DNA of 64,000 bases, from the NCBI GenBank assembly GCA_977020255.1, contig CDROCS010000890.1, positions 62,001 through 126,000 on the forward strand. The letters run 5' to 3'. Below the pieces are notes generated by a model. The model worked only from the letters and a program-made list of their open reading frames with translations. It made no database searches and was not told where the DNA came from. The position numbers were made by a program, and so were the translations under genes. Below are positions 1-64,000 of the stretch, one piece after another; positions within the stretch are counted from its first letter, which is position 1; each line of letters begins with the position of its first letter. The stretch comes from Obrimoposthia wandeli. Taxonomy: Eukaryota.

Positions 1-399
1 ATTTAGTTAAGTCTCGTCGATAAAATCCGAGCGCCGAGAAGCTATTGTTCGAATCCCAGAAGTTAAACTGTATCGGAAGGACCAATAGACGTACGGAGAC
101 CAACTGTACCTGGAAGGAACGAACTACGCGAAGCATCGGACGAAGATTTTGGGGAGATTTTTTAATCTGACAAAATTCATAATAACTATCTTCTACTCTT
201 ATTGAAACACTATGACTACTTCTTATAGAATCACATGTTTTACTAGCATTTTTATTTTATTTAATTTTTTGCTACAATTTATTATTAAAAGTAATACTAC
301 TTTTGTGCAAAAATTAAAAAGATCATCAATCACAATCATTATTAAATATCCAATTAATATTATAATTAAATTTTTTATACAAATTTTCAATCATACTAT

Positions 400-1019
400 T
401 GTTTGGGTTTCTAATTGAAACTACGATGAGTTCTGTAGCAATATGGCTTACAGATGGATGTGACCTATTTTGGTTTTGTCCTACTTAACTTAGTCTCAAA
501 TCTGAAGGGTTTGTGCAATTGTTTTGCGAGATGTGTAAAGAGTTATGTTCACAAATATAACTAGTAGGGTTTTTACTAATGTAGTGTGATGTGTAAAGGG
601 GTTGGTAGTACTCTATGACTATACGGTACCTGAGATTAATTCTAGTTTAACTGTAAAAAAATTATATTATTATACTGACTAAAACGGTTTTAACCGATTG
701 ACAAGTAGGTTTCCTAAAAACAATTATTTTAACACACCGTAACAAGAGATGACCCTACGCTTTAGCAATCTTCCTAGTAAATTAAGGGTTAAGGGGTTCG
801 CTTCCTAGTTTCAAGTTTTCAAGAATACAATTCAAAACTACTCATTTCTATATATAAGCTTATAGAATGCGTTGCACGATTTAAAATGAATTTCACTTCT
901 CAATTACAATCAATAATTACTATAATTATCGCTTCCAATTACTATCAGCAATACTATAAATTTCACGTTCAATTAAAATCAACAATTACTATAATTTATC
1001 TTAAACTTCAATGCAGCTG
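400..1019 (+). mobile_element. Truncated LTR of the TGTTGGGG/TAACA solo-LTR family
   Basis: Starts TGTTTGGGTTTCTAATTGAAACT and continues GAGTTCTGTAGC...TAGTCTCAAATCTGAAGG, matching the 5' ends at 59818 and 5059 (reverse), with an internal deletion. The 3' end was not found. Confidence 0.55.
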
Positions 1020-1247
1020 TTAAATCTTGCTGTAACGTTTTGTTGTTGTTGTTGAAAACATAGAAAATACTTTCTTGATACGTTCAACTACGTCAAATTT
1101 CTTTGTTGCTTTTGCTGATAAAAATACTCGTACCCAAATGTGCTGTTTTGTTTCTTCTAGTTGTATCAATTCACAGTTTCTTTGAATATCTTCGATAAAA
1201 CCTTCGACATTCTCAAACTTTGGTACTGTTCCAATGGTTTGAAACAT
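1020..1247 (-). pseudogene. Retrotransposon Gag N-terminal-like fragment
   Basis: VPKFENVEGFIEDIQRNCELIQL...VFLSAKA resembles the P-x-F...F...L-x-G-x-A pattern of Ty3/gypsy Gag. Short and isolated. Confidence 0.3.
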
Positions 1248-3382
1248 TGAAGTAACATGTTTATCATGTTAAATTCATTTTATATCCATAGATTCATATC
1301 ACCAATTTATATTGAAACAAAAAACACAACATATAGTAATTGTTTCTTCCTTCGTCCTTGACATTCGACAGAGGTTATAATGTAATAATTCAGTTTTAAA
1401 GCACTTCATATATTCATTCAATCACTCTTGCAAACATATTAGAATCATATAAATAAATATAATAGTTTATAATTAGAAAACCATAAATATTTTTATTGAA
1501 ATGTTTTGAAAATTAAGTTAAGAATATAAATGTTAATTTGCTTAAAGTTTTGAAACTATTTGATTATTTAGACAATGGATGTTGTCATCTTCAATTGATT
1601 CAACTTACAAGGAAACCGTTGATTTAAAATTTTGTTGTTGAAAATATTAAAAGTAACAATAAGATAATTAACTCAAATTATGAAAACGAAAAAATAATTG
1701 AAATAGTCTGCAAACAAGTCAATAAGTTAAAATAAAATATTTTTTCAGTTCAGGTTTACCAATCCTTTGAATCGCTATTTCAAATAATTACTTGCCAATA
1801 TTTGTAACTGATTTTATTGTAATTTTTATTAACATAACAGAAAATCAGAATCATCGTGACAATAAAATAACAAAAAACTGTAATGTGAATAATAAAAAGA
1901 TAATAATAATTAACATAAAATCACTTTAATACAAAATATAAAATTTCAAAATTTATAATTATTTTAAAACAAATTCTTAGAATAAAGCATTTATAAAATT
2001 ACCTAGAATAAATTCCGAAAATTCATTATGGTAATCTCAACATTAATCTAATTAAATACATATTTTTCTGAACATTGTGAAGTAAATATTTTGTTTAAGT
2101 TCAAAAAGATTCAAAAAATACAGCATTTTTCGACTGTCAAGTAAGCTTAATAGAAATCACCCCAGAATCAATTCTCCTCATTTCATTGTGACCATCGAGA
2201 CTGACAACAAAATAATCCTTCAATGTTGATCTTCCTCATTTGTGGTCTATCCTGATCTATCGGTTTAAGTAGTGTCTTTGCTAATTGTTTCACCAAACTG
2301 AGTTTAATTTAAAAAGAATGTAGTAATAATTTTGATTTGTAATCAAAGTAAGCTAGCTACTGTATTAATACTACATGTCAAAGAATTTTTATTTTTTCTT
2401 ACTGTTGTATAAATATTTAAAGCTTAATATCTTTGTATAACCGCGCAGCCGTTTAAGTACCATGTTTACAACTTTCAAATTTTCACAAAACATCCCTTAA
2501 AAATGATAGAAATTGATCCTCCCGAGCAAGATACTCCTATTTGAATACGGAAGTGTCCTTTATATGGCCGACATGAGGAACTAGAAGTGAAGTATTCTCT
2601 TTGCCATTTGACCGAAGGACAGCTTTCAAGCTTAGCTTTTAACTTTTGGAAAATAGTCTCCGATGATTTAGATCAAAAGTGACTCCAACAAATTAATAAA
2701 TAAATGAGATGAAAAACTTCAAAGTTATAAATTTAATTGCATTTTTCAAAATATAAATAAAAAAGCAAATTACATAAAATATCCTGTTTTACTCTTATAT
2801 CCCAAAATTTTAGGAATATTTAAACTATTAAAATTATTATCGATATATACAATTATTTATTAAATAAATTTTATTTAAAACTAAAACAACACCGCTTATT
2901 CATTTGGTAAAATTTCCTTCAATTTGGTTTTCATTCTAATGGACAATGTGGAATGGAGAATTGAACAGTTTTATCCCATGCGGTATTCTTAAATTTTAAT
3001 CATTTCAATTTTACAAGGTTAAAATAATAAATTGACCACGAATTTGTGTGTTAATAATTGTTTAATATACAACAATTAAAAGACAAAATAAGTAATAAAT
3101 CGAATAAATGTATCTTTTAAATTTGTAATATGTTAAATGTTATGCTTGTATTTAGTCATTTTAATAGGTAAAATATATTTTGAGATTGTCTTAAAAATAA
3201 ACTATTTTAAATATTGTAATATTAGTTGAATAAATAAGTGTAACAAAAATTAATCTGAACCACAATTTTTTAAAAATTATTAACTTTTGTTTTTGATATG
3301 ATATAATTAATAAAAATTGTTTATTAAAAAAATAATTATAGAAAACATTTTTTTCAAATCCAATTTGTTTTGAAATTCTGAC

Positions 3383-3417
3383 AGTAGGTGGATATGTCCA
3401 GTCTAATCCATACCCCT
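3383..3417 (+). repeat. Isolated copy of the putative Maverick terminal motif
   Basis: AGTAGGTGGATATGTCCAGTCTAATCCATACCCC aligns without gaps to AGCAAGTGGATGTGTCCGGTCTAATCCACACCCC at 59959. Confidence 0.4.
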
Positions 3418-3697
3418 CTATATAGGTATTAATATTTATGAACGATAAAAATGATATCTGATAAATATTCGCCTTTATTTCAAATTTATTATTTTAATAT
3501 TCAGTTGACCAGTTGGGATTATTCCCTTATAAACCGCTAACGGCCATACATATTTTTTGAAGTAGTTATAAAGCCGTAAAAATGATTAAAGTATATAAAA
3601 GCAAATACAATTTAAATTAAGAACTCTAACGATAAAGTAACAATTCAAAAATTTGTAATCAGTATAAATTGAACACTATGACAAGTTTGAATATATT

Positions 3698-5059
3698 TGT
3701 TAAGATTAGGAAAGTAAAAATAAATTAAATAATAATAATTATATACTTAAATTCTAATCTTAAAATCAAAAGTCAATCAAAAAATTTTATAATTTTATAA
3801 TTAAAAAATTGTTTAAAATTAGATAATAATGAAATAATTTAGGACCTTGAAAAGGTCGTGTGGAATGCGTAAGTATTTAAGGGAATTGATTTTATTTCAA
3901 ATGGCCCAAAAAGTGAATTGAATTAAAGGAATTACGAAAGAATTGCGAATCGTAAAATCAATTAAACTAAACAATTGTGGAAAATTAATTTACGACATTA
4001 TCGCTGAGAAGAAACCCAGCCGCCATCATTAGCTGAACTACAGGAGACGAAATACATTAAGACCTAAAAAGGAATTCATAGAAGAAAATTCACTTGGTCG
4101 GAAGATTTCCAGGCGACAATTTCAGGTAACCACTATATATAAGAAAGATAATTAATTATTATTTTCCTGGCAGAAAATTGAACAGAGTGAGCATTTGGAA
4201 ACGAGAATCAGAACCTCAAGAATGCGACCCGAACCGTACGCTAGAGCAGAGTGAGCAGCCAAATTCTGAGCAGATACTGACTTGAGACGAGGATCCTAGA
4301 TTGCTAAGTCTAGCAAAATTACTGGTGAGAAGCGCGATACTGAGTTTTGAATTCTATATAAATTGAAGTTTTGAAATCTATGTTAATTGAATATTCGTAT
4401 TGAATCTCTGTAATTAAAGTCTACGTTATTAGAACATTTGCGATTTTAAGTCAGTAAAATAAAAGTATTTTAATTGATTATACGCCATATAACCTGCAAC
4501 CATTTAAGTAATTTATTACGTAAAAGTGTTTTATTCGACTACACAGCGTATAGTTAGAAATCAACTAAGTTTGAATTATTGAAAGTGAAAGAGTTTTGTA
4601 ACCAGAAGACTGAACCAAGTAACACATTTTAATTGACTAGGAAGATTTGCTTAAAGCGTAAAATCAGAAGAGTGCCATCTCTCTGTTTTCGTTGTATCTG
4701 AGCTAATATAGTTGTTGTTAGACGTCCTACGTCTCTAATTGTTAGCCCATTTTTAGTTGTGTTATAATAAAATAGTTTTCCTACAAATTGACTAGATAAT
4801 TTCCAGGCGTCAACCGCATAGGCGTAAAACACCACTAATCACATAACACCACATTAGTTGGAAACCCTACCAGTTATTTTGTGAAAACAACTCCTTACAC
4901 ACATCCAAATACAATAGTGACAAAACCTTCAGATTTGAGACTAAAGTTAATTAAGACAAACCTAGATAGGCCACATCCATCTGTAAGCCCTATCGATATA
5001 GAACTCACATTGGGGGCCTCCATACAAGGATCTAAGAGGTACAATTAGAAACCCCCACA
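3698..5059 (-). mobile_element. Solo LTR (Ty3/gypsy-type, 1362 bp)
   Basis: On the minus strand it begins TGTGGGGGTTTCTAATTG and ends CCTAATCTTAACA. The 4-bp TSD TATT is present at 3694-3697 and 5060-5063. Ends are homologous to the copies at 13112 and 25342. Confidence 0.85.
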
Positions 5060-6118
5060 TATTTAACAAGCAAAATAATATCCCATCCATCACATTTAGA
5101 TGTGATATTTATTTTGTAGGCGTTGCAGCGGACTCATTTTTTCAATAAAATTGGAATATGGAAAAAACTGAAATTCTAGATGGTCTGGTAGGACATTTCT
5201 TTGCAAGTGACTGGAAATTTATTTTAAAGAGGTTAAATTTTTTGTTTGCTAACTTGTTAAAGTCTTATTGACCCAAAGATCCTTCAAGCTCAGGAGGTAG
5301 TAACAACTGACATGTTGGATATCATATTTTGTTGTTGAAATTATATCTTAATTGTAATAAAAGTTACTTATTTAAAGTACATAAAATGAAAATTATAATT
5401 AGCAGATCTGCCCTTGATTGAAAATCAGAACAAATATAATTTTTAACAAAACATCGTGAACTAATTTAGATTATCGTTGATGACAAAGATGTAATTTTCT
5501 ATATGTACTAAAAGCACCATTTTTTGGCAGTTTTATATTTTTGTAGTAGTTTAAATTGCACAAATGACGTTTTAGACACAAACATTTAACTTGAAGTCGA
5601 ACTTTTAAACATTGGTAGCTAAATATATTGGTTTATGCCAATAGAGAAAAATAGTTACAAAGAAGTGACATCAACAAAATTAAGTAAAACTCAACACTCC
5701 AAAACGGGGATTTTAGTTTTTTCTTTTATTTCAATTTGGTTATCTGTGGATCAGTGTAGCATTAATGGATTTCCCAAGTTGGTGTGCGAGCTGTATTGAA
5801 GTATTGGTAGAGTGTACGACGGTGCTCGGTAATTGATTATTATCGAGTCAGTAAGCAGCGAGAGATTATCGCAATTTCTATTTTGCAATTGAGTCGTGAA
5901 ATTTAATCAGGCAAGACTGCCGCTTTATTTGGTGAGTCGACAAAAGAGATCATCAGTGACAAGCAGTGGTCAGCATTGCAGAATATCTCTTGTAATACGA
6001 TAAGAAGACATAATTAACCTAGTGTGAGTTGACGTTATGCAAATTAGAAAATGAGTCGCTATGGCTTGTTGCATAATACTTCTTTTCCGATCGTAAAATA
6101 TGAACGCAAGCTCTAGGA

Positions 6119-6570
6119 CAGCGGTTCCCAACCTTTCTGGTGCGGTGACCCCTTGATAACATTTGCCAAGTTGCGGTGACCCATTGATAACATTTGCCAA
6201 GTTGCGGTGACCCCTTGATAACATTTGCCAAGTTGCGGTGACCCCTTTATAACATTTGCCAAGTTGCGGTGACCCCTTGATAACATTTGCCAAGTTGCAG
6301 TGACCCCAAGGATAACATTTGCCAAGTTGTGGTGACCCCTTGATAGCATTTGCCAAGTTGCGGTGACCCCTTGATAACATTTGCCAAGTAGCGGTGACCC
6401 CAAGGATAAAATAATTTTATCAACACAACAATTTGTAATATTTTAACTACAAAAAATTTATTGGCACAACTTGAAACAATTGAATAAAAAAAATTTTTAA
6501 TAAGGCCTTGCTGCCTTAGGCGACTCCAGGCAAATTGTCAGGCGACCCCAGATGGGGTTGGGAACCGCTG
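6119..6570. mobile_element. hAT-family MITE (Charlie-like ends)
   Basis: Terminal inverted repeats (TIRs) CAGCGGTTCCCAACC / GGTTGGGAACCGCTG with a perfect 8-bp TSD CTCTAGGA (6111-6118, 6571-6578). Confidence 0.9.
6141..6408. repeat. 31-bp minisatellite (~8.5 copies) inside the MITE
   Basis: Unit TGCGGTGACCCCTTGATAACATTTGCCAAGT recurs at 6141, 6172, 6203 and onward. Confidence 0.92.
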
Positions 6571-9500
6571 CTCTAGGAATTAATATTTTAAAATATGGGA
6601 TAAATAAATGTATTAGGATATTCTTACTGAAACAGTATTATCATCCCAATTTTCAACCTAGAAGCCGAATTTTGTAAAATGTTGCATTGACCTTTGGTGA
6701 TGTGCGGGTTAAATGATATCGAAATCAAAGTTAATTAGAGATTACATAAATATTGCAAGCTTTAAATTAACTTCATTCTATTTTTAGCAACCCTCTCAGG
6801 TACACAGATTAATATATATATAAATAATTTAGCTTATGACTTAATTTTAGATTTTAAATAAAAATATAATGTCTAAAAAATACAAATTTAAAAAATTGGA
6901 GTTGTTTTAATGTATTTTTTTGTTTCTTAATTGGTATTTGAAGATTTAATTTAAAAAAATTGCTCACCAAAAACGGCTCACTTAACATTAGAATTAAATT
7001 AATCGATATAAATTAAAAAAAACACATCATACCAATTTGAGAAAGATTTTAGGTTTTTATTTATTATATATATACATAGTGAAAGACTATGTAAAAATTA
7101 TCTGAAAAAGTAAATTGTTACCAAATTTTTTTGAGGGTGGTTTATTTATATGTTTTATAATTAAAGATAAATTTGTTTAGTTATTAATTTGCGCAGAACG
7201 TTTCACATGTTGGACTCACATTATTCTTTTGATGGTAAATAAGTCCATGTATCATTTGAAAATGTGACCATCTAGTTGCAAATATGAAGGGACGTTTTCC
7301 CAAGTGTCCTAGACATCGAGTTCGGTATCTAAACCACCTGCGAAAGAACATCTTTTAGAAATAGAAAAAGAGAATAGCTTGACACTCCGAATACAAAAGC
7401 TATCATAGCTCCTTTGAGGGGAAATTCTTCAGCAACTACATGTAGAATAGCCGTCCATTGCAAGTATCTGATGAACTAGCTTACTGCGCTACCTATGTGT
7501 GTTCGTTCAGACTTTGTGCAAACCATTAGCTTTCAAATACAGAAACCTCAACGAATTCACTAACACAAGAAAACCCCACACACCAAGACCCTCAATGGAT
7601 CTTTGTATGATGCTTAGACCTATGAATAATTAATAAGGATTGCCATTCAACAATAGGCAGCGATGTTGCAGTTTTTCAGAGTCAAAATTGGTCAAATTAG
7701 TTTGTCCTTAGTATTTCATTTCACTTTTATTAAAATCTCAAACGAACACACGGAAATAACAAGAATTACATTAATTGATAGGTAAAAAAATGTAGATTTT
7801 ATAATGCTTATTTTATTTCTACATGTTGATTTTTTTATTTAGCAAAATTTTATTAAAATTCAATTATCTAAATTGTCACTTAATTTACAGATTCTAAAAA
7901 CATAAAAATTTTTCCAAAGAAGTTTATTATTTATTATATTATTTTAACCTCATTTACTATTTTTATTTTGAAAAAAATGTTTTATTCCTTAGTTTACTTT
8001 TTTATGTAACCAACCTTGACATTTTTAATGTGGTTATTAAAATATCAGATCCTTTCAGCAGCTTTCAAATTGAGAAAAATGACAAGACGATGGATTGCTA
8101 AATCTGACAAATCCCACAACTTCGATGAGCAGTTGATTGAACCCATTGAAAATTATTCCTCTGCAGCCAAGCATGAAGTAATTGAAGATTTATCATCAAT
8201 CACAAGGCAGTCACCAACAATTAGTCACCAATAATTAGTCATCAGCCTCTGGTATAAAATTTCTATGTTATCTTATGAAGAATGGCTTATTTAAGTTTGC
8301 TAAGTGGAGGATGAAGTGGAAAATGTTAATAAAAACTTCCTTTAAAGCGAAAAAAGACACGAAAGTATCAAATGGGAACAAATTTTTTGCGTAAAAAACA
8401 TGTGAGAACCTTACTTATGCATATAATAGTTACCCGGTATTACAGTTTTTGTTCAATTTCTAGAAACAGTTTCTTTCGTTGCGTTTTACCAACATGTTTC
8501 ATACTTAACAAGGAAAATATATGTAGAAATAACTCGGGAATTCAAATAAATTTTGTTCTAATCTTAATGTAAATATACAGAATTGTACTTAGCACTTACT
8601 CCTTTACATTGGAAAAGTTTAAAAACCAAGATTTCGTGTTCAATTGAAATTGATATTTAAAAAAAATTAACATATAAAAAGAATCAGATCTGGAAATACA
8701 AAACTGCTTATGAAACAATTTAGTGGAGATTTAATATCAAGTGTACTTTTTGTTTCTTAAATATTCCCTAAAACCCAGTTAAAACCGTTTGGCAGGATTC
8801 AATGTCAAATGCCTGTAGGGTTTAATTCAAATATTATGTGAAAATTAATCGGGTTTTCGTGCGAGGGTTACTCAATTTCGGACAGATGAAACGGCGCGTC
8901 TGTAACATGATTTGGAATAAGGTTTATACGATGTTTTAATATAGTATGCATTTGTGTTAAAATATTGAAATGGCCACACTACAAAACAATGAGTAACTTT
9001 TAGATGGCATGTAACGTTTACGCGACTTTTAAAAAAGTGTTAACCCTCACATTCAAACAATTTTTTCAGTAAACTTTTCTCGTGCGTGTAACAGTCACGT
9101 AGTATTACAAAATACTGATATTTTTAATATGATGTAATTTTGAAAAATTCAGTTTTTCTTCATTTAATCGATTGTTTCTGCATGGATAATGAAAATATGT
9201 TTTGTTATAACTTTAGAAATGTAATCCCATATTATGTTCGTAAAGCGTTTTTATTATATACCGTCATTTTATATCATGAACACTTCGAAAATTTCAGACA
9301 TATTCTATTATAAATAGAAAATAAATTATGAACAGTGAAATTAAATATTTTTATAGAGAAATTACAACAATTATGTATACTTTTACTTTATTTTATTTCA
9401 AAAATTTTTAAAATATACTTTTTCTAGAACATTTTCTAGAACATTATTATATTTCGATAAATACTAATGAAAACTGTATCAGAAAATAGTTTACAAATGC

Positions 9501-11120
9501 TCAAATATAATAATTTCCAAAATTAGCTATAAATTTATGAAATTTATTTTCCTTTATATGACAATAATGTAACAGCATATTCACCATTAATAAGTCATTT
9601 GCTGGGGCCTTTGGAGCTATCATTGCTTCATTCCATAATTTAAACATACAGAGTGGTGACGAAGATGCAAAGTTCTGTGATGCCACCCAACTCTTGATCA
9701 GGAAGTTGAAACTGCTTGCGAAAGAGAAAAATCTTTATTGCGTAAATTGCTTTGGACATCCATCAAGCATTACTCATTTAACCTGGTGCTCCGAAACTAA
9801 CATCACCACCACCTTCAGAACCACGGATGAACAAGAGAGATAAATGCAAAAGCTCTTTGTTATCCTCTCGTGGGTGATCTCCATTTGCTAACACTTCCTG
9901 TAAGTATGGGATCATGGCCACTCTGTGATCTTTGTATTCGCAATTGAGGTACATCCATGCCTCTTCCGGTTGTATGGCCAAAAAATTGTTCACGTACAGA
10001 TGAATCCATTGCCCTTGGAAATTCTTGAATAAGGTTATGTCTGGTTCAGTGCTGGCTCCAAGTGTAGTCTTGAGCACTTCTCCTAACACTAGATCCAACA
10101 TATGGTGGCGGCATGCAAACCAAATCAATTATTTGTTCAATTTATTTTCAATAAGAATACATGGACCTTTGGTTAGACCTGTATTTGAGGATGTCGTGTC
10201 GAAGCATAACACCTGAATATTGTCCTCAAGGCTCCAATCATCGATTGCTTTGAAACAAGCCGCAGCCTGAAGTTCTCCAATACCACTGTTGATTTTAGGA
10301 ATCACTAGTAATTTGTCCCTTCAGATACTAATATGGATATTCGATCCACTTTTGACATGTGTTGACAGAGGTCCGGTAATAACTTACCATCCCAATGAAG
10401 GATCATATGTGTTACTTGTTTGGCATTCGAGAAATTCACCTTGATTTCAGCACGTTTCTCTATTCTGTGCATCATTCTCGCATCCCACACATAACTCCTA
10501 GACAGTGTGACCCTGTCCAAATCAATACCCACGGATTGCACTGCAGCCGCCAGGACAAATGCTGCACTCCTATCACTCAGGTGTACTCGATCAAGTGAAC
10601 CAGATAACTCACGTGACAGGACAGATATCTTCAATTTTGGTTTTGTTCATTCATCTTCATCTTCATCAACAACATCTTCATCTTCTTTATCAATCATTTG
10701 TGTTTTGGTCAACATATTCTTTCTCTCTTCCTCCACCTTTTTCTGACGAATCCTCTCCCTTTCTTTCAGCCGTCGCCTTCTCTCCTCCATCAGAGTCAGC
10801 TCAATGTCAATACCGTACATTCGTTGGTCGCGAGTATCCTCACGCTGACTAATCTGGAACTGTTGATCTTCATCGATTGTTGCAAGCGCACGAAGGTGGG
10901 CGACATAAAACAGTTCTGGTAAATCCTCTATGAATAGCCCTTCATTCAATTTAGCTAACTTACGTTCGTCATTCATATGCCTTTTCAGTCCATTATACCG
11001 GTTCACTAACTTTGTCAGCTTTGAAATCGCTTTCTCCGCGGTCATTGTAAGTATTCTGGCTCTGTTCCAAAAGTCATACACCTTCTCCAAGGTCAGCTGG
11101 CAACTCTTCCTCACTTCCAA
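9501..11120 (-). pseudogene. hAT-superfamily (hATm-like) transposase, fragmented
   Basis: Collinear minus-strand fragments: FWNRARI..., LSDRSAA, ILHWDGKLLPDL...DRISILVS, CFDTTSSNTG (about 10170-10210, read by hand), ACRHHMLDLVL, PREDNKELL. Several stops and frameshifts. Candidate 5' terminus TAGGATTGGAATAGG at 12497; the other end was not found. Confidence 0.78.
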
Positions 11121-13111
11121 TGATGGGACATAAATTTCAGCAAAACATCATGGTTCGAAGGTAGGCTCTGTCCTAGAATGTGCTCTGTAGCAAAGCCGAT
11201 AAGCCAGCATCCAGAGTCTGAACGCAGTTTTCTAGCCATCAGTTATATTTAGACCTTGTCAACCATACAATATGCATGGCATTTATAACATACTATTTCT
11301 ATGAATTAATGATTTAAATCAATGATTTTTTTATATCTTGCAAAATTTGTGGAGTGGTTCCCATTATCCTGGGGACTTGAAATTTTGCTTACAGACTAAT
11401 ATATACATATGGAACAAGAAAATCGAGGGAGCGAAGCTGATTTCTAAAGTTTTGGTTTATGCATGTAGTTTTAAACCACTCTACTGAACAAGGATATGTG
11501 TCATTGGACATGAATATGTAATTTATTATAAGAAATATAAGAAAATTGTATTTTCAGAAAATATTTACAGGGTTTTAGAAGACGTCTTGGCATAAAAAAT
11601 TCAAATATCCCAAATATTACTGATTATTTTAAAATATTTAATTATATTTATTTTAACATTTTAATTTTTAATTTTTTTTTCGGTCCGTCGGAGCTTTTGT
11701 TATGACTCAAATATCATAAAATTGAAATAATAAGAAATTTTCTAAAATTTAAATTCCAAATTGTTTATGATTTTTGAATATTATTTTTCATTACAAATGA
11801 TTTATTTCAAAAATTCAATAATTTAACTTCAAAATATAATATTTTAAATGATTATTAATTTTAATTTAAATAAATTACAAAACGAAATATTTGTTTAATT
11901 TTACAGTTATTATTAACCATGAGCATGATTAAAAAAATAGAAAATGCATGTTTTAACCATATTTAAATATTTTGAATTAATTTTGTTAAAATACTATCCT
12001 TATGATGATAATCAGAAAACTATATAAATAGCTTAACACTTCACGAAAGAGAAACACTCAGACACAAACACGAGTAAATTATATTTGAGGCTCTTAAAAG
12101 CGGTGTAATTGTGTTGGTAAATGTTGAAAATAAATGTTCTTAGTTGTGCTTTTTTAATGTATATGAAAAGAAGGGTTCCAAATAGAGCATACAAAACCTG
12201 CGTACCAGTGAGTGCTTTCTGTGTACCTTTTGAGTGTTTCTGATCTTTTACAGTAGAATGAAGTGTTGTATCCGGAACTTGTAAAAAAGAGGGCAGCGTA
12301 CCCCTCTCCTGAGGGGTCTTTGTTCCCAAGTTTCAGGAATGACATTTTATACTATTTAAGTACCCCATTAACTTAATTTTCAAATTCTAGTCTACAACCT
12401 TGGCCACCTTTTTACACATAGGCACGAAATTTCCCTCCAGAGACTCATATGGTGGGGAAGGGGTGGATAGAGCGCATGAATACCTATTCCAATCCTATAT
12501 TATGACAATTTTAGCATTGATCTGTAACATAAGACGAACGATAACTAAGCTACGTCTCAAATGCGGTCTTTAATTTAATCTTGTCTTACAGACCAGAAGC
12601 GCATTTTATTTCTCAATTGTAAAACAGGATTAAATACAGCAGATACTACTTAATGATATACAATTAAATTATCATAAAAAGAAAAAAAAATTAATTATAA
12701 CGATAATGAACGCTAAATGATAGAAAAATAGTAACATAAAAATTATTGACAAAATTTATTAATTCAAAATTTGTACAAATAGATGGCCACAGTGAATATG
12801 TGTCGCGATAAAATTTACTCTGATATTCTGTTTATTAGATTTGATGAGATTGACTAATTTCTCTTATTTCTGTGAAATAATTTATTCCTGTATTTTGTCC
12901 CTTTTAATTATTTTTTAATTAAATGTAATATTCATATTTACGAAATATCTCTGGCCAGGACTATAAATAAAGCCACTTAATTTAATATTTTAATTTGGCC
13001 GTTTCTGGACCTCGACAAAATATTGTCGGTTAAGTTTTCTTATTTTGCTACACAAACCTTTGTCTTTCGATACTGCAGTAGACATTTTTAGAACAAAAAC
13101 ACTTTTACTAG

Positions 13112-14698
13112 TGTTGGGGTTTCTATATGAAACTTATAGATCCTCTTGAATATGGACGGCCCCAACGTGAGTTCTTATAGAAGCAGGACTTAAGGATGGT
13201 TGTGGCCTACTTAATGTTATAGTTGCCTGTCTCAATTCTTATCTGAAGGTGTTTGTTTTTTGATGTTTCTTAATCTGAAGGGTTTAGAACAATGCTTTCT
13301 AGTTGTAGGAAATCGTTTATTGTTAACACACTAGACTAACACAAAGCAATACGTTTACGTACGTATTTCTAAAAAGTTACAGTAAAATTCCTAATACTTC
13401 TGTAAGTCTCTACACAAGTGGGGATGAACCACGTATCGATTTTACTTTAGGTTTGGTTAATTTCGTAGAGTCTTTACTCTAAACTATGGGTAAGTTCAAG
13501 GTTATGGATTTTATAGAGCTGGTTGCTTTAAAAGTATGGGTCGATTTTAGATAGAGTAACCACTCTAATATGAATATACTTTCTTATCGATGATCGACGT
13601 AATTCAACTTCAAAACTTCTCCAAATTATAATGTAATTTAATTTCAACTTTTCACAAAATTATTACACAATTTAATTCAAAACTTCTTCCAAATATAATG
13701 TAATTTAATTAAACTCAATTATATAATTCGCAATTTAACATTCAAAACTTCTTTCAAATATAGGCAATTTAATTCAACTCAATTATATAATTCGCAATTT
13801 AACTTTCAAAACTTCTTTCAAATATAGGCAATTTAATTCAACTCAATTATATAATTTGCAATTTAACTTTCAAAACTTCTTTTAAATATAGGCAGTTTAA
13901 TTCACTAGTCTCACCAATCTTTTAACCACAACTTCTTTTAAATATAGGCAGTTTAATTCACTAGTCTCACCAATCTTTCTTCCGAGTTGCTTGAACTGTT
14001 CCTAGTCGTCCCGATGCGATCTAACCCAAGTGTGCTTGATTCCGCTGGCACTGTCCCAATTTTCGCGGATGTTTCGCAGTGATTTCAATTTTCTGGAGTC
14101 TGTAGCAGAAGGACTCTCTTTTATATAGTTTCAATTGGCCTGGAAAATAATCAAAACTGCACTCTATTTAAGGGCTCTTACGTGTTTTCTGTCTGACGCT
14201 AATGGATGTTGGATGGATGTCGGCCTATTCTGGTCGGCGGACAACTGTTTCCAGGAAGTAAAGGCAATTAGGAATCACTTAAATAAGTGCTCTTACGTTT
14301 TTGACTAGACTGCTGGTTGCGGAGAGCTGCTCTGAAATCCGGGATAGTTTGTCTGGTGCTAAGTGGCGCTAATAATTGATTGTAACTTCTAATAATTGAT
14401 TGTAACTTTTCGCAATAATCTTCTTGGCGCTAATAATTGATTGTAACTTCTTTGTAATCTTCTTTGTAATCTTCTTTTTACTATGTATTTTCGGGACCCT
14501 TTGCTTTTAGTTTTAACCTCCTATATACTGCACATCGTACATGACCTTCGTGGTCTTTAATATTCAGTTTACCTTTTAATTTTAACAATTTAATTCTAAT
14601 ATTTAATTTTATTTAATTTACAACCTTGCTTTCAAGGATTCTTATTTCACTATAAATTCGATTAATTATTTTATTTTTATCAATTCCTAAACCTAACA
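13112..14698 (+). mobile_element. Solo LTR (Ty3/gypsy-type, 1587 bp)
   Basis: TGTTGGGG...CCTAACA termini with the 4-bp TSD CTAG at 13108-13111 and 14699-14702. Confidence 0.9.
13600..13975. repeat. Degenerate ~63-bp tandem array inside the solo LTR
   Basis: Recurrent AAAACTTCTTTCAAATATAGGCAATTTAATTCAACTCAATTATATAATTCGCAATTTAAC units. Confidence 0.75.
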
Positions 14699-17600
14699 CT
14701 AGTACTTTCTCCATCATTGGGAGTTTGCTGAAAATCGCATTTTACGTTTTTGACCTTTGTTCATTGTGTGCTGTTTATTTTGTAAAGTTTTCGTTATAAA
14801 AAATAAACTAATTAAACATAATAAATATTTTAAAATATAATATGAATTTTGAACAACTATTAGCATATGAAACACAACTGACATTTCTAATAAATTAAGT
14901 TATTTAAAATAAAAACATATGACAACAAAGTTTACGGAACACCTGAAACATTTCCGTGAATACGGGTTGAGAAGCACTACCTTAGAGGATAATGAAAAAT
15001 GGCAATGCTTTTCTAATATCACTCAACATATAATTAAATTATACATTTATCTTTAAAGACTGTGTCTTTAATCAGTCTATAAATATAGAAAATTGGCAAA
15101 CAATGAATTATATATAAAGAATTTGTAAGTTTTTAACAAAATTAAATTATATAAGTTTTTAATATATTTATCACATTATTATATGTTTTCTTTAACATTT
15201 ATTTAAGTTATGTAAATTGTTAAATATTTGAATTCTAAATAGTTTCAAACCACATTTATTTTATAAAATACAGCTTTTAAATTGTTTGTTGTTGACTAGT
15301 TTGAATGAATCATATAAAAGTGTCTCGTAATTATGAATTATTAATTTATAATTACATTTCAAATAGTTATAATTAAAACAAACTTTGAGCAAATTATTTT
15401 ATGCAAGTTTTCTGTTTTAGCAGACATATTAAATGAAAAGTAAACGATAAGATAAATATTCTTTACTCAAAATAATCAATATCAATGAATTTAGGAGCTA
15501 TTACTAAAGCATATTGTTTTCTTGTCATTCCTGAAAATATCTGGAGTTTTCTAAAATACACACCGAAAAGGGTTTTATTAGAATAAACTGAAATTTTCTA
15601 GTTTTGAATTAGTAACATATTTTTTAATTGAAAAGTTACTAGAAAATAATATTGTTTTTAATTTAAATGTTTAAGGTTATGAAATCAACGTTAATAGCTT
15701 ATTTCCTAAAAAAATTGTTCCCATTATTTGATGTTGCTTAGTAACGCAATTCACGTTTGTTGTTTATTTACGTCGTTTGGCGCTGACTCCAGATTTTTTA
15801 AATTTGTCATCCATTTTACTTTCTTTCTCTTTTCTTGTCAATTACAATATATAATTTATTTATTGCAAATATGTTTGGGCTGAATACGTTAATTCATTGG
15901 TCTTTTAGATACATTCATCAATAGGTGTATACATTTGAACAGTCTCTTCATAGAAATTTAATTTTATCTTATCTCGAAAATATATTTTTCGGTTGCGTGT
16001 GATGAAGTGTGGGATTATTGTATAAAAATATTTTTATAAATACAAAAAGTGAAAAGGAAAATTGTATATAAAGTGGATTCAAAAAATACATGAATGAATA
16101 AAAATAGTATTTTGTGACGAAAAACAATTTACATTGGATGGAACAGCCAACTGGTATTTTAATTTGTGTTGTAAAATAGTAATTATTATACAGAAATTAA
16201 CTAATAACGTCAATTATGTGTCATTTCGCCATCCCAACTGGGTTTATAGAAATACATTTCAAGATAACCAGATTTAAATAATTATCTTTAATCTTTAGGA
16301 ATGACAAAGCTTTATAACCGTAATTGTTCGTTGCACATGTGTAACACTGAAATATAATTTTTACAAAAAATAGTTGATTATTATTTCTGATAAAATGATA
16401 ATTTCTCAAATTGCCAGTGACAAAGAAATTCAAAACACCTCAATTTTCATGTACAAGAATGCAAATTAAAGATAATTAAATTTACAAATAATTTAGCAAA
16501 TTTCTTTTCAAACTTTTCTCCAAATAACACCAAAGAAGACGAACTTGTCAAATTCTGTTCCGATTTGCCATTCATTAAATTGCTTTCAATTCAGGATGAT
16601 TTCTGGATCTTTTATTACGATTCAATAACTTATTATTTCAAGAACCAAACTCCTTTGTAGAGGCAATAATTAAAATTGACAGATTTTTCATAAGCTGCAG
16701 ATTTTCTATCAGAACGGAAGCACGTCAAATCCAGATTCATCAGGCAATGCGGTATTTCCAGAGTTTTTCTTTACCCAAGAGACATTCCCTCAGGGCTTTA
16801 TAATGAGAATGAAGATAATAGTGTAAATAGGAGTGGAGCATTGCAGGAAATCTTCAGTTCTCAATTTGACTGCCATCAACCGTTTCGGTTTCAAAATAAA
16901 AATATTCATTTTTCGAGGGATAATGAAAGTGCTTATAGATTAATTAGTTTGGATCCATTTCGGACAATTAGTGTTGTAATCAGCCCAAGCTTCCATCGAT
17001 TGTCGAGTTATGGTTCATGTGTGATGCAGTAAGCAGCAGAAAAGTTAACTTTAGTGGTCAATGATGCTGACATGTATGAGTTATAAATCGTGAGAAGATT
17101 TCTCAAATAATCGATAAATGTTTTTCTTTAGAAAAATATATGTTCCAAAACTATTTTTTTAAAATTTGCGCCAGAATGTTCTTTTGAGTTTTCGCTAGGG
17201 GGTCTTTGGGCCAGAAGTCACACATCTACCTACTAGCGTGAAACCCTGAAAAATATAGATAAATGGTTTCAATTCGTTGTGGGTAACACCATGGTAATAA
17301 AAGTAGATTTGTTGTTTTCAAGATTATGTCGGTGCGGTTGTGTGCATATTACATAAATAGCAATTTCATGTACACACGATTAATCAGAAAATACCTTTAT
17401 AGACCATTGGTAAGACCTACTTGTTTAATAATTCACAGTCGAAGGTCAGATTAGTGATGAAACAACTCCAACACCAACAAACGCAATAAAACAAATTCTA
17501 TTTATCACACGTACACAATCAAGCAGGTAGTCAATTAGGAATTTCAGCAAATATTTCCTTCTATGATTGCTGAGATCCTCTGTCTATAGACGCTTTCATG

Positions 17601-17769
17601 TCATCCTCTAATGTCGAGTCACTAGCCGAATCGTCCATGGTTGCTGAACAGTCCAGACCACAGATAAACATACCATCAACACCGATACTAGGATTAGAGT
17701 TGGTATGAGTGACTGTTTATCTCGTATGCGTTTTCCTATTTCTTTGAATTACATAAAAGTTCATAGAAT

Positions 17770-18090
17770 GTCAATTGAGCTGAAATGGGCTTCATGACAA
17801 ACCTGGACGCCAGACTGGATCCCGAGACGAATAATTATTTAATGCATGGGAATGCACCTATCCACAATTTTTTGTGCTTAACGAGGAGCGTTCCTTTTTT
17901 GATTTTCATTGAGTCAGTGTTCTCAAAATTAAAGGACAAAATGCTGAATTAGATGAATAACCCTCCGGATTCCGGTCAACAACTCGATAAAGGATTGAGA
18001 AAGTGGAGGACCTGATTGGTACGGCTACGCACACACCAGATATTAGGATCTTCGTCCATATTATAAGCTAACCAAGAAGTTCTTCTTAAC
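17770..18090 (+). pseudogene. Tc1/IS630-like DDE transposase relic
   Basis: Degraded FMTNL...MHGNAPIH (cf. MDNAxIH) and IESVFSKLK (cf. NPIExxFSxxK). Confidence 0.35.
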
Positions 18091-19849
18091 TTCATTTAAA
18101 AAAAGTTATATTTGGTGATTGATTGAATTCATTTTACTTTGCAGTACTTTGAATTTTATTCCTTAAAATGTTGGTAAAATTTGACTAAATTTTTACTTTT
18201 AGCTTTGTTCTTTGTACAGCGATGACACCTGGTATTTAATCATTGTAATAATGGATTTTTTCATTTTGTTTGATTATACCTGAGGTTTACATTTTCATTA
18301 AAGTATAACTGGTGTCTTGTATAATTCTTTTTATCAAAAGATTTCGTATATCACTCCAGTAGGTAGAAGGATGGAGTATAGATCACTTGACCCCCCCCTA
18401 AAGGGTGTCACTCCATAAGGGTTTCACACCAATAAAGGTGTCTTGCCACACCATAAGGGTATATGTTGCCTCACCTCTGGTGAGGCAACATAGTTGCTCC
18501 CTGTATGGTGTGGCAAGATACCTTTGCTCATGGTGACACACTTATGGTGTGAGACACCTTTAGGGGGTCAAGTGGATCTAGACTCCATCCTTCTTTGATA
18601 TACCACTATGGTCATCCATAGTTTAAAGGGTCAAGTGGCTTAGCTTAGTCTCCACCCTTCTTTTTGAGATATACCACTATGAAAGGGTCAAGTGGCTTAG
18701 TCTCCACCCTTCTTTTTGAGATATACCACTATGAAAGGGTCAAGTGGCTTAGTCTCCACCCTTATTTTTGGTTAACCACTAATTCAAAGGATCAAGTGGC
18801 TTAGTCTCCACCCTTCTTTTTTGTGATCTAGTCCATAATGAAAATTTATGATAAAGTTCACACTTAACAATTAAGAATGTATGACGTAATCATACACACA
18901 CTATTTTATGTGAAAATTTAGGATAAAGTTCACACTTATCAATTAAGAAATGTGGTTTTTAACACACACATACACTATTTTATGTGAAATTTATGATAAA
19001 GTTCACTCTTATCAATTAAGAAATGCGGTTTTTTTAACACACACATACACTATTTTATGTGAAATTTAAACTAAAGTTCACTCTTATAAGTTAATGAATG
19101 TATTACGTAATCACACACATACTATTTTATGTGAAATTTAGATCAAAGTTTTTCCTAGGCTTTCACATTTATAGAATTATGATAAAATTTCTTTAAATAA
19201 CTTCAATTATATATTAAAATAAAAAAATAAAATAAGAAAGAAGTCAGAGAATAATACAAAATTAAACACATTTATTATGTAATTTCATAATATCATCTTC
19301 AAACTTAAGTGAATACTACATTTTAAAGTAAGAAAGTCCATTCTTTATACATTCTTTTCGTTTCAACGAATAAGTTACAACAATTAATAGAAAATTAGTA
19401 AAAATATTAATTTATTTGAATATTTGAATGAGAGTTTGAATAAAATGAGAGGAAGATAGATATGAATGTAAATGAATGTAATAAATGCAATGAATGTCAT
19501 TTTACAAGTAAGATCTTAGCAGTGAATGTACTTTTAAAAATAAGAGTGTCGATAGTTTGATTGGTTGCAATTATAATATAGACTATAAGTAAAATTAAAA
19601 AGAGTTTTTGTTGAATAAATTATAGTTAGATTGAATGCAAGTATGACGAGCAAGTGATTGATAGTATGAATTCAATACAAGTAAATTAGGCTTTAGCAAG
19701 TGAATGTAATTTTAAAAATAAGAGTGTCGATAGTTTGATTGAATGCAAGTGTAATTTAGACTATAAGTAAATTAAAATAGAGTTTTTGTTGAATAAATTA
19801 TAGTTAGATTGAATGCTATAGTTTACAATAAATTTATGCATATATTCAC

Positions 19850-20630
19850 TTTAATATGTTGTAAGTTATTACTTTATTATAATTTTCAACAACAACTTCA
19901 AGTTGTTTACTTATTAAACATAAGTTTAATGTTTTGTACAATAAATTGACTTGTAAACATAATTTATTTTGGTATATTTTCAATTTAATATGTTGTAAGT
20001 TATTACTTTAATATAATTTACAACAAAAACTTCAAGTAATTTACTTGTAAACTACAATATTTATTTGTTGTTGTATATATTCAGTTTAAAAATGTTGTAA
20101 GTTAATACTTTAATATAAATTACAATTCAAATCTTCAAGTAATTTACTTATTAATCATAATTTTAATGATTTGATCAATAAATTGACTTGTAAACATAAT
20201 ATAATTTGCATATTTTCAATTTAATATATTGTAAGTTATTACTTTATTATAATTTTCAACAAAAACTTCAAGTAGTTTACTTATTAATCATAAGTTTAAT
20301 GTTTTGTACAATAAATTGACTTGTAAACATAATTTATTTTGGTATATTTTCAATTTATTTGATGTAAATTATTACTTTTATATAATTTACAACCAAAACT
20401 TCAAGAAATTTACTTAATAATCATAATTTTAATGATTTGATCAATAAATTGACTTGTAAACATAATATAATTTGCATATTTTCAATTTAATATATTGTAA
20501 GTTAATACTGTAATATTTCATTACATAAAAAGTAATTCATAGTTTACTGTCGTTTACTATAAATTTACTTGTAAACATAATATATTTATGCATTTATTCA
20601 CTTTAATACGTTTTAAGTTATTAGAATTTG
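19850..20630. repeat. Central AT-rich tandem array of the foldback element
   Basis: Repeated TAATATGTTGTAAGTTATTACTTT...CAACTTCAAGT...GACTTGTAAACATAAT modules with a period of about 120 bp. Confidence 0.75.
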
Positions 20631-20679
20631 TGTTCTTGTATTCAATGATTAACTTTTATTAAACTATTATAACATTGAC

Positions 20680-21260
20680 CTCTTATTTTTTAAAATTACA
20701 TTCACTTACTAAACCCACTTACTTGTATTGAAATTCATACTATCAATCACTTGCTCGTCATACTTGCATTCAATCTAACTATAATTTATTCAACAAAAAC
20801 TCTATTTTAATTTACTTATAGTCTAAATTACACTTGCATTCAATCAAACTATCGACACTCTTATTTTTTTAAAATTATCTACCTGCTAAACCCACTTACC
20901 ACTTGTATTGAAAAATTCAAACTATCAATCACTTGCTCGTCATACTTGCATTCAATCTAACTATAATTTATTCAACAAAAACTCTATTTTAATTTACTTA
21001 TAGTCTAAATTACACTTGCATTCAATCAAACTATCGACACTCTTATTTTTTTTTTAAAATTACATTCACTTGCTAAACCCACTTACTTGTATTGAAATTC
21101 ATACTATCAATCACTTGCTCGTCATACTTGCATTCAATCTAACTATAATTTATTCAACAAAAACTCTATTTTAATTTACTATTTATAGTCTAAATTACAC
21201 TTGCATTCAATCAAACTATCGACACTCTTATTTTTTTCTAAAATTACATTCACTTGCTAA
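20680..21260. repeat. ~180-185-bp unit repeated about 3 times in the right arm (about 2 inverted copies at 19520-19830)
   Basis: The unit CACTTGCTCGTCATACTTGCATTCAATCTAACTATAATTTATTCAACAAAAACTC...CTATCGACACTCTT is seen three times. Confidence 0.85.
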
Positions 21261-24200
21261 GACTCTTACTTGTAAAATGACATTCATACTTGCATGCATA
21301 ATTTTATTCATTTACATTCATTCTACCTCTCTTCATTTATTCAAACTCTCATTCAAATATTCAAATAAATTAATATTTTACTAATTTTCTATTAATTCCG
21401 TTGTAACTTAGTCGTTGAAACGAAAGGAAAATGTATAAAAAATGGACTTTCTTACTTTGTAAATGTTATTCACTTAAGTTTGAAGATATTATGAAATTAC
21501 ATAATAAATGTGTTTAATTTTGTATTATTCTCTGACTTCTTCTTTCTTATTTTATTTTTTTTATTTTAATATATAATTGAAGTTATTTAAAGAAATTTTA
21601 TCATAATTCTATAAATGTGAAAGCCTAGGAGAAAAACTTGATCTAAATTTCACATAAAATAGTATGTGTGTGATTACGTAATACATTCATTAACTTATAA
21701 GAGTGAACTTTAGTTTAAATTTCACATAAAATAGTGTATGTGTGTTAAAAAAAACCGCATTTCTTAATTGATAAGAGTGAGAACTTATCATAAATTTCAC
21801 ATAAAATAATTAATGTGTAATGTTAAAAACCACATTTCTTAATTGATAAGTGTGAACTTTATCCTAAATTTTCGCATAAAATAGTGTGTATTGTATAGTT
21901 ACGTCATACATTCTTAATTGTTAAGTGAACTTTATCATAAATTTTCATTATGGACTAGATCACAAAAGAAGGGGTGGGAGACTAAGCCACTTGATCCTTT
22001 GAATTAGTGGTTAACCAAAATAAGGGTGGAGACTAGACCACAAAAGAAGGGTGGAGACTAGATCACTAAAAAGAGAGTGGAACTAGATCACTAAGAAGAA
22101 TTGGAGACTAGATCACTAAAAGAGGGTGGAACTAAGCCACTTGACCCTTTCATAGTAGTATATCTCAAGAAGAGGTGGAGACTAAGCCATGACCCTTTCA
22201 TGGTGATATATCTCTCAAAAGAAGGGTGGAGACTAAGCCACTTGACCCTTTCATAGTGGTATATCTCAAAAAGAAGGGTGGAGACTAAGCCTCTTGACCC
22301 TTTAAACTATGGATGACCATAGTGGTATATCAAAGAAGGATGGAGTCTAGATCACTTGACCCCCCCCCTAAAGGGTGTCACACCATAAGGGTGTCACACC
22401 ATAAAGGTGTCTTGCCACACCATAAGGGTATATGTTGCCTCACCAGAGGTGACGACTTAATTTATTATTTTTAAGTTTGGGTAGGAAATGGAACTAATTT
22501 GGAATTTTAATTATATTTTTCTGGGAAGTACTATTTAAATTAATTTTCTTTTACATCAAATTATAAAGCAAAGATTAAAACTACACCTGTTTCCTAATTT
22601 TTTTGTAAATAAAAGTAAAAGCGTATTTTTGTTGAGTAAACTCAAATTTGCAAATGCCAAGTAACCTATTTGCAAAGTCTTTTGACTTCTTTTTACTTCA
22701 ATCACAGAAGCAAATTTGAGACACGTTAAAAGGTTTTTCGAAAGATTAGACAAAAATGTAAATAAACAACTTTCGGAAATCTAGCAAACTGAAAATCTCT
22801 ATTTTATCAGTAGCATTTTCTGTTTTGGTAATATCTAACTGGTGTAAAATCGAGAAATCGTCTTTGTTTTGAAATCAAATTGCCGGCCAAATCGTGTCGT
22901 CTGCAAATTCAAATAAATAGAGAGTGATTTTATTGTCCAGACAGATAACCGTATTCAGATCAGGTTACAGTCGCGAATAAATTATCTGCAAGCGACCATA
23001 AATTGTCATCTGGTCCACACGCAAAACTATAATCCCTCCCCTGTTTCCATCAGATTTTCTTTGCTGCTGACAAAGACACTGACGGTGATCACTGACCACT
23101 GTGAAGCTACATTTGATTTGGGATTTTATAATTGCAGATCGTTTTTCTGAAGTTAATTTCTTAACATAAACCTGAAAAGGGACATCATATTTTCAGCTTA
23201 AACACAAAGCAGTTCATTTGTTGTTTAGCCACTTTCGTGTTAATTACTCATAAATTAGCTTCATATTTACCACTGAAATTGGGAAACATCCAGAGCAGTT
23301 ATTAATGGTCAGAGGCAAAAGTGTCCATTGAGGCGTAGATAGATGGGAATTTTATTGCCAGAGATCGTGAGAGAAACGTTGTGACCAACCATCATAGTTT
23401 CACTCCACAGTATTTGCCATCGATTCGGACTCATTTGCGGCACAATGTGAGCATGGGGAGTTGGGAGTCTAGGTTCATGGAAGACTGCGTGATATAATTT
23501 ATTGTGTGAAGCTGATGATATGTTCGTACAACTCAAAAATATTTCAATGGAGCCATACACTAGAGAACAAAATTTCAGACAAAAGTTTTAATTTGAAGAA
23601 TTAATAGCACTTACTCTATTCGGCAAACATCACTATCTAAATTTATGTGAACTCTTCAATTTTCCTTCAACATTTTAAAGTACATTTTCTTCTTCCGTAC
23701 CTAGATGACTGAGAAAAATGTGTACAATAACAAATATAAGGAAACTTTCAATACAAAACGTCCTTAGATTAAAGTATATATAAAAGACAAAGAAAACCAA
23801 ATATATATTTAAAACATTCAACATCATTTCAAATCAGTTTCGTTTATTTTCCGTGAGAAATTTCTCGATATTATTTTGTTTTCTTTCTTTGATTGAAATC
23901 TACGACTTTTTTCAGATAATTGGGAAGATAAATGTCCTTTCGTAAAAAATCTGAACTACAATGATCATGATCTTACGTTTGCTTCGTATGTTCGATGTGC
24001 TGTGAGAAGATAAATGTTGTCATGTAACAAATAAAGTTTTTAGTTTCCCCCTTTTTATTGATAATGTTTGAGTTCCAATTGGCACATTTTTAGTGGAAAG
24101 AGTCAGAGTGGAAAATCTTTGTTGAATTCTCATAATTGAATTATCACCTCAAATCAGATATGTAAACAACGTCTCATGGTCAATTAAAACGTTAGGTAAA

Positions 24201-24713
24201 AGGTTAAGATATGATTAGGATGACAAGTTTTTTGAATTTTCATTTTATTAATTTCAAGTCATACTTATTATATTTTTTCGGTAATGGTCTTGTGTAATAA
24301 TATATTTTTTAATAAATATTGATTAACAAAAAACACAACATGTATATACACAACGATGTATATAAAAGCAAATATATATTGTAAATAAGTGGATGTATCC
24401 GGTTGAGTGAAACATTTTAGCAGGTCTCTACGATTCTAATAGCACATTTCTTGTAAATATATTGCAAACTATTATAATTGGATGAATGAAATCTAACATA
24501 TTTTTTCCAATCAAATTCAATTTTAAATATGGATTTAGTGCAATCAAATTCAATGTTTTACTTATATTACCAATGAGATTCATGTCATTGTTATAAATTA
24601 ACATAAAAGAATGAGCCATTGGAGAATAAATCATATAAATACTTTCGTATCAAATACAATTATCAATGATGAACGATAGCCAACGGATATAAGGCGATTA
24701 TGAAGATTTAGAA

Positions 24714-24974
24714 ATGTTTGAAGATTCGGATAAGAATATGTATGATGAAGTGAAACAATATTTCAAATACAAAGTCAGGTTCTTGAAGAAGGTACAACTG
24801 ATTGCTTTGGTAAATAATGAATTTTATATCCGAGGAGCTGATGCAGCATTTTTAGATGAATATGGAAGAGAAATAGATGTTGACGCGTTGCAGGAAAAGA
24901 AGAAATGGACTGTAACAATTCAGCTTTATGGTTACAAGAAGGATGAAATTGGAACAAAGCTACCTATGTGGTAA
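24714..24974 (+). CDS. Orphan 86-aa ORF, possibly virus/Maverick-derived
   Basis: Open frame with protein-like composition (RGADAAFLDEYGREIDVDAL...VTIQLYGYKK). No family recognised. Confidence 0.3.
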   Translation: MFEDSDKNMYDEVKQYFKYKVRFLKKVQLIALVNNEFYIRGADAAFLDEYGREIDVDALQEKKKWTVTIQLYGYKKDEIGTKLPMW

Positions 24975-25341
24975 ATTGAACGTACTCATATCCGTATGTT
25001 TTGAATATTTGTTATATGTTAATTTATTTTACCATGTTTCTTTCATTTGAATATTGCCGCATGTAATAAATTGTAAACATTTTACTTTTTTAATTTCAAA
25101 TTATATTTGTATCTTATTAAAAAATATATATTTATAAACATAATTTTTTATCAGTTTCTTTATTTTAGAATGATCCTCTTCTGAGATATGTAGGACATTT
25201 TTATTATCCGGAAAGAATTTCAAAAGGAAAATCATGTAATATATTAAAGAGGCATAAAATTATACGATTTTTGAATTCTGTGAAAATAGTGGAAAATCTA
25301 ATTGAAATTTTTGAAATTTTAACAACATCTGATATTGCATC

Positions 25342-27160
25342 TGTTGGGGTTTCTATACGAGACTTGTATAGATCCTCTTGTGTGCGGAGGGCCCCAACGT
25401 GAGTTCTAATAGAAGCAGGTCTTAAAGTTGGTCGTGGCCTACTTAATGTTATGGTTGCCTATCTCAATTGCTTATCTGAAGGTGTTTGTTTTGACGTCTC
25501 TTAATCTGAAGGGTTTAAAACAACGTTTTCTAATGTAGGAAATCGTTTATTGTTAACACACTAGGTTAAACACAACAATACGTTTACGTACGTATTTTCT
25601 AAAAAGTTTCAGTAAAAATTCCTAAGACTTCTAAAAGTCTCACACCAGTGGGGATGAACCACGTATCGATTTTAAGTTAGGGTTGGTTGATCGCTAGAGT
25701 CTTTACTCTAATTCGCGACTGGACTCAAGTTATAGATTTTATGGAGCTGGTTGCTCTAATTCAATGGTGAGATTTTAGACAAAACCAATGCAATTTATAA
25801 TTTGTCACTTCTTAGACAATAATATTTAAAATTGGGATATTTCCAAGCAAAATAATTCAATTATAATTTGTCTCTTCTTAGACAAATAATATTTAAAATT
25901 GGGATATTTCAAGCAGACAATAATAATATTTAAAATTGGGATATTTCCAAGCAAAATAATGCAATTTATAATTTGTCACTTCTTAGACAATAATATTTAA
26001 AATTGGGATATTTCCAAGCAAAATAATTCAATTATAATTTGTCTCTTCTTAGACAATAATATTTAAAATTGGGATATTTCCAAGCAAAATAATTCAATTA
26101 TAATTTGTCTCTTCTTAGACAATAATATTTAAAATTGGGATATTTCCAAGCAAAATAATTCAATTATAATTTGTCTCTTCTTAGACAATAATATTTAAAA
26201 TTGGGATATTTCCAAGCAAAATAATTCAATTATAATTTGTCTCTTCTTAGACAATAATATTTAAAATTGGGATATTTCCAAGCAAAATAATTCAATTATA
26301 ATTTGTCTCTTCTTAGACAATAATATTTAAAATTGGGATATTTCCAAGCAAAATAATTCAATTATAATTTGTCTCTTCTTAGACTCGTCTCACCTATTTG
26401 ATCCTAGTGCTAATCCAAGATGGGTCCTTGGCTGATGAAGTCCTGTGCTTAGATTTGCGAGATATCCGAGACAATGGGGTACTAGGCTTGATGAAGTCCT
26501 GTGCTTAGATTTGCGAGATATCCGATGTTGACTTCAATTTGTGAGTAGCTAGATTCACTTGCTTTTCGTGTCGCGGAAAGACAGGTGTTTAATATGTTGG
26601 CTGGTAATAATATGCTGGTTCACGGCTAACTGACAGGTTGGGAATAATATGCTGGTTCACAGCTAACTAAATAATCGATATAGGCAGCAACTAAAAAATA
26701 CTACTGACCTGACTTTCTTCGTGTTTTGGGTTAAATTGTTCCCTGTTGTGATTTCTCGATCTCTTTTTTCTGCGAGTTTTCCTGTCAATAATCAAATTGA
26801 AACTAGACTTATATAGTCTTACCTCTGCTGTCGATCACTTGACAATGGATCGATTGCAATAGGTTTCCTTTGGCAGCTGATTTAGTTTTCTGTCAATCTT
26901 CTTAATTTTTCCTTTTTTGTCGACGTGGCTCTTTTTTTCTTAGTTAATTAATTTTTTGCACTTTTGCTTAATTAACTTAACCTTATATATAACGCATTAT
27001 ACACGACCTTCGTGGTCCTCTTAATATTTATTCCTATTTTAGTTTTAATAATTTAACTTGTTTTTAAAATTTATTTAATTCTTAACCTTGCTTTCAAGGA
27101 TTTTAATTTTGCTATAAAACAATTATTTATTTTAATTCTACTCAAAACCTAATCCTAACA
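25342..27160 (+). mobile_element. Solo LTR (Ty3/gypsy-type, 1819 bp)
   Basis: TGTTGGGG...CCTAACA termini with the 4-bp TSD CATC at 25338-25341 and 27161-27164. The first ~430 bp are closely similar to the 13112 copy. Confidence 0.9.
25800..26385. repeat. 66-bp tandem array (~9 copies) inside the solo LTR
   Basis: Unit TCTTAGACAATAATATTTAAAATTGGGATATTTCCAAGCAAAATAATTCAATTATAATTTGTCTCT recurs at 25981, 26047 and onward, with no spacers. Confidence 0.92.
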
Positions 27161-30100
27161 CATCAATTGAAAAGTATTTTGGAATTTTACATAACTGATT
27201 AATGTATACAAAGAAAATTCTTTCCAGCTTGAAACTGATCCCAGTCTGGCTTTTAGAGACGATTTAGGTTTTTTGATTTCTCCAATTTTAGATGAAGAAC
27301 TATGGAATATGTCAATACAACTCAATGTATATTATGCTTATGGTGGGAAAATGCAGCATTTTTGGACTTTGAGTGAAGCTAATATGGTGTTTTATATTTG
27401 GTTTTGAATAAATGTATTGAAATGAATTTTTTGTTCTGTATATTTATTTCTCTTAAAAAATATATTATATATATATAGATCTGACCTACATATTTTGTCC
27501 TTCTAATATACATAAAAGAGATAGTAATTTATTCATCTAAAATCTGTTATTAGATGTTCTTATGAATATGACTAATTTAGATGCAAAGTTTAGAATTAGT
27601 TATTATTTTTATATAAGAATAACATAGCCAAAATTCAAGTCTAATCCGTCTAGAAGGAGTAGTGGTGCTTACCAGGTTAATATAGCGTTAATTTCTTAAT
27701 ATTTAAGAATATTATAAGGTGCTTTAAAAATCTGAACTCTAAAACAATATTATATTTTTTACAGCTAATGGGAAACATTTTCAATTTCAATTTGGAGGTG
27801 AGTTTAAAACAGAATATCTTTGAATGAATAAATTTATTTCGTACTTTTTACGATTATTTATCGGAATTTAGTGTAGTTCAAATATCTAGTTCTTCAGCCA
27901 GTTCATTTTCGAGAATTGATATTAGCACTCAGGAAAAAAAATCAATACTAATGCAGAAAATATTTATAATCATTATCTCAAAATTTGGAATTTGGCTGGA
28001 GTCAAACGATGGCAAGTATCTGACAAGTGTAGTCCTGTTTAATATTTAGTTATGTATACTGTTTTCTCCATTTTGTTATTGTCATTCATCAAATAAATAA
28101 ATATTATATGTACCTTCATTATTACTTATGTTTATGTTAATTGATTATTTGTTAGTCGCATAATTTTAGATTGATACAATATCAATTTGTTCAGTGCCAA
28201 AACAAAAATGAATAATGCCGATGACTCAGAGTTATGGCTCTAATGATTTACTTTTATCTCATTTACTTTTAGCTCTTGGATTGTTTGATTGATAACAATT
28301 ATTTTTACCATGTACCGGTTGATTGTGAGTTCATCATGAATTGGCATGTTCATTCGCTCCCGTATTTACGGCACTATTCGTGTTTAATGTAAACACTATC
28401 GAAAACAGTACACATTCATTTTATTCTGACCCATATTTAAGTGTTTATATACCTCCTATAAAGTTAATTAATTGTTTAAGACATCATTGATTTATGCTAG
28501 AGGCTGATTTTATTAGTAAGTTCTATAAGTCTATTATTGTACAATTCGTATACTATAGATGTTTACCCTGATTTAACAACGGAAATATTCAATTCGATTT
28601 CCATGCTAAAAAATGATCAAGTAGGCAAATTATGATTGCATTACTTTGTATAATGTGACACACATTAATATTTATGTATAAAAAATGATACGCGACTGAA
28701 ATGAGTATAATGAGGATTCAATTGATTATCTGGTATATGAGTAAATTTTAATAATTTCCATTGGAAAGTTTGAATCACAACTTTACCTCGGAAACTCTAC
28801 TGGAGAGTGGATACATTCTAATAAATGTTGACATGAGGCACTGTCCTGAAAAAGTAAAACAAACTGGATCATCCATCTAATTATGGTTTCTGTCGGTGTT
28901 CTCTAATCTTTCTTTTCAAAGTGTTTATAGAAATAAATATCTGCTAAATGATTCATGGGGATCAGAGAATGACAGACCGATCAATAGTTCCAGTCTTGGA
29001 CCCTGCTAAATAATTAATTGATAAACTTACATTTCATTGGCGACAGTTCCCCACCACTACAGAATGGCTTGACATCCCTGCCAGGCAAGCCCGAGGTTCC
29101 TTTTCTAAACAGAGAAAAGTTAGGGCGATACAAGAATTACTGGTCTCGTCAATTAGTGAACTACTCGAAAAAGCTGCAAAGAATGGAAACTAAAATTAGC
29201 TGCACTACTGGAGCTTACGTGACACAGAATCAATTGATTATTGCAGCTCATAATTAGTGGTGGTGGGTAGTTCAATCGCAGTAGAAAGTTTCTGCTGAAT
29301 CTATAAAAAATATATCAGGAAAATTTCAAACAAAATGTTTAAAACCACCGTCTAATAATACTGTGTAACAAAAAAATATTTACATCCATTAACCACTTTT
29401 ATAGTTTAAATATTATATTATTACGAAAATACCCTTAAAAATTTCGTTTCGTCAGTAATTTGAGATATCAACATGGTCCGAAACATTTTATACAACGATT
29501 TGACATATATGAAACAGTATATTTAGTTATGTAATCTGATTATTAGTCACGATCTGTTACAAAACTATGAAACTTTGTAGTGGTTGCCAAAAATTTCAGC
29601 TTTCCGATTATATTTATTAAAACAGCTTGCTAATTTATTTGTCCATTCTGGCATTAATAAGGGTTCTGTAGACATTGGCATTTATTAATCTTTATGAGTA
29701 ATTTAAAAAAAATTTGTTGAGATATTTTATTAAATTACAGTAATAATAAAATTTAATTAGGATAAAAATATTAAAATTCCTTTTTAAGGATAAAATTATT
29801 ATTTAATTTCTTTCTTGACTTGATGGCGATTTAAAAATTTCTCATCTATCCCTAAATTCTTATTTTTATTAGAGGGAAAATTTTCCTGTTGTGTTCTGTA
29901 ATTGTTAAATATTTTTCTGATTTTTGTCAACTTATTTTTTAAAACATTAATAAAAAATTGGTACAATAAAACATTTTTATAATTAAAACAAACACCAAAA
30001 AATGAGAATATAAATGTAGAAACTGGTTATAAAGATAAAGTCAAAAATTAGATTTATACGAACATTTTGTTGAATAACAGAATGATTTTTTAAAAATATA

Positions 30101-32490
30101 ATAATATCAAAAAATCCCAAATCAAACTTTGTACTACTAGAAGTGAAATGAGCAAGTTTTGCTGAAAAGTAAATTTTAATAACTGATTATTTTTTAATGA
30201 ATTTTCAGTCTCAATGCAAGTTTAGAAATATTTCTTATTTGTACAAATTCAAAACAAATTCTGAGCTTCTTCTTTTTTTATACAAATTGTGATATAAAAT
30301 AATTTTATTCCCCAAATATAAGTCGGGCAAGTTGAGTTTATTTGTCAGTAGACATATTCAGTTAGTATATTTAAAAAGTATGGTTTGACTAACAGTGGTC
30401 AGTGACGTTTGAATACTATACTTCAGAGGTGCAATATCTCGATCGACTGACCAGTTTCAGTTGGTACATTTAAATACATTTAATTTATAAAATAAACTTA
30501 TGTATAATGTACTTTATTTATTTATGAGTAATAAATTTATGTATACATTAACAAAGGAAATTATCAAAGCGGAAATCACAGATTTTAAAATTTACTTATT
30601 TAACCTAAAAATTAAGTTAGTAAAATATGCTCTGCATTTTCATTATTCTGAAATATATTTATAAGTTTATAATGATTATTATGTCTGTTTTTATATTTAT
30701 ATTAAAATAAATATAACCACATTTTAAAATAAATTACTAATACGTGTTTTGACAATTATTTTACCATTAGCATTTTTGAGGATTTTTACACATTCTTGAC
30801 ATTGCTTAACATCAGCGATTTCATTAATTAGATTTAATTTTATTTAAAATTCGTGTTCAATGCGTAAAGCTTTAAAACCCTTAGAAACGTAAAATTTAAA
30901 CAATAATAATAAGTATAATTTCATTATTTTTATTATTTTTATCTTCTTTTATGTTTTAGGACAGAAAATATTTAAACACAGTTCCTGATAATTAATTTGA
31001 AGATTATTTTGTAAATATGAAGAAAATTTCAGATTTGATAACTTTAATAGTAAGATTACATTTTCAATATATTGCATAAATTACAAAAAATGAAGATTGA
31101 CTGACTAAATACTATTTATTTAAATCAAAATTGGTGACAAATACTTTTTTCAAAAAATCTTTAATATTTTGAAGAAGTATGCAAAAATTTTGAATTTTTT
31201 TGAATGATTTTTTAAAAATTAACTTTTAGATAATTGACTAAAAAGAGTAAATAATATAAATTAAAAGTTAAAATAACCATTTCTTATTTTTTGAGACTTT
31301 TAAATTTGATAGATTCTTTAACAACCTTATTTTAAAGGGATTCTTCGACAATGACAAATTTTTGTAATAAGGTTCTATTTGGAAAAATGCTTTATACAAA
31401 ATAAGAGCTAATACTGCAAAATTTGTATTCTTTCTGCCTAATATCAATTATTGGAGAACAAGCATACTCAAAAAATTTTCATATTTTGATATTTTAAAAT
31501 ATAATTTCTTTCCATTTAATGTTATAATTGGGATGCCTATTAATATTACGAAATTTTGAACATTCAATACATTGGTTTAATATGTTGCGTATGTTCTATA
31601 ATGTGTATTAAAACAATTTTCTAAATTTCAGATTTGGTGAGTAAAGTTCAAAATTGTTAGAAAGTAATGGAATATTTAAAAAAGGATTCATTATAACTAA
31701 ACAACATTAAATTGAAACTTTGTAATTGAAGTGCTTCGTTCATCGATAGAGCATTGTTAAACGAAAATCATCTTTATCGAGTGAACTCCTCGGAGCTTTG
31801 GTCTCACTATCGATAATTTTTCTCTCTGGTCATACATGAGAGAAAATGTTTGCAGGAATCCAAGATCAAATTGTCTTCAAGAACTGACAGATGCAAAGAA
31901 TTTTTGAAGAACCTCAACTTAGACATGGTGAGAAGGTTTTTTAACAGTTTTGTGAAACGATGTGCTTTATGTGATGAAGAAACATGGTCCACAGATTGAA
32001 TTTCTTTGTAATTATTTTATTATAATATAATTTATATTTAGATAATTTTTCTATTTTGTCTAAACATTTTATGGAACTTCAAGAACTATTGATGAAATTT
32101 CAAGAGCTTAAACGGGGTTTATCTTTAACTTTATAACTTTCCTTATTAATTTGATTTGCGTTGATTTAATTAAATAATTCAGTTTCAAAAATAATTTGAT
32201 GTATTATTAATACCCCAATGTGCTCTAATTCAAGGAGGGACGTACCCGTGCATATCATTTTAAGTTTTAGTTTTTTGGATGAAAGGTATTGAACAAATGT
32301 TACTATATGAGTACTTATTATAGTTGTTTATAGTTCGACTCTTGTTTTACCCAATAACTCATTATTTAAAGATTTGTCTCCGGTATAATTTCCATGTTTC
32401 TATCACTCATAATTTAGTAAAACCATTAATTGTATTGATTAAATATTTTTTTAGAATGAATAGTATGGATAATACAAAAGATATTCTTAC

Positions 32491-32838
32491 AGCGAAGTGT
32501 ATGCTCCAGAATATGATGAGCGTACAAACAACTGCGAAGTGGCAAGAGTATTCAGTACATCTGCAAAAAATGTGAGTAACTCGAGAAACTCTAGTAGATG
32601 TCGAGAAACAAAAGATCTAATAGAGGAAACACTGCCAAGTTGAAATGTAAAAGTTCTGAGAATCGATCGGGTGGCTATGATATTTTTGTGTGGAGTGATT
32701 CGAATCGGAGGTTTCATATTAGCAAATAAAGAAGGTATAACTGATTTCACAGTCAGTCTTGGATGGTGTTGAGATTCATGGAAGGGTATGTGATTGTTAT
32801 AACATATGACATTGATATTTATGGTGCTGCTATGGTGT
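32491..32838 (-). CDS. Putative internal host exon (348 nt), product unknown
   Basis: Acceptor TTTTCAAACAG and donor GTAAGA flank a stop-free frame of 116 codons with symmetric phase. The ORF-track stop lies inside the donor site. Confidence 0.35.
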
Positions 32839-34369
32839 CTGTTTGAAAATAATGAAATTTATTTTGATGAATAATATTAAAAAAGATAAAAGATAAAAAA
32901 AGAAGAAATGAAACTTAGACATTTACTACGTAGCTACATTTAACTCAAATAATTTTAATTTATCAAACTTAAGTCGTATAAGTCAACTCCTGTTTTTTAC
33001 TTGAAAATTTAGTCTTCAAAGCTCAATTTATACACGACAATATACGGTATATAATAATACTGCAAGCTTTTAGCTGAAATAGAAAAAATATATAGAATTG
33101 ATGCTCTTTGTGTTTTTTAATTGTTACCAACATTTATGACATACATTAAATGTTTTGTAAACGTTTTGTTGTCATTCTGATGCCGCCTTTAAGTTCAGTA
33201 TATCTCCTAGTATTTGTTAAAAATATACACATATATATATTTTACAAAATATTATTGGATTTTTATCAAAGTTCTGAATTTCTGAAATGAAATTCATTAA
33301 CTTCAAATGTTTACATTTTCGGTTAAATTTCAAATTTTGTGTTCACGATTGCAAACTCCTTACTTGTTTCAGATAAGAACTGGTTAAAACATAGTTTGAT
33401 ATTTTCGCCATAGGAATGTTTTCTCTTAAAATAGAATATAATGATTAATTTTCTTGTTTGTCAATGTTGCAAACTCATCGTAGAAATTTAATATCCCATA
33501 TTTTATACTTGACTGTCTTTTACTCTTCATATTTGCTTGTCACCGGTATAATATTAAAATTTTACTAGTAATTTACTTGAATAAATATCTGCTTTTTTAG
33601 TAAAATATAATATAATAAATAAAATATGCTGTGTTATAAATGCTCCATTCAAAATAAGTTCTAGAAATTGGTTTAAACGATTTATAATAGATGATTTTAA
33701 TGTGAAAGACAAAAAATACTCAAGTGAACCAAAAAAATGAAAATTAGAAATTAGAAGCATTACTGGAAAAAGATTCATATCAAACATTGCAAAATGTTGA
33801 TAAATCGACTGTAAGCAAACATTTAAAATAAATGAAATTCATTCAAAAACATTGACATTGACTAGAACAAGATTTGAAAGGTATGGACAATAAAATGTGT
33901 TTAAGCACGTGCGAATTTTTGTTTCAAACCCAGAAACAGAAGTCAATTTTCCATATAATTGGTACTTGTAACGAAATATAGATACGTATTACGATAATCC
34001 AAGGAAAAGAAAATCATTAGGTAAACCAGCAAGCCATCAACATCAATGCCAAAATGGAATCCATATTCAAGTATGTTTATGTTGTGTATTTTGTTGGACC
34101 AAAAAGGTATTTTTGGGTAAATAATTAATAAAAATGCAATTAATGTTTTCTGAAGTGCCCACAATTAGGCGGATAGAAGCGTTAAACCGCGATGGAATCG
34201 TTAGGCGATTGGGGAGTTAACATAACCTTTGCAAACTGGTAGAAAATACATCCAGAATTTGAATTCTTTAAGAAATTATACAACAATATTCTAACAAAAA
34301 CAAGTTACATTAAAAGTGGAAAACGTAAAAAACCAAATATTGATCGTCAAGTCAAAAAAACTCAACAAG

Positions 34370-35720
34370 ACTAAGCAACCTTCATTGCGGAGACTCATTG
34401 CCATCCTGGACACATCATAAAGAGCATTCACCAAGATCCTAAACACACGACTACTGTACTGGATCTACACAGGTAAGCTGCTCAATAGAAATCAAAAGAA
34501 ATAAACTTCCCAGATGGGTGTTCCGAATATAACACTACCATTAGTTCGTTGTTTGAATATTTTCGCTAGAAAAAACAGAGAATTGAAAAATAACCGCCAA
34601 TTTCATGCCTGCTTTCTCGACCTTGCAGATGCATTTGGTTCAGTATCTTATTAATTCATTTGGCACACACTTACGAATATGGGCCTTGAAAAAAACAATA
34701 CGACTGCTAAAATAGAATTACAGCGGATGATATTAAAATAGTACTCAAACGAGAATGCCCATTGTCAATGACGCTTATCTGTTTGTACATCGACTATATC
34801 CTCACCACAAACCAATGGTTGAATCTTAGCATTAACATATACGACTACCGTGTGCAAATGATATCATGGTTATATCGTACAATTACAAAAAATGGAAATT
34901 CTGGTTGAGAAACTTATCGAGTTCGCCTCTTTGGCATGCCTAACATTTAGACCGACAAGTGTGGATATTATAACAACATAGCCGAAAATACGTAGTCACT
35001 ATAAATATATAAAGAACAAATTGTGAACGAAGAAAACACTTACGACCAGGCCCTGTAAGACCCACTTGGAGACTTGGAGATACTAAAAAAAATTATAAAA
35101 TCAAATTTGTGTCGGCAGTTAGTTGTTCAACGAAGAAATATTTGAGGCAAGTAAAAGTAGAATTACGTCAAAAATTAGGGCCTCATAGTTGTATTAGATT
35201 TTATTATAAGGATATTTTTTGTTGCTCTACTTAAAAGTATTAAATAATTTTTAAAAAAAAGTTTGCATAGTTTGCTATAAAATTTTGGAGGCCCCTTAAA
35301 TTTAGAGGCCCATGTCAAACGACCCATTGCTCCCCCCTTACAGGCCCTGCTTACGAATATCTAGGTGTTCTCTTCGGTTCATCAAAGCATCAATCAATAC
35401 AGTCCACACTAGAAACTAATCTCAGAAATACGAAACTTATATTTGAAAGTAGACATCTGCCACAACAGAAGCTGAGACCATACGAAACATTTATAGAATT
35501 ACGCCTCACATTCCAATTCAGAAACTATGAATTGAATGTTTAATGTCTAAAGAAAGTTAAGGGTAGTACAACAGGGATATCCGAAAGCATCTACGAAACA
35601 TCCAAAACAATCTTCTGAACACCTCATATCAACATACGCACAAAGAACTTGGAGGACTTGGACTGCGTTTTGATAATATGATGATTATATTGTGCAAAGT
35701 GTTGCCTAGGTCTTCAATGT
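34370..35720 (+). pseudogene. Non-LTR retrotransposon RT relic (R2/R4/NeSL-like)
   Basis: Collinear degraded motifs LIAILDTS*RAFTKILNTRLL, DGCSEYNT, HACFLDLADAFGSVS, PLSMTLICLYID, KCGY, EYLGV, GGLG. Confidence 0.72.
35047..35349. mobile_element. hAT-family MITE nested in the LINE relic
   Basis: TIRs CAGGCCCTGTAAG / CTTACAGGCCCTG (one mismatch) with an 8-bp TSD CTTACGAC/CTTACGAA. Confidence 0.72.
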
Positions 35721-36654
35721 GATGTCATAAAAATAATAGTTGCTGGAAAAACTGGCTATCAACAAATTTGTTGTCGGTATGACGTATAGAAATGAAATAT
35801 AAATGACGGAAAAAATAGAAAATGACGTATCACCAATAAAAGCAGCACTGCTACAAGTGCTGGCAGAAAATATTTGAAAGACACACTTATTTGAAAGCTA
35901 AAACTTAATTTTACCATTTGTAAAATTTTAACAATATTTAATAATTTTAAAAACTGAAATACAAAATATTTTGACCTGTAGAATTATTTATCCAACAACT
36001 TGCAAGCCGAAATACAGAAATATTTTGATCCCCTAACATTTTTATTCAACAGTATTGTAATAATTAAAAATGTGGGGTTTCACAAAACGACAATTGCAAT
36101 GATTTGAATAACGATTGTATTTCCTAAAAATGTAATAACTGAAAATGTGGGGTTTCACAAAACGACAAAAATGTAATAATTCAGATAAATTGATATAACT
36201 TTCAACTTTTGTTTTCAAATAATTCAGATAAATTGATATAATTGTATTCGTAATTTTATTTTTGTGTGACGATAAAATTGTGTTTGTGCCGCTTATAAAG
36301 CGAACAAGCACACATACAAGTATCATTGTCCAATTAATGTGAAAATCAATACATCACACAAATATGTAGGGCAAAACTTAAAACGCACACATTGACACAA
36401 ACAAACAACACCACACACAAAGATCGTTCTTGGTTGTTGGGAACAGATATAAAGAAAGAAGTTGCATCCATAGTTAGATGTTGTTATTGTCGCAGCTGGT
36501 AGTCGCTGAGTGAGACAGCAATTGGCAGCGTTGAAAATCGCAGTGTGTGTGTACCCAACCGAAAAGTTGCAGCACACCAACAGACGACATGATTGTTGCT
36601 GCCACTACACACACAGTCTCTCCAATGCACCATCAAAACAGGACTGTATCCTAG

Positions 36655-36756
36655 GAAGGTGGCTTGGATGAAGGTGTGGAAGGAGCTCAGCTTCCCGCGC
36701 TAAGGCAGATCGCAGTAGTGGGGGTGGCTCTGTGCAACCTGGACGACTTTATGCAG
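36655..36756 (+). other. Possible short exon (102 nt, phase 0)
   Basis: GC-richer island with CTAG acceptor and consensus donor CAG|GTAAGT. Open frame EGGLDEGVEGAQLPALRQIAVVGVALCNLDDFMQ. Confidence 0.25.
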
Positions 36757-36969
36757 GTAAGTGTTCTTCTTCTAATCTATTTTTCTTTTTTATCTCTGAC
36801 TTTAAGCCTGAAATAACAAAAAAGATAACAAAATGCCAAAGTGCATTGTATTAACCCGAATAAACATTTCCCTAATAAGGGAAATTTTCTCCCATTATTT
36901 CTTAATTAATGAAATAATTTAAATTAAAAAAATTATTTTTCTCTCAGAAAGTGTTATAACAATCTCAAC

Positions 36970-37430
36970 AGTATTATGAGCTCCTAGAACCATCTGAAAT
37001 TATCTGAAAGTATTAATCAATTTGAGTCAAGAACTTGAGGAAAACGTCAGGAATCTACCAAAAGGCATGATAAAATGCATTTTCAATATGAAAATGCTAG
37101 GCTGCACAGAGTCAAATGTGTCAAAGAAATTATTTGATGCGATGTGTTACTTCACCCAATGTATTTGGCAGACTTTGTTCTATTAGATTTTCATTTATTT
37201 TGATCGATTTGCTTTGGTCTTTCAGAATATGACTTCAATTATTATGAAGATATAAAAACTTGACTGATTATTGGATTGTTTCAATAGAACTGTATTTATT
37301 CTGTCATATAAGCCCTTTATTACCCAACAAATGGTGAAATGTCTTAACTAGCGATGGAAAACATTTGTAATGAAATAATATTAATCTTATTGATTATTTT
37401 TTAAATGGCGGAAACTTGTTCAACTACCCA
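36970..37430 (+). pseudogene. Mariner transposase C-terminal relic with probable 3' TIR
   Basis: YELLEPSE, HDKMHFQYENARLH (cf. HDNARPH), LHPMYLADF..LDFHLF (cf. HPPYSPDLAPSDYHLF), LP..W..CL..DGK. Followed by a TIR-like tail ending in TA. Confidence 0.68.
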
Positions 37431-38439
37431 TACAATGTAAACCCATTCATAAATTATATTTTGGTATATAAAGATAGAGAGATTAGCATGTTTTTAAGCG
37501 GGCTTTGTTCCTTTAAGTTAGAACCGACACTATATACTACTTCAGTGGCTAACAATATATCCCGATAACGTAGCCTAAAATTATAAATTGGGATTATTCA
37601 GTTACAATTGTAGGTAATTCATAAATTATTAAACTGAACAGAATTATCACGATGACACTTTATCTTACTAACACTGATTTTCAAATTCAAAATAAAATCC
37701 CCTGCGGTTATACTATGCGCCGCTTTAAAAATAATTGGTTTGGAAACAGGATCAGAGAAGCCAGTAGATAAAGTTATATTGATATGTACAAATTTGTGAT
37801 AAACTGCTGGTGTGTAAATGTGACATCAAACACAGCCTCTGAACGAATAAACTCATCTGCTGTCAACGACTAAACAATGGTCACCGGTAAATAATGCATG
37901 ACAAAGGAAGTTGCCCACAACAAGATATAGGTCCAGAGAATGAATCATAGATTTTGTTGATTAATATTGACTACAGCTTGATGGCAGTGGTACTAACCAA
38001 TCTATTGTTGGGACAACAATGAGCTTCACAATTCTCTTTCTTTAGCTGGGGAACTTTCAGTCACTGATACTGAACTTATTGACCACATGTTCACGTGTTC
38101 CCAACAATTTTGTTAGCTGGCCTATGATAATCAGTATTGCTTTGTTTAGAATTGTATTGTTAGTTCTGGCTCTGCTTGTACGAGTTTCAACGTGTGCTTT
38201 ATTTTTAAAATTTCCTATATTACATATCCTTTCGTAATAAAATTTAACGACAAAATGATGGGTGTACCTCGTTTATATGTTAAAAACATTTTTATATCGA
38301 TATATTTTATAAAAATAGAGATAAATGTACAGGTTTAGAATAAAGTATAAAATTTAAAGGTTTTCAATATCGATTGTGTTCATCATGTTTAAAAACACAT
38401 TTGGTTAATCTTCTTGATACAATATCGAATTTTTTTGAT

Positions 38440-38680
38440 AATATAGATGGATATTTTATTTCATTCTTCTATCAAAATTGATTTTACTTGATCATGTGTA
38501 GATAGATGTATTCATCCTGGCTCATCCCGATCAATTGTCAAACCCCGGCTTTGACTAAAGAAATGCGCCAGCAACTTAAAATGTTGGTTTACAATGCGCT
38601 TGAAAAGATATAGTTGGCCACGTAATTTAAAGTTCTCAAGGCGCAATTTGAGCTGTACTGTTCTGTTTTATTGCTTACTA
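38440..38680 (-). pseudogene. Helitron/PIF1 helicase C-terminal relic
   Basis: Degraded FKRI...SQSRGLTIDR (cf. INKSQGQTLDRVG) and THDQV (cf. SHGQLY). Confidence 0.35.
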
Positions 38681-40851
38681 CTCCTTCATAGTACAAAATT
38701 TAAACCGAGACCAAACGGTATCTTTAAATAACTTTGAATCATAATATAATGACGAAATTCTGAAATTATTATAGAGAGCTGAGCAATAACCACTCAAAGG
38801 TTTCTCTATATAAATTATAATATTAAAAGTGACTCAATCAAAAGAAAATTAGATTATTCAAAAAAGGTTAAATATCAAAACAATAAAAATCAGTAAGATC
38901 ATTTAATCTCATTCACCTTCATTTCTGAATAAACTAATTAAACTTCGATTGAAAAATATTCATCTGCAGCTCGATAAAGCAACGAATTGTCTACTAACAC
39001 ATCAGGTTTTATAGTTTAAATAAGATAACAAAAGTTGAAAAGTTTATAGTCAATGTATTTTATATTGGACATCAAGGTAACGATTCAATTTAAGTTGTAG
39101 ATTTTAATAATTGCAAATAGTTTTTATATTTTTAAATATATTGTAAATTTTCAAATGTAAATAATGGCTGACTTGAAGAAGAAATAAGCAATAAATTAAA
39201 TAATCTACCAAAACACGGGAAGAATATGAGACAATTGAAAGTGAATTAAACGTCCATTATATAGTCAAGAAATCCCTAGAGATTGAAATACCAACTCTCC
39301 CATAATGTATACGATTTCATACTCCAGCTCGATACAGAATACGGACCCTTATCCACACAACAAAAATCCTTCATGGAGAGCAGCCTTAAAGAAAAATATG
39401 GAGTTCACAAATGAATTCATCAATTTCAAAGTTTTATTTATTTATTTTTTATTATGATTTCCCTCAGAATTGTTTATTTTTATTTTTTACTTCATTGTTA
39501 ATAATTTCCTTATTTTTACAGAAAGACTACGAGTATCGCACCCCTTGACTAATCAAGTACTACGGATGGCTCGACACAGAACATAGCGAACAACTGAAAG
39601 TAGACGATTTGATCAATGAACACGTCGAGAAAAACATGCTGGAGCCACATTTTTCTTTTTAATACGCTTTATCTTTGTAAATATTTGTTTTTGTTAGTAG
39701 GTTATCTTTTAAATATTTTTACTTGTAATAGGTTGTAAATAATTCAGTTAAAAATATTTTGATAATACTGTAAATAGTTACTTATTTTATTTTAATATCC
39801 CTAATCTCTTAGAAAATTTTATATTAATGGATTTTAAATTGAACATCTTAAACAAGAAATTTCCATACAATATCAAAATTGAAAGGATTCAAACAGTTAC
39901 TGTGAATGTAGATATTGAAAAGATGGTGATTCTAAGTATTGAATGTATGTTTGAGCCTTCTTTCCTGATCTTTGCTTTTATGTGTATTAACCTTTGTGTA
40001 AATATATTTATTTCAGTAGTAAATTTATAATTATCGGTTTGAAAGACTTTGACTATTATTATTTTATGAATAATTGATATAAATGAAAATATTTCTCTGT
40101 TTCTCAGGTTATTTAATGTCAAATCTGGTAGACAATCTTGGACAGTATAGAAATATAACTAATTGTACAAACAGAGGGGAAATTAAATATTCAGATGACT
40201 GTTTTAGATCCAGAGTAAATTTGAACACCATAGATTAAACTCATAAATATTCTATTCTACAAGAAATCAATTAATTGAAGATTTAGCAAGGACCCGGTTT
40301 TAGAAGAATTCATACGAACCAACTGATAAGGTGACATGTGTTATATTGTAGAAAATCCTTTGCACAATGATCATGTAATGAAAAATCAATGAAGTAACAT
40401 AATAAATGTGTTCTTACATGCCTATTTACATTAAATGTAAATGCAGGTAATATTCCAATGAGACCAAATGCATTTAAAAGTTCAGATTATGATGTTAAAC
40501 CTAAAGTAATAGTAATATAAAGCAGTTATGAGAACATTAATGTAAGGCATAATGAAACTTTTATAAATAAAGAAATTAAAATATGTTGAACATACAAGCA
40601 ATATACCCGGGGATGAAATAAATAAACAAATTGATTTTACCTGTAACAAAATAAAGGGTTGTAGTAAAGAACGGATAAAACAGGTATTTTTATAAAAGAA
40701 ATGATTACAAATCCATGTATGAATTATTATTTGACTTAAAGGTTTTAAAAATAGAACCTGATAAATCATATTTAAAATTTTTGCTATAAACAATTTTTTG
40801 ACTCTTTTTTATTTTTAAGAATGAAACTTAAGAATGATGTATGATATGGTA

Positions 40852-41094
40852 TATCGGATTGTGGTGCCAAGCAGAAACGGTAAAGTCCATTTCGTAACAA
40901 AACTATTATAAAATAATTATATGTTTAAGGAGAAATTGTTGACCTTATGATGAATCAAATAAAAACTCAGGGTTTAATAACATATTTACAAAATTTGTTC
41001 GCCGTAGAAGTGTTACGGTAATTTTCATAACAAAATATCTAATTCATCAGGTGGACACATTCATCTAAAACATAGGACACGACATTTGCATGTA
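40852..41094 (+). pseudogene. Maverick/Polinton packaging ATPase relic
   Basis: YRIVVPSRNGKVHFVTKLL (decayed Walker A), VDLMM (cf. DDLM), IFTKFVRRRSVTVIFIT (cf. LFTKxSHHRNxSVIFITQN). Cut off by the LTR at 41095. Confidence 0.5.
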
Positions 41095-41859
41095 TGTTAT
41101 AAATGAATATTTTCCAATAATGTATTGAAGTTTGAATAGTTTCAAATAATATATATTCTTCTTTTAGAAATAATTTGTTCTTCTTTTAGAAATATATTCA
41201 TAAAATAATTTGTGTGATAATGAAAACTGAATGTTATATTTGAATAGTTTCAATAGTAATTGAAGTTTGAATAGTTTCAAATAATATATATTCTTCTTTT
41301 AGAAATAATTTGTTCTTCTTTTAGAAATATATTCATAAAATAATTTGTGTGATAATGAAAAAGATCATAAAATAATTTATTAGATCATAAAATAATTTGT
41401 TAGATAAGTCTAATAATTTTTGTGTCGATAAGTCTGATCGACGATTGCTATAAATAGCAATCGTCCAAATGTCAAATACGATGTCCATTGAGGGAGAGAA
41501 AGTTGATGAAGTATCAACACACAATCACATTCACATGTGTAAGGAAGAAGCTGCAACATTAATAATCCGTGATCTTTACACATAGCCTTCTCTTAACAGT
41601 CCACATATTACAATCCTCTACATCGCTGGTCATCTCAACACTGTCTTATTGCATGGTATGATGGACTATGTTGTGGAGAAAAGGGGGAAATGACAATACA
41701 GGAGAGATTTCAGTCAACACACATTCACACTGGATAATTTTGAGAGGGAAAAACAGTGATTGTACGAAAAAGAATATAGAGATTGTGAGAGAGGAGAGAG
41801 GATATACACACCACACACCGACACTAAAGACAGCACCAAAGTTTTTGTGTGTAGCTTCA
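41095..41859 (-). repeat. 3' LTR (765 bp)
   Basis: Minus strand TGAAGC...TAACA. Nearly identical to 53050-53814 (two substitutions seen by eye). Contains an internal ~135-bp duplication. Confidence 0.88.
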
Positions 41860-42991
41860 TGTTGTCCTCAGAATCAGAGGAGGTGAGGTCTATAACCTCG
41901 GTTAAGGCAGGAAAATTAGCGTTGGTTACGCGGGGAAAAGAGACGGTCAAACCACATTCTTTTAGCAGTTCTTGTTCTTTATGGAGGAAAATTTCTCGGG
42001 TCCATTGCGTGTCTATGAGGCTAGAGTGGGTATTCTTTTGTATTTCTTTATTGAAATACCACGAAACCATTCGAGCAAGTCCGGCTTGTTCTCTACGGTT
42101 CATTTCCATTTGAATAGTTTGTGTTGCCCCTAGATCAACCGTGTGCGAAAAATCGTTTTTTTGTAATCCTAAAACTTTGAGATCGTTGGATATTCCCGTC
42201 CCTACGAAAATATTGTCTCTTAGCAAGGATTGGACACGTTCTAACACTTCGACAGAATCAGGTTGGTTTCTTAACTTCCGTTCATTAAGGCCCGTTATTC
42301 TTGTCACATAATTCCTGATTCTGTCTCTGCTATTGCATTTCGTATCCAACACGATCTGTCCGCTTCTATTCATTATTGTAATGCTAGCTAGGGTGGGTTG
42401 TTTGTTCATTTTTACTACCATTTCACAATCGACAAAAAATATTTGAGGATTGTTGGGTATGATATTCAAATGGCAGACTTGAACGGGATTAGGTCGCACA
42501 TTTTGCTCCATGAAAAATATGTTATTTCCACCCGAAAAACGAATCATCAAATCGGGAGTTATTTGATGTCTCATTAATCTGTAAGAGTGGTTTTGCAGGA
42601 GAAGGATAGAAAAATGTTTGCTTTTCCTGTGTTTTAAAAATCCACGGCCTTTTGCTACGTGAATCTCAATGTCCGTGCATATTGGTAAGAAATTCATCAA
42701 CTCAAACAGTCTTTTTTCCGTTGGCTTTTTACTATTTATGTTGAGAATTATACTTTGTCTTGGGGTGTCTCTTAACTTAATGCTATTTGGAAGCTGGGTC
42801 TGATTGTCAAAAAGCTTTATTCCGTAATGGTTATGGAAATACCTTGTTCCAAACTGTCTTATTTTTCCATAAAGGAACTTAGCCATTTTCGCCATTTCTG
42901 GACGTTGTTCTGCTAACTGGACCGACTTCTCTCTCTTTCCCCGCGGCACCACCTGCCAGTTCAAATGAGGATTCGTGCTTGTGGGTTCCAT
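41714..42991 (-). CDS. DEDDh 3'-5' exonuclease (REX4/ISG20-like) with an unknown N-terminal domain; retroelement accessory gene
   Basis: ExoI FVDCEMV, IRNYVTRITGL, ExoII VGTGISNDLKVL, ExoIII THSSLIDT. Intact frame. Likely start MEPTS at 42991 directly after a CAG acceptor; the stop lies within the 3' LTR. Confidence 0.85.
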   Translation of the reverse strand: MEPTSTNPHLNWQVVPRGKREKSVQLAEQRPEMAKMAKFLYGKIRQFGTRYFHNHYGIKLFDNQTQLPNSIKLRDTPRQSIILNINSKKPTEKRLFELMNFLPICTDIEIHVAKGRGFLKHRKSKHFSILLLQNHSYRLMRHQITPDLMIRFSGGNNIFFMEQNVRPNPVQVCHLNIIPNNPQIFFVDCEMVVKMNKQPTLASITIMNRSGQIVLDTKCNSRDRIRNYVTRITGLNERKLRNQPDSVEVLERVQSLLRDNIFVGTGISNDLKVLGLQKNDFSHTVDLGATQTIQMEMNRREQAGLARMVSWYFNKEIQKNTHSSLIDTQWTREIFLHKEQELLKECGLTVSFPRVTNANFPALTEVIDLTSSDSEDNMKLHTKTLVLSLVSVCGVYILSPLSQSLYSFSYNHCFSLSKLSSVNVC

Positions 42992-43425
42992 CTGTAGGGT
43001 ATACAGATATAGTAAAAAAAATGTTGATCTTTTACATGCAAATATAAAAATTGTCAACTGTCTATCAAATGAAATGTTCCTGTTAGTTATTTTGTCTCTT
43101 TTTGTTAATCAAAAATCTGTAAATCGTTTTTGTCTTTATGTAACAAGTTTAAACAAACAAGGTATATAAATCAGATATGATTTTTTCATTTTTTAATATA
43201 TATTCTTATTACTGGTGTTATCAATATCAATATATACATATCTATACTGGTATATTCATTTTTTACCTATTCTTAATTTTATTATTACTACAGTATTTCA
43301 ACTAAAGTTAATGAATATTAATACCCATTCATAAACGCATTTCCTCTCCAAAAACATGCCAAAAGCCCAAACTCATTCTCAATTTTCTTTTATTTTATAT
43401 TTTATTTTACTCACTGGGGATTTTA

Positions 43426-43734
43426 CTAATTTTCACACCCGGAATCATCGCTTTCTCCCGGTTGAAATCCCATCAAACGATTAATTACTGATCTCAATGA
43501 TACGAGAGAGTTTAATGCTTCTCTGAGTCGTCGTACTAATAATTCCTGATTTGTTTGGCTATGTTCTAATCTTTCAATTGCAACGTCAAAAGCATTATTC
43601 ATTCGTTCACATTCCATTTCCTTGTCTTTTAAATGCGATCTCAGATTTATATTCTCTATTAACAATTTATTTTCCCATTTTTTCTATCTTTTATATCTTC
43701 TTCTATTATTTTGTACTAATTTTGAATTTCTCAT
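43426..43734 (-). pseudogene. Small basic/coiled-coil accessory ORF (~100 aa, one internal stop)
   Basis: MRNSKLVQNNRRRYKR*KKWENKLLIENINLRSHLKDKEMECERMNN...RRLREALNSL, with heptad character. Confidence 0.5.
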
Positions 43735-43835
43735 TTTCTAAAATGTTAAAAAGTTTTTAAGTCTTATTTTGAGAAAGAGAAAAAAAAATTAAATCTTTTG
43801 ATTTTTACAAATCAGTGTTGTTTTTCTCTTTGTGT

Positions 43836-45045
43836 TTATAGTTCTTGATTACCGTATCTATTGATGTATTGGATGAATTTGTACCACTTGGTATTAGGGA
43901 TGTTATGAGTGGACCTGGTGGTCCATACAGTTTGTTTAAGTGAAATGATTTTTAGTTTTTATTCTTTTAAAAGTTTTTATTTTTATTATTACTTTTATTA
44001 AGATGTTAAACATTTCAATTATTATTGCTATTATTATCTTAAATTCTGTATGATATATGTTTTGTGAATGATTTCGTTGACTAAAAAATATTATATGTTT
44101 TAAGTTCATCGATTTTGATGAATTTATTGTATTTTTTAAAAAGGTTGACTGGTTTTGTATGTTTTCTTTAGAAATGATTGATGATATTTTCTTAAATATT
44201 TTTGTTGTATATTGTGTTAAATATATTTTCATTACTTTTGTTGATTTTAATATAGGTTCTTTTATTTTTATTATTAGCCAACTCCCGCAAAAAAGAGTTG
44301 GTTGAAACATTTTTGATATCTTTTTTCCTATTGTTTCTAAAGTAGTTATGTTTTTGTAAGTATTCAAAATGTGTCCCCAACTTCTATACATCATTGGTTT
44401 ATTTGTGATTACACATTCTCTATATTGTATTATTATTCTCTCTGGATATCTTATATTTTTTATGGTTAAATTTGTTTTAGTTTGTGTTTTTTCTAATTGT
44501 TTTTCTGAGTTTTTCCAAAATTATCATTATGTCCTCTATATCTAATTCTAATGAGGGCTTTATCTAAGTCGTCTATTTTTAGTTGAAATTCCCATTTTAT
44601 CATTATTTTATGTTTTGATATATATTTCGCTGTTGTTTCTAATATTGATGCTAGGTATATGTGAGTTTCTATAGTTCTTTGATAAAGTGTAATGTTTTGT
44701 GTATTTGATTTTATTTTAATTTCATATTGTGTTTCATCTCTTAAGAATGGTATTGTATATTTTCGTGATTTTATTCCTATTATTGTTATGTTTTGTTTTC
44801 TGTCTTTTTGTGTAATTTGTATATTTCCAGTTTTGTTTATAAAGAGCGAGATTTTTAACTTTATAGATGTGATTTCTGGTATTATCGTAATTAAACCAAA
44901 TTTTTTTATAAGATGTGTTGTCGAGTCATGTTTATTTATAACATTTTTTATAGTTAGTTTTTTATCATTTAGTTTGTTAGCATTTGCTCCTTGTACGTTT
45001 TTACTTATGAAGAGATAAATTGCGAATATTATTAAAATTTTTGAA
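43836..45045 (-). pseudogene. Post-integrase predicted type I membrane protein with FN3-like ectodomain (frameshifted)
   Basis: In frame after IN: hydrophobic KILIIFAIYLFISKNVQG|AN (signal-like) and KYTIPFLRDETQYEIKIKS (FN3-like). Frameshift near 44515, hydrophobic KIIIAIIIEMFNILIKVII, short tail after another shift. Confidence 0.5.
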
Positions 45046-45199
45046 AATTCCTTTATTGATATAACTATTGCCTTATTCCATTTAGATTTTTTGTTTTTAA
45101 TATTTTTTCTCTGTATATCTTGTATTGGTAACATTTGTAAAACTGTGTTTTTTGTGTTTGATCTCAAATTATATTTGTGGCTTTTTACTGTTGTATTCT

Positions 45200-46270
45200 C
45201 TTCTGGTACTTGTCGACATCTATTTATGTGTGTTCTTATTTCTTTTGATTTTAGTTCATTGTCGAGTTTAGCTGTTATGTTAGTTCCATTGGTACTAATA
45301 ACTGTATATGGTCCTTTGTATGGTTTTGATAATTTGTGTGATAATCCTACATTGATTTGTGGATTGTGAATCATTATTTTACTTCCGATTTTTATATTTG
45401 ATGGTTTAGTTCTTCTATCATAATATTCTTTGTAATTTTCTTGTATGTTTTTTACAAATAATTTAGCCTTTTCAAATGCTAGTTTTATTCTTTCTCTAAT
45501 TTCTATTTTGTATTCAGGTATTTCTAGGTATTGTGTAGTAGGTTGTAGTAATGTTAGGTCAATAGGCATTTGCGGATCTCTGAGGAACATAAGGTAAAAA
45601 GGTGTTTCTCCTGTAGATGCATGTACTGATGTTCTATATGCAAAAAGGCATGGGGGTATGTGCAAATCCCAATCTGTTTGGTTGTTGTTTGTATATGATG
45701 CCATCATATCTTCGAGGGTTCTATTAAATCTTTCTACTAATCCGTCGGTTTGAGGGTGATATGGTGTTGTATTGATCTTTTTTATGTGAAAGATTTCAGC
45801 TATTGATGCTAATACATTATTTATAAATTCAGGACCTTTGTCGGTTAATAACTTTCGGGGTGCACCGAAAGTAAAAATAATTTTTTCGACTAAAACCTTC
45901 GCGATGGTTTCAGCCTTATGATCATGTGTTGGAAAAGCTTCTGGCCATCTTGTAAAATAATCTGAAAATACTATTATATATCGATTTCCTCGGGGTGTTT
46001 CAGGTAATGGCCCCATTACATCCATGGCAACAGTTTCCATGGGGGCCGATGGATACGGTATTGGTTTTAAAGGTATCTTTGTGGTACGTAAGGTGTTTTT
46101 TCTTTTAAGACATATTTCACAAGTATTACACCAATTTTTACATCTTCTTTCATATCAATCCAATAATATTTTAAATTTAATCTTGAATGTGTCTTTTTTG
46201 TTGACAGATGTCCTCCTAAAGCTCCGTTATGATATTGAAGGAGTAATTGGCATTGTATTTCTTTAGGTAT
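45200..46270 (-). pseudogene. Integrase (HHCC, DDE core, GPY/F)
   Basis: HNGALGGH...WCNTCEIC (restored across two frameshifts near 46140 and 46085), VAMDVMGPL, LLTDKGPEF, GLVERFN, KPYKGPYTV. Confidence 0.93.
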
Positions 46271-48600
46271 AACTAGTGAGTACAGATTTTTATCGTTTAA
46301 ATAATGTAAAATATTGTTACTGAATTTATAGCGAGATTCATGAGTTTTTAAATGTTTTCTTAATTTTTCATCTGTTGGAACTTGATTGATGGTGATATAC
46401 TTAATTATTTGTTGTAATTCCGTATCTTTGCTTTGAAGATCGGTGATTACTTTATCATCATATCGAGCCTTGATTATTGTAAAAATATTTAATTCGGTGT
46501 CATTGGAATTTATTACATTTACTTCTTCTCTTATTCTAGATAGGCAATCTGCATTGGCATTTGATTTACCTTTTCTATATTTAATTTCAATATCATATTT
46601 TTGGAGAATTAACGCCCATCTCATTAATCTAGATGTTGTATCTTTATGTAATGGTCTTTGATCAGTATAAACGTGAACTTTTCGACCTAATAAGTAATGT
46701 TTAAAATGTTCCATTGCGAAACAAATAGCGAGACATTCTCTTTCTATTGTTGAATAATTTATTTCGTGTTTTTTAAGACCTCTGCTTGCGTACGCTATCA
46801 CATGATCTTTTTCATTATTATCCTGTTGTCCTAGTACTGCTCCTAACGCGTATCCACTTGCGTCAGTCATTACTAGAAACGAGTTGTTGAAATTAGGATA
46901 TCTCAATATAGGTTTTTCTATCAATTTTTGTTTTAAGTACTCGTATGACTCTTGTTGTTCCGTTTCCCATTCAAATTTTTCATCCTTTTTAATAAGTTTG
47001 TTTAATGGTGTTGCTATTTGTGCAAAGTTTCTGATAAATCGACGATAATATCCTGCAAGTCCTAAAAATTCTTGTATATTTTTTACTGTTTTTGGAATTG
47101 GAAAATTCTTTATTTTTTCTATATTACTTTCATCTGGTTGAATTCCTTTTGCTGATACTGCGTGACCTAGATAATTCACTTTGTCTTTCATCCATTCACA
47201 CTTTTTTGGTTTTAATTTTAAACCTGCTATTTTTAATCTAAGAAATACATTTTCTAAATCTTTTAAATGTTCTTCAAAATTTTTTGAAAAAATTAGAATA
47301 TCGTCGATATAAACCATGACATGATCGGCGTCCATCAAAATGTGACTCATGCATCTCTGAAATGTTGCTGGAGCACCTGTTAATCCAAAAGGTAAAACGT
47401 TAAATTCGTATAATCCTTCTCCTGTTGAGAATGCTGTTTTTTCTTTATCTGATTCATCTATTTCTATCTGCCAATATCCACTTTGTAAATCTAAGATTGT
47501 AAATATTTTTGCATTTTTTAGTTTATCTAAGATTTCATCGATTCTTGGAAGCGGATATGTGTCTTTATGTGTGATCTCGTTTAATTTTCTGTAATCTACG
47601 CAAAATCTTAGTGAACCATCTTTCTTTTTTATCAAAACAACTGGAGATGTCCATGCTGAAAAACTTCTTCTTATGATTTTATTTTCTAACATTCCTTTTA
47701 CCTGTCTTTGAGCTTCTTCTCTGTAAGCGTATGGGATACGGTAAGGTCGTTGTTTGATTGCTGTATTAATAGTTAACGGGAGGTTATGTTTAATTAAATC
47801 TGTTCGTCCAAGGTCATATTCATTTTTTGCAAAAATTACGTCATATTTTTCCATCAATGATTTTAGTTTTGATTTCTCATAATCATTTAATCTAATATTT
47901 TCAAATTTAACAGTGGAATTGTCTTCTATTTTTTCATTATTAATTAATTCTATATTTTCTATAACACTTATTTTTCCAAGGCGTGTTCCTACTTTTAGAT
48001 GAATCTCGTTTATGTCTCCATTTAGTATTCTGATAGGTATTGTGTTATTTCTTATTTTACAGATTATATTTGGTAGAACGTAATTTAGTGTTTCTTGTTG
48101 ATATTTATAAGGTTCGAATAAGATGTCTTTTTCTGTAACTATGTTAGTTTCTAATTGTAATATTGTTTGTGTTCTAGGTTGAAGGATGATATCTCCTTTT
48201 ATTTCCAATTCGTATTCGCTTTTAGCGTTTGGTCTGTAAATGTCTTTAATTTGATTTTTCTCAAAGTCGAAGTGAAAATTGTTTCCTAATTTCCTCAATG
48301 TATCTATTCCTATTATCATCTGACATGGACAATTTTTCATTATTCTAGTAGGTATTTTTATAAATTTATCTCCTATTTTAAAAATACAATCTAATTTACC
48401 AATAATATTTACGGGTTGACCGTTTGGTGCTGTTATTTGACTGTTATCTGTGAGAAGTAGTAATATTTGGTGTGGTTTTAAGAAATATTCGTCCAAAACT
48501 GTTACGCTTGATCCTGTGTCAATTAAAGCTTTTAATTTATACTCATTAATTTCAACTTTTACATAAGGTCGTCTATCATTATCCATTTGATTTATAGTAT
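46271..48600 (-). CDS. Pol: aspartic protease, reverse transcriptase and RNase H, in frame with upstream env C-terminus
   Basis: RPYVKV...LIDTGSS; RQRPYRIP-like KQRPYRIP; LRFCVDYRKLN; LPFGL; YIDD at 47300-47311; MTDASGYALGAVL; ERECLAI. All within ORF 46067..49555. Confidence 0.95.
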
Positions 48601-48769
48601 ATATTGTTGGTGCAGTTGATTTTTGAACTTTTGTTTCTTCTTTATATTTTTCTAAATCGGGGTATTGTGTAGATTCTGTATTCTCTTTATTTTTATTGTC
48701 TACTATTTTTTGTAAATTTGTTTCTCGCATTTCGTTTGATAATGCGTTTACAGTATTTTGATGATGATT

Positions 48770-50620
48770 AAATATAAGAAATTTTGCCAAAAATGGAAAA
48801 CATCCTAATATTAGTTTCCATGTTAATCCTCCAACTTTATAAATATAGTATGTGGATAAAATTTGACTCAATAGTATTTTAAAGCATATTAGTAGTGCAT
48901 ATATTCCTACAAGTCCAGAAAATGCTTGTCCAAATATTAAAAATTTTCCCCATATTTTTGACATTGTATTTTTTGTAGCTTTTATGTAATGGTTTGGAGA
49001 AAGTAATAAATCATAATCAGGACGGCCAATTCCGTTTGGTACTGATCTTTCAATTATTTGTGTTAAAATTCGTGATCTAATTTGAGGAAATAAAATTTCT
49101 TTTCTTAATTTGTCTATGTCTTCTTGTATGTAAATACCTTTTGTATTGAGTTCATTGTCTGACTTTATTTCTATGTCGTTATTGAGGTCGGTTAATTGTA
49201 ATTTTAATGGTTGAGCGACTATGTCTCTTCTTGGGAGTGATATCCAAATATCCTTTGAGATTTGATAATGAGGTGCCATTATGTTTGAGCAATTCATTTC
49301 CTTTATACTGAATGTATTAAAAAGTATTATTCTGGTGATTGGTTCTACGAATAGTGAATGATTTTTATATGAAATTGGTAATTCTTTAGTGCATTTATTG
49401 TGATTTCTTATATTAACTATTACTTTTTGGCATTGATACGTATATAGTACCTCTCCCATTACTCTTCCGAAAGTACCATCTGGTAACGGTAATAATGGTG
49501 TTATTAATTCTGGATTTGTAGCAATAATTGCTAGTTTTGTTTTCAATACAGTCATTCATTATCGTTTCTTTATAAATTGCTTCTATTGTCATTAATCCTT
49601 TGTGATAAAAATAATCTAATTTATTATTGAAATAATCATAATTTTTTATATCAAATTTTGTTGGTGTAGTTTTTGCATTATAAATTTTTTCTTTACTTAC
49701 ATATATTCCTTTATAATTAGTTGTATAAATAGAGTGTCCACATCGGGATTCCTCTTTCTTTTTAATAAATCGCATACCTGAACCTTGTTCAGTTGACATT
49801 AAAATAGTTGGAGTTGATGTTTTTTGTATTTTTCTAGTTCTATATGTTTTAAGTATATTTTTTGGAATTCGTTGATCTAGCTCTGGATCATCTTTGAATC
49901 TTTGACCTTGAATTATTTGGAAATTTTCTGATTTTAGTAGTATTAATTTACATTGGTCTGTTTTTACCTTATAGTATAAAATTGAAGATCCTGTGTTACA
50001 ATATCCGATATTTGCTGCACAAAAAGGCATAGTCACCATGGTATTTGTAGATGGATCAAATGTTGCTTTAAATGTTCTTAGTTCTACCTCAAAGTTTTTT
50101 ATAACTACTAAACCATTTTGTTTAACTCCCATTACGACGTATGATCCTGTTGTGCATTCTCCGTCAGATTTGATAGTTCCTACCACTGTAATCATTTGTT
50201 GTATTATTTTGTTTTTTATTGCTTTTACTTTTATTTCTCTATCTATTCTCAGTTCGCCTGTTGCAAAAGCATCTTTACAATTTAACGCGTCAACAATTAT
50301 TGGTGTTTTTCCTAATGCTGGCTTAACAATTGAATTATGGCTGTGTTTGCCGCAATATGTTATGAATGTTTCCACATGTACTCTACATTCGAAAACTTCT
50401 GTATTTATGTAATCTGTTTCCTGGTATACATGAAATAACTTGGTGGTTTTAACTTTTACTTCATTTGGATCTGCGTCGGCGCATTGTTGTAAATCCATTA
50501 GTGAATATTTATTTTGTATACTATATTTTGAACAATCATATGCTTCAAGAGCATTTATAGGTTTTATAATATTTGTAATTATACATATCATAAATATTAT
50601 TTGAATTATTTTCCATAAAT
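48770..50620 (-). pseudogene. Envelope glycoprotein, class III fusogen-like (herpes gB/chuvirus G type); one frameshift near 49555
   Basis: Signal-like IIQIIFMICIITNIIKPINA|LEAYDC...YSLMDLQQC, C-rich ectodomain (ECRV...TYCG, GECTTG, FCAANIGYC), GEVLYTYQC...CTKELPI...FVEPITRI, and C-terminal TM FLIFGQAFSGLVGIYALLICFKILL. Confidence 0.75.
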
Positions 50621-50870
50621 TCTGGATGATTTTGTTAAAATTATATGTATTTTTAAGATTTGAATTTTTACTATTTTTTGGTGATTTTCGTTTATTTTTA
50701 TTTTTCGATTTTTTATTTTGTGTTTGAGTGGTTTGATTTATTTTTGTACTTATTTGTGTTCTTTTTTCTAATGTTAGACAACCGTTTCTAAATATTTCTC
50801 CGAATTCGGATTGAGAGTTAGTACTATTTGTGTTTTGCTCATTGTTTTGGTATTGCTGATGTGTTTCTTT

Positions 50871-51562
50871 TTAGCGATTATCTATTTCTTGTTGTCTTAA
50901 TCTCATCAATGCAACCTCCTCTGTTTCCTGATTTATATCAGTGTTTTCAATAGTATGTATTGGGTTTCTGTAAGCATATTGTTGATTTTGATTGTTAAAC
51001 TGTACTGTTTTTTGACTCTGTGGTTGTGGTAGTTGTTGTTTTATTGTTGTGTTACCAAATTGGTTCATCATTGTATTTAGTTTGCTACATTCATCAGTAT
51101 TGTGATTTTTCATATTACAAATTTTACAAAATTTTGTATTAGTATTAAAATATTTAGCTTGATTATTTTGATTATTGAAATTATTATATGGGCTTCTAAA
51201 ATTACTATTTGTTATTTGTCGATTATTTGTTCGTTGTTTATCTGTACAATAGGTGGTTCTGGGATGGCTACTGCTTCCGTTATTTCTGACGAACTATCCG
51301 AGTCAGATGTTTGTGGTGAAGGTAAACTCTCTGTATCTGAGGTTAAAGCTAGGTCCAGATGTTCTGAGAGTGGGGAAGTCTGTGTAAGTAAATCGTTATT
51401 TGTTGTAAAACTGATTTGTGATTTGGGTCTTTGAACTGTTTTTTCACTGGAGTCTGTTCTAACTAATCTTGTTTGAATTCTTCTCCAGTGAAGGCTAGCG
51501 CTACGTTTTTGTTTACTTATTTTGTGTGTCTGTTTTTGTGATAGATCTTTGGGTTTGTGTTA
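50871..51562 (-). pseudogene. Gag remnant with CCHC zinc knuckle; capsid domain apparently missing
   Basis: CKICNMKNHNTDEC (C-x2-C-x4-H-x4-C) at 51087-51128. An upstream Ser/Pro-rich frame joins via a frameshift near 51240. Confidence 0.7.
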
Positions 51563-53035
51563 TTAATAATTTATTTAAAGTTTCACAATCAAATATTGCA
51601 CAAATGAAAAATGCGTACTGCGTACTGAAACTAAAAATATTTCGGAGGAATTCGTAAAAGTTATTTAGTCAATCTCAAAATCAAACTCTCTTATCAATAT
51701 TAAAAACACGCTCTCTGAAAATCTCTGGAGAAAATTTATCTTTCCGAAGTTTTATTTTATTTTGTTTTTTAATTTTTTAGAACAATAACAAGACTCAAAA
51801 ATTTATCTCAACAATCTCTGTCCCTTATCACTTTGAGCACTACCACCGCCAACCAGTATATAGTCTTTATATGATAGCACTCGACGTAACTTGGGAAACA
51901 AGACAATTTGCGACAAAATTTTAAATTTTTTGATCAATTTTATTTTTATACAAAAATATATTTATATGATTATTTTAACTTTTATTATCTTTTTAGTTAT
52001 TTATTTTACTTTTACGCCTCTAATAGATAAATCTACTCCAATTTATAGTTCTCAAAAAATGAATTTCCTACTGGTAAACCGGTTCAAAGGAAAATGTTAA
52101 AATTTTTTCAAAATTTTCTATAACTCTTATGATTAAAATAATCAACACGACTCAAATTATAAAAGAAAATTAGATAACAGGACCCGACTATGTTTCCGGA
52201 AACAAAATTATGTTTTCTCTTACGAGGCTTGTGCGCAAAGCTGCGAATACCTCACTATATTTATTTTATATTATACTTATAATATTAACCAAGGTAATAT
52301 GATATAAAAGTTCTTAAAATTTTACACTAATCGCAAATTTTTCACAAAAAAAAAATTGAATGTTGTTAGCCCTGAAACTGCAAATATCGAAGGCCACAAA
52401 ACCAAAACAATATACCAAAATGGGTAAATGTAATTAACGCAAGGTTAATGGGCAAAGTTGAATGGAAACTTCAATCACTTTTAGTTATTCATATTAAAAA
52501 CATATACTACAAACAGAATATTAAAATGAAATATTTTAGATGTTATTATAATTTAATAATTATTCTGTGTGGAGCTCTATCTTCAACACCAAATTTTAAA
52601 AAGTCAAAGAATTTTAATTAAATGAATATTTGGAAATTTGATAAATTCCCTTTTCAATTTTTTTGTAGATTTTGAAAATTATAATATTAAACGTGATAGT
52701 GATGGAGAAAATTTATTTTAACCAAAGCTTATGTGTTATGAATAATACAGTAAATCAAATTATCTGGAATTAATAGTATCCAAAAGTTAATAGTATAATA
52801 GTATAATTAATATTATAATAGATAATACAGTAAATCAAATTATCTGGAATTAATAGTATCTAGAAGTTAATAGTATAATAGTATAATTAATAGTATAATA
52901 GTAGAAGATTTTAATAATATTTCACAAATAAATATAGAAATAAAGACTAATGTCTTAAAATGATCTTACAATTATCAAAAAATTAAAAATAAAAATAACA
53001 ACTCTTGCCTTTTTTTAAAAGATTCCGTGCTCTTT

Positions 53036-53048
53036 GTCGAGCTCACCA
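53036..53048 (-). promoter_or_regulatory. Primer-binding site
   Basis: TGGTGAGCTCGAC begins 1 nt after the 5' LTR end (TAACA) and is complementary to a tRNA 3' end ...GUCGAGCUCACCA. Confidence 0.75.
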
Positions 53049-53049
53049 A

Positions 53050-53814
53050 TGTTATAAATGAATATTTTCCAATAATGTATTGAAGTTTGAATAGTTTCAA
53101 ATAATATATATTCTTCTTTTAGAAATAATTTGTTCTTCTTTTAGAAATATATTCATAAAATAATTTGTGTGATAATGAAAACTGAATGTTATATTTGAAT
53201 AGTTTCAATAGTAATTGAAGTTAGAATAGTTTCAAATAATATATATTCTTCTTTTAGAAATAATTTGTTCTTCTTTTAGAAATATATTCATAAAATAATT
53301 TGTGTGATAATGAAAAAGATCATAAAATAATTTATTAGATCATAAAATAATTTGTTAGATAAGTCTAATAATTTTTGTGTCGATAAGTCTAATCGACGAT
53401 TGCTATAAATAGCAATCGTCCAAATGTCAAATACGATGTCCATTGAGGGAGAGAAAGTTGATGAAGTATCAACACACAATCACATTCACATGTGTAAGGA
53501 AGAAGCTGCAACATTAATAATCCGTGATCTTTACACATAGCCTTCTCTTAACAGTCCACATATTACAATCCTCTACATCGCTGGTCATCTCAACACTGTC
53601 TTATTGCATGGTATGATGGACTATGTTGTGGAGAAAAGGGGGAAATGACAATACAGGAGAGATTTCAGTCAACACACATTCACACTGGATAATTTTGAGA
53701 GGGAAAAACAGTGATTGTACGAAAAAGAATATAGAGATTGTGAGAGAGGAGAGAGGATATACACACCACACACCGACACTAAAGACAGCACCAAAGTTTT
53801 TGTGTGTAGCTTCA
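53050..53814 (-). repeat. 5' LTR (765 bp)
   Basis: Direct repeat of 41095-41859, followed on the minus strand by the PBS. Confidence 0.88.
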
Positions 53815-54616
53815 TGGCCGGATTGTACAGTTGGTCAATGCAGTCACCGCTGGACCAATCAGACACACAGGTCTGGCAAATCGACGATTACTAAAAATAG
53901 CAATCGCCCAAAATTCCATCTTCACTGAATCTCTTGCAGCCAGCAATACTCAGATACGGTGCACCATCGCAGACGTTGTCGGTTATTGCTGGACACACAT
54001 CATTGTCAAAGTTAGGCATGCTGTCGGGGTCTCGCCTGCCATCTCCAAGAGTTGTGCGGGAAGAGGAGGAAAAGAGAGATGACGATGCCCAGGTTGATGG
54101 TGAACATGTAAAGGCAACTGAATAAGCTAAGCTCCAAGACCGCCATGCAGATAGGGTAGACCATGAGGTAGCTGTTGAACAGTGAGATGCCGGACATATC
54201 CGCCACGTAGTAGAAATAGGGTAGTGAAGGATACACAGGGGCGGTTGGGCAGGTGGGAAATTTGTTGTCAGGGAGGCAACTGCTTCCGAGATGGGATGAT
54301 TGAAGGTTGTTGCCTCTCCGGATGATGATGAAGGGAATAGGTCGCTGCTACTGGGCGGTAATATTTTTATGATAAGAATCCCTTTTATCAACCGCTTTTT
54401 TCGCCGCCTTCCTGATGAGCCCGGCAGGGCGAAACGGGCTAACAACCCGTCGGAGGCTGAGATTTGATAAACCTCCCTAATTGTGGGCACTTTAGATAAT
54501 TTTAAAAAATGTCAATTTAAATTGACTGTAATTTAATTAATTAATTTTAATTAAAGACCCAACATGTACATTAAAATCTTTAAAATTAAACTTTTTTAAA
54601 AAATTAATCTTTTAAA

Positions 54617-54776
54617 TCTTAGAGATCAAATGGTTAATGCAACAGTACATGGTTACTTCCTTTCGTGTATTACTCAGCTATATACCGATAATCTTAGAGA
54701 TCAAATGGTTAATGCAACAGTACATGGTTACTTCCTTTCGTGTATTACTCAGCTATATACCGATAATCTTAGAGAT
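54617..54776. repeat. Perfect 75-bp tandem duplication
   Basis: TCTTAGAGAT recurs at 54617, 54692 and 54767 with identical intervening units. Confidence 0.9.
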
Positions 54777-55469
54777 AGCAGACATGTTAAATGGGGTCGG
54801 ACTGTATATAAACAAAAGATTAAACATATATTTTTTTAAAAATGTTCTTTGATAATAATAAAGGCCTGAGGATGTAAGCTCAAAATGGAAACCGGGAAAA
54901 CCAGTTGTAAAGGGAGGAAAGAACGTGATAAAAATAAGAACGGACATGTGCAGAACCTTATAAAATCAGTATGTAATGAACATAAAAGAGCTAATGATTT
55001 AATAAAGAAATAAAACCGAAAAAAAGGTAAACCAAAATCTAAATTTAAAAGGTTAAAATGAATTAAAGTAAAAATAAACCAAAGGGTGGAAGTAAATTAG
55101 ATTCTTGGGTTGTTCATTTCTTAACTAGCTAATTGTATATAATCAATATCATGATTTCTAAAAATATTTTACCATATTTTCATAGACTTGTTAAATCTGC
55201 TCCTCAGAATCGAGTTAAAAAATTAATATTATTTCCACCTATTACTGTTTATATATTAGTTGAAATTATATTAAATATTATAAAAAGTACTATGAAACTT
55301 TGAAAACATGAGCAAAACTTACAAAGAAAAACATAAAAAGCGCTACTTAATATTTCTAATACAGAACGTAAATCAGATAATCGCGAGTAACATTGAAAGA
55401 AAATTGATGACTTTTTAGTGGAATAGAACCATTAATATTTAGGTTATTAGGATATTGTAATGGAAACGA

Positions 55470-56230
55470 ATTGGTAAGTTTCCACAGACCTAGTTGGGTA
55501 CAGCGGTATAGGTAAATTGTCGTCAACATAAAATTAAGTTAAGAAAAAACATTGAAATGGTTGAACAATCAACTAGTCTACAGTCTCAACTAGCCAATGA
55601 TACGAAGTTTTCCAAACCAAGTATACAAAGAGAGTAGTGCAAATGATTGATGGCTAATAGATTAAATGAAAATGATACCTTATGCTAGTATTAATGATGT
55701 ATATAAATACATTGTAACGTGTATGGATGTATTCAGTAGGTTTGCACGCGCTATATCCGTGAAATCAAAATCTGCAAAATATATGGATGAAGTCCTAAGA
55801 TCGATGATTGATGTGGTTCTCTCAAACATTAAAATTGATTCGTGTAAAGAATTTTATAATATAAATATAAGTGGCTTATTTGATAAACTTGAAATTTATC
55901 ATTATTCTGTATTTTAACAATATAAGAGATAAGTGAATATCAAAATGAGTACAACTCTTTTTATTAAAAACTTCAATCAAAATTAAAGTGATGAATTATT
56001 TATAATATCTGATATAGATACGAATGCTCAGTCAATATTGTATGAAATTAGAGATGCGGATAAACATGAGATTTAAGGTAAATTTTATGAGCAAGAACTT
56101 TAAGAAATTGATTAACCTAGTGTATAAAGAATTAAAAAACTTGAAATCTAAAGAAGTAAATCAACAATATTATGTAAAGTGGCATGGTTATACGACACAA
56201 TCATGGATTTCAGCAAGTCAAATAGAATGA
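55470..56230 (+). pseudogene. Maverick/Polinton retroviral-like integrase with C-terminal chromo-like domain
   Basis: WLNNQLVYSL, NDVYKYIVTCMDVFSRFA, IDSCKEFYN, IYHYS, YYVKWHGY...SWI. Multiple stops and frameshifts. Confidence 0.8.
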
Positions 56231-59200
56231 AGTATTTATATATGATTTACTGAGTAATAGTTGTCCAAATACTCAACAGAATTATACCGCATCAAAATTA
56301 ATAATACGTTTTTCACAAATATACTGGCGAAAGTACCCCAGATTAATCGAAAAATTGTTAGTTCTTTAGTAAATTTTAGTCAAAATACGAGACAAATATG
56401 AGTGGGTGTCAGTCAGAATCGAGAGGTACGTGTATCACTGCATTGCATTGTTGTTTGACGAAGCACCTACATCTTACTTAATAAATGAAGTATTTATAAC
56501 AAAGTGGATCATAGCCAATTACTCAGTTTAGGCCATTTAATTTCAAGTGATAAGAAAGTATTTAGAAAAGCACCATCAACAAAGAATATCTTTTTTCATC
56601 GCCATCGCCCTCTTTGTTATTTTAATATATTGTATAATTAAAAGTAACTGTTTTTTCCCATAATTTTAGAACCTTTTCTGAGATTATAAGGATTTGTTTA
56701 GTGACTGTGCCCTTTTCCAAAGCCTTATTGATTACACTTACTTCTCGTCGTTACAACAATACATGCTACTTATGTTAAACATCACATAATGACTGAAGAA
56801 AATATTTCAAGTGTAACACTTCCGATAATTTTGTATAATATCAGTAGATAGACGTGTCCTGTCTAATCCACCTTCTTCGCCAGGGTGAATTACACTAGAC
56901 AAATCATCCTAGTATTATCTTTAAAAATTATATTTTAAGAGATTAAAATCTTTTGAATATCTTTTAACAAATCGAATCTGAAATAAAAAAATCTCTCTCG
57001 AATAGTTTTATATATTTGAAAATACATTTGAATTTTATAATTTGTAATAAAAAATAATTTAATCCCAATAATCAGGAAAATATATATTGTGTATATTCAT
57101 AGTAAGAATTGATTAGATTAATACTTAAAACACGTTAAATAAAGTAATTTAAAAAAAGCTTTGTAGATTAAATTAGTAGAAGGGAATATATAAAATTTTA
57201 CATATAATTTTTGATAAAAGGACTAAATTGAATAAATTCATCTTTGGCGTTTTTTCCTAAAATTTTAAATGCACAGTTACATTACGATCACTCTATATTA
57301 TTATGTTTTATTACACCTAACTCAACTCAATGGTGATAATCGTCAGAGTTGTGAATCACCTATAATAAATTGAAAGAATTGAAGCGATACAGACAGTTAT
57401 TCGTGAAAAAATAGGAAAAGAAGAGTATGCCAACCTCAAGTATTATTATAAGCATATTCAAGAATTTTAATAAGAAGCCTAGATAAAGAAGATATTTTAG
57501 GAGATTGAAGTTTTTTTATAAAATAATCAAAGTTTTACTTTTTCTTTACATTCAATGACTTTTTTACACTCCATTCCATTGCAAAATATTGATGTTTTTG
57601 TTTCATAACGTGATCATACAGATCACAATTAATCCCAAATAAAAACAATATCATTATAAATAATTATATAAATATAATTATCAGAATATACATGTTTTCG
57701 TTTCATAATGTGATCATAAAGATCACAATTAATCATGTACGAAAACATATACAAAATACAGTAGCTGTAATAATACATCAATAGTAGTACATCAATTGAA
57801 TATAGATTTATATGTGTGCATCATCATTCACCTGACTCATATCATCGTTCAGTTGAGTCAGGTGTATTAGAAATAGCAACACTTTAATAAATGTAAAATT
57901 AAAATATGACTTTTTCATTAATAAATTATTTTTCCATATACTTCTCGATATAATTTTTAATACACTAAATTATGTTGAGAAGTATATATATATATAATAT
58001 ATTTTCCATCAACTTTTATTTTCTTGAACAACTTAATTTATGTTTTTAAAATATAGTTTTATGCTTATACACATGTTTTTGCACAAATTCTCAAATATAT
58101 ATTTAATTTTACATTTCCATTAATTAAATACTTTTCTTAAAATTGTTTAATTTTTTGCTAAACATATGCGTTTTCCTGTTAATATAAGATAATAAAACTA
58201 TTATATTAAAAAATTTAGATTTATATTAAAAAAGTGATTCGTATTTTAAAATACTGTAAATAGCATAATAGATTACAGAATTCACTAATAAAAATGAAGG
58301 CGTACCCTTCAAAGTGTTTACATTAACACTATATTGTATGGTCTGTTCTACATACCAGAGTAAAATTGGTGAGAATAATGTCTAATGTAATCAAAAGATT
58401 TACGATCGCATTGTCATTGATCATTACCAGAAACTCCTCCTCTTCTTCTAAGGAAACGTTATCTAATTGGTGTTGGAAAAGAACTCTGATTGAGCCATGG
58501 TCGTTCCTGTTTTGTTCCAAAAGTATTGTCTGAATACCTTTTCAACACAGCGTAGGTGTCAACATTTTAGGTCAGGACGTGAGGACACTCAGTTTGTAAA
58601 ATACGTCAATAGTTCCTCCTTCCGCTCATCTTCTGTAGCTAAGTTTGACTTTTTATGGACACAAGTATAGAAGTACCAAGTAACCAATGGGCTAAATGAT
58701 GTATGACAAAAAAATAATTAGGAGAAACCTTTGCAATGATATCAAGGAACATTTTTACTAGAGCTTGGAAGTTTTTGATTGCTAAGTGTCATCATCTTAC
58801 ATTATTAGAATATAATTTCTTTTTTTCAGATTCAGGATAGTTGTGAGAAGCTTATTTATGTTCTTTGAATTTCAGGGTTTGCTTAGTCTCTCTAAACGTA
58901 TTTACTGCATTTATTTATATAAAAGATTATTAACATTTAAATAAATTAAAGCAATAATCTTTCTACAGATATTCCAAATATTTGAGCTTTTTGTGAGAGA
59001 TTATATTTTTTGATAATATGTAGGATCTTGAAATCAATTCAGGTATTGATCGGTAGTCAATGAATCGTACCCTTCGCAACTCTGTCTAAATTTTTTGTTT
59101 AACTGATTTTTGCATATGCAAAACTGATTGTGAAATTTCACTTATAGAAATATTTGAGGGTTCTTGACGATGCTGAGAGGCTGTATCCAGAGCGGTTCTG

Positions 59201-59817
59201 AGCGATCAAGTCGGGTCCAAATTGTGTGAAGTAGCACTCCTCGGCCAAACTGGAGCCAAGCGGAGCGCAACGAGAAATCCCGGGAGAATAATAAAGCAAT
59301 TACCATCTCATCAGCCGCTTCTTCATAGTCAGCTAAATGAGTCAATTAATCTACCGAAATGATAAACCGGATGATATATATTAAAACATTCCTACACACG
59401 AACTATCTCACAGGTCCAACTTTTCTCCCAAAGCTTCAACAGACCGAACGATAATTACACTCAATTTATATCGCAGATTGGTTTTCAAGCTCTTCTGATT
59501 GTATTTGTAGTTTAACTCAGAATTAAAAATATTCAAATGTCATAAAAATACATGTAAATAGTTGATAATTGTCTGAATATGATAATTAAGTTCAAAGAAG
59601 ATTGCATTATTTATTCAGTGTTATTTACATCCTATATTTCACTTTTTATGTTTATTTTAAAATTTATTTTATTAGAGGAAATTAAACAAGCTTAAATATC
59701 TAACAATTAACTTTTTGATTTAATTTCAGTAAAATTTCATAAAATGCTTTCTCATCATTAATGTAGTTTTTCGTTGAAAAAATACATATTAATTAGGAAC
59801 GTATACTGTATTTTTAT

Positions 59818-59958
59818 TGTTGGAGTTTCTAATTGAAACTCTTAGATCCTCGTATGGAGGCCCCCAACGTGAGTTCTGTAGCGATAGGGCTTACAGGTGT
59901 TTGTGGCCTACCTGTTCTTAGCTTACTTAATTCTAGTCTCAAATCTGAAGGTTTTATG
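59818..59958 (+). mobile_element. 5' fragment of the solo-LTR family, interrupted at 59958
   Basis: TGTTGGAGTTTCTAATTG...CCCCAACGTGAGTTC...AAATCTGAAGGTTTT matches the other copies, then the homology stops abruptly. Confidence 0.75.
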
Positions 59959-60442
59959 AGCAAGTGGATGTGTCCGGTCTAATCCACACCCCCTCCCCCA
60001 CTGTCCTTTAAAACCGTGTATGTGTGTGGAGTGAAATTTTCTACACCCCACCCAACACTCAAAAAAATAATCAACCCCATATAACACCCTTTAAAATTGA
60101 AAATATCATAATGCTCCCAAAAATGTGAGGAAGGTCCTGAAAGGTCGTCTAGTGGGCCAAAGCGTGCCCTCCGGGCCCGCGGTGGTTTGACGAGCAATAC
60201 ATATACAGGGTCACGAAAATTATTTTGCCACAATGGGCGCAAAAAATTGTACGCGGGCGCGAAAAAAAATTCCTTATAAGAATTTATATCCATACATATA
60301 TAAACAGGGTCGCAAAAAACTTCCGTATCAGATTATTGAGGTAAATCTTTATATATTTAAATATTTTTTAAATAAGTGAACTTTATTAAAATTTGTATTA
60401 ATGATTTTTTTTGCAGAAACCCGTCCGGATAATTGAGGGGAC

Positions 60443-61070
60443 TTGGGGAGAAGTTACTCCTTTTTCCAAGAAACGGACAAAGCGAGCAGATCGAGAAAAT
60501 TTAGCACCTCAATTGGCCATTATTCTGAGGCGGTGATTGGACGACAGGAGTTTCTTCCATCTCCAGTGGACGACGGGCCAATTTTATACGAAAGGATCCC
60601 AGTCTCACCGATCGATATTAGTCCACCACCAAGTCAACGACTACTGCAGGAGACATTACCGGCTTCTACTCGTCCCACAACCAGCCAAAACTTGAAGAGG
60701 GCCTGAGATGAAGTTGGATTGGACAAATTCCTGGCGAAACTGGATACACCGGTAGTGCTTCCAGATTCGCGAGGGCAACAGGATGCCGTCTCACGCCAGC
60801 TTCAGCGTGAGAAGGAGGAGAAACAGAAGAAAGCTCCGCGGAAAAAGAAAGCTATTGCTTCTATGTCGGGGCCATCAATCGGCTGCACCTCCTTCAAAAA
60901 GGTTGTGGCAACTATTGTCAAAACCTGAGGGAAGGACAATTGCTACAAAACAACCGGTGAAGCCGAAAAAGAAACCGGGCCGGTCAAAGAAGAAGGAGCC
61001 AGTACCGCTTTCTCCAATAATACTTAGTCGGAGGGATTTCGTTCGGATGATCCCAATGATGACTTCGTAA
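60443..61070 (+). pseudogene. Pro/Ser/Lys-rich orphan ORF broken by TGA stops
   Basis: ORFs 60443..60706 and 60719..60928 share a frame, separated by a TGA. A candidate intron lies upstream at 60341-60416. Confidence 0.4.
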
Positions 61071-61410
61071 AGATGTTTAAGAATATAATTTATAAAAATT
61101 AGTTTCTTGTGTTTTCTTCTTAATATTCTTTTTTTTTTAATTTTTAATTTTGTAATATTAAAATCATATCTTTAAGTTTATTAAATTATCAAGATGAAAA
61201 AAATAGTTAATTTATTCGACTGTGATTGGATTAATAAGTAATCATTTAAATTTTTTTAGGTTTAAATATAAATGCAATGATTAGTTATAGATTTATTAAA
61301 CTTTCATTTGATACATAAAAATAAATCATTTAATTGCCTGTAATTAGATTAAAAATATCTTAAATTTATACATATAGGTTCAAATTTATTAACCTCTTCA
61401 TAATTAAAAA

Positions 61411-61749
61411 ATGGAATTCATTAAATTGCAAAGTTTGGTAACGAAGATAGAAGCAAACATCAGAATAAATGAGAAGAAAGGGGACTTAAGAAAGAGGGAC
61501 CTCAATCAAAATTTGTATGCTGCTGTCGCGACCGAGTGGAATCGCCGGGTGGAGATACAAGATAGGATGCTAGCAGAACGACGTCGGATCGTGAAGTGGA
61601 ATAAGAAGATCGATTTGGAAAAAATGAGGGTGGATGAAAAAAGAAGAGAAGAGATGGAGGATATTCGGCGAGCAGCAAGAAAGAGAATCATCCAGATTAA
61701 ACCGGAAAATAAATTTTTTGATTTTGATTTTTTCTTTGTCCTTTATTGA
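61411..61749 (+). CDS. Basic, charged coiled-coil protein of unknown function
   Basis: 112-aa ATG-initiated ORF, richer in GC than its flanks and rich in R/K/E. Confidence 0.5.
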   Translation: MEFIKLQSLVTKIEANIRINEKKGDLRKRDLNQNLYAAVATEWNRRVEIQDRMLAERRRIVKWNKKIDLEKMRVDEKRREEMEDIRRAARKRIIQIKPENKFFDFDFFFVLY

Positions 61750-61833
61750 TTATATATAGTGTTACATAATTGTCTAAATATTTTACATAAGCATACTAAA
61801 TATAAACAATTTTATATATAATGTTTTTGTAAA

Positions 61834-62055
61834 ATGGATAATAAAAATTGGAATAAATTATACATAAAATTATCTCCAGATTTAATGGAAGATTATAAAA
61901 ATATTACTTTTCAGAAAATGATACTGAGGAAATTGTTGGAGATAAATTATGTAATTTAATTTCTAAATATTTAGGTATGTTTACATTTAATATAATTTAT
62001 TTTAATATTCATAGGAGAATTGACAATATATACCAATCTTAACATGAAAGACTGA
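61834..62055 (+). pseudogene. Small two-exon orphan gene (40-nt intron 61975-62014)
   Basis: ATG at 61834; G|GTATGT...TTCATAG|GA joins KYLG-ELTIY. One frameshift in exon 1. Confidence 0.3.
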
Positions 62056-62078
62056 ATACTTTGTTATTTTAATACATT

Positions 62079-62690
62079 TTGTATGTCCGAAGAGTTAAAA
62101 CCGAGCAATCAGTTTTAATGGCACATAATATAGGAATGGAAAAAAACAATACTTGTTATCCTATTAAAGAAACTAAACTTTTATCCTATTCTTTAGGTAC
62201 CGGTACACAAGCTTTTAATAAGGATCAAATTTTTGGTGATGTAAGATTACCGAAATTCATTTTAATTTCTTTTCAAAAAACTGCAAAGTTTCTAGGAAAT
62301 TATACGACAGATGCAACTCAATTTGACAATCTTAATGTAGGTTCAGTGACACTTTCAAGAAATACTGATTATCGTGAAACAAATAAAACAGATTTCGAAG
62401 ATAACGCTTCTGCTTTGACTTATACACAATATATTATTCGGAATTTGGGTCAACTAGATAAAAATATAAACAATGGTATTTCTTTCACTGAGTTTAAAAG
62501 CAGCTGTCCGTTCTTCACATTTGTTTTAGCACCAGACTTTGATATAAACCAATGCCAACTACCAAAGGATGGAAATGTACGACTAGAAATTAAGTTCAAT
62601 GCAGCTTTAACACATCCTATTACGATGTTTATTTACGGAGTGTTTGATTCGGAAATACAAATCAATAAAAACAGAACTGTCATATTATAG
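62079..62690 (+). pseudogene. Maverick major capsid protein, C-terminal ~200 aa only
   Basis: LYVRRVK...AH...CYPI, RLPKFILISF, FFTFVLAPD, GNVRLEIKFNAAL...IYGVFDSEIQINKNR are typical of the Polinton double jelly-roll capsid C-terminus. Confidence 0.8.
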
Positions 62691-62691
62691 A

Positions 62692-63061
62692 ATGAAGTAA
62701 AACATTTTTTAAATTTATATTTATTAATTTTTATTTAGTTCAGTACAAGTACAAGAATCAGCAGAGAAGGTCCTGGGTGATAAATTCAATGGAGTTTATC
62801 CAATTGATATGATCCCATTTTTTCAATCTGGAGGTTACATTATCAATACTCATACTTCGAATTTACCGGGAGAACATTGGATAGCTATTTATGTTAGAGA
62901 GTGGACAATACATGTATTTGATCCACTTGCAATTTATTATCCACACAAACTTGTTTCAACCATTCAGAAAGGAATTTTACAACAAGATACAATATCAGGA
63001 TCCTGCGACGAGAAACTGTGGACATTTATGTATTTTATGGTTATCGTTGCAAAACGATTAG
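62692..63061 (+). pseudogene. Adenain-like cysteine protease of Maverick; 42-nt intron 62697-62738 and one frameshift
   Basis: Spliced N-terminus MNSVQV...FNGVYPIDMIP, IINT...PGEHW, VFDPL, then YQDPATRNCGHLC in a shifted frame. Confidence 0.8.
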
Positions 63062-63129
63062 TGTGTTATAAAAATATATATTTTTAATGTTTTATTTTGA
63101 ATTATTTTTTTAAAATCCCTAAAGATTAT

Positions 63130-64000
63130 AAGGTAAAATAATAAAAGACATAAGATGAAATTCCATAAGCCAGGCTAGCATTCTTTTCTACCCAAAAGCG
63201 CTTGTCGTCATTACTACTCAAGCGATTTTGGTTGATTTATGGGAATACAGTTGATGGGCTCTTGAAATAAATCTAGTTTGCTCAACGCTTTCAATACATT
63301 CAGTATCATAAACATCCCGGTAGGCCTCATGTGTAAGATTGTTTCTTCCCACACCCTTTGCTTTCATTGAACATGTATTATTAGATGCATGTAAACTGTA
63401 GCATTTAGGGCGTATGAAAATACAATCATCATACGAAACCTCACCCACGTTTTCATCCTTAAATTTCCCGATAATATCCTTTAAACTCATAGAGTGTAGA
63501 GGATGGTTAGCGGGATATTTATGGGTATCTAGTAAGGTGTCCCTAAACATTGCTGGTAATAATTGATTATTTAAACTAACATTCCTACATTCTAAAAAGA
63601 AAGAGTCAGTGTCCTCAGCTGCGATTTTGATCTCACAATTGAATTCTCGTCGATATTTCTCTAATTCTATGTATTGAAGCTCGTACATTCCGAGTTTAGA
63701 AATGTCTAAAACCGTTTGACCTATATAACTCGGTCGATCGAGACAAATACTCTGTTTTCCTAATAACACTGCTACCAAGTCATCTGCAATTGTAAAACTA
63801 CGCTTGAAGTTGTACTTGCTAGTATATGTTATTAGTTTACGCTAATCATTGTAAAACCGTAGACAAATACGTTTCCGCAAGTCCTCTACAGTCTTTCCAA
63901 AGAGGTTATTACTTTTTAACTTGTAAAATTCCCGATCGAATTTGCTAGTGGCCAAATTACGTTTTCTAGAATTCTTCTCAATATAGTCTTTAAACACAAA
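63130..64000 (-). pseudogene. Protein-primed family B DNA polymerase (pPolB), C-terminal part
   Basis: FYKLKSNNLFGKTVEDLRKR (motif B), EDTDS (cf. YxDTDS), IGKFKDE, RPKCYS, KAKGV, DDKR. One stop near 63845 and a frameshift near 63220. Confidence 0.88.

What the first reader, a model, noticed from the sequence alone, without database searches (positions are those of the whole stretch)
18365..18594. 230-nt imperfect terminal palindrome whose two arms match the two isomeric ends of a 4.1-kb foldback element
Seen: arm A (18365-18475), loop TCT, then arm A' with bulges. The far end (22334-22452) carries arm A, not the reverse complement of A', followed by the complementary loop AGA and GGTGA. Established: incompletely paired hairpin ends with flip/flop isomers mark hairpin-terminated linear DNAs (parvo/densoviruses, poxviruses). 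Inference: either an integrated non-autonomous derivative of a hairpin-ended replicon, or a right-end/left-end junction from a circular or tandem transposition intermediate of a TIR element (CAC...GTG tips).
Basis: partly seen in the sequence, partly recalled or inferred. Interest (0 to 1): 0.75.

Follow-up and report, generated by a model that had tools for sequence, protein, structure and literature searches.

The report
Hairpin-shaped ends of a Polinton transposon family
The 230-base palindrome is real, but it is the standard folded-back end of a large family of virus-like Polinton/Maverick transposons, and the 4.1-kb element here is a gene-less, partly damaged hitch-hiker of that family rather than a hairpin-ended virus or a junction between two elements.

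Summary

**What the palindrome is**
- It runs from 18365 to 18594, with stem energy -89.6 kcal/mol (z = -17).
- It is not peculiar to this locus. Its 22-nt centre occurs 1306 times in this 1.35-Gb genome.
- In all 28 copies read first, it lies at the outer edge of an element, just inside a 7-nt tip (AGTAGGT; window 18358).
- All 9 complete elements read have a 6-bp target-site duplication.

**What family it belongs to**
- The same ends flank 12.2-kb elements that encode a protein-primed PolB, an rve integrase, an A32-type ATPase and a probable capsid protein. These are Polintons/Mavericks.
- The window element (18358-22452) has no genes. It shares about 0.9 kb of each end with them, so it is a non-autonomous foldback derivative.

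**Why the ends looked like isomers**
- The outer and inner arms always differ slightly.
- This copy's left inner arm is unusually mutated.
- Its right end has lost the outer arm through a deletion.

**Orientation of the loop**
- It is fixed in 164 of 180 ends. This is not the roughly equal mix expected of flip/flop.
- The other 16 (9%) include inverted loops and converted arms. These, together with seven base pairs that change on both arms, show that the two arms co-evolve.

Whether the ends ever fold as hairpins is inferred, not shown.

Earlier first-reader notes of this scan recorded hairpin-like Polinton ends and Polinton-ended foldbacks elsewhere in this genome.

The parts
18352..18357 (+). 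Left copy of the presumed 6-bp target-site duplication (CACTCC). The right copy is missing.
   Evidence: All 9 complete elements read have a 6-bp TSD directly outside the tip. Nothing matching follows 22452.
18358..18364 (+). Element tip AGTAGGT, unpaired and outside the palindrome.
   Evidence: Similarity among 28 copies begins exactly here. It is unpaired in the predicted fold.
18365..18475 (+). It contains 2.5 copies of a 16-bp unit at 18401-18442.
   Evidence: Tip plus outer arm has 96.1% mean pairwise identity among 38 ends.
18476..18478 (+). Loop TCT, the common orientation when read from outside inward.
   Evidence: TCT in 164 tip-anchored ends against AGA in 16.
18479..18594 (+). It is unusually diverged in this copy.
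   Evidence: It differs from the outer arm at 27 positions, against 8-21 in most other copies. Extra indels are visible in alignment A1.
18595..19816 (+). Left long inverted arm, with 52-bp and 72-75-bp tandem sub-repeats.
   Evidence: Inverted repeats I1-I13, 86-100% complementary. TRF arrays. The first ~870-995 bp of each end of the element (tip and palindrome included) match the TIR of the 12.2-kb Polinton.
19817..20679 (.). Central non-inverted core of 133-bp (236-bp) tandem repeats. No ORF.
   Evidence: No ORF of 150 aa or more lies in the element.
20680..22333 (+). Right long inverted arm, with 182-bp, 75-bp, 25-bp and 52-bp sub-repeats.
22334..22444 (+). Inner arm of the right terminal palindrome, with 16-bp units at 22371-22411.
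   Evidence: It carries the inner-arm markers (ACACC, GTGTC, CCATAAAGG) seen in other copies.
22445..22447 (+). Loop AGA. It reads TCT from outside inward, so it is the common orientation and not a flipped isomer.
   Evidence: This is the same orientation as both ends of the complete elements.
22448..22452 (+). First 5 nt (GGTGA) of the right outer arm, where the element breaks off. The rest of the arm (about 106 nt), the 7-nt tip and the second TSD copy are missing. TGA at 22450-22452 could belong to either side of the break.
   Evidence: A contig at single-copy depth joins 18357 to 22450 through 252 nt.

Best explanation
The 230-nt palindrome is the standard terminal module of the inverted repeats of one Polinton/Maverick family in this genome. 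Each end has a 7-nt tip (AGTAGGT), an outer arm of about 111 nt, a 3-nt loop and an inner arm of about 111-125 nt, followed by sub-terminal tandem repeats. The 12.2-kb autonomous members encode protein-primed PolB, rve integrase, packaging ATPase and a capsid candidate, and insert with 6-bp target duplications. The window element (18358-22452) is a gene-less foldback derivative that keeps only these ends plus satellite-like filler, so it depends on the family's proteins in trans. Its left end is complete, though its inner arm is unusually mutated. Its right end lost the outer arm, tip and TSD in a deletion that starts 2-5 nt past the centre of the palindrome. That loss, plus the small fixed difference between outer and inner arms, produced the look of 'two isomers'. 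How the end works is inferred. The terminal ~120 bp is the cis-acting end that the integrase and the replication machinery recognise. The two arms are kept complementary, either by selection or by arm-to-arm copying. In single-stranded replication intermediates each end can snap back on itself, which would leave the 7-nt tip as a free 3' template beside a duplex stem. I put identity and architecture at about 0.85-0.9, and an actual hairpin role at about 0.4.
For: Shown. (1) The whole palindrome recurs: 80 listed matches from 588 first-look candidates, 40 of them scored, and 1306 exact 22-nt centres. (2) In 28 of 28 loci the interior lies on one side only, and similarity starts at AGTAGGT. (3) All 9 complete pairs have a 6-bp TSD: CCTGTA, TACCCC, GATATA, CATCTG, CATGAT, GTGGTG, GTCACA, TACCTA, GTCCTT. 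(4) The same tips flank 12.0-12.2-kb elements with ~925-bp TIRs that are 96-97% identical. These encode DNA_pol_B_2 (E 1e-14), rve (E 4e-10) with chromo, and a Pox_A32-type ATPase. A 416-aa ORF is nearest to DJR-like capsid clusters. (5) The window element matches the first ~870-995 bp of those ends at 82-88% and has no ORF. (6) Conservation falls from outside inward: tip plus outer arm 96.1%, inner arm 87.7%, next 250 nt 65.8%. (7) In 40 ends, 7 of 85 stem pairs changed on both arms with pairing kept, in several sub-lineages. (8) Published Polinton/Maverick hallmarks match: 6-bp TSD, 100-1000-bp TIRs, short terminal tandem repeats, and 5'-(AGT)2...(ACT)2-3' end motifs in vertebrates (PMC4196379, PMC8097293).
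Against: There is no direct evidence that the ends ever form hairpins or cruciforms in vivo. The inner arm tolerates G-run expansions and indels, and a mismatch is conserved (outer ACTCC against inner ACACC), so perfect pairing is not required. Co-variation of the arms could come from copying between arms without any selection for structure. The window copy has only one TSD copy, so its own insertion signature is incomplete. An adenain-like protease was not detected, and the capsid assignment is only a lead. I could not read Kapitonov and Jurka 2006, so I cannot exclude that such nested terminal palindromes have been described before.
Confidence: 0.85

Rival explanations
1. The identity is the same (Polinton end), but the palindrome never acts as a hairpin. 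It is simply two inverted sets of duplex protein-binding sites: the 27-bp end motif plus 2.5 units of 16 bp per arm. Occasional copying between the arms keeps them alike.
For: Each arm holds 2.5 copies of a 16-bp unit containing the near-palindrome GGTGTCACACC. The end motif recurs in the 52-bp sub-terminal repeats. The outer arm is far better conserved than the inner arm. A fixed mismatch and G-run expansions are tolerated. Arm-conversion events are visible (L064, L025, L028).
Against: Pairing is kept at 7 positions that changed on both arms in separate sub-lineages. The arrangement persists in 1306 ends even though long palindromes are prone to deletion. Neither observation proves folding.
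Confidence: 0.4
2. The element is a derivative of a hairpin-terminated linear replicon (parvovirus/densovirus-like or poxvirus-telomere-like), whose ends exist as flip and flop isomers.
For: The terminal palindromes are long and imperfect, with conserved mismatches. About 9% of ends carry the inverted loop, and a few have swapped or converted arms.
Against: The loop lies 118 nt inside the integrated end, with a 7-nt tip and a 6-bp TSD outside the palindrome. Orientation is 164:16, not about 1:1. About five of the 16 inverted cases are loop-only inversions with normal arms. The ORFs of the 12-kb copies that I scanned gave PolB, integrase and ATPase hits and no Rep/NS1 or resolvase hit.
Confidence: 0.03
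3. The palindrome is a head-to-head junction of two elements, or of a circular or tandem transposition intermediate, whose real tips are TCACC/GGTGA.
For: The loop is flanked by TCACC...GGTGA, and the far end stops just after GGTGA.
Against: In 28 of 28 loci the outer arm abuts unrelated host DNA (mean flank identity 17.5%), with a TSD next to AGTAGGT. Of 1306 centres, only 24 places show GGTGA followed by two bases other than G, and some of these are paired sequence variants.
Confidence: 0.01
4. The palindrome or the truncated far end is an assembly artefact.
For: Palindromes and high-copy repeats are hard to assemble. A short-read contig joins the two flanks with only 252 nt between them.
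Against: The same architecture is assembled at over a thousand independent loci with different flanks. The 252-nt contig has single-copy depth of 41.8, whereas the summed depth laid on the element is 10^5-10^6, so it is more likely an allele without the element than a collapsed repeat.
Confidence: 0.03

Closest known systems
Polinton/Maverick self-synthesizing, virus-like DNA transposons (polintoviruses)
   Same: 6-bp TSD, long TIRs (~925 bp), a 5'-AGTAG...CTACT-3' end motif close to the vertebrate (AGT)2/(ACT)2 motif, protein-primed PolB, rve integrase with chromodomain, A32-type ATPase, a capsid-like ORF, and a length of 12 kb (PMC8097293, PMC4196379).
   Different: The outermost ~240 bp of each TIR is itself a long palindrome whose arms co-vary. 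I found no such feature in the papers I could search. The family has also produced abundant gene-less foldback derivatives and a few free-standing palindromes.
Non-autonomous derivatives of DNA transposons (MITE-like or deletion derivatives)
   Same: The window element keeps only the ends of the autonomous element, has no ORF, and occurs in many copies 2.7-10.4 kb long with the same TSD length.
   Different: It is not miniature. Its arms (~1.45 kb) extend beyond the helper's TIR through added tandem repeats, and a 133-bp satellite forms its core.
Foldback-type elements (Drosophila FB; Galileo of the P superfamily)
   Same: Long, internally repetitive inverted arms, a mostly non-coding body, and great length variation between copies (PMC3573991 abstract for Galileo).
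   Different: The TSD is 6 bp, against 9 bp (FB) or 7 bp (Galileo) from my own knowledge. The helper is a Polinton, not a MULE-like or P-like transposase.
Adenovirus-type 'invertrons' (linear genomes with TIRs and protein-primed replication)
   Same: Terminal inverted repeats, a protein-primed PolB, and a short tandem repeat at the very tip (GTAG GTAG within AGTAGGTAG) of the kind used for sliding back. That function is inferred here.
   Different: Those genomes are thought to restore a duplex origin by pairing the two distant TIRs (panhandle). Here each end could do so alone by local folding. This is untested.
Parvovirus/densovirus ITR hairpins and poxvirus flip/flop telomeres
   Same: Long imperfect terminal palindromes with conserved unpaired bases, and rare inverted forms.
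   Different: The palindrome is not at the physical end, there is no equal mix of the two orientations, no Rep or resolvase was found, and integration uses an integrase with a TSD.
Quasi-palindrome template-switch mutation (from my own knowledge: Ripley-type strand-switch models)
   Same: Loop inversion with unchanged arms, arms made identical to each other, and one inner arm extended by copying the tip and 9 nt of flank (L028) are the expected footprints.
   Different: Here they are seen only as fixed differences among genomic copies. The process itself was not observed.

Membership tests
Polinton/Maverick | 6-bp target-site duplication | tested here: met
   9 of 9 complete elements of the family, both non-autonomous and 12-kb. 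In the window copy only the left copy (CACTCC, 18352-18357) survives.
Polinton/Maverick | Terminal inverted repeats of roughly 0.1-1.4 kb | tested here: met
   C11 element: ~925-bp TIRs at 96-97% identity. Window element: arms 18358-19816 and 20680-22452.
Polinton/Maverick | 5'-AG...CT-3' termini with a short terminal tandem repeat | tested here: met
   AGTAGGT(A/G)G...ACCTACT in all ends aligned. Compare (AGT)2//(ACT)2 in PMC8097293.
Polinton/Maverick | [quoted passage not shown] | tested here: met
   PF03175, E 1.2e-14, in L050:2407-3594(-) of a 12-kb copy. Absent from the window element, which is therefore non-autonomous.
Polinton/Maverick | Retroviral-type (rve) integrase | tested here: met
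   PF00665, E 3.9e-10, plus chromodomain, in L050:6896-7939(+). Also found in L048.
Polinton/Maverick | FtsK/A32-type packaging ATPase | tested here: met
   PF04665 at 26.2 bits (cut-off 22.8) in the 220-aa ORF of two copies.
Polinton/Maverick | Double jelly-roll major capsid protein | tested here: inconclusive
   The 416-aa ORF is nearest to clusters carrying PF21738 DJR-like_dom (score 0.98, 225 of 256 features). There is no alignment-based test, and nothing was found in IMG/VR.
Polinton/Maverick | Adenain-like cysteine protease | tested here: inconclusive
   No Pfam hit in the ORFs scanned. Short or spliced ORFs were not examined.
Hairpin-ended linear replicons (parvovirus/densovirus ITRs, poxvirus telomeres) | The palindrome forms the physical terminus | tested here: not met
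   A 7-nt tip and the TSD lie outside the palindrome, and the loop is 118 nt inside the end.
Hairpin-ended linear replicons (parvovirus/densovirus ITRs, poxvirus telomeres) | Flip and flop orientations in about equal numbers | tested here: not met
   164 TCT against 16 AGA. 20 of 21 close pairs among the first 100 rows are in the standard orientation.
Hairpin-ended linear replicons (parvovirus/densovirus ITRs, poxvirus telomeres) | Rep/NS1 nickase or telomere resolvase in the autonomous form | tested here: not met
   Pfam scans of 19 ORFs from two 12-kb copies gave none.
Foldback (FB) / Galileo-type elements | Long, internally repetitive inverted arms | tested here: met
Foldback (FB) / Galileo-type elements | 9-bp (FB) or 7-bp (Galileo) TSD and a MULE-like or P-like transposase | tested here: not met
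   The TSD is 6 bp and the helper is a Polinton. The TSD lengths of FB and Galileo are from my own knowledge.

The most novel reading that the evidence does not exclude
The terminal palindromes are working structures of Polinton replication. In displaced or excised single strands, or as cruciforms in duplex DNA, each end folds by itself into a ~110-bp stem that presents the 7-nt tip as the template for protein priming. The stem may also be cut by the endonuclease-VII-like (CxxC...DHDH...CxxCN) domain that lies just upstream of the polymerase domain in this family's PolB. On this reading, the rare loop inversions, arm conversions, free-standing palindromes and centre-proximal deletions are footprints of that folding. 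This would give Polintons a hairpin-assisted origin, halfway between adenovirus-type and parvovirus-type ends.
Probability: 0.15. Interest if true: 0.75.

Novelty: new variant of a known kind. Interest (0 to 1): 0.4.

Why it matters
How Polintons/Mavericks replicate and integrate has never been shown experimentally, and their cis-acting ends are undefined. This family offers over 1300 ends with a clear architecture: an unpaired tip, an almost invariant outer arm, an inner arm that co-varies with it, rare inversions, and free-standing palindromes. It also has many gene-less passengers. Together these turn the question 'what does the machinery recognise, and is a folded end involved?' into something testable. 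The family also shows that foldback-type, protein-less elements in animal genomes can be Polinton dependants. Finally, the window copy illustrates how such palindromes may seed deletions that take host DNA with them.

Tried and rejected
- **61-nt centre patterns.** With 2 mismatches they could not separate orientations, because each palindrome matches both patterns on opposite strands. They did reveal the 12-kb pairs.
- **Public collections.** The palindrome centre has no exact match in the viral or metagenome contig collections. The capsid-candidate ORF has no close relative in IMG/VR. So there is no evidence for or against free viral genomes.
- **Further protein searches.** phmmer of the endonuclease/PolB segment against the PDB gave nothing, and neither did NCBIfam.
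- **Truncation hot spot.** The test was inconclusive. 24 places have GGTGA followed by two bases other than G, against 1306 intact centres, and some of the 24 are paired variants.
- **Second haplotig.** Both flanks are unique in the assembly, so I could not read the 252 nt that a short-read contig places between them.
- **Papers not held.** Kapitonov and Jurka 2006 and the Krupovic and Koonin 2015 review were not available.
- **Organism.** It is coded and I did not identify it. The genome is AT-rich (about 30% GC), and earlier notes call it an animal.
- **Limits I kept.** I built no consensus of the element and single out no copy as intact.

Full report
**Observation**

- Arm A is at 18365-18475, the loop TCT at 18476-18478, and arm A' at 18479-18594.
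- The far end has an arm at 22334-22444, the loop AGA at 22445-22447, then GGTGA to 22452.

A differs from the far-end arm by 3 mismatches and 2 single-base indels (about 95% identity). It differs from the reverse complement of A' at 27 of about 119 aligned columns. As single-stranded DNA, 18358-18601 folds into one hairpin of -89.6 kcal/mol, with z = -17.3 against 200 shuffles. The region between the ends is a foldback. Inverted arms 86-100% complementary, built of 52-, 72-75- and 182-bp tandem repeats, surround a core of 133-bp repeats. It has no ORF of 150 aa or more.

**The palindrome is a family feature**

- A search of the window's own 1.35-Gb assembly with the 230 nt returned full-length matches at dozens of loci (588 candidates, of which only 40 were scored).
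- Its exact 22-nt centre occurs 1306 times.
- In all 28 loci fetched, the element interior lies on one side of the palindrome only.
Upstream flanks are unrelated, with 17.5% mean identity.

So the palindrome is the end of the element, not a junction, and the true tip is not TCACC/GGTGA.

**Target duplication and helper**

Nine elements with both ends on one contig all have a perfect 6-bp duplication directly outside the tips.

The centre pattern also hit many pairs about 12 kb apart. I fetched three (contigs C11, C15 and C140):
- They are 12.0-12.2 kb long, with the same tips and ~925-bp TIRs at 96-97% identity.
- They encode DNA_pol_B_2 (protein-primed PolB), an rve integrase with a chromodomain, and a Pox_A32-type ATPase.
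- A 416-aa ORF is closest to clusters carrying a double-jelly-roll domain.

With the 6-bp TSD, long TIRs and the AGTAG...CTACT ends, this matches the published definition of Polintons/Mavericks (PMC4196379; PMC8097293, which reports 6-bp TSDs and (AGT)2//(ACT)2 end motifs in vertebrates; PMC11296320).

The reading frames are interrupted differently in the three copies. For example, the polymerase is in three stop-free pieces in C140 and two in C11 and C15. I describe this only and single out none.

The window element matches the first ~870-995 bp of each end of the 12-kb element at 82-88% and nothing of its genes. It is therefore a non-autonomous derivative. Other copies of this gene-less subfamily are 2.7-10.4 kb long and have no stop-free stretch of 120 aa or more.

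**Why the ends looked like isomers**

In the ends with the common loop, the outer arm carries ACTCC and a plain C-run. The inner arm, read as its complement, usually carries ACACC and a C-run interrupted by T, in the same orientation at left and right ends. This holds in the gene-less and the 12-kb subfamilies alike.

- The window's arm A is a normal outer arm.
- Its far-end arm is a normal inner arm.
- The far-end loop AGA reads TCT from outside inward, the usual orientation.
- The odd piece is A', the left inner arm. It has 27 differences from its partner, against 8-21 in most copies, including a small new inverted duplication.

The right end simply stops 5 nt into the outer arm. The rest of the arm (about 106 nt), the 7-nt tip and the second TSD copy are absent.

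A short-read contig at single-copy depth (41.8) joins 17600-18357 to 22450-22900 with 252 nt between them. The summed depth laid on the element runs to 10^5-10^6, so those 252 nt are probably unique DNA. I infer an allele without the element. In the window haplotype, one deletion would then have removed the right outer arm together with about 250 bp of host DNA, with TGA shared at the joint. I could not read the 252 nt, and both flanks are unique in the assembly, so this remains an inference.

**Is there flip/flop?**

I anchored on the tip so that orientation is defined. The loop reads TCT in 164 ends and AGA in 16. Among the first 100 centre matches, 20 of 21 close pairs are in the standard orientation. 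This is far from the roughly equal mix expected of hairpin-transfer replication.

The 16 exceptions are mixed:
- About five have normal arms and only the loop inverted.
- One has both arms of the inner type, with 3 differences between them (L064).
- One has a largely outer-type inner arm (L025/L067).
- Two are reverse readings of double-tipped palindromes.
- The rest are degraded.

In L028, the inner arm runs on through a copy of the tip and 9 nt of the flank, in inverted order, before returning to the interior. That is the signature of a strand switch across the palindrome.

Eight palindromes of 223-240 nt carry a tip at both ends. Of the two I could read, one is the extended end in L028. The other (L053) is a free-standing unit with its own 6-bp TSD, GCAGTG. 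It could be a deletion product between the directly repeated arms of the two ends, or a mini-element.

**Are the two arms kept complementary?**

In an alignment of 40 ends, 85 stem pairs are predicted. At 7 of them both sides changed and pairing was kept, in separate sub-lineages:
- A to G at the stem base, matched by T to C.
- GAT to AGC, matched on the other arm.
- CACTTGA to CAATTTA, matched by TCAAGTG to TAAATTG.

Conservation falls from outside inward: 96.1% for tip plus outer arm, 87.7% for the inner arm and 65.8% for the next 250 nt. Each arm holds 2.5 copies of a 16-bp unit with the near-palindrome GGTGTCACACC. The outermost ~27-bp motif recurs, inverted, at the base of the inner arm and in the 52-bp sub-terminal repeats.

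**Mechanism**

Shown: this is the end of a Polinton family, and the ends alone suffice for a gene-less element to multiply with the family's 6-bp signature.

Inferred:
- The terminal ~120 bp is what the integrase and the replication proteins recognise.
- The arms are held together either by selection for a folded form or by copying between arms.
- In single-stranded intermediates, each end could fold locally and leave the 7-nt tip, which contains GTAG twice, as a free template for protein priming.

I rate a real hairpin role at about 0.4 and a duplex-only binding-site array at about the same.

The PolB ORF carries an endonuclease-VII-type motif (CxxC...DHDH...CxxCN) just before the polymerase domain. 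A weak hit of this kind was tabulated for insect Mavericks (PMC5803895). Its link to the palindromes is speculation.

**Comparison and novelty**

Membership in Polinton/Maverick is met on TSD, TIRs, end motif, PolB, integrase and ATPase. Capsid and protease are open. The hairpin-ended replicon model fails on the position of the palindrome, on orientation ratio and on enzymes. Foldback and Galileo elements resemble it in shape only.

In the papers I could search, I found no description of a long nested palindrome at Polinton ends. I could not read the founding paper.

First-reader notes of this scan on other DNA of this genome already recorded 'Polinton with hairpin termini' (s1-220495), 'the other TIR keeps only one arm' (s1-232400), and gene-less foldbacks with Polinton-type ends (s1-208399 and others). 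Here the architecture, the helper, the orientation census and the arm co-variation were tested.

Verdict: a new variant of a known kind, of moderate interest.

Noticed in passing
L048:5454-6050 (-) and L050:4718-5137 (+), in 12-kb elements on contigs C11 and C140: The Polinton encodes a small protein with a single TBP repeat. Pfam TBP scores E 1.7e-11, and the one repeat aligns to both halves of an archaeal TBP (1mp9, E 3e-13). Earlier notes of this scan describe the same gene in this genome.
   Followed up: partly
L050:2407-3594 (-), residues 169-210; L048:6024-8771 (+), residues 553-594: An endonuclease-VII-type His-Me finger (CxxC...DHDH...CxxCN; Pfam PF02945, 28 bits) lies directly upstream of the protein-primed PolB domain. 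T4 endonuclease VII cuts branched and cruciform DNA, which is suggestive beside 240-bp terminal palindromes.
   Followed up: partly
L028:1494-1760 (contig C1146:210048-210283): The inner arm of a terminal palindrome continues through an inverted copy of the 7-nt tip and 9 nt of host flank before rejoining the element interior. This is a footprint of strand switching across the palindrome.
   Followed up: partly
L053:1406-1637 (contig C516:410131-410362), plus seven more places listed: Palindromes of 223-240 nt with a tip at both ends. L053 is free-standing with its own 6-bp duplication, GCAGTG. The analogy is to solo LTRs, or to a mini-element.
   Followed up: partly
window 17600-18357 and 22450-22900: A 3481-nt short-read contig at single-copy depth joins the two flanks of the element through 252 nt that I could not read. 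It is probably an allele without the element.
   Followed up: partly
L013 and L022 (contig C695:711065 and 722828); L039 and L040 (contigs C315 and C810): Pairs of ends share identical host flanks. This points to segmental duplication on C695, and to duplicated or haplotype contigs for C315 and C810.
   Followed up: no
window 41714-51562: Large ORFs of a retroelement (1162, 515, 447 and 392 aa), noted by other first-reader notes on this window. They are unrelated to this finding.
   Followed up: no

Follow-up and report, generated by a model that had tools for sequence, protein, structure and literature searches.

A predicted DEDDh exonuclease with a β-helix domain as an accessory gene of an envelope-bearing gypsy-type retroelement in Obrimoposthia wandeli

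Does an exonuclease gene found at the end of an LTR retrotransposon belong to the element, and if so, what would it do there? The question is raised by a stretch of 64,000 nucleotides from the Obrimoposthia wandeli assembly, in the following termed the window, in which the original prediction described an intact 425-codon frame for a REX4/ISG20-like DEDDh exonuclease overlapping the 3' LTR of an otherwise broken retroelement. The open frame at 41714-42991 is real and lies on the minus strand, the plus strand being full of stops. It is part of the following element.

41095..54564, 13,470 bp, minus strand: LTR retrotransposon copy, defective, with TG...CA ends (pol domains by Pfam)
53050..54564, minus strand: 5' LTR, 1,515 bp (the 3' LTRs of other copies begin matching at 54564)
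41095..41861, minus strand: 3' LTR remnant, last 767 bp only (2 differences from the 5' LTR)
41091..41094, no strand: left target-site duplication TGTA (sequence)
54565..54568, no strand: right target-site duplication TGTA (sequence)
53031..53048, minus strand: primer-binding-site-like TGG tract, 1 nt past the 5' LTR (sequence)
50874..51559, minus strand: gag remnant in two frames, with a CX2CX4HX4C knuckle (open frames)
48656..50870, minus strand: envelope, Monjiviricetes (chuvirus-type) fusion glycoprotein PF24664, upstream of the protease (Pfam, E 2.8e-30 and 1.6e-51)
45253..48565, minus strand: protease (PR, DTGS), reverse transcriptase (RT, YIDD), RNase H (RH) and integrase (IN) with GPY (Pfam and motifs)
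43936..45250, minus strand: post-integrase polyprotein tail with hydrophobic segments (open frames; similar tails in the metagenome loci L031 and L034)
43426..43683, minus strand: small coiled-coil-like ORF between polyprotein and nuclease (103-147 codons in other copies)

The genes are arranged in the order gag, env, PR, RT, RNase H, IN, hydrophobic tail, small coiled-coil-like ORF and nuclease, and in other copies gag through env to RT/pol forms a single frame. The PR-RT-RH-IN order, the GPY/F integrase, the CCHC knuckle, the TG...CA LTRs, a target duplication within 4-6 bp and the primer-binding-site-like tract are those of Metaviridae (gypsy), and the element represents an envelope-bearing lineage of this family with the nuclease as a fixed accessory gene. 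A tRNA search of the 64-kb window found none. A polypurine tract before the 3' LTR is absent in the seven copies with a located LTR start, the corresponding region being deleted in the window copy; in its place a C-rich conserved stretch ending in AGGAT adjoins the 3' LTR (L005, L015, L025, L037, L049, L114, L118). The post-integrase tail has no Pfam match; it resembles a second membrane protein (also in L031, L034 and L035) and occurs in the genome as at least two alleles with 75-79% nucleotide identity. The small coiled-coil-like ORF matches Pfam Nsp1_C weakly (E 0.015). Among the LTRs of the family (window 53050-54564 compared with L002-L030) the first 100-570 bp are common and the interior is widely divergent; a 206-codon frame inside the LTR (53891-54511) has no Pfam match. 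Elsewhere the window harbors a foldback-like structure of about 4 kb (18365-22374) with many inverted arm pairs made of internal tandem repeats, as well as tandem arrays at 25729-26427 (66-bp period) and 6118-6432 (31-bp period).

The window copy is damaged by an in-frame stop at 50871-50873 and by frame changes near 49.5 (env), 46.1 and 44.5 kb, some of which four may be assembly errors, and compared with other copies about 0.92 kb of gag is absent at 51216/51217. The family itself is young and large, as 127 RT matches were scored at 98-100% identity, the nuclease gave 99 scored matches among 5,870 candidates, and the two LTRs of the window copy differ at two positions. The nuclease gene and its borders comprise the following parts.

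42992..43030, minus strand: predicted 3' splice acceptor, pyrimidine tract and CAG directly before the ATG (sequence)
41859..42991, minus strand: native part of the nuclease gene, codons 1-378 (similarity to other copies stops at 41859)
42458..42904, minus strand: double-stranded β-helix (cupin/AlkB-like) domain, aa 30-178 (model; domain shared by distant relatives)
41957..42445, minus strand: DEDDh exonuclease domain, aa 183-345 (Pfam, alignment, fold)
41864..41896, minus strand: putative SUMO-interaction-like motif VIDLTSSDSED at the natural C-terminus (sequence)
41714..41857, minus strand: 47 codons of LTR read-through outside the family protein (product of the deletion in the window copy)

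The frame does end inside the 3' LTR in this copy, but as biology the overlap dissolves into deletion damage. From the window copy about 1.03 kb is missing, namely the 3' untranslated stretch together with the stop codon before it and the initial 748 bp of the LTR behind it, and the deletion ends are joined at a 3-nt microhomology, by which codon 378 is fused to the middle of the 3' LTR. A genome-wide count gives a single occurrence of this fused junction and 282 exact occurrences of the normal one across the stop. Of 29 other copies, 24 encode a protein of 375-378 aa ending in DSEDNI, with the stop 207-279 nt upstream of the LTR start, and the remaining five carry earlier stops. An LTR overlap as a feature of the element is therefore ruled out. 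The true family protein has 374-389 aa and consists of the β-helix domain and the DEDDh nuclease.

The intactness of the frame next to broken gag, env and IN genes had been taken as meaningful. The breaks are there; the meaning is not, since about four point breaks scattered over 7.3 kb would spare a 1.1 kb frame by chance with p = 0.54, and this frame has moreover lost its stop codon. Intactness of the window copy is thus ruled out as a sign of selection. Across the genome, the 67 loci of the selection set yielded 49 copies with frames of at least 370 aa, one repeat-expanded locus being set aside. The complete catalytic set of five residues is kept in 49/49 full-length copies, a count biased by the picking of copies for similarity and an open frame. 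Over aa 30-345, subfamilies A, B and C compared with one another give pairwise NG86 dN/dS values of 0.07-0.11 (approximate, as dS is 1.0-3.0 and near saturation), and copies within subfamily A give 0.09-0.17; inside the groups pN/pS is 0.20-0.23 for four of them and 0.66 for another. Neither confinement to a single copy nor neutral evolution describes these data, with 282 exact normal gene ends, hundreds of copies and dN/dS of about 0.1: the nuclease gene is under purifying selection and fixed in the family.

Linkage of the gene to the element was counted in 17 copies chosen regardless of RT, within the stretch examined around each. RT lay nearby in 11/17 and integrase in 2/17, but neither in 4/17; these last comprise two elements with internal deletions, a tandem nuclease-LTR array and a copy with only a downstream LTR start. 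A further 20 copies were chosen for a nearby RT match and have no bearing on linkage. At one locus (L129, G000:C703) nuclease gene and LTR start form a head-to-tail array with a period of about 3 kb and no pol in the stretch examined.

The nuclease domain itself is well defined. Pfam RNase_T matches aa 186-335 (E 6.9e-10), among solved structures the closest by sequence are ISG20, ISG20L2, SDN1 and PAN2, and the predicted residues D188, E190, D270, H322 and D327 are present and aligned with those of ISG20 and ISG20L2, so that the ExoI DxE, the ExoII D and the ExoIII HxxxxD of the DEDDh group are all found. A full model built on a 21-sequence alignment (mean pLDDT 82.6) depicts a DnaQ-like fold, and superimposition of the modelled nuclease domain on ISG20 (1wlj) gives Z 21.6 with rmsd 2.0 for 161 aligned positions, compared to Z 15.4 for SDN1, 10.8 for RNase D and 10.2 for LCMV NP. 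ISG20 and ISG20L2 are the top matches in both sequence and structure, and the protein-atlas clusters are REX4-like and AEN. The original prediction of an element-encoded accessory gene of REX4/ISG20-like DEDDh type is thus supported by sequence, fold and hundreds of copies, and the protein is very probably an active 3'-5' exonuclease.

The N-terminal part, announced as some 200 unknown residues, is present with about 180 aa and is not unknown: in the model it is a double-stranded β-helix. Modelled alone (pLDDT 89.4) it shows a helix followed by this fold, for which the structural matches are level, small cupins reaching Z 9.7 (95-98 aligned), Ofd2 Z 9.6 (126) and ALKBH6 Z 9.5 (134). Against a viral structure library the top TM-scores of 0.62-0.64 belong to large polyproteins, one of them from a plant closterovirus-type virus, which we take to carry AlkB domains. 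Sequence searches with the N-domain gave no match in Pfam or PDB and no usable match in the protein atlas. In the alignments, read without superposition, a conserved HxD...H iron triad and a 2OG-binding arginine are absent and the sole conserved histidine is H111; from this single histidine and the lack of HxD we infer that the domain may serve as a non-catalytic binding module. Its conservation is roughly on a par with that of the nuclease, with dN/dS of 0.06-0.10 where dS is finite.

The motif VIDLTSSDSED is present as predicted, at aa 366-376. Taking VxDLT followed by acidic residues as the strict form of a SUMO-interaction motif, five of the seven alleles carry it, C-terminally in A, B, C and G and N-terminally in F, with a shuffle rate below 1% for each motif-bearing allele. 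Allele H has the motif core with too few acidic residues and allele D has no motif. The four C-terminal occurrences are not independent, A, B, C and G having a common tail. The strict motif is found in 0/22 distant relatives and 1/126 cellular proteins, and a looser pattern in 10 tails where 6.3 are expected, so the motif is plausibly a local feature and not a hallmark of the family.

Upstream of the start codon a CAG lies 0-1 nt before the ATG in 7/7 alleles, directly in A, B, C, G, F and H and one base off in D, and a YAG at most 2 nt before the ATG in 3/5 metagenome loci (L031, L034, L035); such an acceptor is absent before the ATG in L032, L033 and the Maverick copy described below. Its position directly at the ATG across alleles and metagenome loci points to a nuclease that would be made from a spliced sub-genomic RNA. 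Contigs of four runs from a single sample, which extend over the flank too, contained no leader-to-acceptor joint among the matches listed, a result with no bearing on expression.

The seven alleles (A, B, C, G, D, F, H) are only 35-82% identical in protein and differ at 41-78% of fourfold sites, while copies with A, B, C, D or H have an RT that matches the window RT at 98-99% identity, with 0-3% of fourfold sites differing. Allele G goes with an RT of 96-97% identity, and F and most D copies with one of 85-87%. Such different alleles on a near-identical RT indicate that recombination exchanges the nuclease cassette. Variation also affects the post-integrase tail and the LTR interior, so that the pattern is not specific to the nuclease, and it is explained equally if a single RT-IN backbone has spread by recombination into older lineages resident in the same genome.

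Relatives outside this genome are distant. A collection of 1.84 billion representatives yielded 1,250 matches, and among the best 150, which were examined, 20 proteins also match the N-terminal profile, two of them only in the linker. These 20, from Logan, ENA and JGI, often lie on 12-17 kb contigs. Of five metagenome loci, L031 and L034 display the full env-PR-RT-RH-IN-tail-nuclease layout with the nuclease at the same place and an RT 71% identical to that of the window element, L035 has the tail upstream, and two are too short. Two aspartyl-protease-like matches are seen in L031 (2-9040) and two to three in L034 (1-9624), where an extra membrane-like segment lies between them. Other searches added little: 20 pattern matches on viral contigs contained no relatives, a protein-atlas search with P0051 gave only RNase_T clusters, and word-based protein searches, a method nearly blind here, returned none (P0002), one (the alignment) and two envelope relatives. 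The DxE motif is kept in 29/31 family rows tested; one distant member with the N-domain, P0049, has lost it.

A quick tree built from 159 nuclease domains, without labelled outgroups and with a long-branch warning from the program, places 35 rows in a single clade (SH-aLRT 100, stem 1.61) among REX4-like cellular proteins, apart from two cestode proteins; identity to the relatives within the clade is 19-29%. The captured host nuclease of the original prediction survives only as an ancient capture, the element nucleases forming one long-stemmed clade with no clear sister. Given this clade and the same place of the gene in distant metagenome elements, the capture from a cell appears to be old. 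Two queries of the genome did not recover a host REX4; the search was swamped by element copies and does not indicate absence.

A second genomic setting bears on function. At three loci (L089 1377-2876, L090 280-3204, L091 6822-8389) a 34% identical two-domain form with intact catalytic motifs adjoins Maverick/Polinton genes or their shared flanks in 3/3 cases (neighbours L095-L097 and L099), namely protein-primed polymerase (pPolB), rve integrase, A32-like ATPase, jelly-roll capsid, kinase and DSPc. These copies are near-identical and rearranged, and two of the three end in a 34-aa tandem repeat. On contig G000:C422 the form sits outside the 3' LTR of a giant Burro-like element (L089 5814-10000, L093, L094), which encodes gag, a Monjiviricetes env, BIR, RING, PR, RT, RH and IN, followed by a long tail with dual-specificity phosphatase domains and then three short RING ORFs. 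This BIR-bearing giant shares 37-43% identity in env and 58-67% in RT with the window element, and the stretches of it examined contain no match to the nuclease gene. Together with the Burro-like layout and a GC content of 30%, this kinship suggests that the host may be a planarian.

What, then, would the element gain from the gene? The reading we favour, tentatively and at slightly less than even confidence, is an accessory nuclease acting against host defence. The protein would be expressed from a spliced sub-genomic RNA in the manner of a retroviral accessory gene, the β-helix domain, its dioxygenase chemistry lost, would pick the substrate, and the SUMO-interaction-like motif might place the protein at SUMO-rich silencing sites. 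There the nuclease could trim or destroy defence nucleic acids, be it small RNAs, their precursors or sensed by-products, and their loss would help the element to escape silencing. This reading is favoured by a gene separate from Pol, by swapped alleles on one RT, by the presence of a relative in a non-RT element and by the SUMO-type motif. Since Mavericks do not reverse-transcribe, the relative found there speaks against a task tied to RT. The close folds include SDN1 (Z 15.4), which degrades small RNAs. This was counted in favour, as were the low dN/dS values with the retained catalytic residues; that the selection they show is purifying and not positive was counted against. Many exonucleases are hindered by 3' methylation. 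Planarian piRNAs are 3'-methylated (PMC8532177), which likewise counts against counter-defence; the same source names LTR elements and Polintons as the classes most clearly piRNA-repressed in planarians, which counts in favour.

A bolder form of the counter-defence reading, unlikely as a whole, would make the two-domain nucleases suppressors of piRNA silencing, held as swappable ancient alleles by retrovirus-like elements and Mavericks alike, SUMO-targeted and equipped with a modification-reading β-helix. If true, it would provide a transposon-encoded enzyme directly attacking animal small-RNA defence. To our knowledge, whether animal transposons encode enzymes against piRNA silencing is an open question, and our literature search found no such anti-piRNA nuclease encoded by a transposon. 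The gene offers a concrete, small, single-protein candidate from a recently and massively expanded family.

Doubtful, but the most serious of the alternatives, is a helper of replication inside the particle, which would trim the ends of the element's own RNA or cDNA, remove mispaired 3' bases or shape the plus-strand primer. Strong purifying selection, lineage-wide retention and the lack of a polypurine tract in the seven copies would fit, as would the large size of the elements (13-17 kb), since nidoviral ExoN has been tied to genome growth (10.1101/2021.02.01.429129); 3'-end processing was also what Rodriguez et al. proposed for the DEDDy ORF3 of rotifers (PMC5408684). A partner tightly coupled to RT would resist exchange, however, and alleles only 36-43% identical are found on the same RT; the nuclease is a separate gene outside Pol, it has a relative among Maverick genes, and the Burro-like element on C422, with related env and RT, shows no match to it in the stretches examined. 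Were the gene nonetheless an aid to replication or proofreading, it would bear on the upkeep of retroelement genomes of 14-30 kb.

Rather improbable is a weapon against competitors, degrading the RNA of incoming viruses or other mobile elements and thereby excluding superinfection or protecting the host cell. Its closest fold, ISG20, is a broad antiviral nuclease that restricts HIV-1, and such an enzyme could equally act against viruses (PMC7756014). The allelic diversity would suit many targets, and the gene is present in two unrelated element classes. A trait of benefit to the host and spread over thousands of candidate copies should be open to cheating, yet the catalytic residues are kept. 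That conservation also makes it quite unlikely that the protein is an adaptor in host shutoff or at chromatin, mainly binding RNA or SUMOylated partners or degrading bulk host mRNA with the nuclease site secondary: the five residues are invariant in the copies of this genome, and DxE persists in all but two of the 31 family rows. Two domains with an interaction motif would agree with an adaptor, one distant relative (P0049) has lost DxE, and the piRNA pathway includes inactive derivatives of DEDD enzymes, Maelstrom and EXD1 (PMC5408684). A passenger, either a one-off transduced host gene or neutral cargo, is hardly credible: the damaged 3' end of the window copy and one copy (L118) without upstream element sequence in the stretch examined might suggest it, but it is refuted by the 282 normal gene ends, by dN/dS of about 0.1, by the single clade at 19-29% identity and by the same place of the gene in L031 and L034.

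Among known systems, ORF3 of the rotifer elements Juno and Vesta comes closest, being a DEDD 3'-5' exonuclease in a separate gene downstream of pol, typically spliced, and shared between unrelated element classes, there with Terminons (PMC5408684). ORF3 is an RNase D-like DEDDy enzyme (DEED) in low-copy elements with no viral env and with no departure from neutrality reported for the sequenced ORF3s (PMC5408684), whereas the window element carries a DEDDh nuclease of REX4/ISG20 type fused to a β-helix domain, a chuvirus-type env, high copy number, dN/dS of about 0.1 and multiple alleles. Identity with the bdelloid DEDDy ORF3 was ruled out, as ExoIII carries His and RNase D reaches only Z 10.8. 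Troyka was also rejected, its description giving CG...CG ends, a 3 bp duplication and no env (PMC12440569).

The planarian giants Burro/GYPSM1 share with the window element a mononegavirus-fusion-related env in frame between gag and protease, an arrangement first noted for Burro, as well as many accessory functions and very high copy number (PMC6431247). Burro elements exceed 25-30 kb and carry BIR, BCL2, MATH and ankyrin cargo, while the window copy, at 13.5 kb with about 2 kb missing, is about half that size and without such Pfam matches. The section consulted on Burro mentions neither a nuclease gene nor the phosphatases seen on C422 (PMC6431247). With cellular ISG20, ISG20L2, REXO4, SDN1 and PAN2 the element nuclease shares the fold and the five catalytic residues; it differs in its 20-27% identity, its separate long-stemmed clade and its N-terminal β-helix, which is lacking in the cellular rows compared. 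Arenavirus NP and nidovirus ExoN are likewise virus-borne DEDDh enzymes with roles in immune suppression or proofreading (10.1101/2021.02.01.429129), though by analogy only: LCMV NP reaches Z 10.2 versus 21.6 for ISG20, and no zinc-finger motif is evident in the element alignment.

The AlkB-like m6A demethylase ORF of orchid gypsy elements is again an accessory ORF of a gypsy element with a 2OG-oxygenase-type β-helix fold, but a recent capture with shown demethylase activity (PMC9289625), whereas the protein described here shows a fold match tied between cupins and AlkB proteins and no conserved HxD...H triad. A DnaQ-like domain has been called a well-known accessory (PMC6338049). Our literature search, Repbase, subscription papers and supplements lying outside its scope, encountered neither a DEDDh nor a cupin-DEDDh gene described from an LTR element or a Maverick. 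The locus adds a case of one gene common to an LTR element and a Maverick, with a β-helix and DEDDh pairing undescribed in these sources. DEDD exonuclease ORFs in rotifer LTR elements and AlkB cargo in orchid gypsy elements are known already (PMC5408684, PMC9289625); the element-borne DEDDh nuclease of REX4/ISG20 type fused to a β-helix domain is, as far as our search reached, new.

Follow-up and report, generated by a model that had tools for sequence, protein, structure and literature searches.

A Ty3/gypsy endogenous retrovirus of Obrimoposthia wandeli with a class III-type envelope in frame between gag and protease and a candidate second membrane protein behind integrase

A Ty3/gypsy element lies on the minus strand of the window, the 64,000-nucleotide stretch of Obrimoposthia wandeli DNA analysed here. 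It spans 54564-41095, which is 13,470 bp in this damaged copy and ~15.4 kb when both deletions are added back (Table 1). The original prediction placed it at 43836-51562; an element is present there, but its true extent is larger. The predicted minus-strand order of a CCHC knuckle, signal-like segment, Cys-rich glycoprotein, TM, protease, RT, RNase H, and IN was located in full, but a membrane protein after IN and two accessory ORFs were missing from that list.

Table 1. Features of the element in the window, in the 5' to 3' order of the minus strand
Feature	Position	Strand	Remarks
5' LTR	53050..54564	-	1515 bp, TG...CA ends
Primer-binding-site-like sequence	53030..53048	-	starts TGG, one base past LTR
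gag remnant	50874..51559	-	upstream open frame, deletion 51206-51217, last CCHC knuckle 51128-51087
Internal signal peptide 1	50576..50630	-	hydrophobic segment, basic stretch before
Class III (gB/chuvirus-type) Env ectodomain, predicted	48950..50550	-	frameshift near 49550 in window copy
Env transmembrane helix and second conserved, weaker hydrophobic segment	48772..48946	-	
Env-tail linker and retropepsin	48290..48771	-	DTG at 48520-48512; in frame with Env
Spacer, RT, RNase H, start of IN zinc finger	46070..48289	-	YIDD at 47311-47300
Integrase core and C-terminal domain	45150..46154	-	
Post-integrase type I membrane protein, predicted	43805..45068	-	same frame; frameshifted in window copy
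Parts of the post-integrase protein		-	signal peptide 2, 45068-45014; ectodomain, ~315 residues; hydrophobic helix, 44040-43986; basic tail
Small basic/coiled-coil ORF	43426..43734	-	~100 residues; after acceptor-like site; premature stop in window copy
ISG20/REX-type DEDDh exonuclease ORF	41862..42991	-	acceptor-like CAG directly before ATG
3' LTR remnant	41095..41861	-	last 767 bp; 2 mismatches vs 5' LTR
Target-site duplication, 4 bp	41091..41094	-	matches 54565-54568

The LTRs with TG...CA ends, the primer-binding site, and the short target-site duplication are those of Ty3/gypsy (Metaviridae) elements, as is the PR-RT-RH-IN order with a gypsy-type RT (Pfam set; Ty3 match). Among solved structures, the best match of pol is Ty3 Gag-Pol (E 1.9e-98), far above retroviral RTs. 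The 5' LTR aligns along its full length with the 3' LTR of a second copy, L033 (98.6% over 1518 bp). A 768-bp repeat taken as the entire LTR was ruled out: the LTR is 1515 bp, and a ~1 kb deletion in the window copy took the 5' half of its 3' LTR. The LTRs of this family also pick up host fragments such as a CBS domain. No tRNA gene that could be the primer source was found within the window.

The window copy is a damaged member of a young, recently active endogenous-retrovirus family with at least 93 near-identical matches. A stop at 50871-50873 separates gag from env, and the reading frame shifts near 49550 (env), 46130 (IN), and 44500 (post-IN extension); one ORF, 46067-49555, begins in the C-terminal half of Env and stays open as far as the IN zinc finger. 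At 51206-51217, ~0.9 kb of gag is lost, including the capsid domain and two of the three knuckles. All 29 sister loci diverge from the window sequence at 51217, and 22 of them rejoin it ~0.9 kb upstream. In sister copies, three knuckles are present along with a Retrotrans_gag-like capsid, whose PF03732 match (E 1.5e-4) falls narrowly short of the Pfam cut-off. The family encodes Gag, Env, PR, RT, RNase H, IN, and the further membrane protein in one frame of ~2,780 codons, with two separate ORFs downstream.

Two pieces of the window copy's Env match Pfam PF24664 (Monjiviricetes_fusion), with E 2.8e-30 and 1.6e-51, and the natural ORF of a sister copy matches it with E 3.4e-91. The Env model has a mean pLDDT of 51.5, with domains I-II mostly at 75-93. 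Foldseek with this model retrieves gB (E 1.8e-8) and chuvirus G (E 1.5e-26), and VIA structure alignment to HSV gB gives Z 8.0 and rmsd 7.8 with 262 aligned. A class III fold, on which the original prediction had staked itself, is thus borne out at the level of a model, and the identification of Env as a class III fusogen of gB/chuvirus type, encoded in frame with gag upstream and protease downstream, is supported. Env dN/dS is 0.06-0.07. The Env TM lies at about 48913-48859 and is followed by the weaker hydrophobic segment at 48826-48772 (KD 1.67). The stop-free stretch from TM to protease, predicted to be about 60 residues, measures ~65.

The junctions on both sides of env were scored at 30 loci in the genome, two of which could not be scored for TM to PR. 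Gag to Env is open in 17/30 copies, frameshifted in eight, and interrupted by stops in five, whereas Env-TM to PR is open in 27 of the 28 scoreable copies and always 381 nt long. A single stop-free frame from knuckle to protease occurs at two of the 30 loci. Among the 93 best-scoring extension matches, five sit in natural frames whose length, 1769-2301 codons, suffices to extend back as far as Env. The gag-env linker has a dN/dS of 0.22-0.36. All eight long database relatives, at 35-43% identity, carry PF24664 and protease in one chain, and five also include RT-RH-IN. These counts sustain the single Gag-Env-Pol frame and the in-frame env-PR junction in sister copies, both of which had been predicted. 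The window copy, with its two deletions and several frameshifts, could suggest a chimera or misassembly in which an env-bearing fragment was joined to a gypsy pol. This is extremely improbable: the TM-PR junction and the single-chain proteins from other genomes argue against it, as do the near-identical LTRs, the target-site duplication, and an env-PR query that is spanned almost end to end, at 92-100% identity, by 35 of 40 scored matches.

Behind integrase, all five relatives with a complete integrase have a signal, ectodomain, TM, and tail, as the window's family does. Basic residues are more numerous on the N-side of signal 2 in all six proteins, whereas past the last TM they outnumber acidic residues in only four. 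Sequons in the second ectodomain number 33 vs 16.3 expected in the relatives (Pol: 42 vs 31.5) and 9 vs 4.3 in the window's family (p 0.016), with the excess individually significant in only two of the five relatives. Sequons are a weak marker of the lumen because Env itself has no excess (2 vs 4.5 expected). The extension of P0012 and those of P0004, P0005, and P0008 are homologous, and P0010 is weakly so (profile 11.1 bits vs 2.5 for the top shuffle). With the profile of the relatives' extensions, that of the window's family scored below shuffles and P0011 was likewise undetected; a search of the O. wandeli genome with that query did not find P0012. No homologue of the extension at E<=0.001 was found among 1.84 billion representatives, and Pfam returned nothing above cut-off. 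Modelled from its single sequence, it did not fold (pLDDT 28.7). In the ESM Atlas, the family's extension matches FN3 clusters at 0.86-0.88, all under 0.9, and the P0012 extension gives mixed receptor-like matches at 0.76-0.79; an FN3-like second ectodomain is a lead from these sub-0.9 scores.

The post-IN protein might alternatively be captured host cargo (receptor fragments, for example) that is interchangeable and plays no part in the particle, behind a Gag-Env-Pol polyprotein that is itself real. The ectodomains vary from 123 to 389 residues and are unrelated in sequence between the window's family, P0011, and the P0004/P0005/P0008 group, and the capture of host fragments by the LTRs fits such an origin. 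However, the position and the signal-ectodomain-TM-tail layout are common to all six proteins, some of the relatives' extensions are homologous, and 69 of the 93 extension matches are stop-free, a proportion biased by their being the best-scoring ones. The dN/dS of 0.35 (one pair of copies, 166 codons) points to purifying selection on the extension. We consider the cargo explanation unlikely, though it keeps appreciable weight. A second membrane protein fused behind integrase appears to be undescribed: the literature searched, available in part, contains no description of a post-IN FN3/TM protein in LTR elements, including gag-env-pro-pol ones.

Downstream of the long frame, the exonuclease keeps all five catalytic positions. 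It exists as two alleles, 65-68% identical, with a dN/dS of 0.11-0.13, and both have a pyrimidine tract and CAG ahead of the ATG. No homologue at E<=0.001 was found among 1445 candidates of similar length, and the partly available literature searched gives no description of a DEDDh/ISG20 ORF in LTR elements. Because acceptor-like sites precede both accessory ORFs, the element probably splices.

The element is probably a planarian-type GAG-ENV-POL Ty3/gypsy endogenous retrovirus that makes one ER-threaded polyprotein of ~2,780 residues in which two glycoproteins flank a cytosolic loop of Pol; its topology, expression, and infectivity are predicted from sequence. Gag would be synthesized in the cytosol until internal signal 1 opens the ER translocon, and signal-peptidase cleavage would leave Gag membrane-anchored. 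The gB-like ectodomain would fold in the lumen, and the Env TM would send the chain back to the cytosol, so that PR-RT-RH-IN would form a cytosolic loop. Internal signal 2 would then translocate the second glycosylated ectodomain, anchored by the C-terminal TM and most likely serving as an attachment protein or receptor-like decoy. Threaded in this way, the chain would tether Gag and Pol to the Env-bearing membrane and couple budding with enzyme packaging, before retropepsin frees Gag and Pol. The original prediction likewise had the chain pass through the ER with Pol held on the Env tail, a reasonable proposal. The DEDDh nuclease and the coiled-coil ORF would most likely come from spliced subgenomic RNAs, and the nuclease probably counters RNA-based host defence.

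This topology fails as drawn if the second hydrophobic segment after the Env TM spans the membrane. Moreover, a single frame would yield equimolar amounts of Gag, Env, and Pol, an unusual ratio that counts against a polyprotein; retroelements usually need Gag in excess. The genome may be one frame while spliced or prematurely polyadenylated RNAs supply most of the working proteins: Gag by itself, Gag-Pol from an RNA that skips env, and Env from a separate message. The threaded polyprotein would then be minor or absent. The acceptor-like sites and the second hydrophobic segment would suit this arrangement, which we nevertheless judge distinctly unlikely: splicing would create no need for env to be joined in frame and without stops at both its ends in families at 35-43% identity, and the gag-env linker is under purifying selection.

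Extending the threaded polyprotein to the whole GAG-ENV-POL gypsy clade is a tentative step, possible but on balance doubtful when its parts are taken jointly. The clade would consist of complex two-glycoprotein enveloped retroviruses in which Pol loops through the cytosol between a gB-like fusogen and a second glycoprotein. The latter, fused to integrase, would be a conserved-position, fast-evolving, FN3-like receptor-binding protein or decoy and, by analogy, the functional counterpart of the partner required by herpes gB; spliced accessory genes, including the ISG20-like nuclease, would act against small-RNA/dsRNA defence.

With another signal-ectodomain-TM unit closing the frame, the predicted topology is definite: Pol would be a loop in the cytosol, and the post-IN protein would be a candidate for the attachment partner of a retroelement's gB-type fusogen. 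For questions of Pol packaging, cell entry, and RNA-silencing evasion in invertebrate endogenous retroviruses, this family is a tractable case, being young, present in at least 93 near-identical copies, and equipped with a strongly selected accessory nuclease.

Nematode endogenous retroviruses with a continuous gag-env-pro-pol ORF are reportedly known. Non-canonical nematode elements with a flipped ENV/POL order (Sacco et al. 2022, PMID 35550022, as cited in PMC13524379) belong to a different host clade from the window's element. The original prediction held that env always follows pol in gypsy-type elements and that the architecture was therefore new. The premise is wrong and the novelty claim falls with it: the gag-env-pol layout is already described, with an in-frame env between gag and pol in planarian Burro elements (Arkhipova and Yushenova 2019, PMC6431247) and gB-type GAG-ENV-POL elements in flatworms, bryozoans, and nematodes, which according to this study are not monophyletic (Chary and Hayashi 2026, PMC13524379). 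The F-type env in a separate ORF after pol of Drosophila-type Errantivirus is not the arrangement seen here. Likewise, BEL/Pao elements with a chuvirus-derived glycoprotein have a BEL/Pao-type gag-pol, in contrast to the gypsy-type Pfam set and best match to Ty3 found here.

Burro/GYPSM1, as far as the available part of PMC6431247 goes, shares the in-frame env, mononegavirus fusion-protein matches, three CCHC knuckles, and accessory ORFs, and no post-IN glycoprotein or exonuclease is described there. Burro is giant, at >30 kb and 4,873-5,140 residues, compared with ~15 kb and ~2,780 residues here, and unlike Burro, the ORFs of the window's family have no BIR, BCL2, MATH, or ankyrin Pfam match. 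Bcl-2 and ankyrin are present in the relative P0009. Rotifer Vesta/Juno LTR elements (Rodriguez et al. 2017, PMC5408684) also have a captured 3'-5' exonuclease in a downstream ORF; their ORF3 is DEDDy/RNase D-like and replaces env, whereas the nuclease here is DEDDh/ISG20-like and stands alongside env. The main text of PMC13524379 mentions neither an exonuclease nor a membrane protein after IN, and says nothing of a polyprotein or single frame; as the comparison with its Smed_errantivirus_1-6 (Platyhelminthes) rests on that text, the element sequences themselves may carry these parts unannotated. These planarian errantiviruses are like the window's element in their Ty3/gypsy pol, GAG-ENV-POL order, and env of the HSV/gB-type class III fold between gag and pol. 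In domains I-II, the eight cysteines here, which form invariant columns, and nearby motifs match by eye the C1a rows in supplement 2 of PMC13524379.

The order predicted for the minus strand of the window is borne out by sequence reading and Pfam: after the CCHC knuckle and a signal-like segment (signal 1) come a cysteine-rich protein, a TM region, a linker without stops, protease (PR), reverse transcriptase (RT), RNase H (RH), and integrase (IN). Both env pieces match PF24664 Monjiviricetes_fusion (E 2.8e-30 and 1.6e-51), PR, RT, RH, and IN match gypsy-type families, and the top solved-structure relative of the RT-RH region is Ty3 (E 1.9e-98). An AlphaFold model was built from a nine-sequence alignment with the Env-PR piece of a sister copy's natural ORF; its mean pLDDT is 51.5, and domains I-II are mostly at 75-93. 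With Foldseek, the best PDB hits are herpesvirus gB structures (E 1.8e-8, TM-scores low), and the best BFVD hits are glycoproteins of chuviruses (E 1.5e-26). An unbiased comparison with 48,161 chains puts class III fusogens in each of the first eight places; HSV gB scores Z 8.0 (rmsd 7.8, 262 aligned). The model thus supports the class III gB-like fold that had been proposed for Env.

Features of the window element and its accessory ORFs
Feature	Coordinates	Strand	Basis or remark
5' LTR, TG...CA, true length 1515 bp	54564-53050	minus	comparison with other copies
CCHC knuckle	51128-51087	minus	sequence reading
Signal-like hydrophobic segment (signal 1)	50630-50576	minus	hydrophobicity
TM region of Env	48946-48772	minus	hydrophobicity
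Small accessory ORF, basic coiled-coil	43426-43734	minus	upstream of exonuclease ORF; similar acceptor-like site
DEDDh exonuclease ORF	42991-41862	minus	PF00929 E 8e-10

Near-identical LTR repeats, a target-site duplication, and deletions in the LTR and gag make the window copy a recent yet defective insertion. The region is bounded by a 767-bp repeat with 2 mismatches between its two copies, a 4-bp target-site duplication lies at the ends, and a PBS-like TGG sequence is present. Comparison with other copies shows that the first half of the 3' LTR is gone, within a ~1 kb deletion. Sister loci diverge from the window sequence at 51217 in 29 of 29 and rejoin ~0.9 kb upstream in 22; this ~0.9 kb, absent from the window copy, encodes the capsid and two further knuckles. 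The insertion measures 13,470 bp and the family length is ~15.4 kb. Upstream of the capsid methionine, the gag frame (51212-51559) is open for >100 codons rich in Ser, Thr, and Pro. LTR interiors vary among copies with 98% identity in their internal regions: one type, in sister copy L032 (L032:4974-5405), holds a CBS-domain fragment (PF00571, E 1.8e-7), and the window type (53891-54511) has a GC-rich stretch and a hydrophobic frame without Pfam match, which suggests capture of host genes into the U3. Element copies also sit inside pol of other retroelements, in RNase H and protease regions (L031:2271-3001 and L032:5973-6501). Unrelated to the element are the tandem arrays of 31-, 64-, and 66-bp units and a repeat cluster, in both orientations, at 6118-6432, 13702-13978, 18365-22374, and 25729-26427.

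Of 40 matches scored for an env-PR query in the 1.35-Gb genome, 35 have essentially full coverage at 92-100% identity. Among the first 30, the Gag-to-Env junction is open in 17, frameshifted in 8, and stopped in 5. The in-frame Env-TM-to-PR junction of the original prediction holds up: of 28 scoreable copies, 27 have it open and 1 has a stop (the other 2 copies are not scoreable), and its length is an invariant 381 nt. Frame breaks mostly differ in position between copies, with one env stop common to 3. A single natural frame runs from knuckle to protease in 2 of 30 loci, and 5 of 93 C-terminal extension matches lie within frames of 1769-2301 codons, which reach Env if they share the same stop; the whole frame is estimated from coordinates at ~2,780 codons. 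Eight proteins from databases, 1582-4029 residues long and 35-43% identical, combine PF24664 and protease in one chain, and five of them add RT, RH, and IN. Full-length env-PR sisters, open junctions, and these single-chain relatives rule out a chimera. For substitutions common to three or more copies, dN/dS-like ratios are 0.07 in env, 0.11 in gag, 0.22 in the gag-env linker, 0.03-0.04 in PR and RT, and 0.36 in the TM-PR linker, from only 10 changes; private changes, used as comparison, give 0.3-0.55 in five of six regions. Sister copies L028-L030 have synonymous divergence of 0.27-0.37 in env vs 0.04-0.13 in gag, PR, and RT, which suggests exchange of the env module between subfamilies. Five database relatives (P0004, P0005, P0007, P0008, and P0010) carry two to four retropepsin-like domains per polyprotein, and in four of these relatives one such domain lies after the integrase; the window family has one domain in all.

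In a sister copy the frame continues ~440 residues beyond IN as a basic stretch, a signal-like segment (signal 2), an ectodomain of ~315 residues, a strong hydrophobic helix, and a basic tail. The ectodomain has 9 sequons vs 4.3 expected (p 0.016). A diverged copy gives it a dN/dS of 0.35 over 166 codons vs 0.24 for IN; the extension is stop-free in 69 of its best 93 matches. All five relatives with complete IN have a signal-ectodomain-TM-tail arrangement after it, with tyrosine-bearing tails. One conserved post-integrase protein across the clade is opposed by the absence of detectable relationship between the family's extension and those of relatives, of homologues among sequence representatives, and of a predicted fold. 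FN3 identity, with scores under 0.9, is only a lead. Neither the available text of PMC6431247 and PMC13524379 nor the literature searches mention a protein of this kind; Repbase, Grohme 2018, and the GitHub data of the authors, outside this scope, may bear on it. A two-glycoprotein reading is less likely than not, and an extension that is a mere passenger, compatible with the polyprotein, is rather unlikely.

Flaviviruses thread their polyprotein through the membrane, and the element may do so in similar style. Gag would be cytosolic and stay anchored via signal 1, the Env ectodomain would be lumenal, Pol would form a cytosolic loop, the second glycoprotein would be exported via signal 2, and signal peptidase and retropepsin would cut the chain. 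Weak points of this threading are a conserved second hydrophobic segment after the Env TM, the absence of sequon excess in Env, and the equimolar Gag, Env, and Pol that one frame would yield. Expression of the element's proteins through splicing, rather than from one frame, is unlikely.

The exonuclease ORF matches ISG20 at E 1.9e-5 and SDN1 at E 3.6e-5, and each of the five catalytic positions is aligned; the ORF is without stops in 95 of its best 109 matches. A second allele, 65-68% identical, retains the catalytic residues (dN/dS 0.11-0.13, synonymous sites close to saturation). Immediately 5' of the ATG in both alleles lie a pyrimidine tract and CAG. Rotifer LTR elements have a known exonuclease ORF3, which the accessible part of PMC5408684 gives as DEDDy, in contrast to DEDDh here. 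The small ORF, in which an arginine/lysine-rich stretch precedes the coiled coil, resembles bZIP or Rev proteins in outward appearance only and has no Pfam match above cut-off. At contig C703 (412406-436806), the 3' end of the exonuclease is matched five times, in two groups with ~3 kb spacing, which suggests that the 3' end of the element has been amplified in tandem.

A genome scan for PF24664 (20,253 candidate places, of which 68 were scored) finds it elsewhere in frames that reach 5,301 codons, as large as that of Burro; contigs C76, C6901, and C6390 are examples of other families, with open frames of 4,335-5,301 codons. The nematode elements of Sacco et al. 2022 reportedly have one continuous ORF. 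Env between Gag and Pol is real, but its predicted novelty falls: planarian Burro elements encode one polyprotein in which an in-frame env separates gag from pol, called 'the first case' (PMC6431247), and the GAG-ENV-POL order with gB-type env occurs in Nematoda, Bryozoa, and Platyhelminthes, the nematode order being credited to Sacco et al. (PMC13524379). In the Burro-like relative P0009, Env is preceded by a weak Bcl-2 match and the protease is followed by ankyrin repeats. Judged by eye, the window Env has the eight cysteines of domains I-II, and the motifs around them, in common with the Schmidtea C1a sequences of PMC13524379. Together with the Burro-sized frames, this points to a probable flatworm host. 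By sequence, the element falls among the planarian-type GAG-ENV-POL gypsy elements, a known group, but outside Burro proper; its predicted post-integrase glycoprotein and putative ISG20-like nuclease make it a variant within that group.

Follow-up and report, generated by a model that had tools for sequence, protein, structure and literature searches.

The element analysed here lies in a 64,000-nucleotide stretch of Obrimoposthia wandeli DNA (contig CDROCS010000890.1; "the window"), for which a first-pass annotation had proposed two membrane proteins in one element, a fusogen before Pol and a fibronectin type III (FN3)-like surface protein behind the integrase. The element spans 41094-54564 on the minus strand (13.5 kb in this deletion-bearing copy) and is made up of the following parts.

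53049-54564, minus strand: 5′ LTR of 1516 bp, 768 bp of which are 99.7% identical to the 3′ LTR; outer end set from the 3′ LTRs of seven other copies
53030-53047, minus strand: primer-binding-site-like sequence, recognized by sequence, starting with TGG directly after the LTR
50874-51559, minus strand: gag remnant, ∼0.9 kb shorter than in another copy, with an in-frame stop ahead of the fusogen
48800-50640, minus strand: gB-type/Monjiviricetes fusion glycoprotein (PF24664, E 3e-30 and 2e-51), with a frameshift near 49500 in the window copy
46140-48577, minus strand: protease, reverse transcriptase, RNase H and integrase zinc finger (Pfam), in frame with the fusogen
45160-46154, minus strand: integrase core and C-terminal domain (rve, E 2e-12), with GPY at 45300-45314 and YNLRS at 45159-45173
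43426-43683, minus strand: small accessory ORF, coiled-coil-like, of 103 codons in other copies
41714-43108, minus strand: accessory ORF encoding a DEDDh exonuclease (RNase_T, E 8e-10; D-E-D-H-D residues visible)
41094-41861, minus strand: 3′ LTR remnant of 768 bp, the first part being absent in the window copy
41090-41093, plus strand: one copy of the TGTA target-site duplication (4 bp), the other being at 54565-54568

The LTRs end in TG...CA and are accompanied by a target-site duplication, and the Pol domains follow the order PR-RT-RNase H-IN with a GPY/F motif, both as in Ty3/gypsy elements. No Pfam or PDB match was obtained for a chromovirus-like chromodomain after the integrase. Retrotrans_gag was matched in two natural copies at E values of 3e-4 and 3e-3, below the Pfam cut-off. 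The fusogen, which the first-pass annotation had correctly placed ahead of Pol, bears its own signal-like segment and an anchor (48869-48913) as judged by hydropathy, and lies in frame between gag and pol as in the Burro-like, gB-type errantiviruses of GAG-ENV-POL order. Of 10 other copies inspected, nine read open across the boundary between gag and fusogen, so that Gag, fusogen, Pol and the post-integrase tail share a single frame. The window copy itself has lost part of gag, carries an in-frame stop and several frameshifts and is thereby defective; it belongs to a large and young family (copies at 97-100% in 40 of 40 scored DNA matches and at 95-100% in 150 of 150 scored protein matches). 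Downstream of the polyprotein, the small ORF is intact in eight of the 10 other copies inspected, and the exonuclease ORF, which has a long N-terminal half of uncharacterized sequence, is likewise found 3′ of the polyprotein in the relatives L132, L133 and L136. Long accessory ORFs of 607-717 residues that gave no Pfam match were also seen 3′ of the polyprotein at L129:3723-5873, L137:3308-5434 and L138:9958-11778.

By gene order and fusogen type, the element is assigned to the Burro-like GAG-ENV-POL type of Ty3/gypsy. For the Burro/GYPSM1 giant gypsy elements of planarians, a single long ORF is described in which Gag is followed by an env matching mononegavirus fusion glycoproteins and then by PR-RT-RH-IN, along with ankyrin, ubiquitin-like, Bcl-2-like and RING cargo (PMC6431247). 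The window family shares the single ORF and the in-frame env but is compact and lacks cargo of this kind ahead of Pol. Burro proper was considered and rejected on the basis of the 13.5-kb size and the lack of BIR, Bcl-2 or ankyrin Pfam matches in the window family, which makes the element a relative and not a member. GAG-ENV-POL errantiviruses with HSV/gB-type fusogens are known from Nematoda, Bryozoa and Platyhelminthes (PMC13524379); the window element resembles them in gene order and fusogen type, and its fusogen shares motifs, by eye, with six Schmidtea ENV sequences (PMC13524379, supplement file 3), a likeness that points to a planarian host.

Behind the GPY motif, the integrase frame (44493-46154, minus strand) continues for 273 codons in the window copy, bearing out the proposal that it runs some 250 residues through a basic stretch into a signal-like hydrophobic segment. 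Two frameshifts interrupt the tail, near 44520 and near 43940, and a common stop near 43806 closes it. Of the frameshift and subsequent transmembrane-like segment that had been annotated, the break near 44520 and the segment at 43984-44037 stand, and the second break and a Pro-containing tail had been overlooked. The tail can be divided as follows.

44988-45107, minus strand: predicted internal signal peptide, with a basic n-region (45081-45107), a hydrophobic h-region (45006-45038) and a small-residue c-region
44640-44897, minus strand: FN3-like domain 1 (Pfam, hold-out profile, AF2, Foldseek and VIA, shared variants)
44350-44639, minus strand: beta-rich domain 2, FN3-like by eye only; frameshift near 44520 in the window copy
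44040-44349, minus strand: third segment or stalk, with several N-glycosylation sequons
43951-44037, minus strand: predicted membrane anchor (43984-44037; KD19 2.3-2.65 in nine copies) and basic stop-transfer stretch
43805-43950, minus strand: cytoplasmic-type tail containing GPPGP, up to the common stop, interrupted near 43940 by the second frameshift of the window copy

The frame was followed in 42 distinct genomic copies, which were retrieved by searches with the window stretch and consequently do not represent a random sample. In nine of these natural copies no stop directly follows the integrase, and 503 codons read open between GPY and the one common stop. When the 444 codons behind the integrase in a single natural copy were base-shuffled 2000 times, a mean of 40 stops was obtained (minimum 18), with a longest open run of 120 codons; the other two frames of the same 444-codon stretch contain 71 and 32 stops. 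The open frame of the tail is far beyond chance.

At the level of hydropathy and motifs, the tail has the pattern of a type I membrane glycoprotein, namely a signal, an ectodomain with sequons, one anchor, a basic stop-transfer stretch and a tail. The internal signal-like segment reaches a KD19 peak of 1.9, and its pattern recurs in relatives; the same combination of basic and hydrophobic stretches marks the entry to the fusogen. Some 310 residues with several N-glycosylation sequons separate the two hydrophobic segments, which flank the ectodomain in the positions anticipated for a signal and an anchor, and the cytoplasmic-type tail comprises 55 residues. The third segment gave no family match. 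The internal signal peptide would be cleaved.

The AF2 model of domain 1 (pLDDT 75.6) is an FN3-type sandwich, as the first-pass annotation had anticipated for an AlphaFold test of an FN3/Ig-like fold; it has the seven strands of the s-type arrangement, and the best 24 rows of a Foldseek search with it were all FN3; VIA also gave FN3 matches. The Leu-x-Pro/Asp-x-Thr-x-Tyr signature of the E-F loop is present, and the strand-B Trp and strand-C Tyr of FN3 are absent. The tail of the window copy carries KYTIPFLRDETQYEIKIKS at 44706-44762 in the integrase frame. Pfam fn3 was matched by domain 1 at an E value of 0.055; a score of 14.1 bits stands against the curated PF00041 cut-off of 25, and sequence-level FN3 scores were all under the curated cut-offs, the best Pfam E value among members being 0.0014. 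A profile of 16 relatives' repeats, from which the window family was held out, recovered domain 1 at 8.3 bits (0 of 200 shuffles), and all 18 of its PDB matches at E ≤ 10 were FN3 proteins; this profile leans towards FN3 because the repeats were selected partly by an FN3-like motif. Domain 1 is thus modelled as having an FN3-like fold, outside PF00041 membership. Domain 2 appears beta-rich and FN3-like by eye, an identity not supported by hhalign, in which 5 of 60 shuffles scored equally high against canonical FN3 and 49 of 60 against the clade, or by the Pfam search, which returned no fn3 match. The beta-rich, FN3-like repeats of the earlier annotation accordingly hold for domain 1 by several tests, and for domain 2 only as far as its beta-rich character.

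Selection was assessed by comparing variants common to at least three of the 42 copies ("shared") with private variants; p values are rough because the counts are small and the copies related. Shared variants gave w 0.08 for the integrase (7 synonymous, 2 replacement) and, from 15 synonymous and 20 replacement changes, w 0.33 for the whole post-integrase tail (p 0.002), against w 0.80 for private variants in the tail. Domain 1 shows purifying selection (w 0.04; 6 synonymous, 1 replacement), on small counts. No purifying selection was detected within the window family for domain 2 (w ∼1; 1 synonymous, 5 replacement) or for the anchor plus tail (w 0.9; 3 synonymous, 10 replacement), again with small counts.

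These last values would suit an ancestral feature of the clade that is decaying in the window family, which would keep only domain 1 and the signal that ends the integrase and would spread through the germ line without the rest. The Glu, Asn and Lys residues in the predicted anchor, the 51% A composition and the breakage of the tail in 33 of the 42 copies point the same way. Against this, no stop is common to at least three of the 42 copies, although five private stops occur, and Gag, the fusogen and Pol are broken across copies in the same manner as the tail. Eleven copies are broken at the window-copy site, and they do not cluster in the copy tree, where 8 changes are needed to place them; recurrent slippage in base runs of already inserted copies would be expected to give such a scatter. 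The counts are small, and decay of the tail is considered unlikely.

The layout was also sought in related elements. A search with the fusogen-Pol frame among longer proteins gave 12 matches, six of which had fusogen, reverse transcriptase and integrase. Five of these six public polyproteins extend 477-748 residues past GPY through a signal-like segment, beta-rich repeats, a stalk (Ser/Thr-rich in some relatives), an anchor, a basic stretch and a tail; the sixth, P0005, has no such signal-repeat-anchor layout past GPY. A scan with the integrase C terminus yielded 19 metagenome and 3 genome-bin loci, and GPY was reached in 12 of 14 examined. Complete tails of 429-1188 residues were present in 10 metagenome loci, all 10 with signal, ectodomain, anchor (KD19 2.5-3.1) and tail; seven of the 10 are from one assembly and the set includes three close pairs, with L132 being identical to P0004 and counted in both sets. 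The tail of L148 runs off its contig, and that of L149 terminates behind a single repeat, ahead of any anchor. P0009, L148 and L149 are animal-type elements in bacterial genome-bin records, for which contamination is the most likely explanation.

The integrases of the window family and its relatives form a clade of 20 (support 92/91) in a tree made up of unnamed relatives, within which the window family is at most 56% identical to any relative and P0005 and P0016 have no anchor. FN3-like repeats mostly number one to three per tail; the repeat profile misses P0007, L135, L137, L138 and a second family, family B. An upstream fusogen was confirmed only in L132, L136, L138 and P0004-P0009. At the sequence level, conservation of the layout (signal, ectodomain, anchor, tail), which the first-pass annotation had put forward for checking, was confirmed across the lineage, in most of the clade.

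In all cases seen, the tail continues the integrase reading frame, and the signal is predicted from hydropathy only. Both points would fit a tail that stays uncleaved and, during particle assembly, holds integrase, or the whole of Pol, at the plasma membrane or the ER, with the luminal FN3 domain acting as a folding spacer. Such a tether is very improbable in view of the need for integrase to reach the nucleus and of the up to three repeats and stalk, which exceed what a tether needs. Furthermore, several relatives insert other domains between integrase and signal: extra aspartyl-protease domains follow the integrase in P0005, P0007, P0008, P0016 and L133-L135, and in L133 and L134 the protease domain is followed by ankyrin repeats and then by the signal-FN3-anchor module.

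Family B, the second fusogen-bearing family, resides in the element's own genome (G000; L081:1329-6677, minus strand), with open frames of up to 5301 residues and a fusogen 34-38% identical to that of the window family. Its post-integrase tail of 1783 residues has three repeated beta-rich units, several hydrophobic segments and two dual-specificity phosphatase domains, one intact-looking (HCxxGxSRS) and one degenerate; RING-finger ORFs come after it.

We hold with moderate confidence that the polyprotein ends in a further membrane glycoprotein, of type I and with an ectodomain resembling FN3, which would probably serve as an attachment or adhesion protein aiding the gB-type fusogen in cell-to-cell movement. 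The polyprotein would enter the ER at the fusogen signal, leaving Gag in the cytosol and the fusogen in the lumen, and the fusogen anchor would return the chain to the cytosol, where PR-RT-RH-IN would lie. The C-terminal end of the fusogen contains two hydrophobic peaks, which makes this placement of Pol tentative. The post-integrase signal would then re-enter the ER, placing the FN3 protein in the lumen and its short tail in the cytosol, and cutting by signal peptidase at this signal would free the integrase end and release the type I glycoprotein. Polyproteins of flaviviruses or bunyaviruses are processed by signal peptidase. Fusion in a single ORF would force co-synthesis of the FN3 protein with the fusogen, one-to-one, before it reaches the cell or particle surface and binds a host surface or matrix partner. 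Receptor-binding proteins change rapidly in repeat number and sequence and retain their topology; a fixed slot with a variable number of repeats (1-3) and fast sequence change would fit an attachment or adhesion protein.

A bolder form of this reading, which we put forward tentatively, is two-part entry within one polyprotein. Here the gB-type fusogen before Pol and a fast-evolving, receptor-binding FN3 glycoprotein after the integrase would both be freed by signal peptidase, and the FN3 protein, as the receptor-binding half, would set which cells are entered. To our knowledge, LTR retroelements have been described with at most one envelope protein, responsible for binding as well as fusion. 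Many class III fusogens require a separate binding partner, as herpesvirus gB does, and viral entry is divided between gD or gH/gL and gB in herpesviruses and between HN/H/G and F in paramyxoviruses; poxviruses encode FN3 cytokine-receptor decoys. The likeness to these systems goes no further than a fusogen accompanied by another glycoprotein that binds receptors or acts as a decoy, and two-part entry systems use separate genes, whereas the window element has both proteins in one polyprotein. The accessible parts of the errantivirus literature searched name no binding partner for the gB-type fusogen; the conserved membrane protein at the other end of Pol offers a concrete candidate, encoded in the very same polyprotein. 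Cell-to-cell passage of such elements would become testable in a host group with RNAi, presumably planarians.

The main rival of the attachment reading is that the same type I FN3 protein acts on the host cell: by imitating a cytokine or adhesion receptor, or serving as its decoy, it would dampen immunity or shield the carrier cell. Ankyrin, ubiquitin-like, Bcl-2-like and RING cargo occurs in relatives, and a decoy would accord with such host-manipulating cargo of the lineage; that cargo varies by family, however, whereas most of the clade retains the FN3 protein in its slot at the polyprotein end, as would rather be expected of a core component. The structure matches, at 11-20% identity, reflect the common FN3 fold, and the tail has no signalling domain, which leaves a host-cell decoy somewhat doubtful.

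The putative attachment protein was compared with published elements. The backbone of the element has already been published, and an FN3 membrane protein behind the integrase was not found in the text passages searched on Burro (PMC6431247, PMC13465017), errantiviruses and rotifer elements. The tail has no direct homologue, and a conserved FN3 module appears to lie hidden in a post-integrase stretch with no match among 1.84 billion representatives. The available parts of the Burro description contain no signal-FN3-anchor protein after the integrase, nor the word "fibronectin" (PMC6431247), and those of PMC8532177 add only expression. For the errantiviruses, one membrane protein per element is described, and structure prediction of integrase C termini was confined to those with a detected chromodomain; neither "fibronectin" nor "FN3" occurs in the portions of text and seven supplements searched (PMC13524379). 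LTR elements of bdelloid rotifers carry extra ORF3s, including a DEDDy exonuclease, and small transmembrane ORFs (PMC5408684). They resemble the window element in having an accessory exonuclease ORF and extra membrane coding downstream of pol but differ in that the ORFs are separate and have no FN3 in the sections available, and in that the transmembrane ORFs are proposed to replace env, not to accompany it (PMC5408684). In the Drosophila MDG1 group, the non-env membrane protein sORF2 serves cell-to-cell spread of an LTR element (10.1101/2025.03.14.642691); it is a short FAST-like fusogen of env-less elements, in contrast to the large FN3-like ectodomain beside a full fusogen in the window element.

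Elsewhere in the window, nested inverted repeats of tandem units surround ∼1 kb at 18575-22353 in a foldback-element-like arrangement, and minisatellites with 31-bp and 66-bp units are present at 6118-6432 and 25729-26427. In the host assembly (G000), contigs with Bacteroidetes-type secreted proteins (L098, L100, L105, L107 and L115) are likely to be bacterial contamination.
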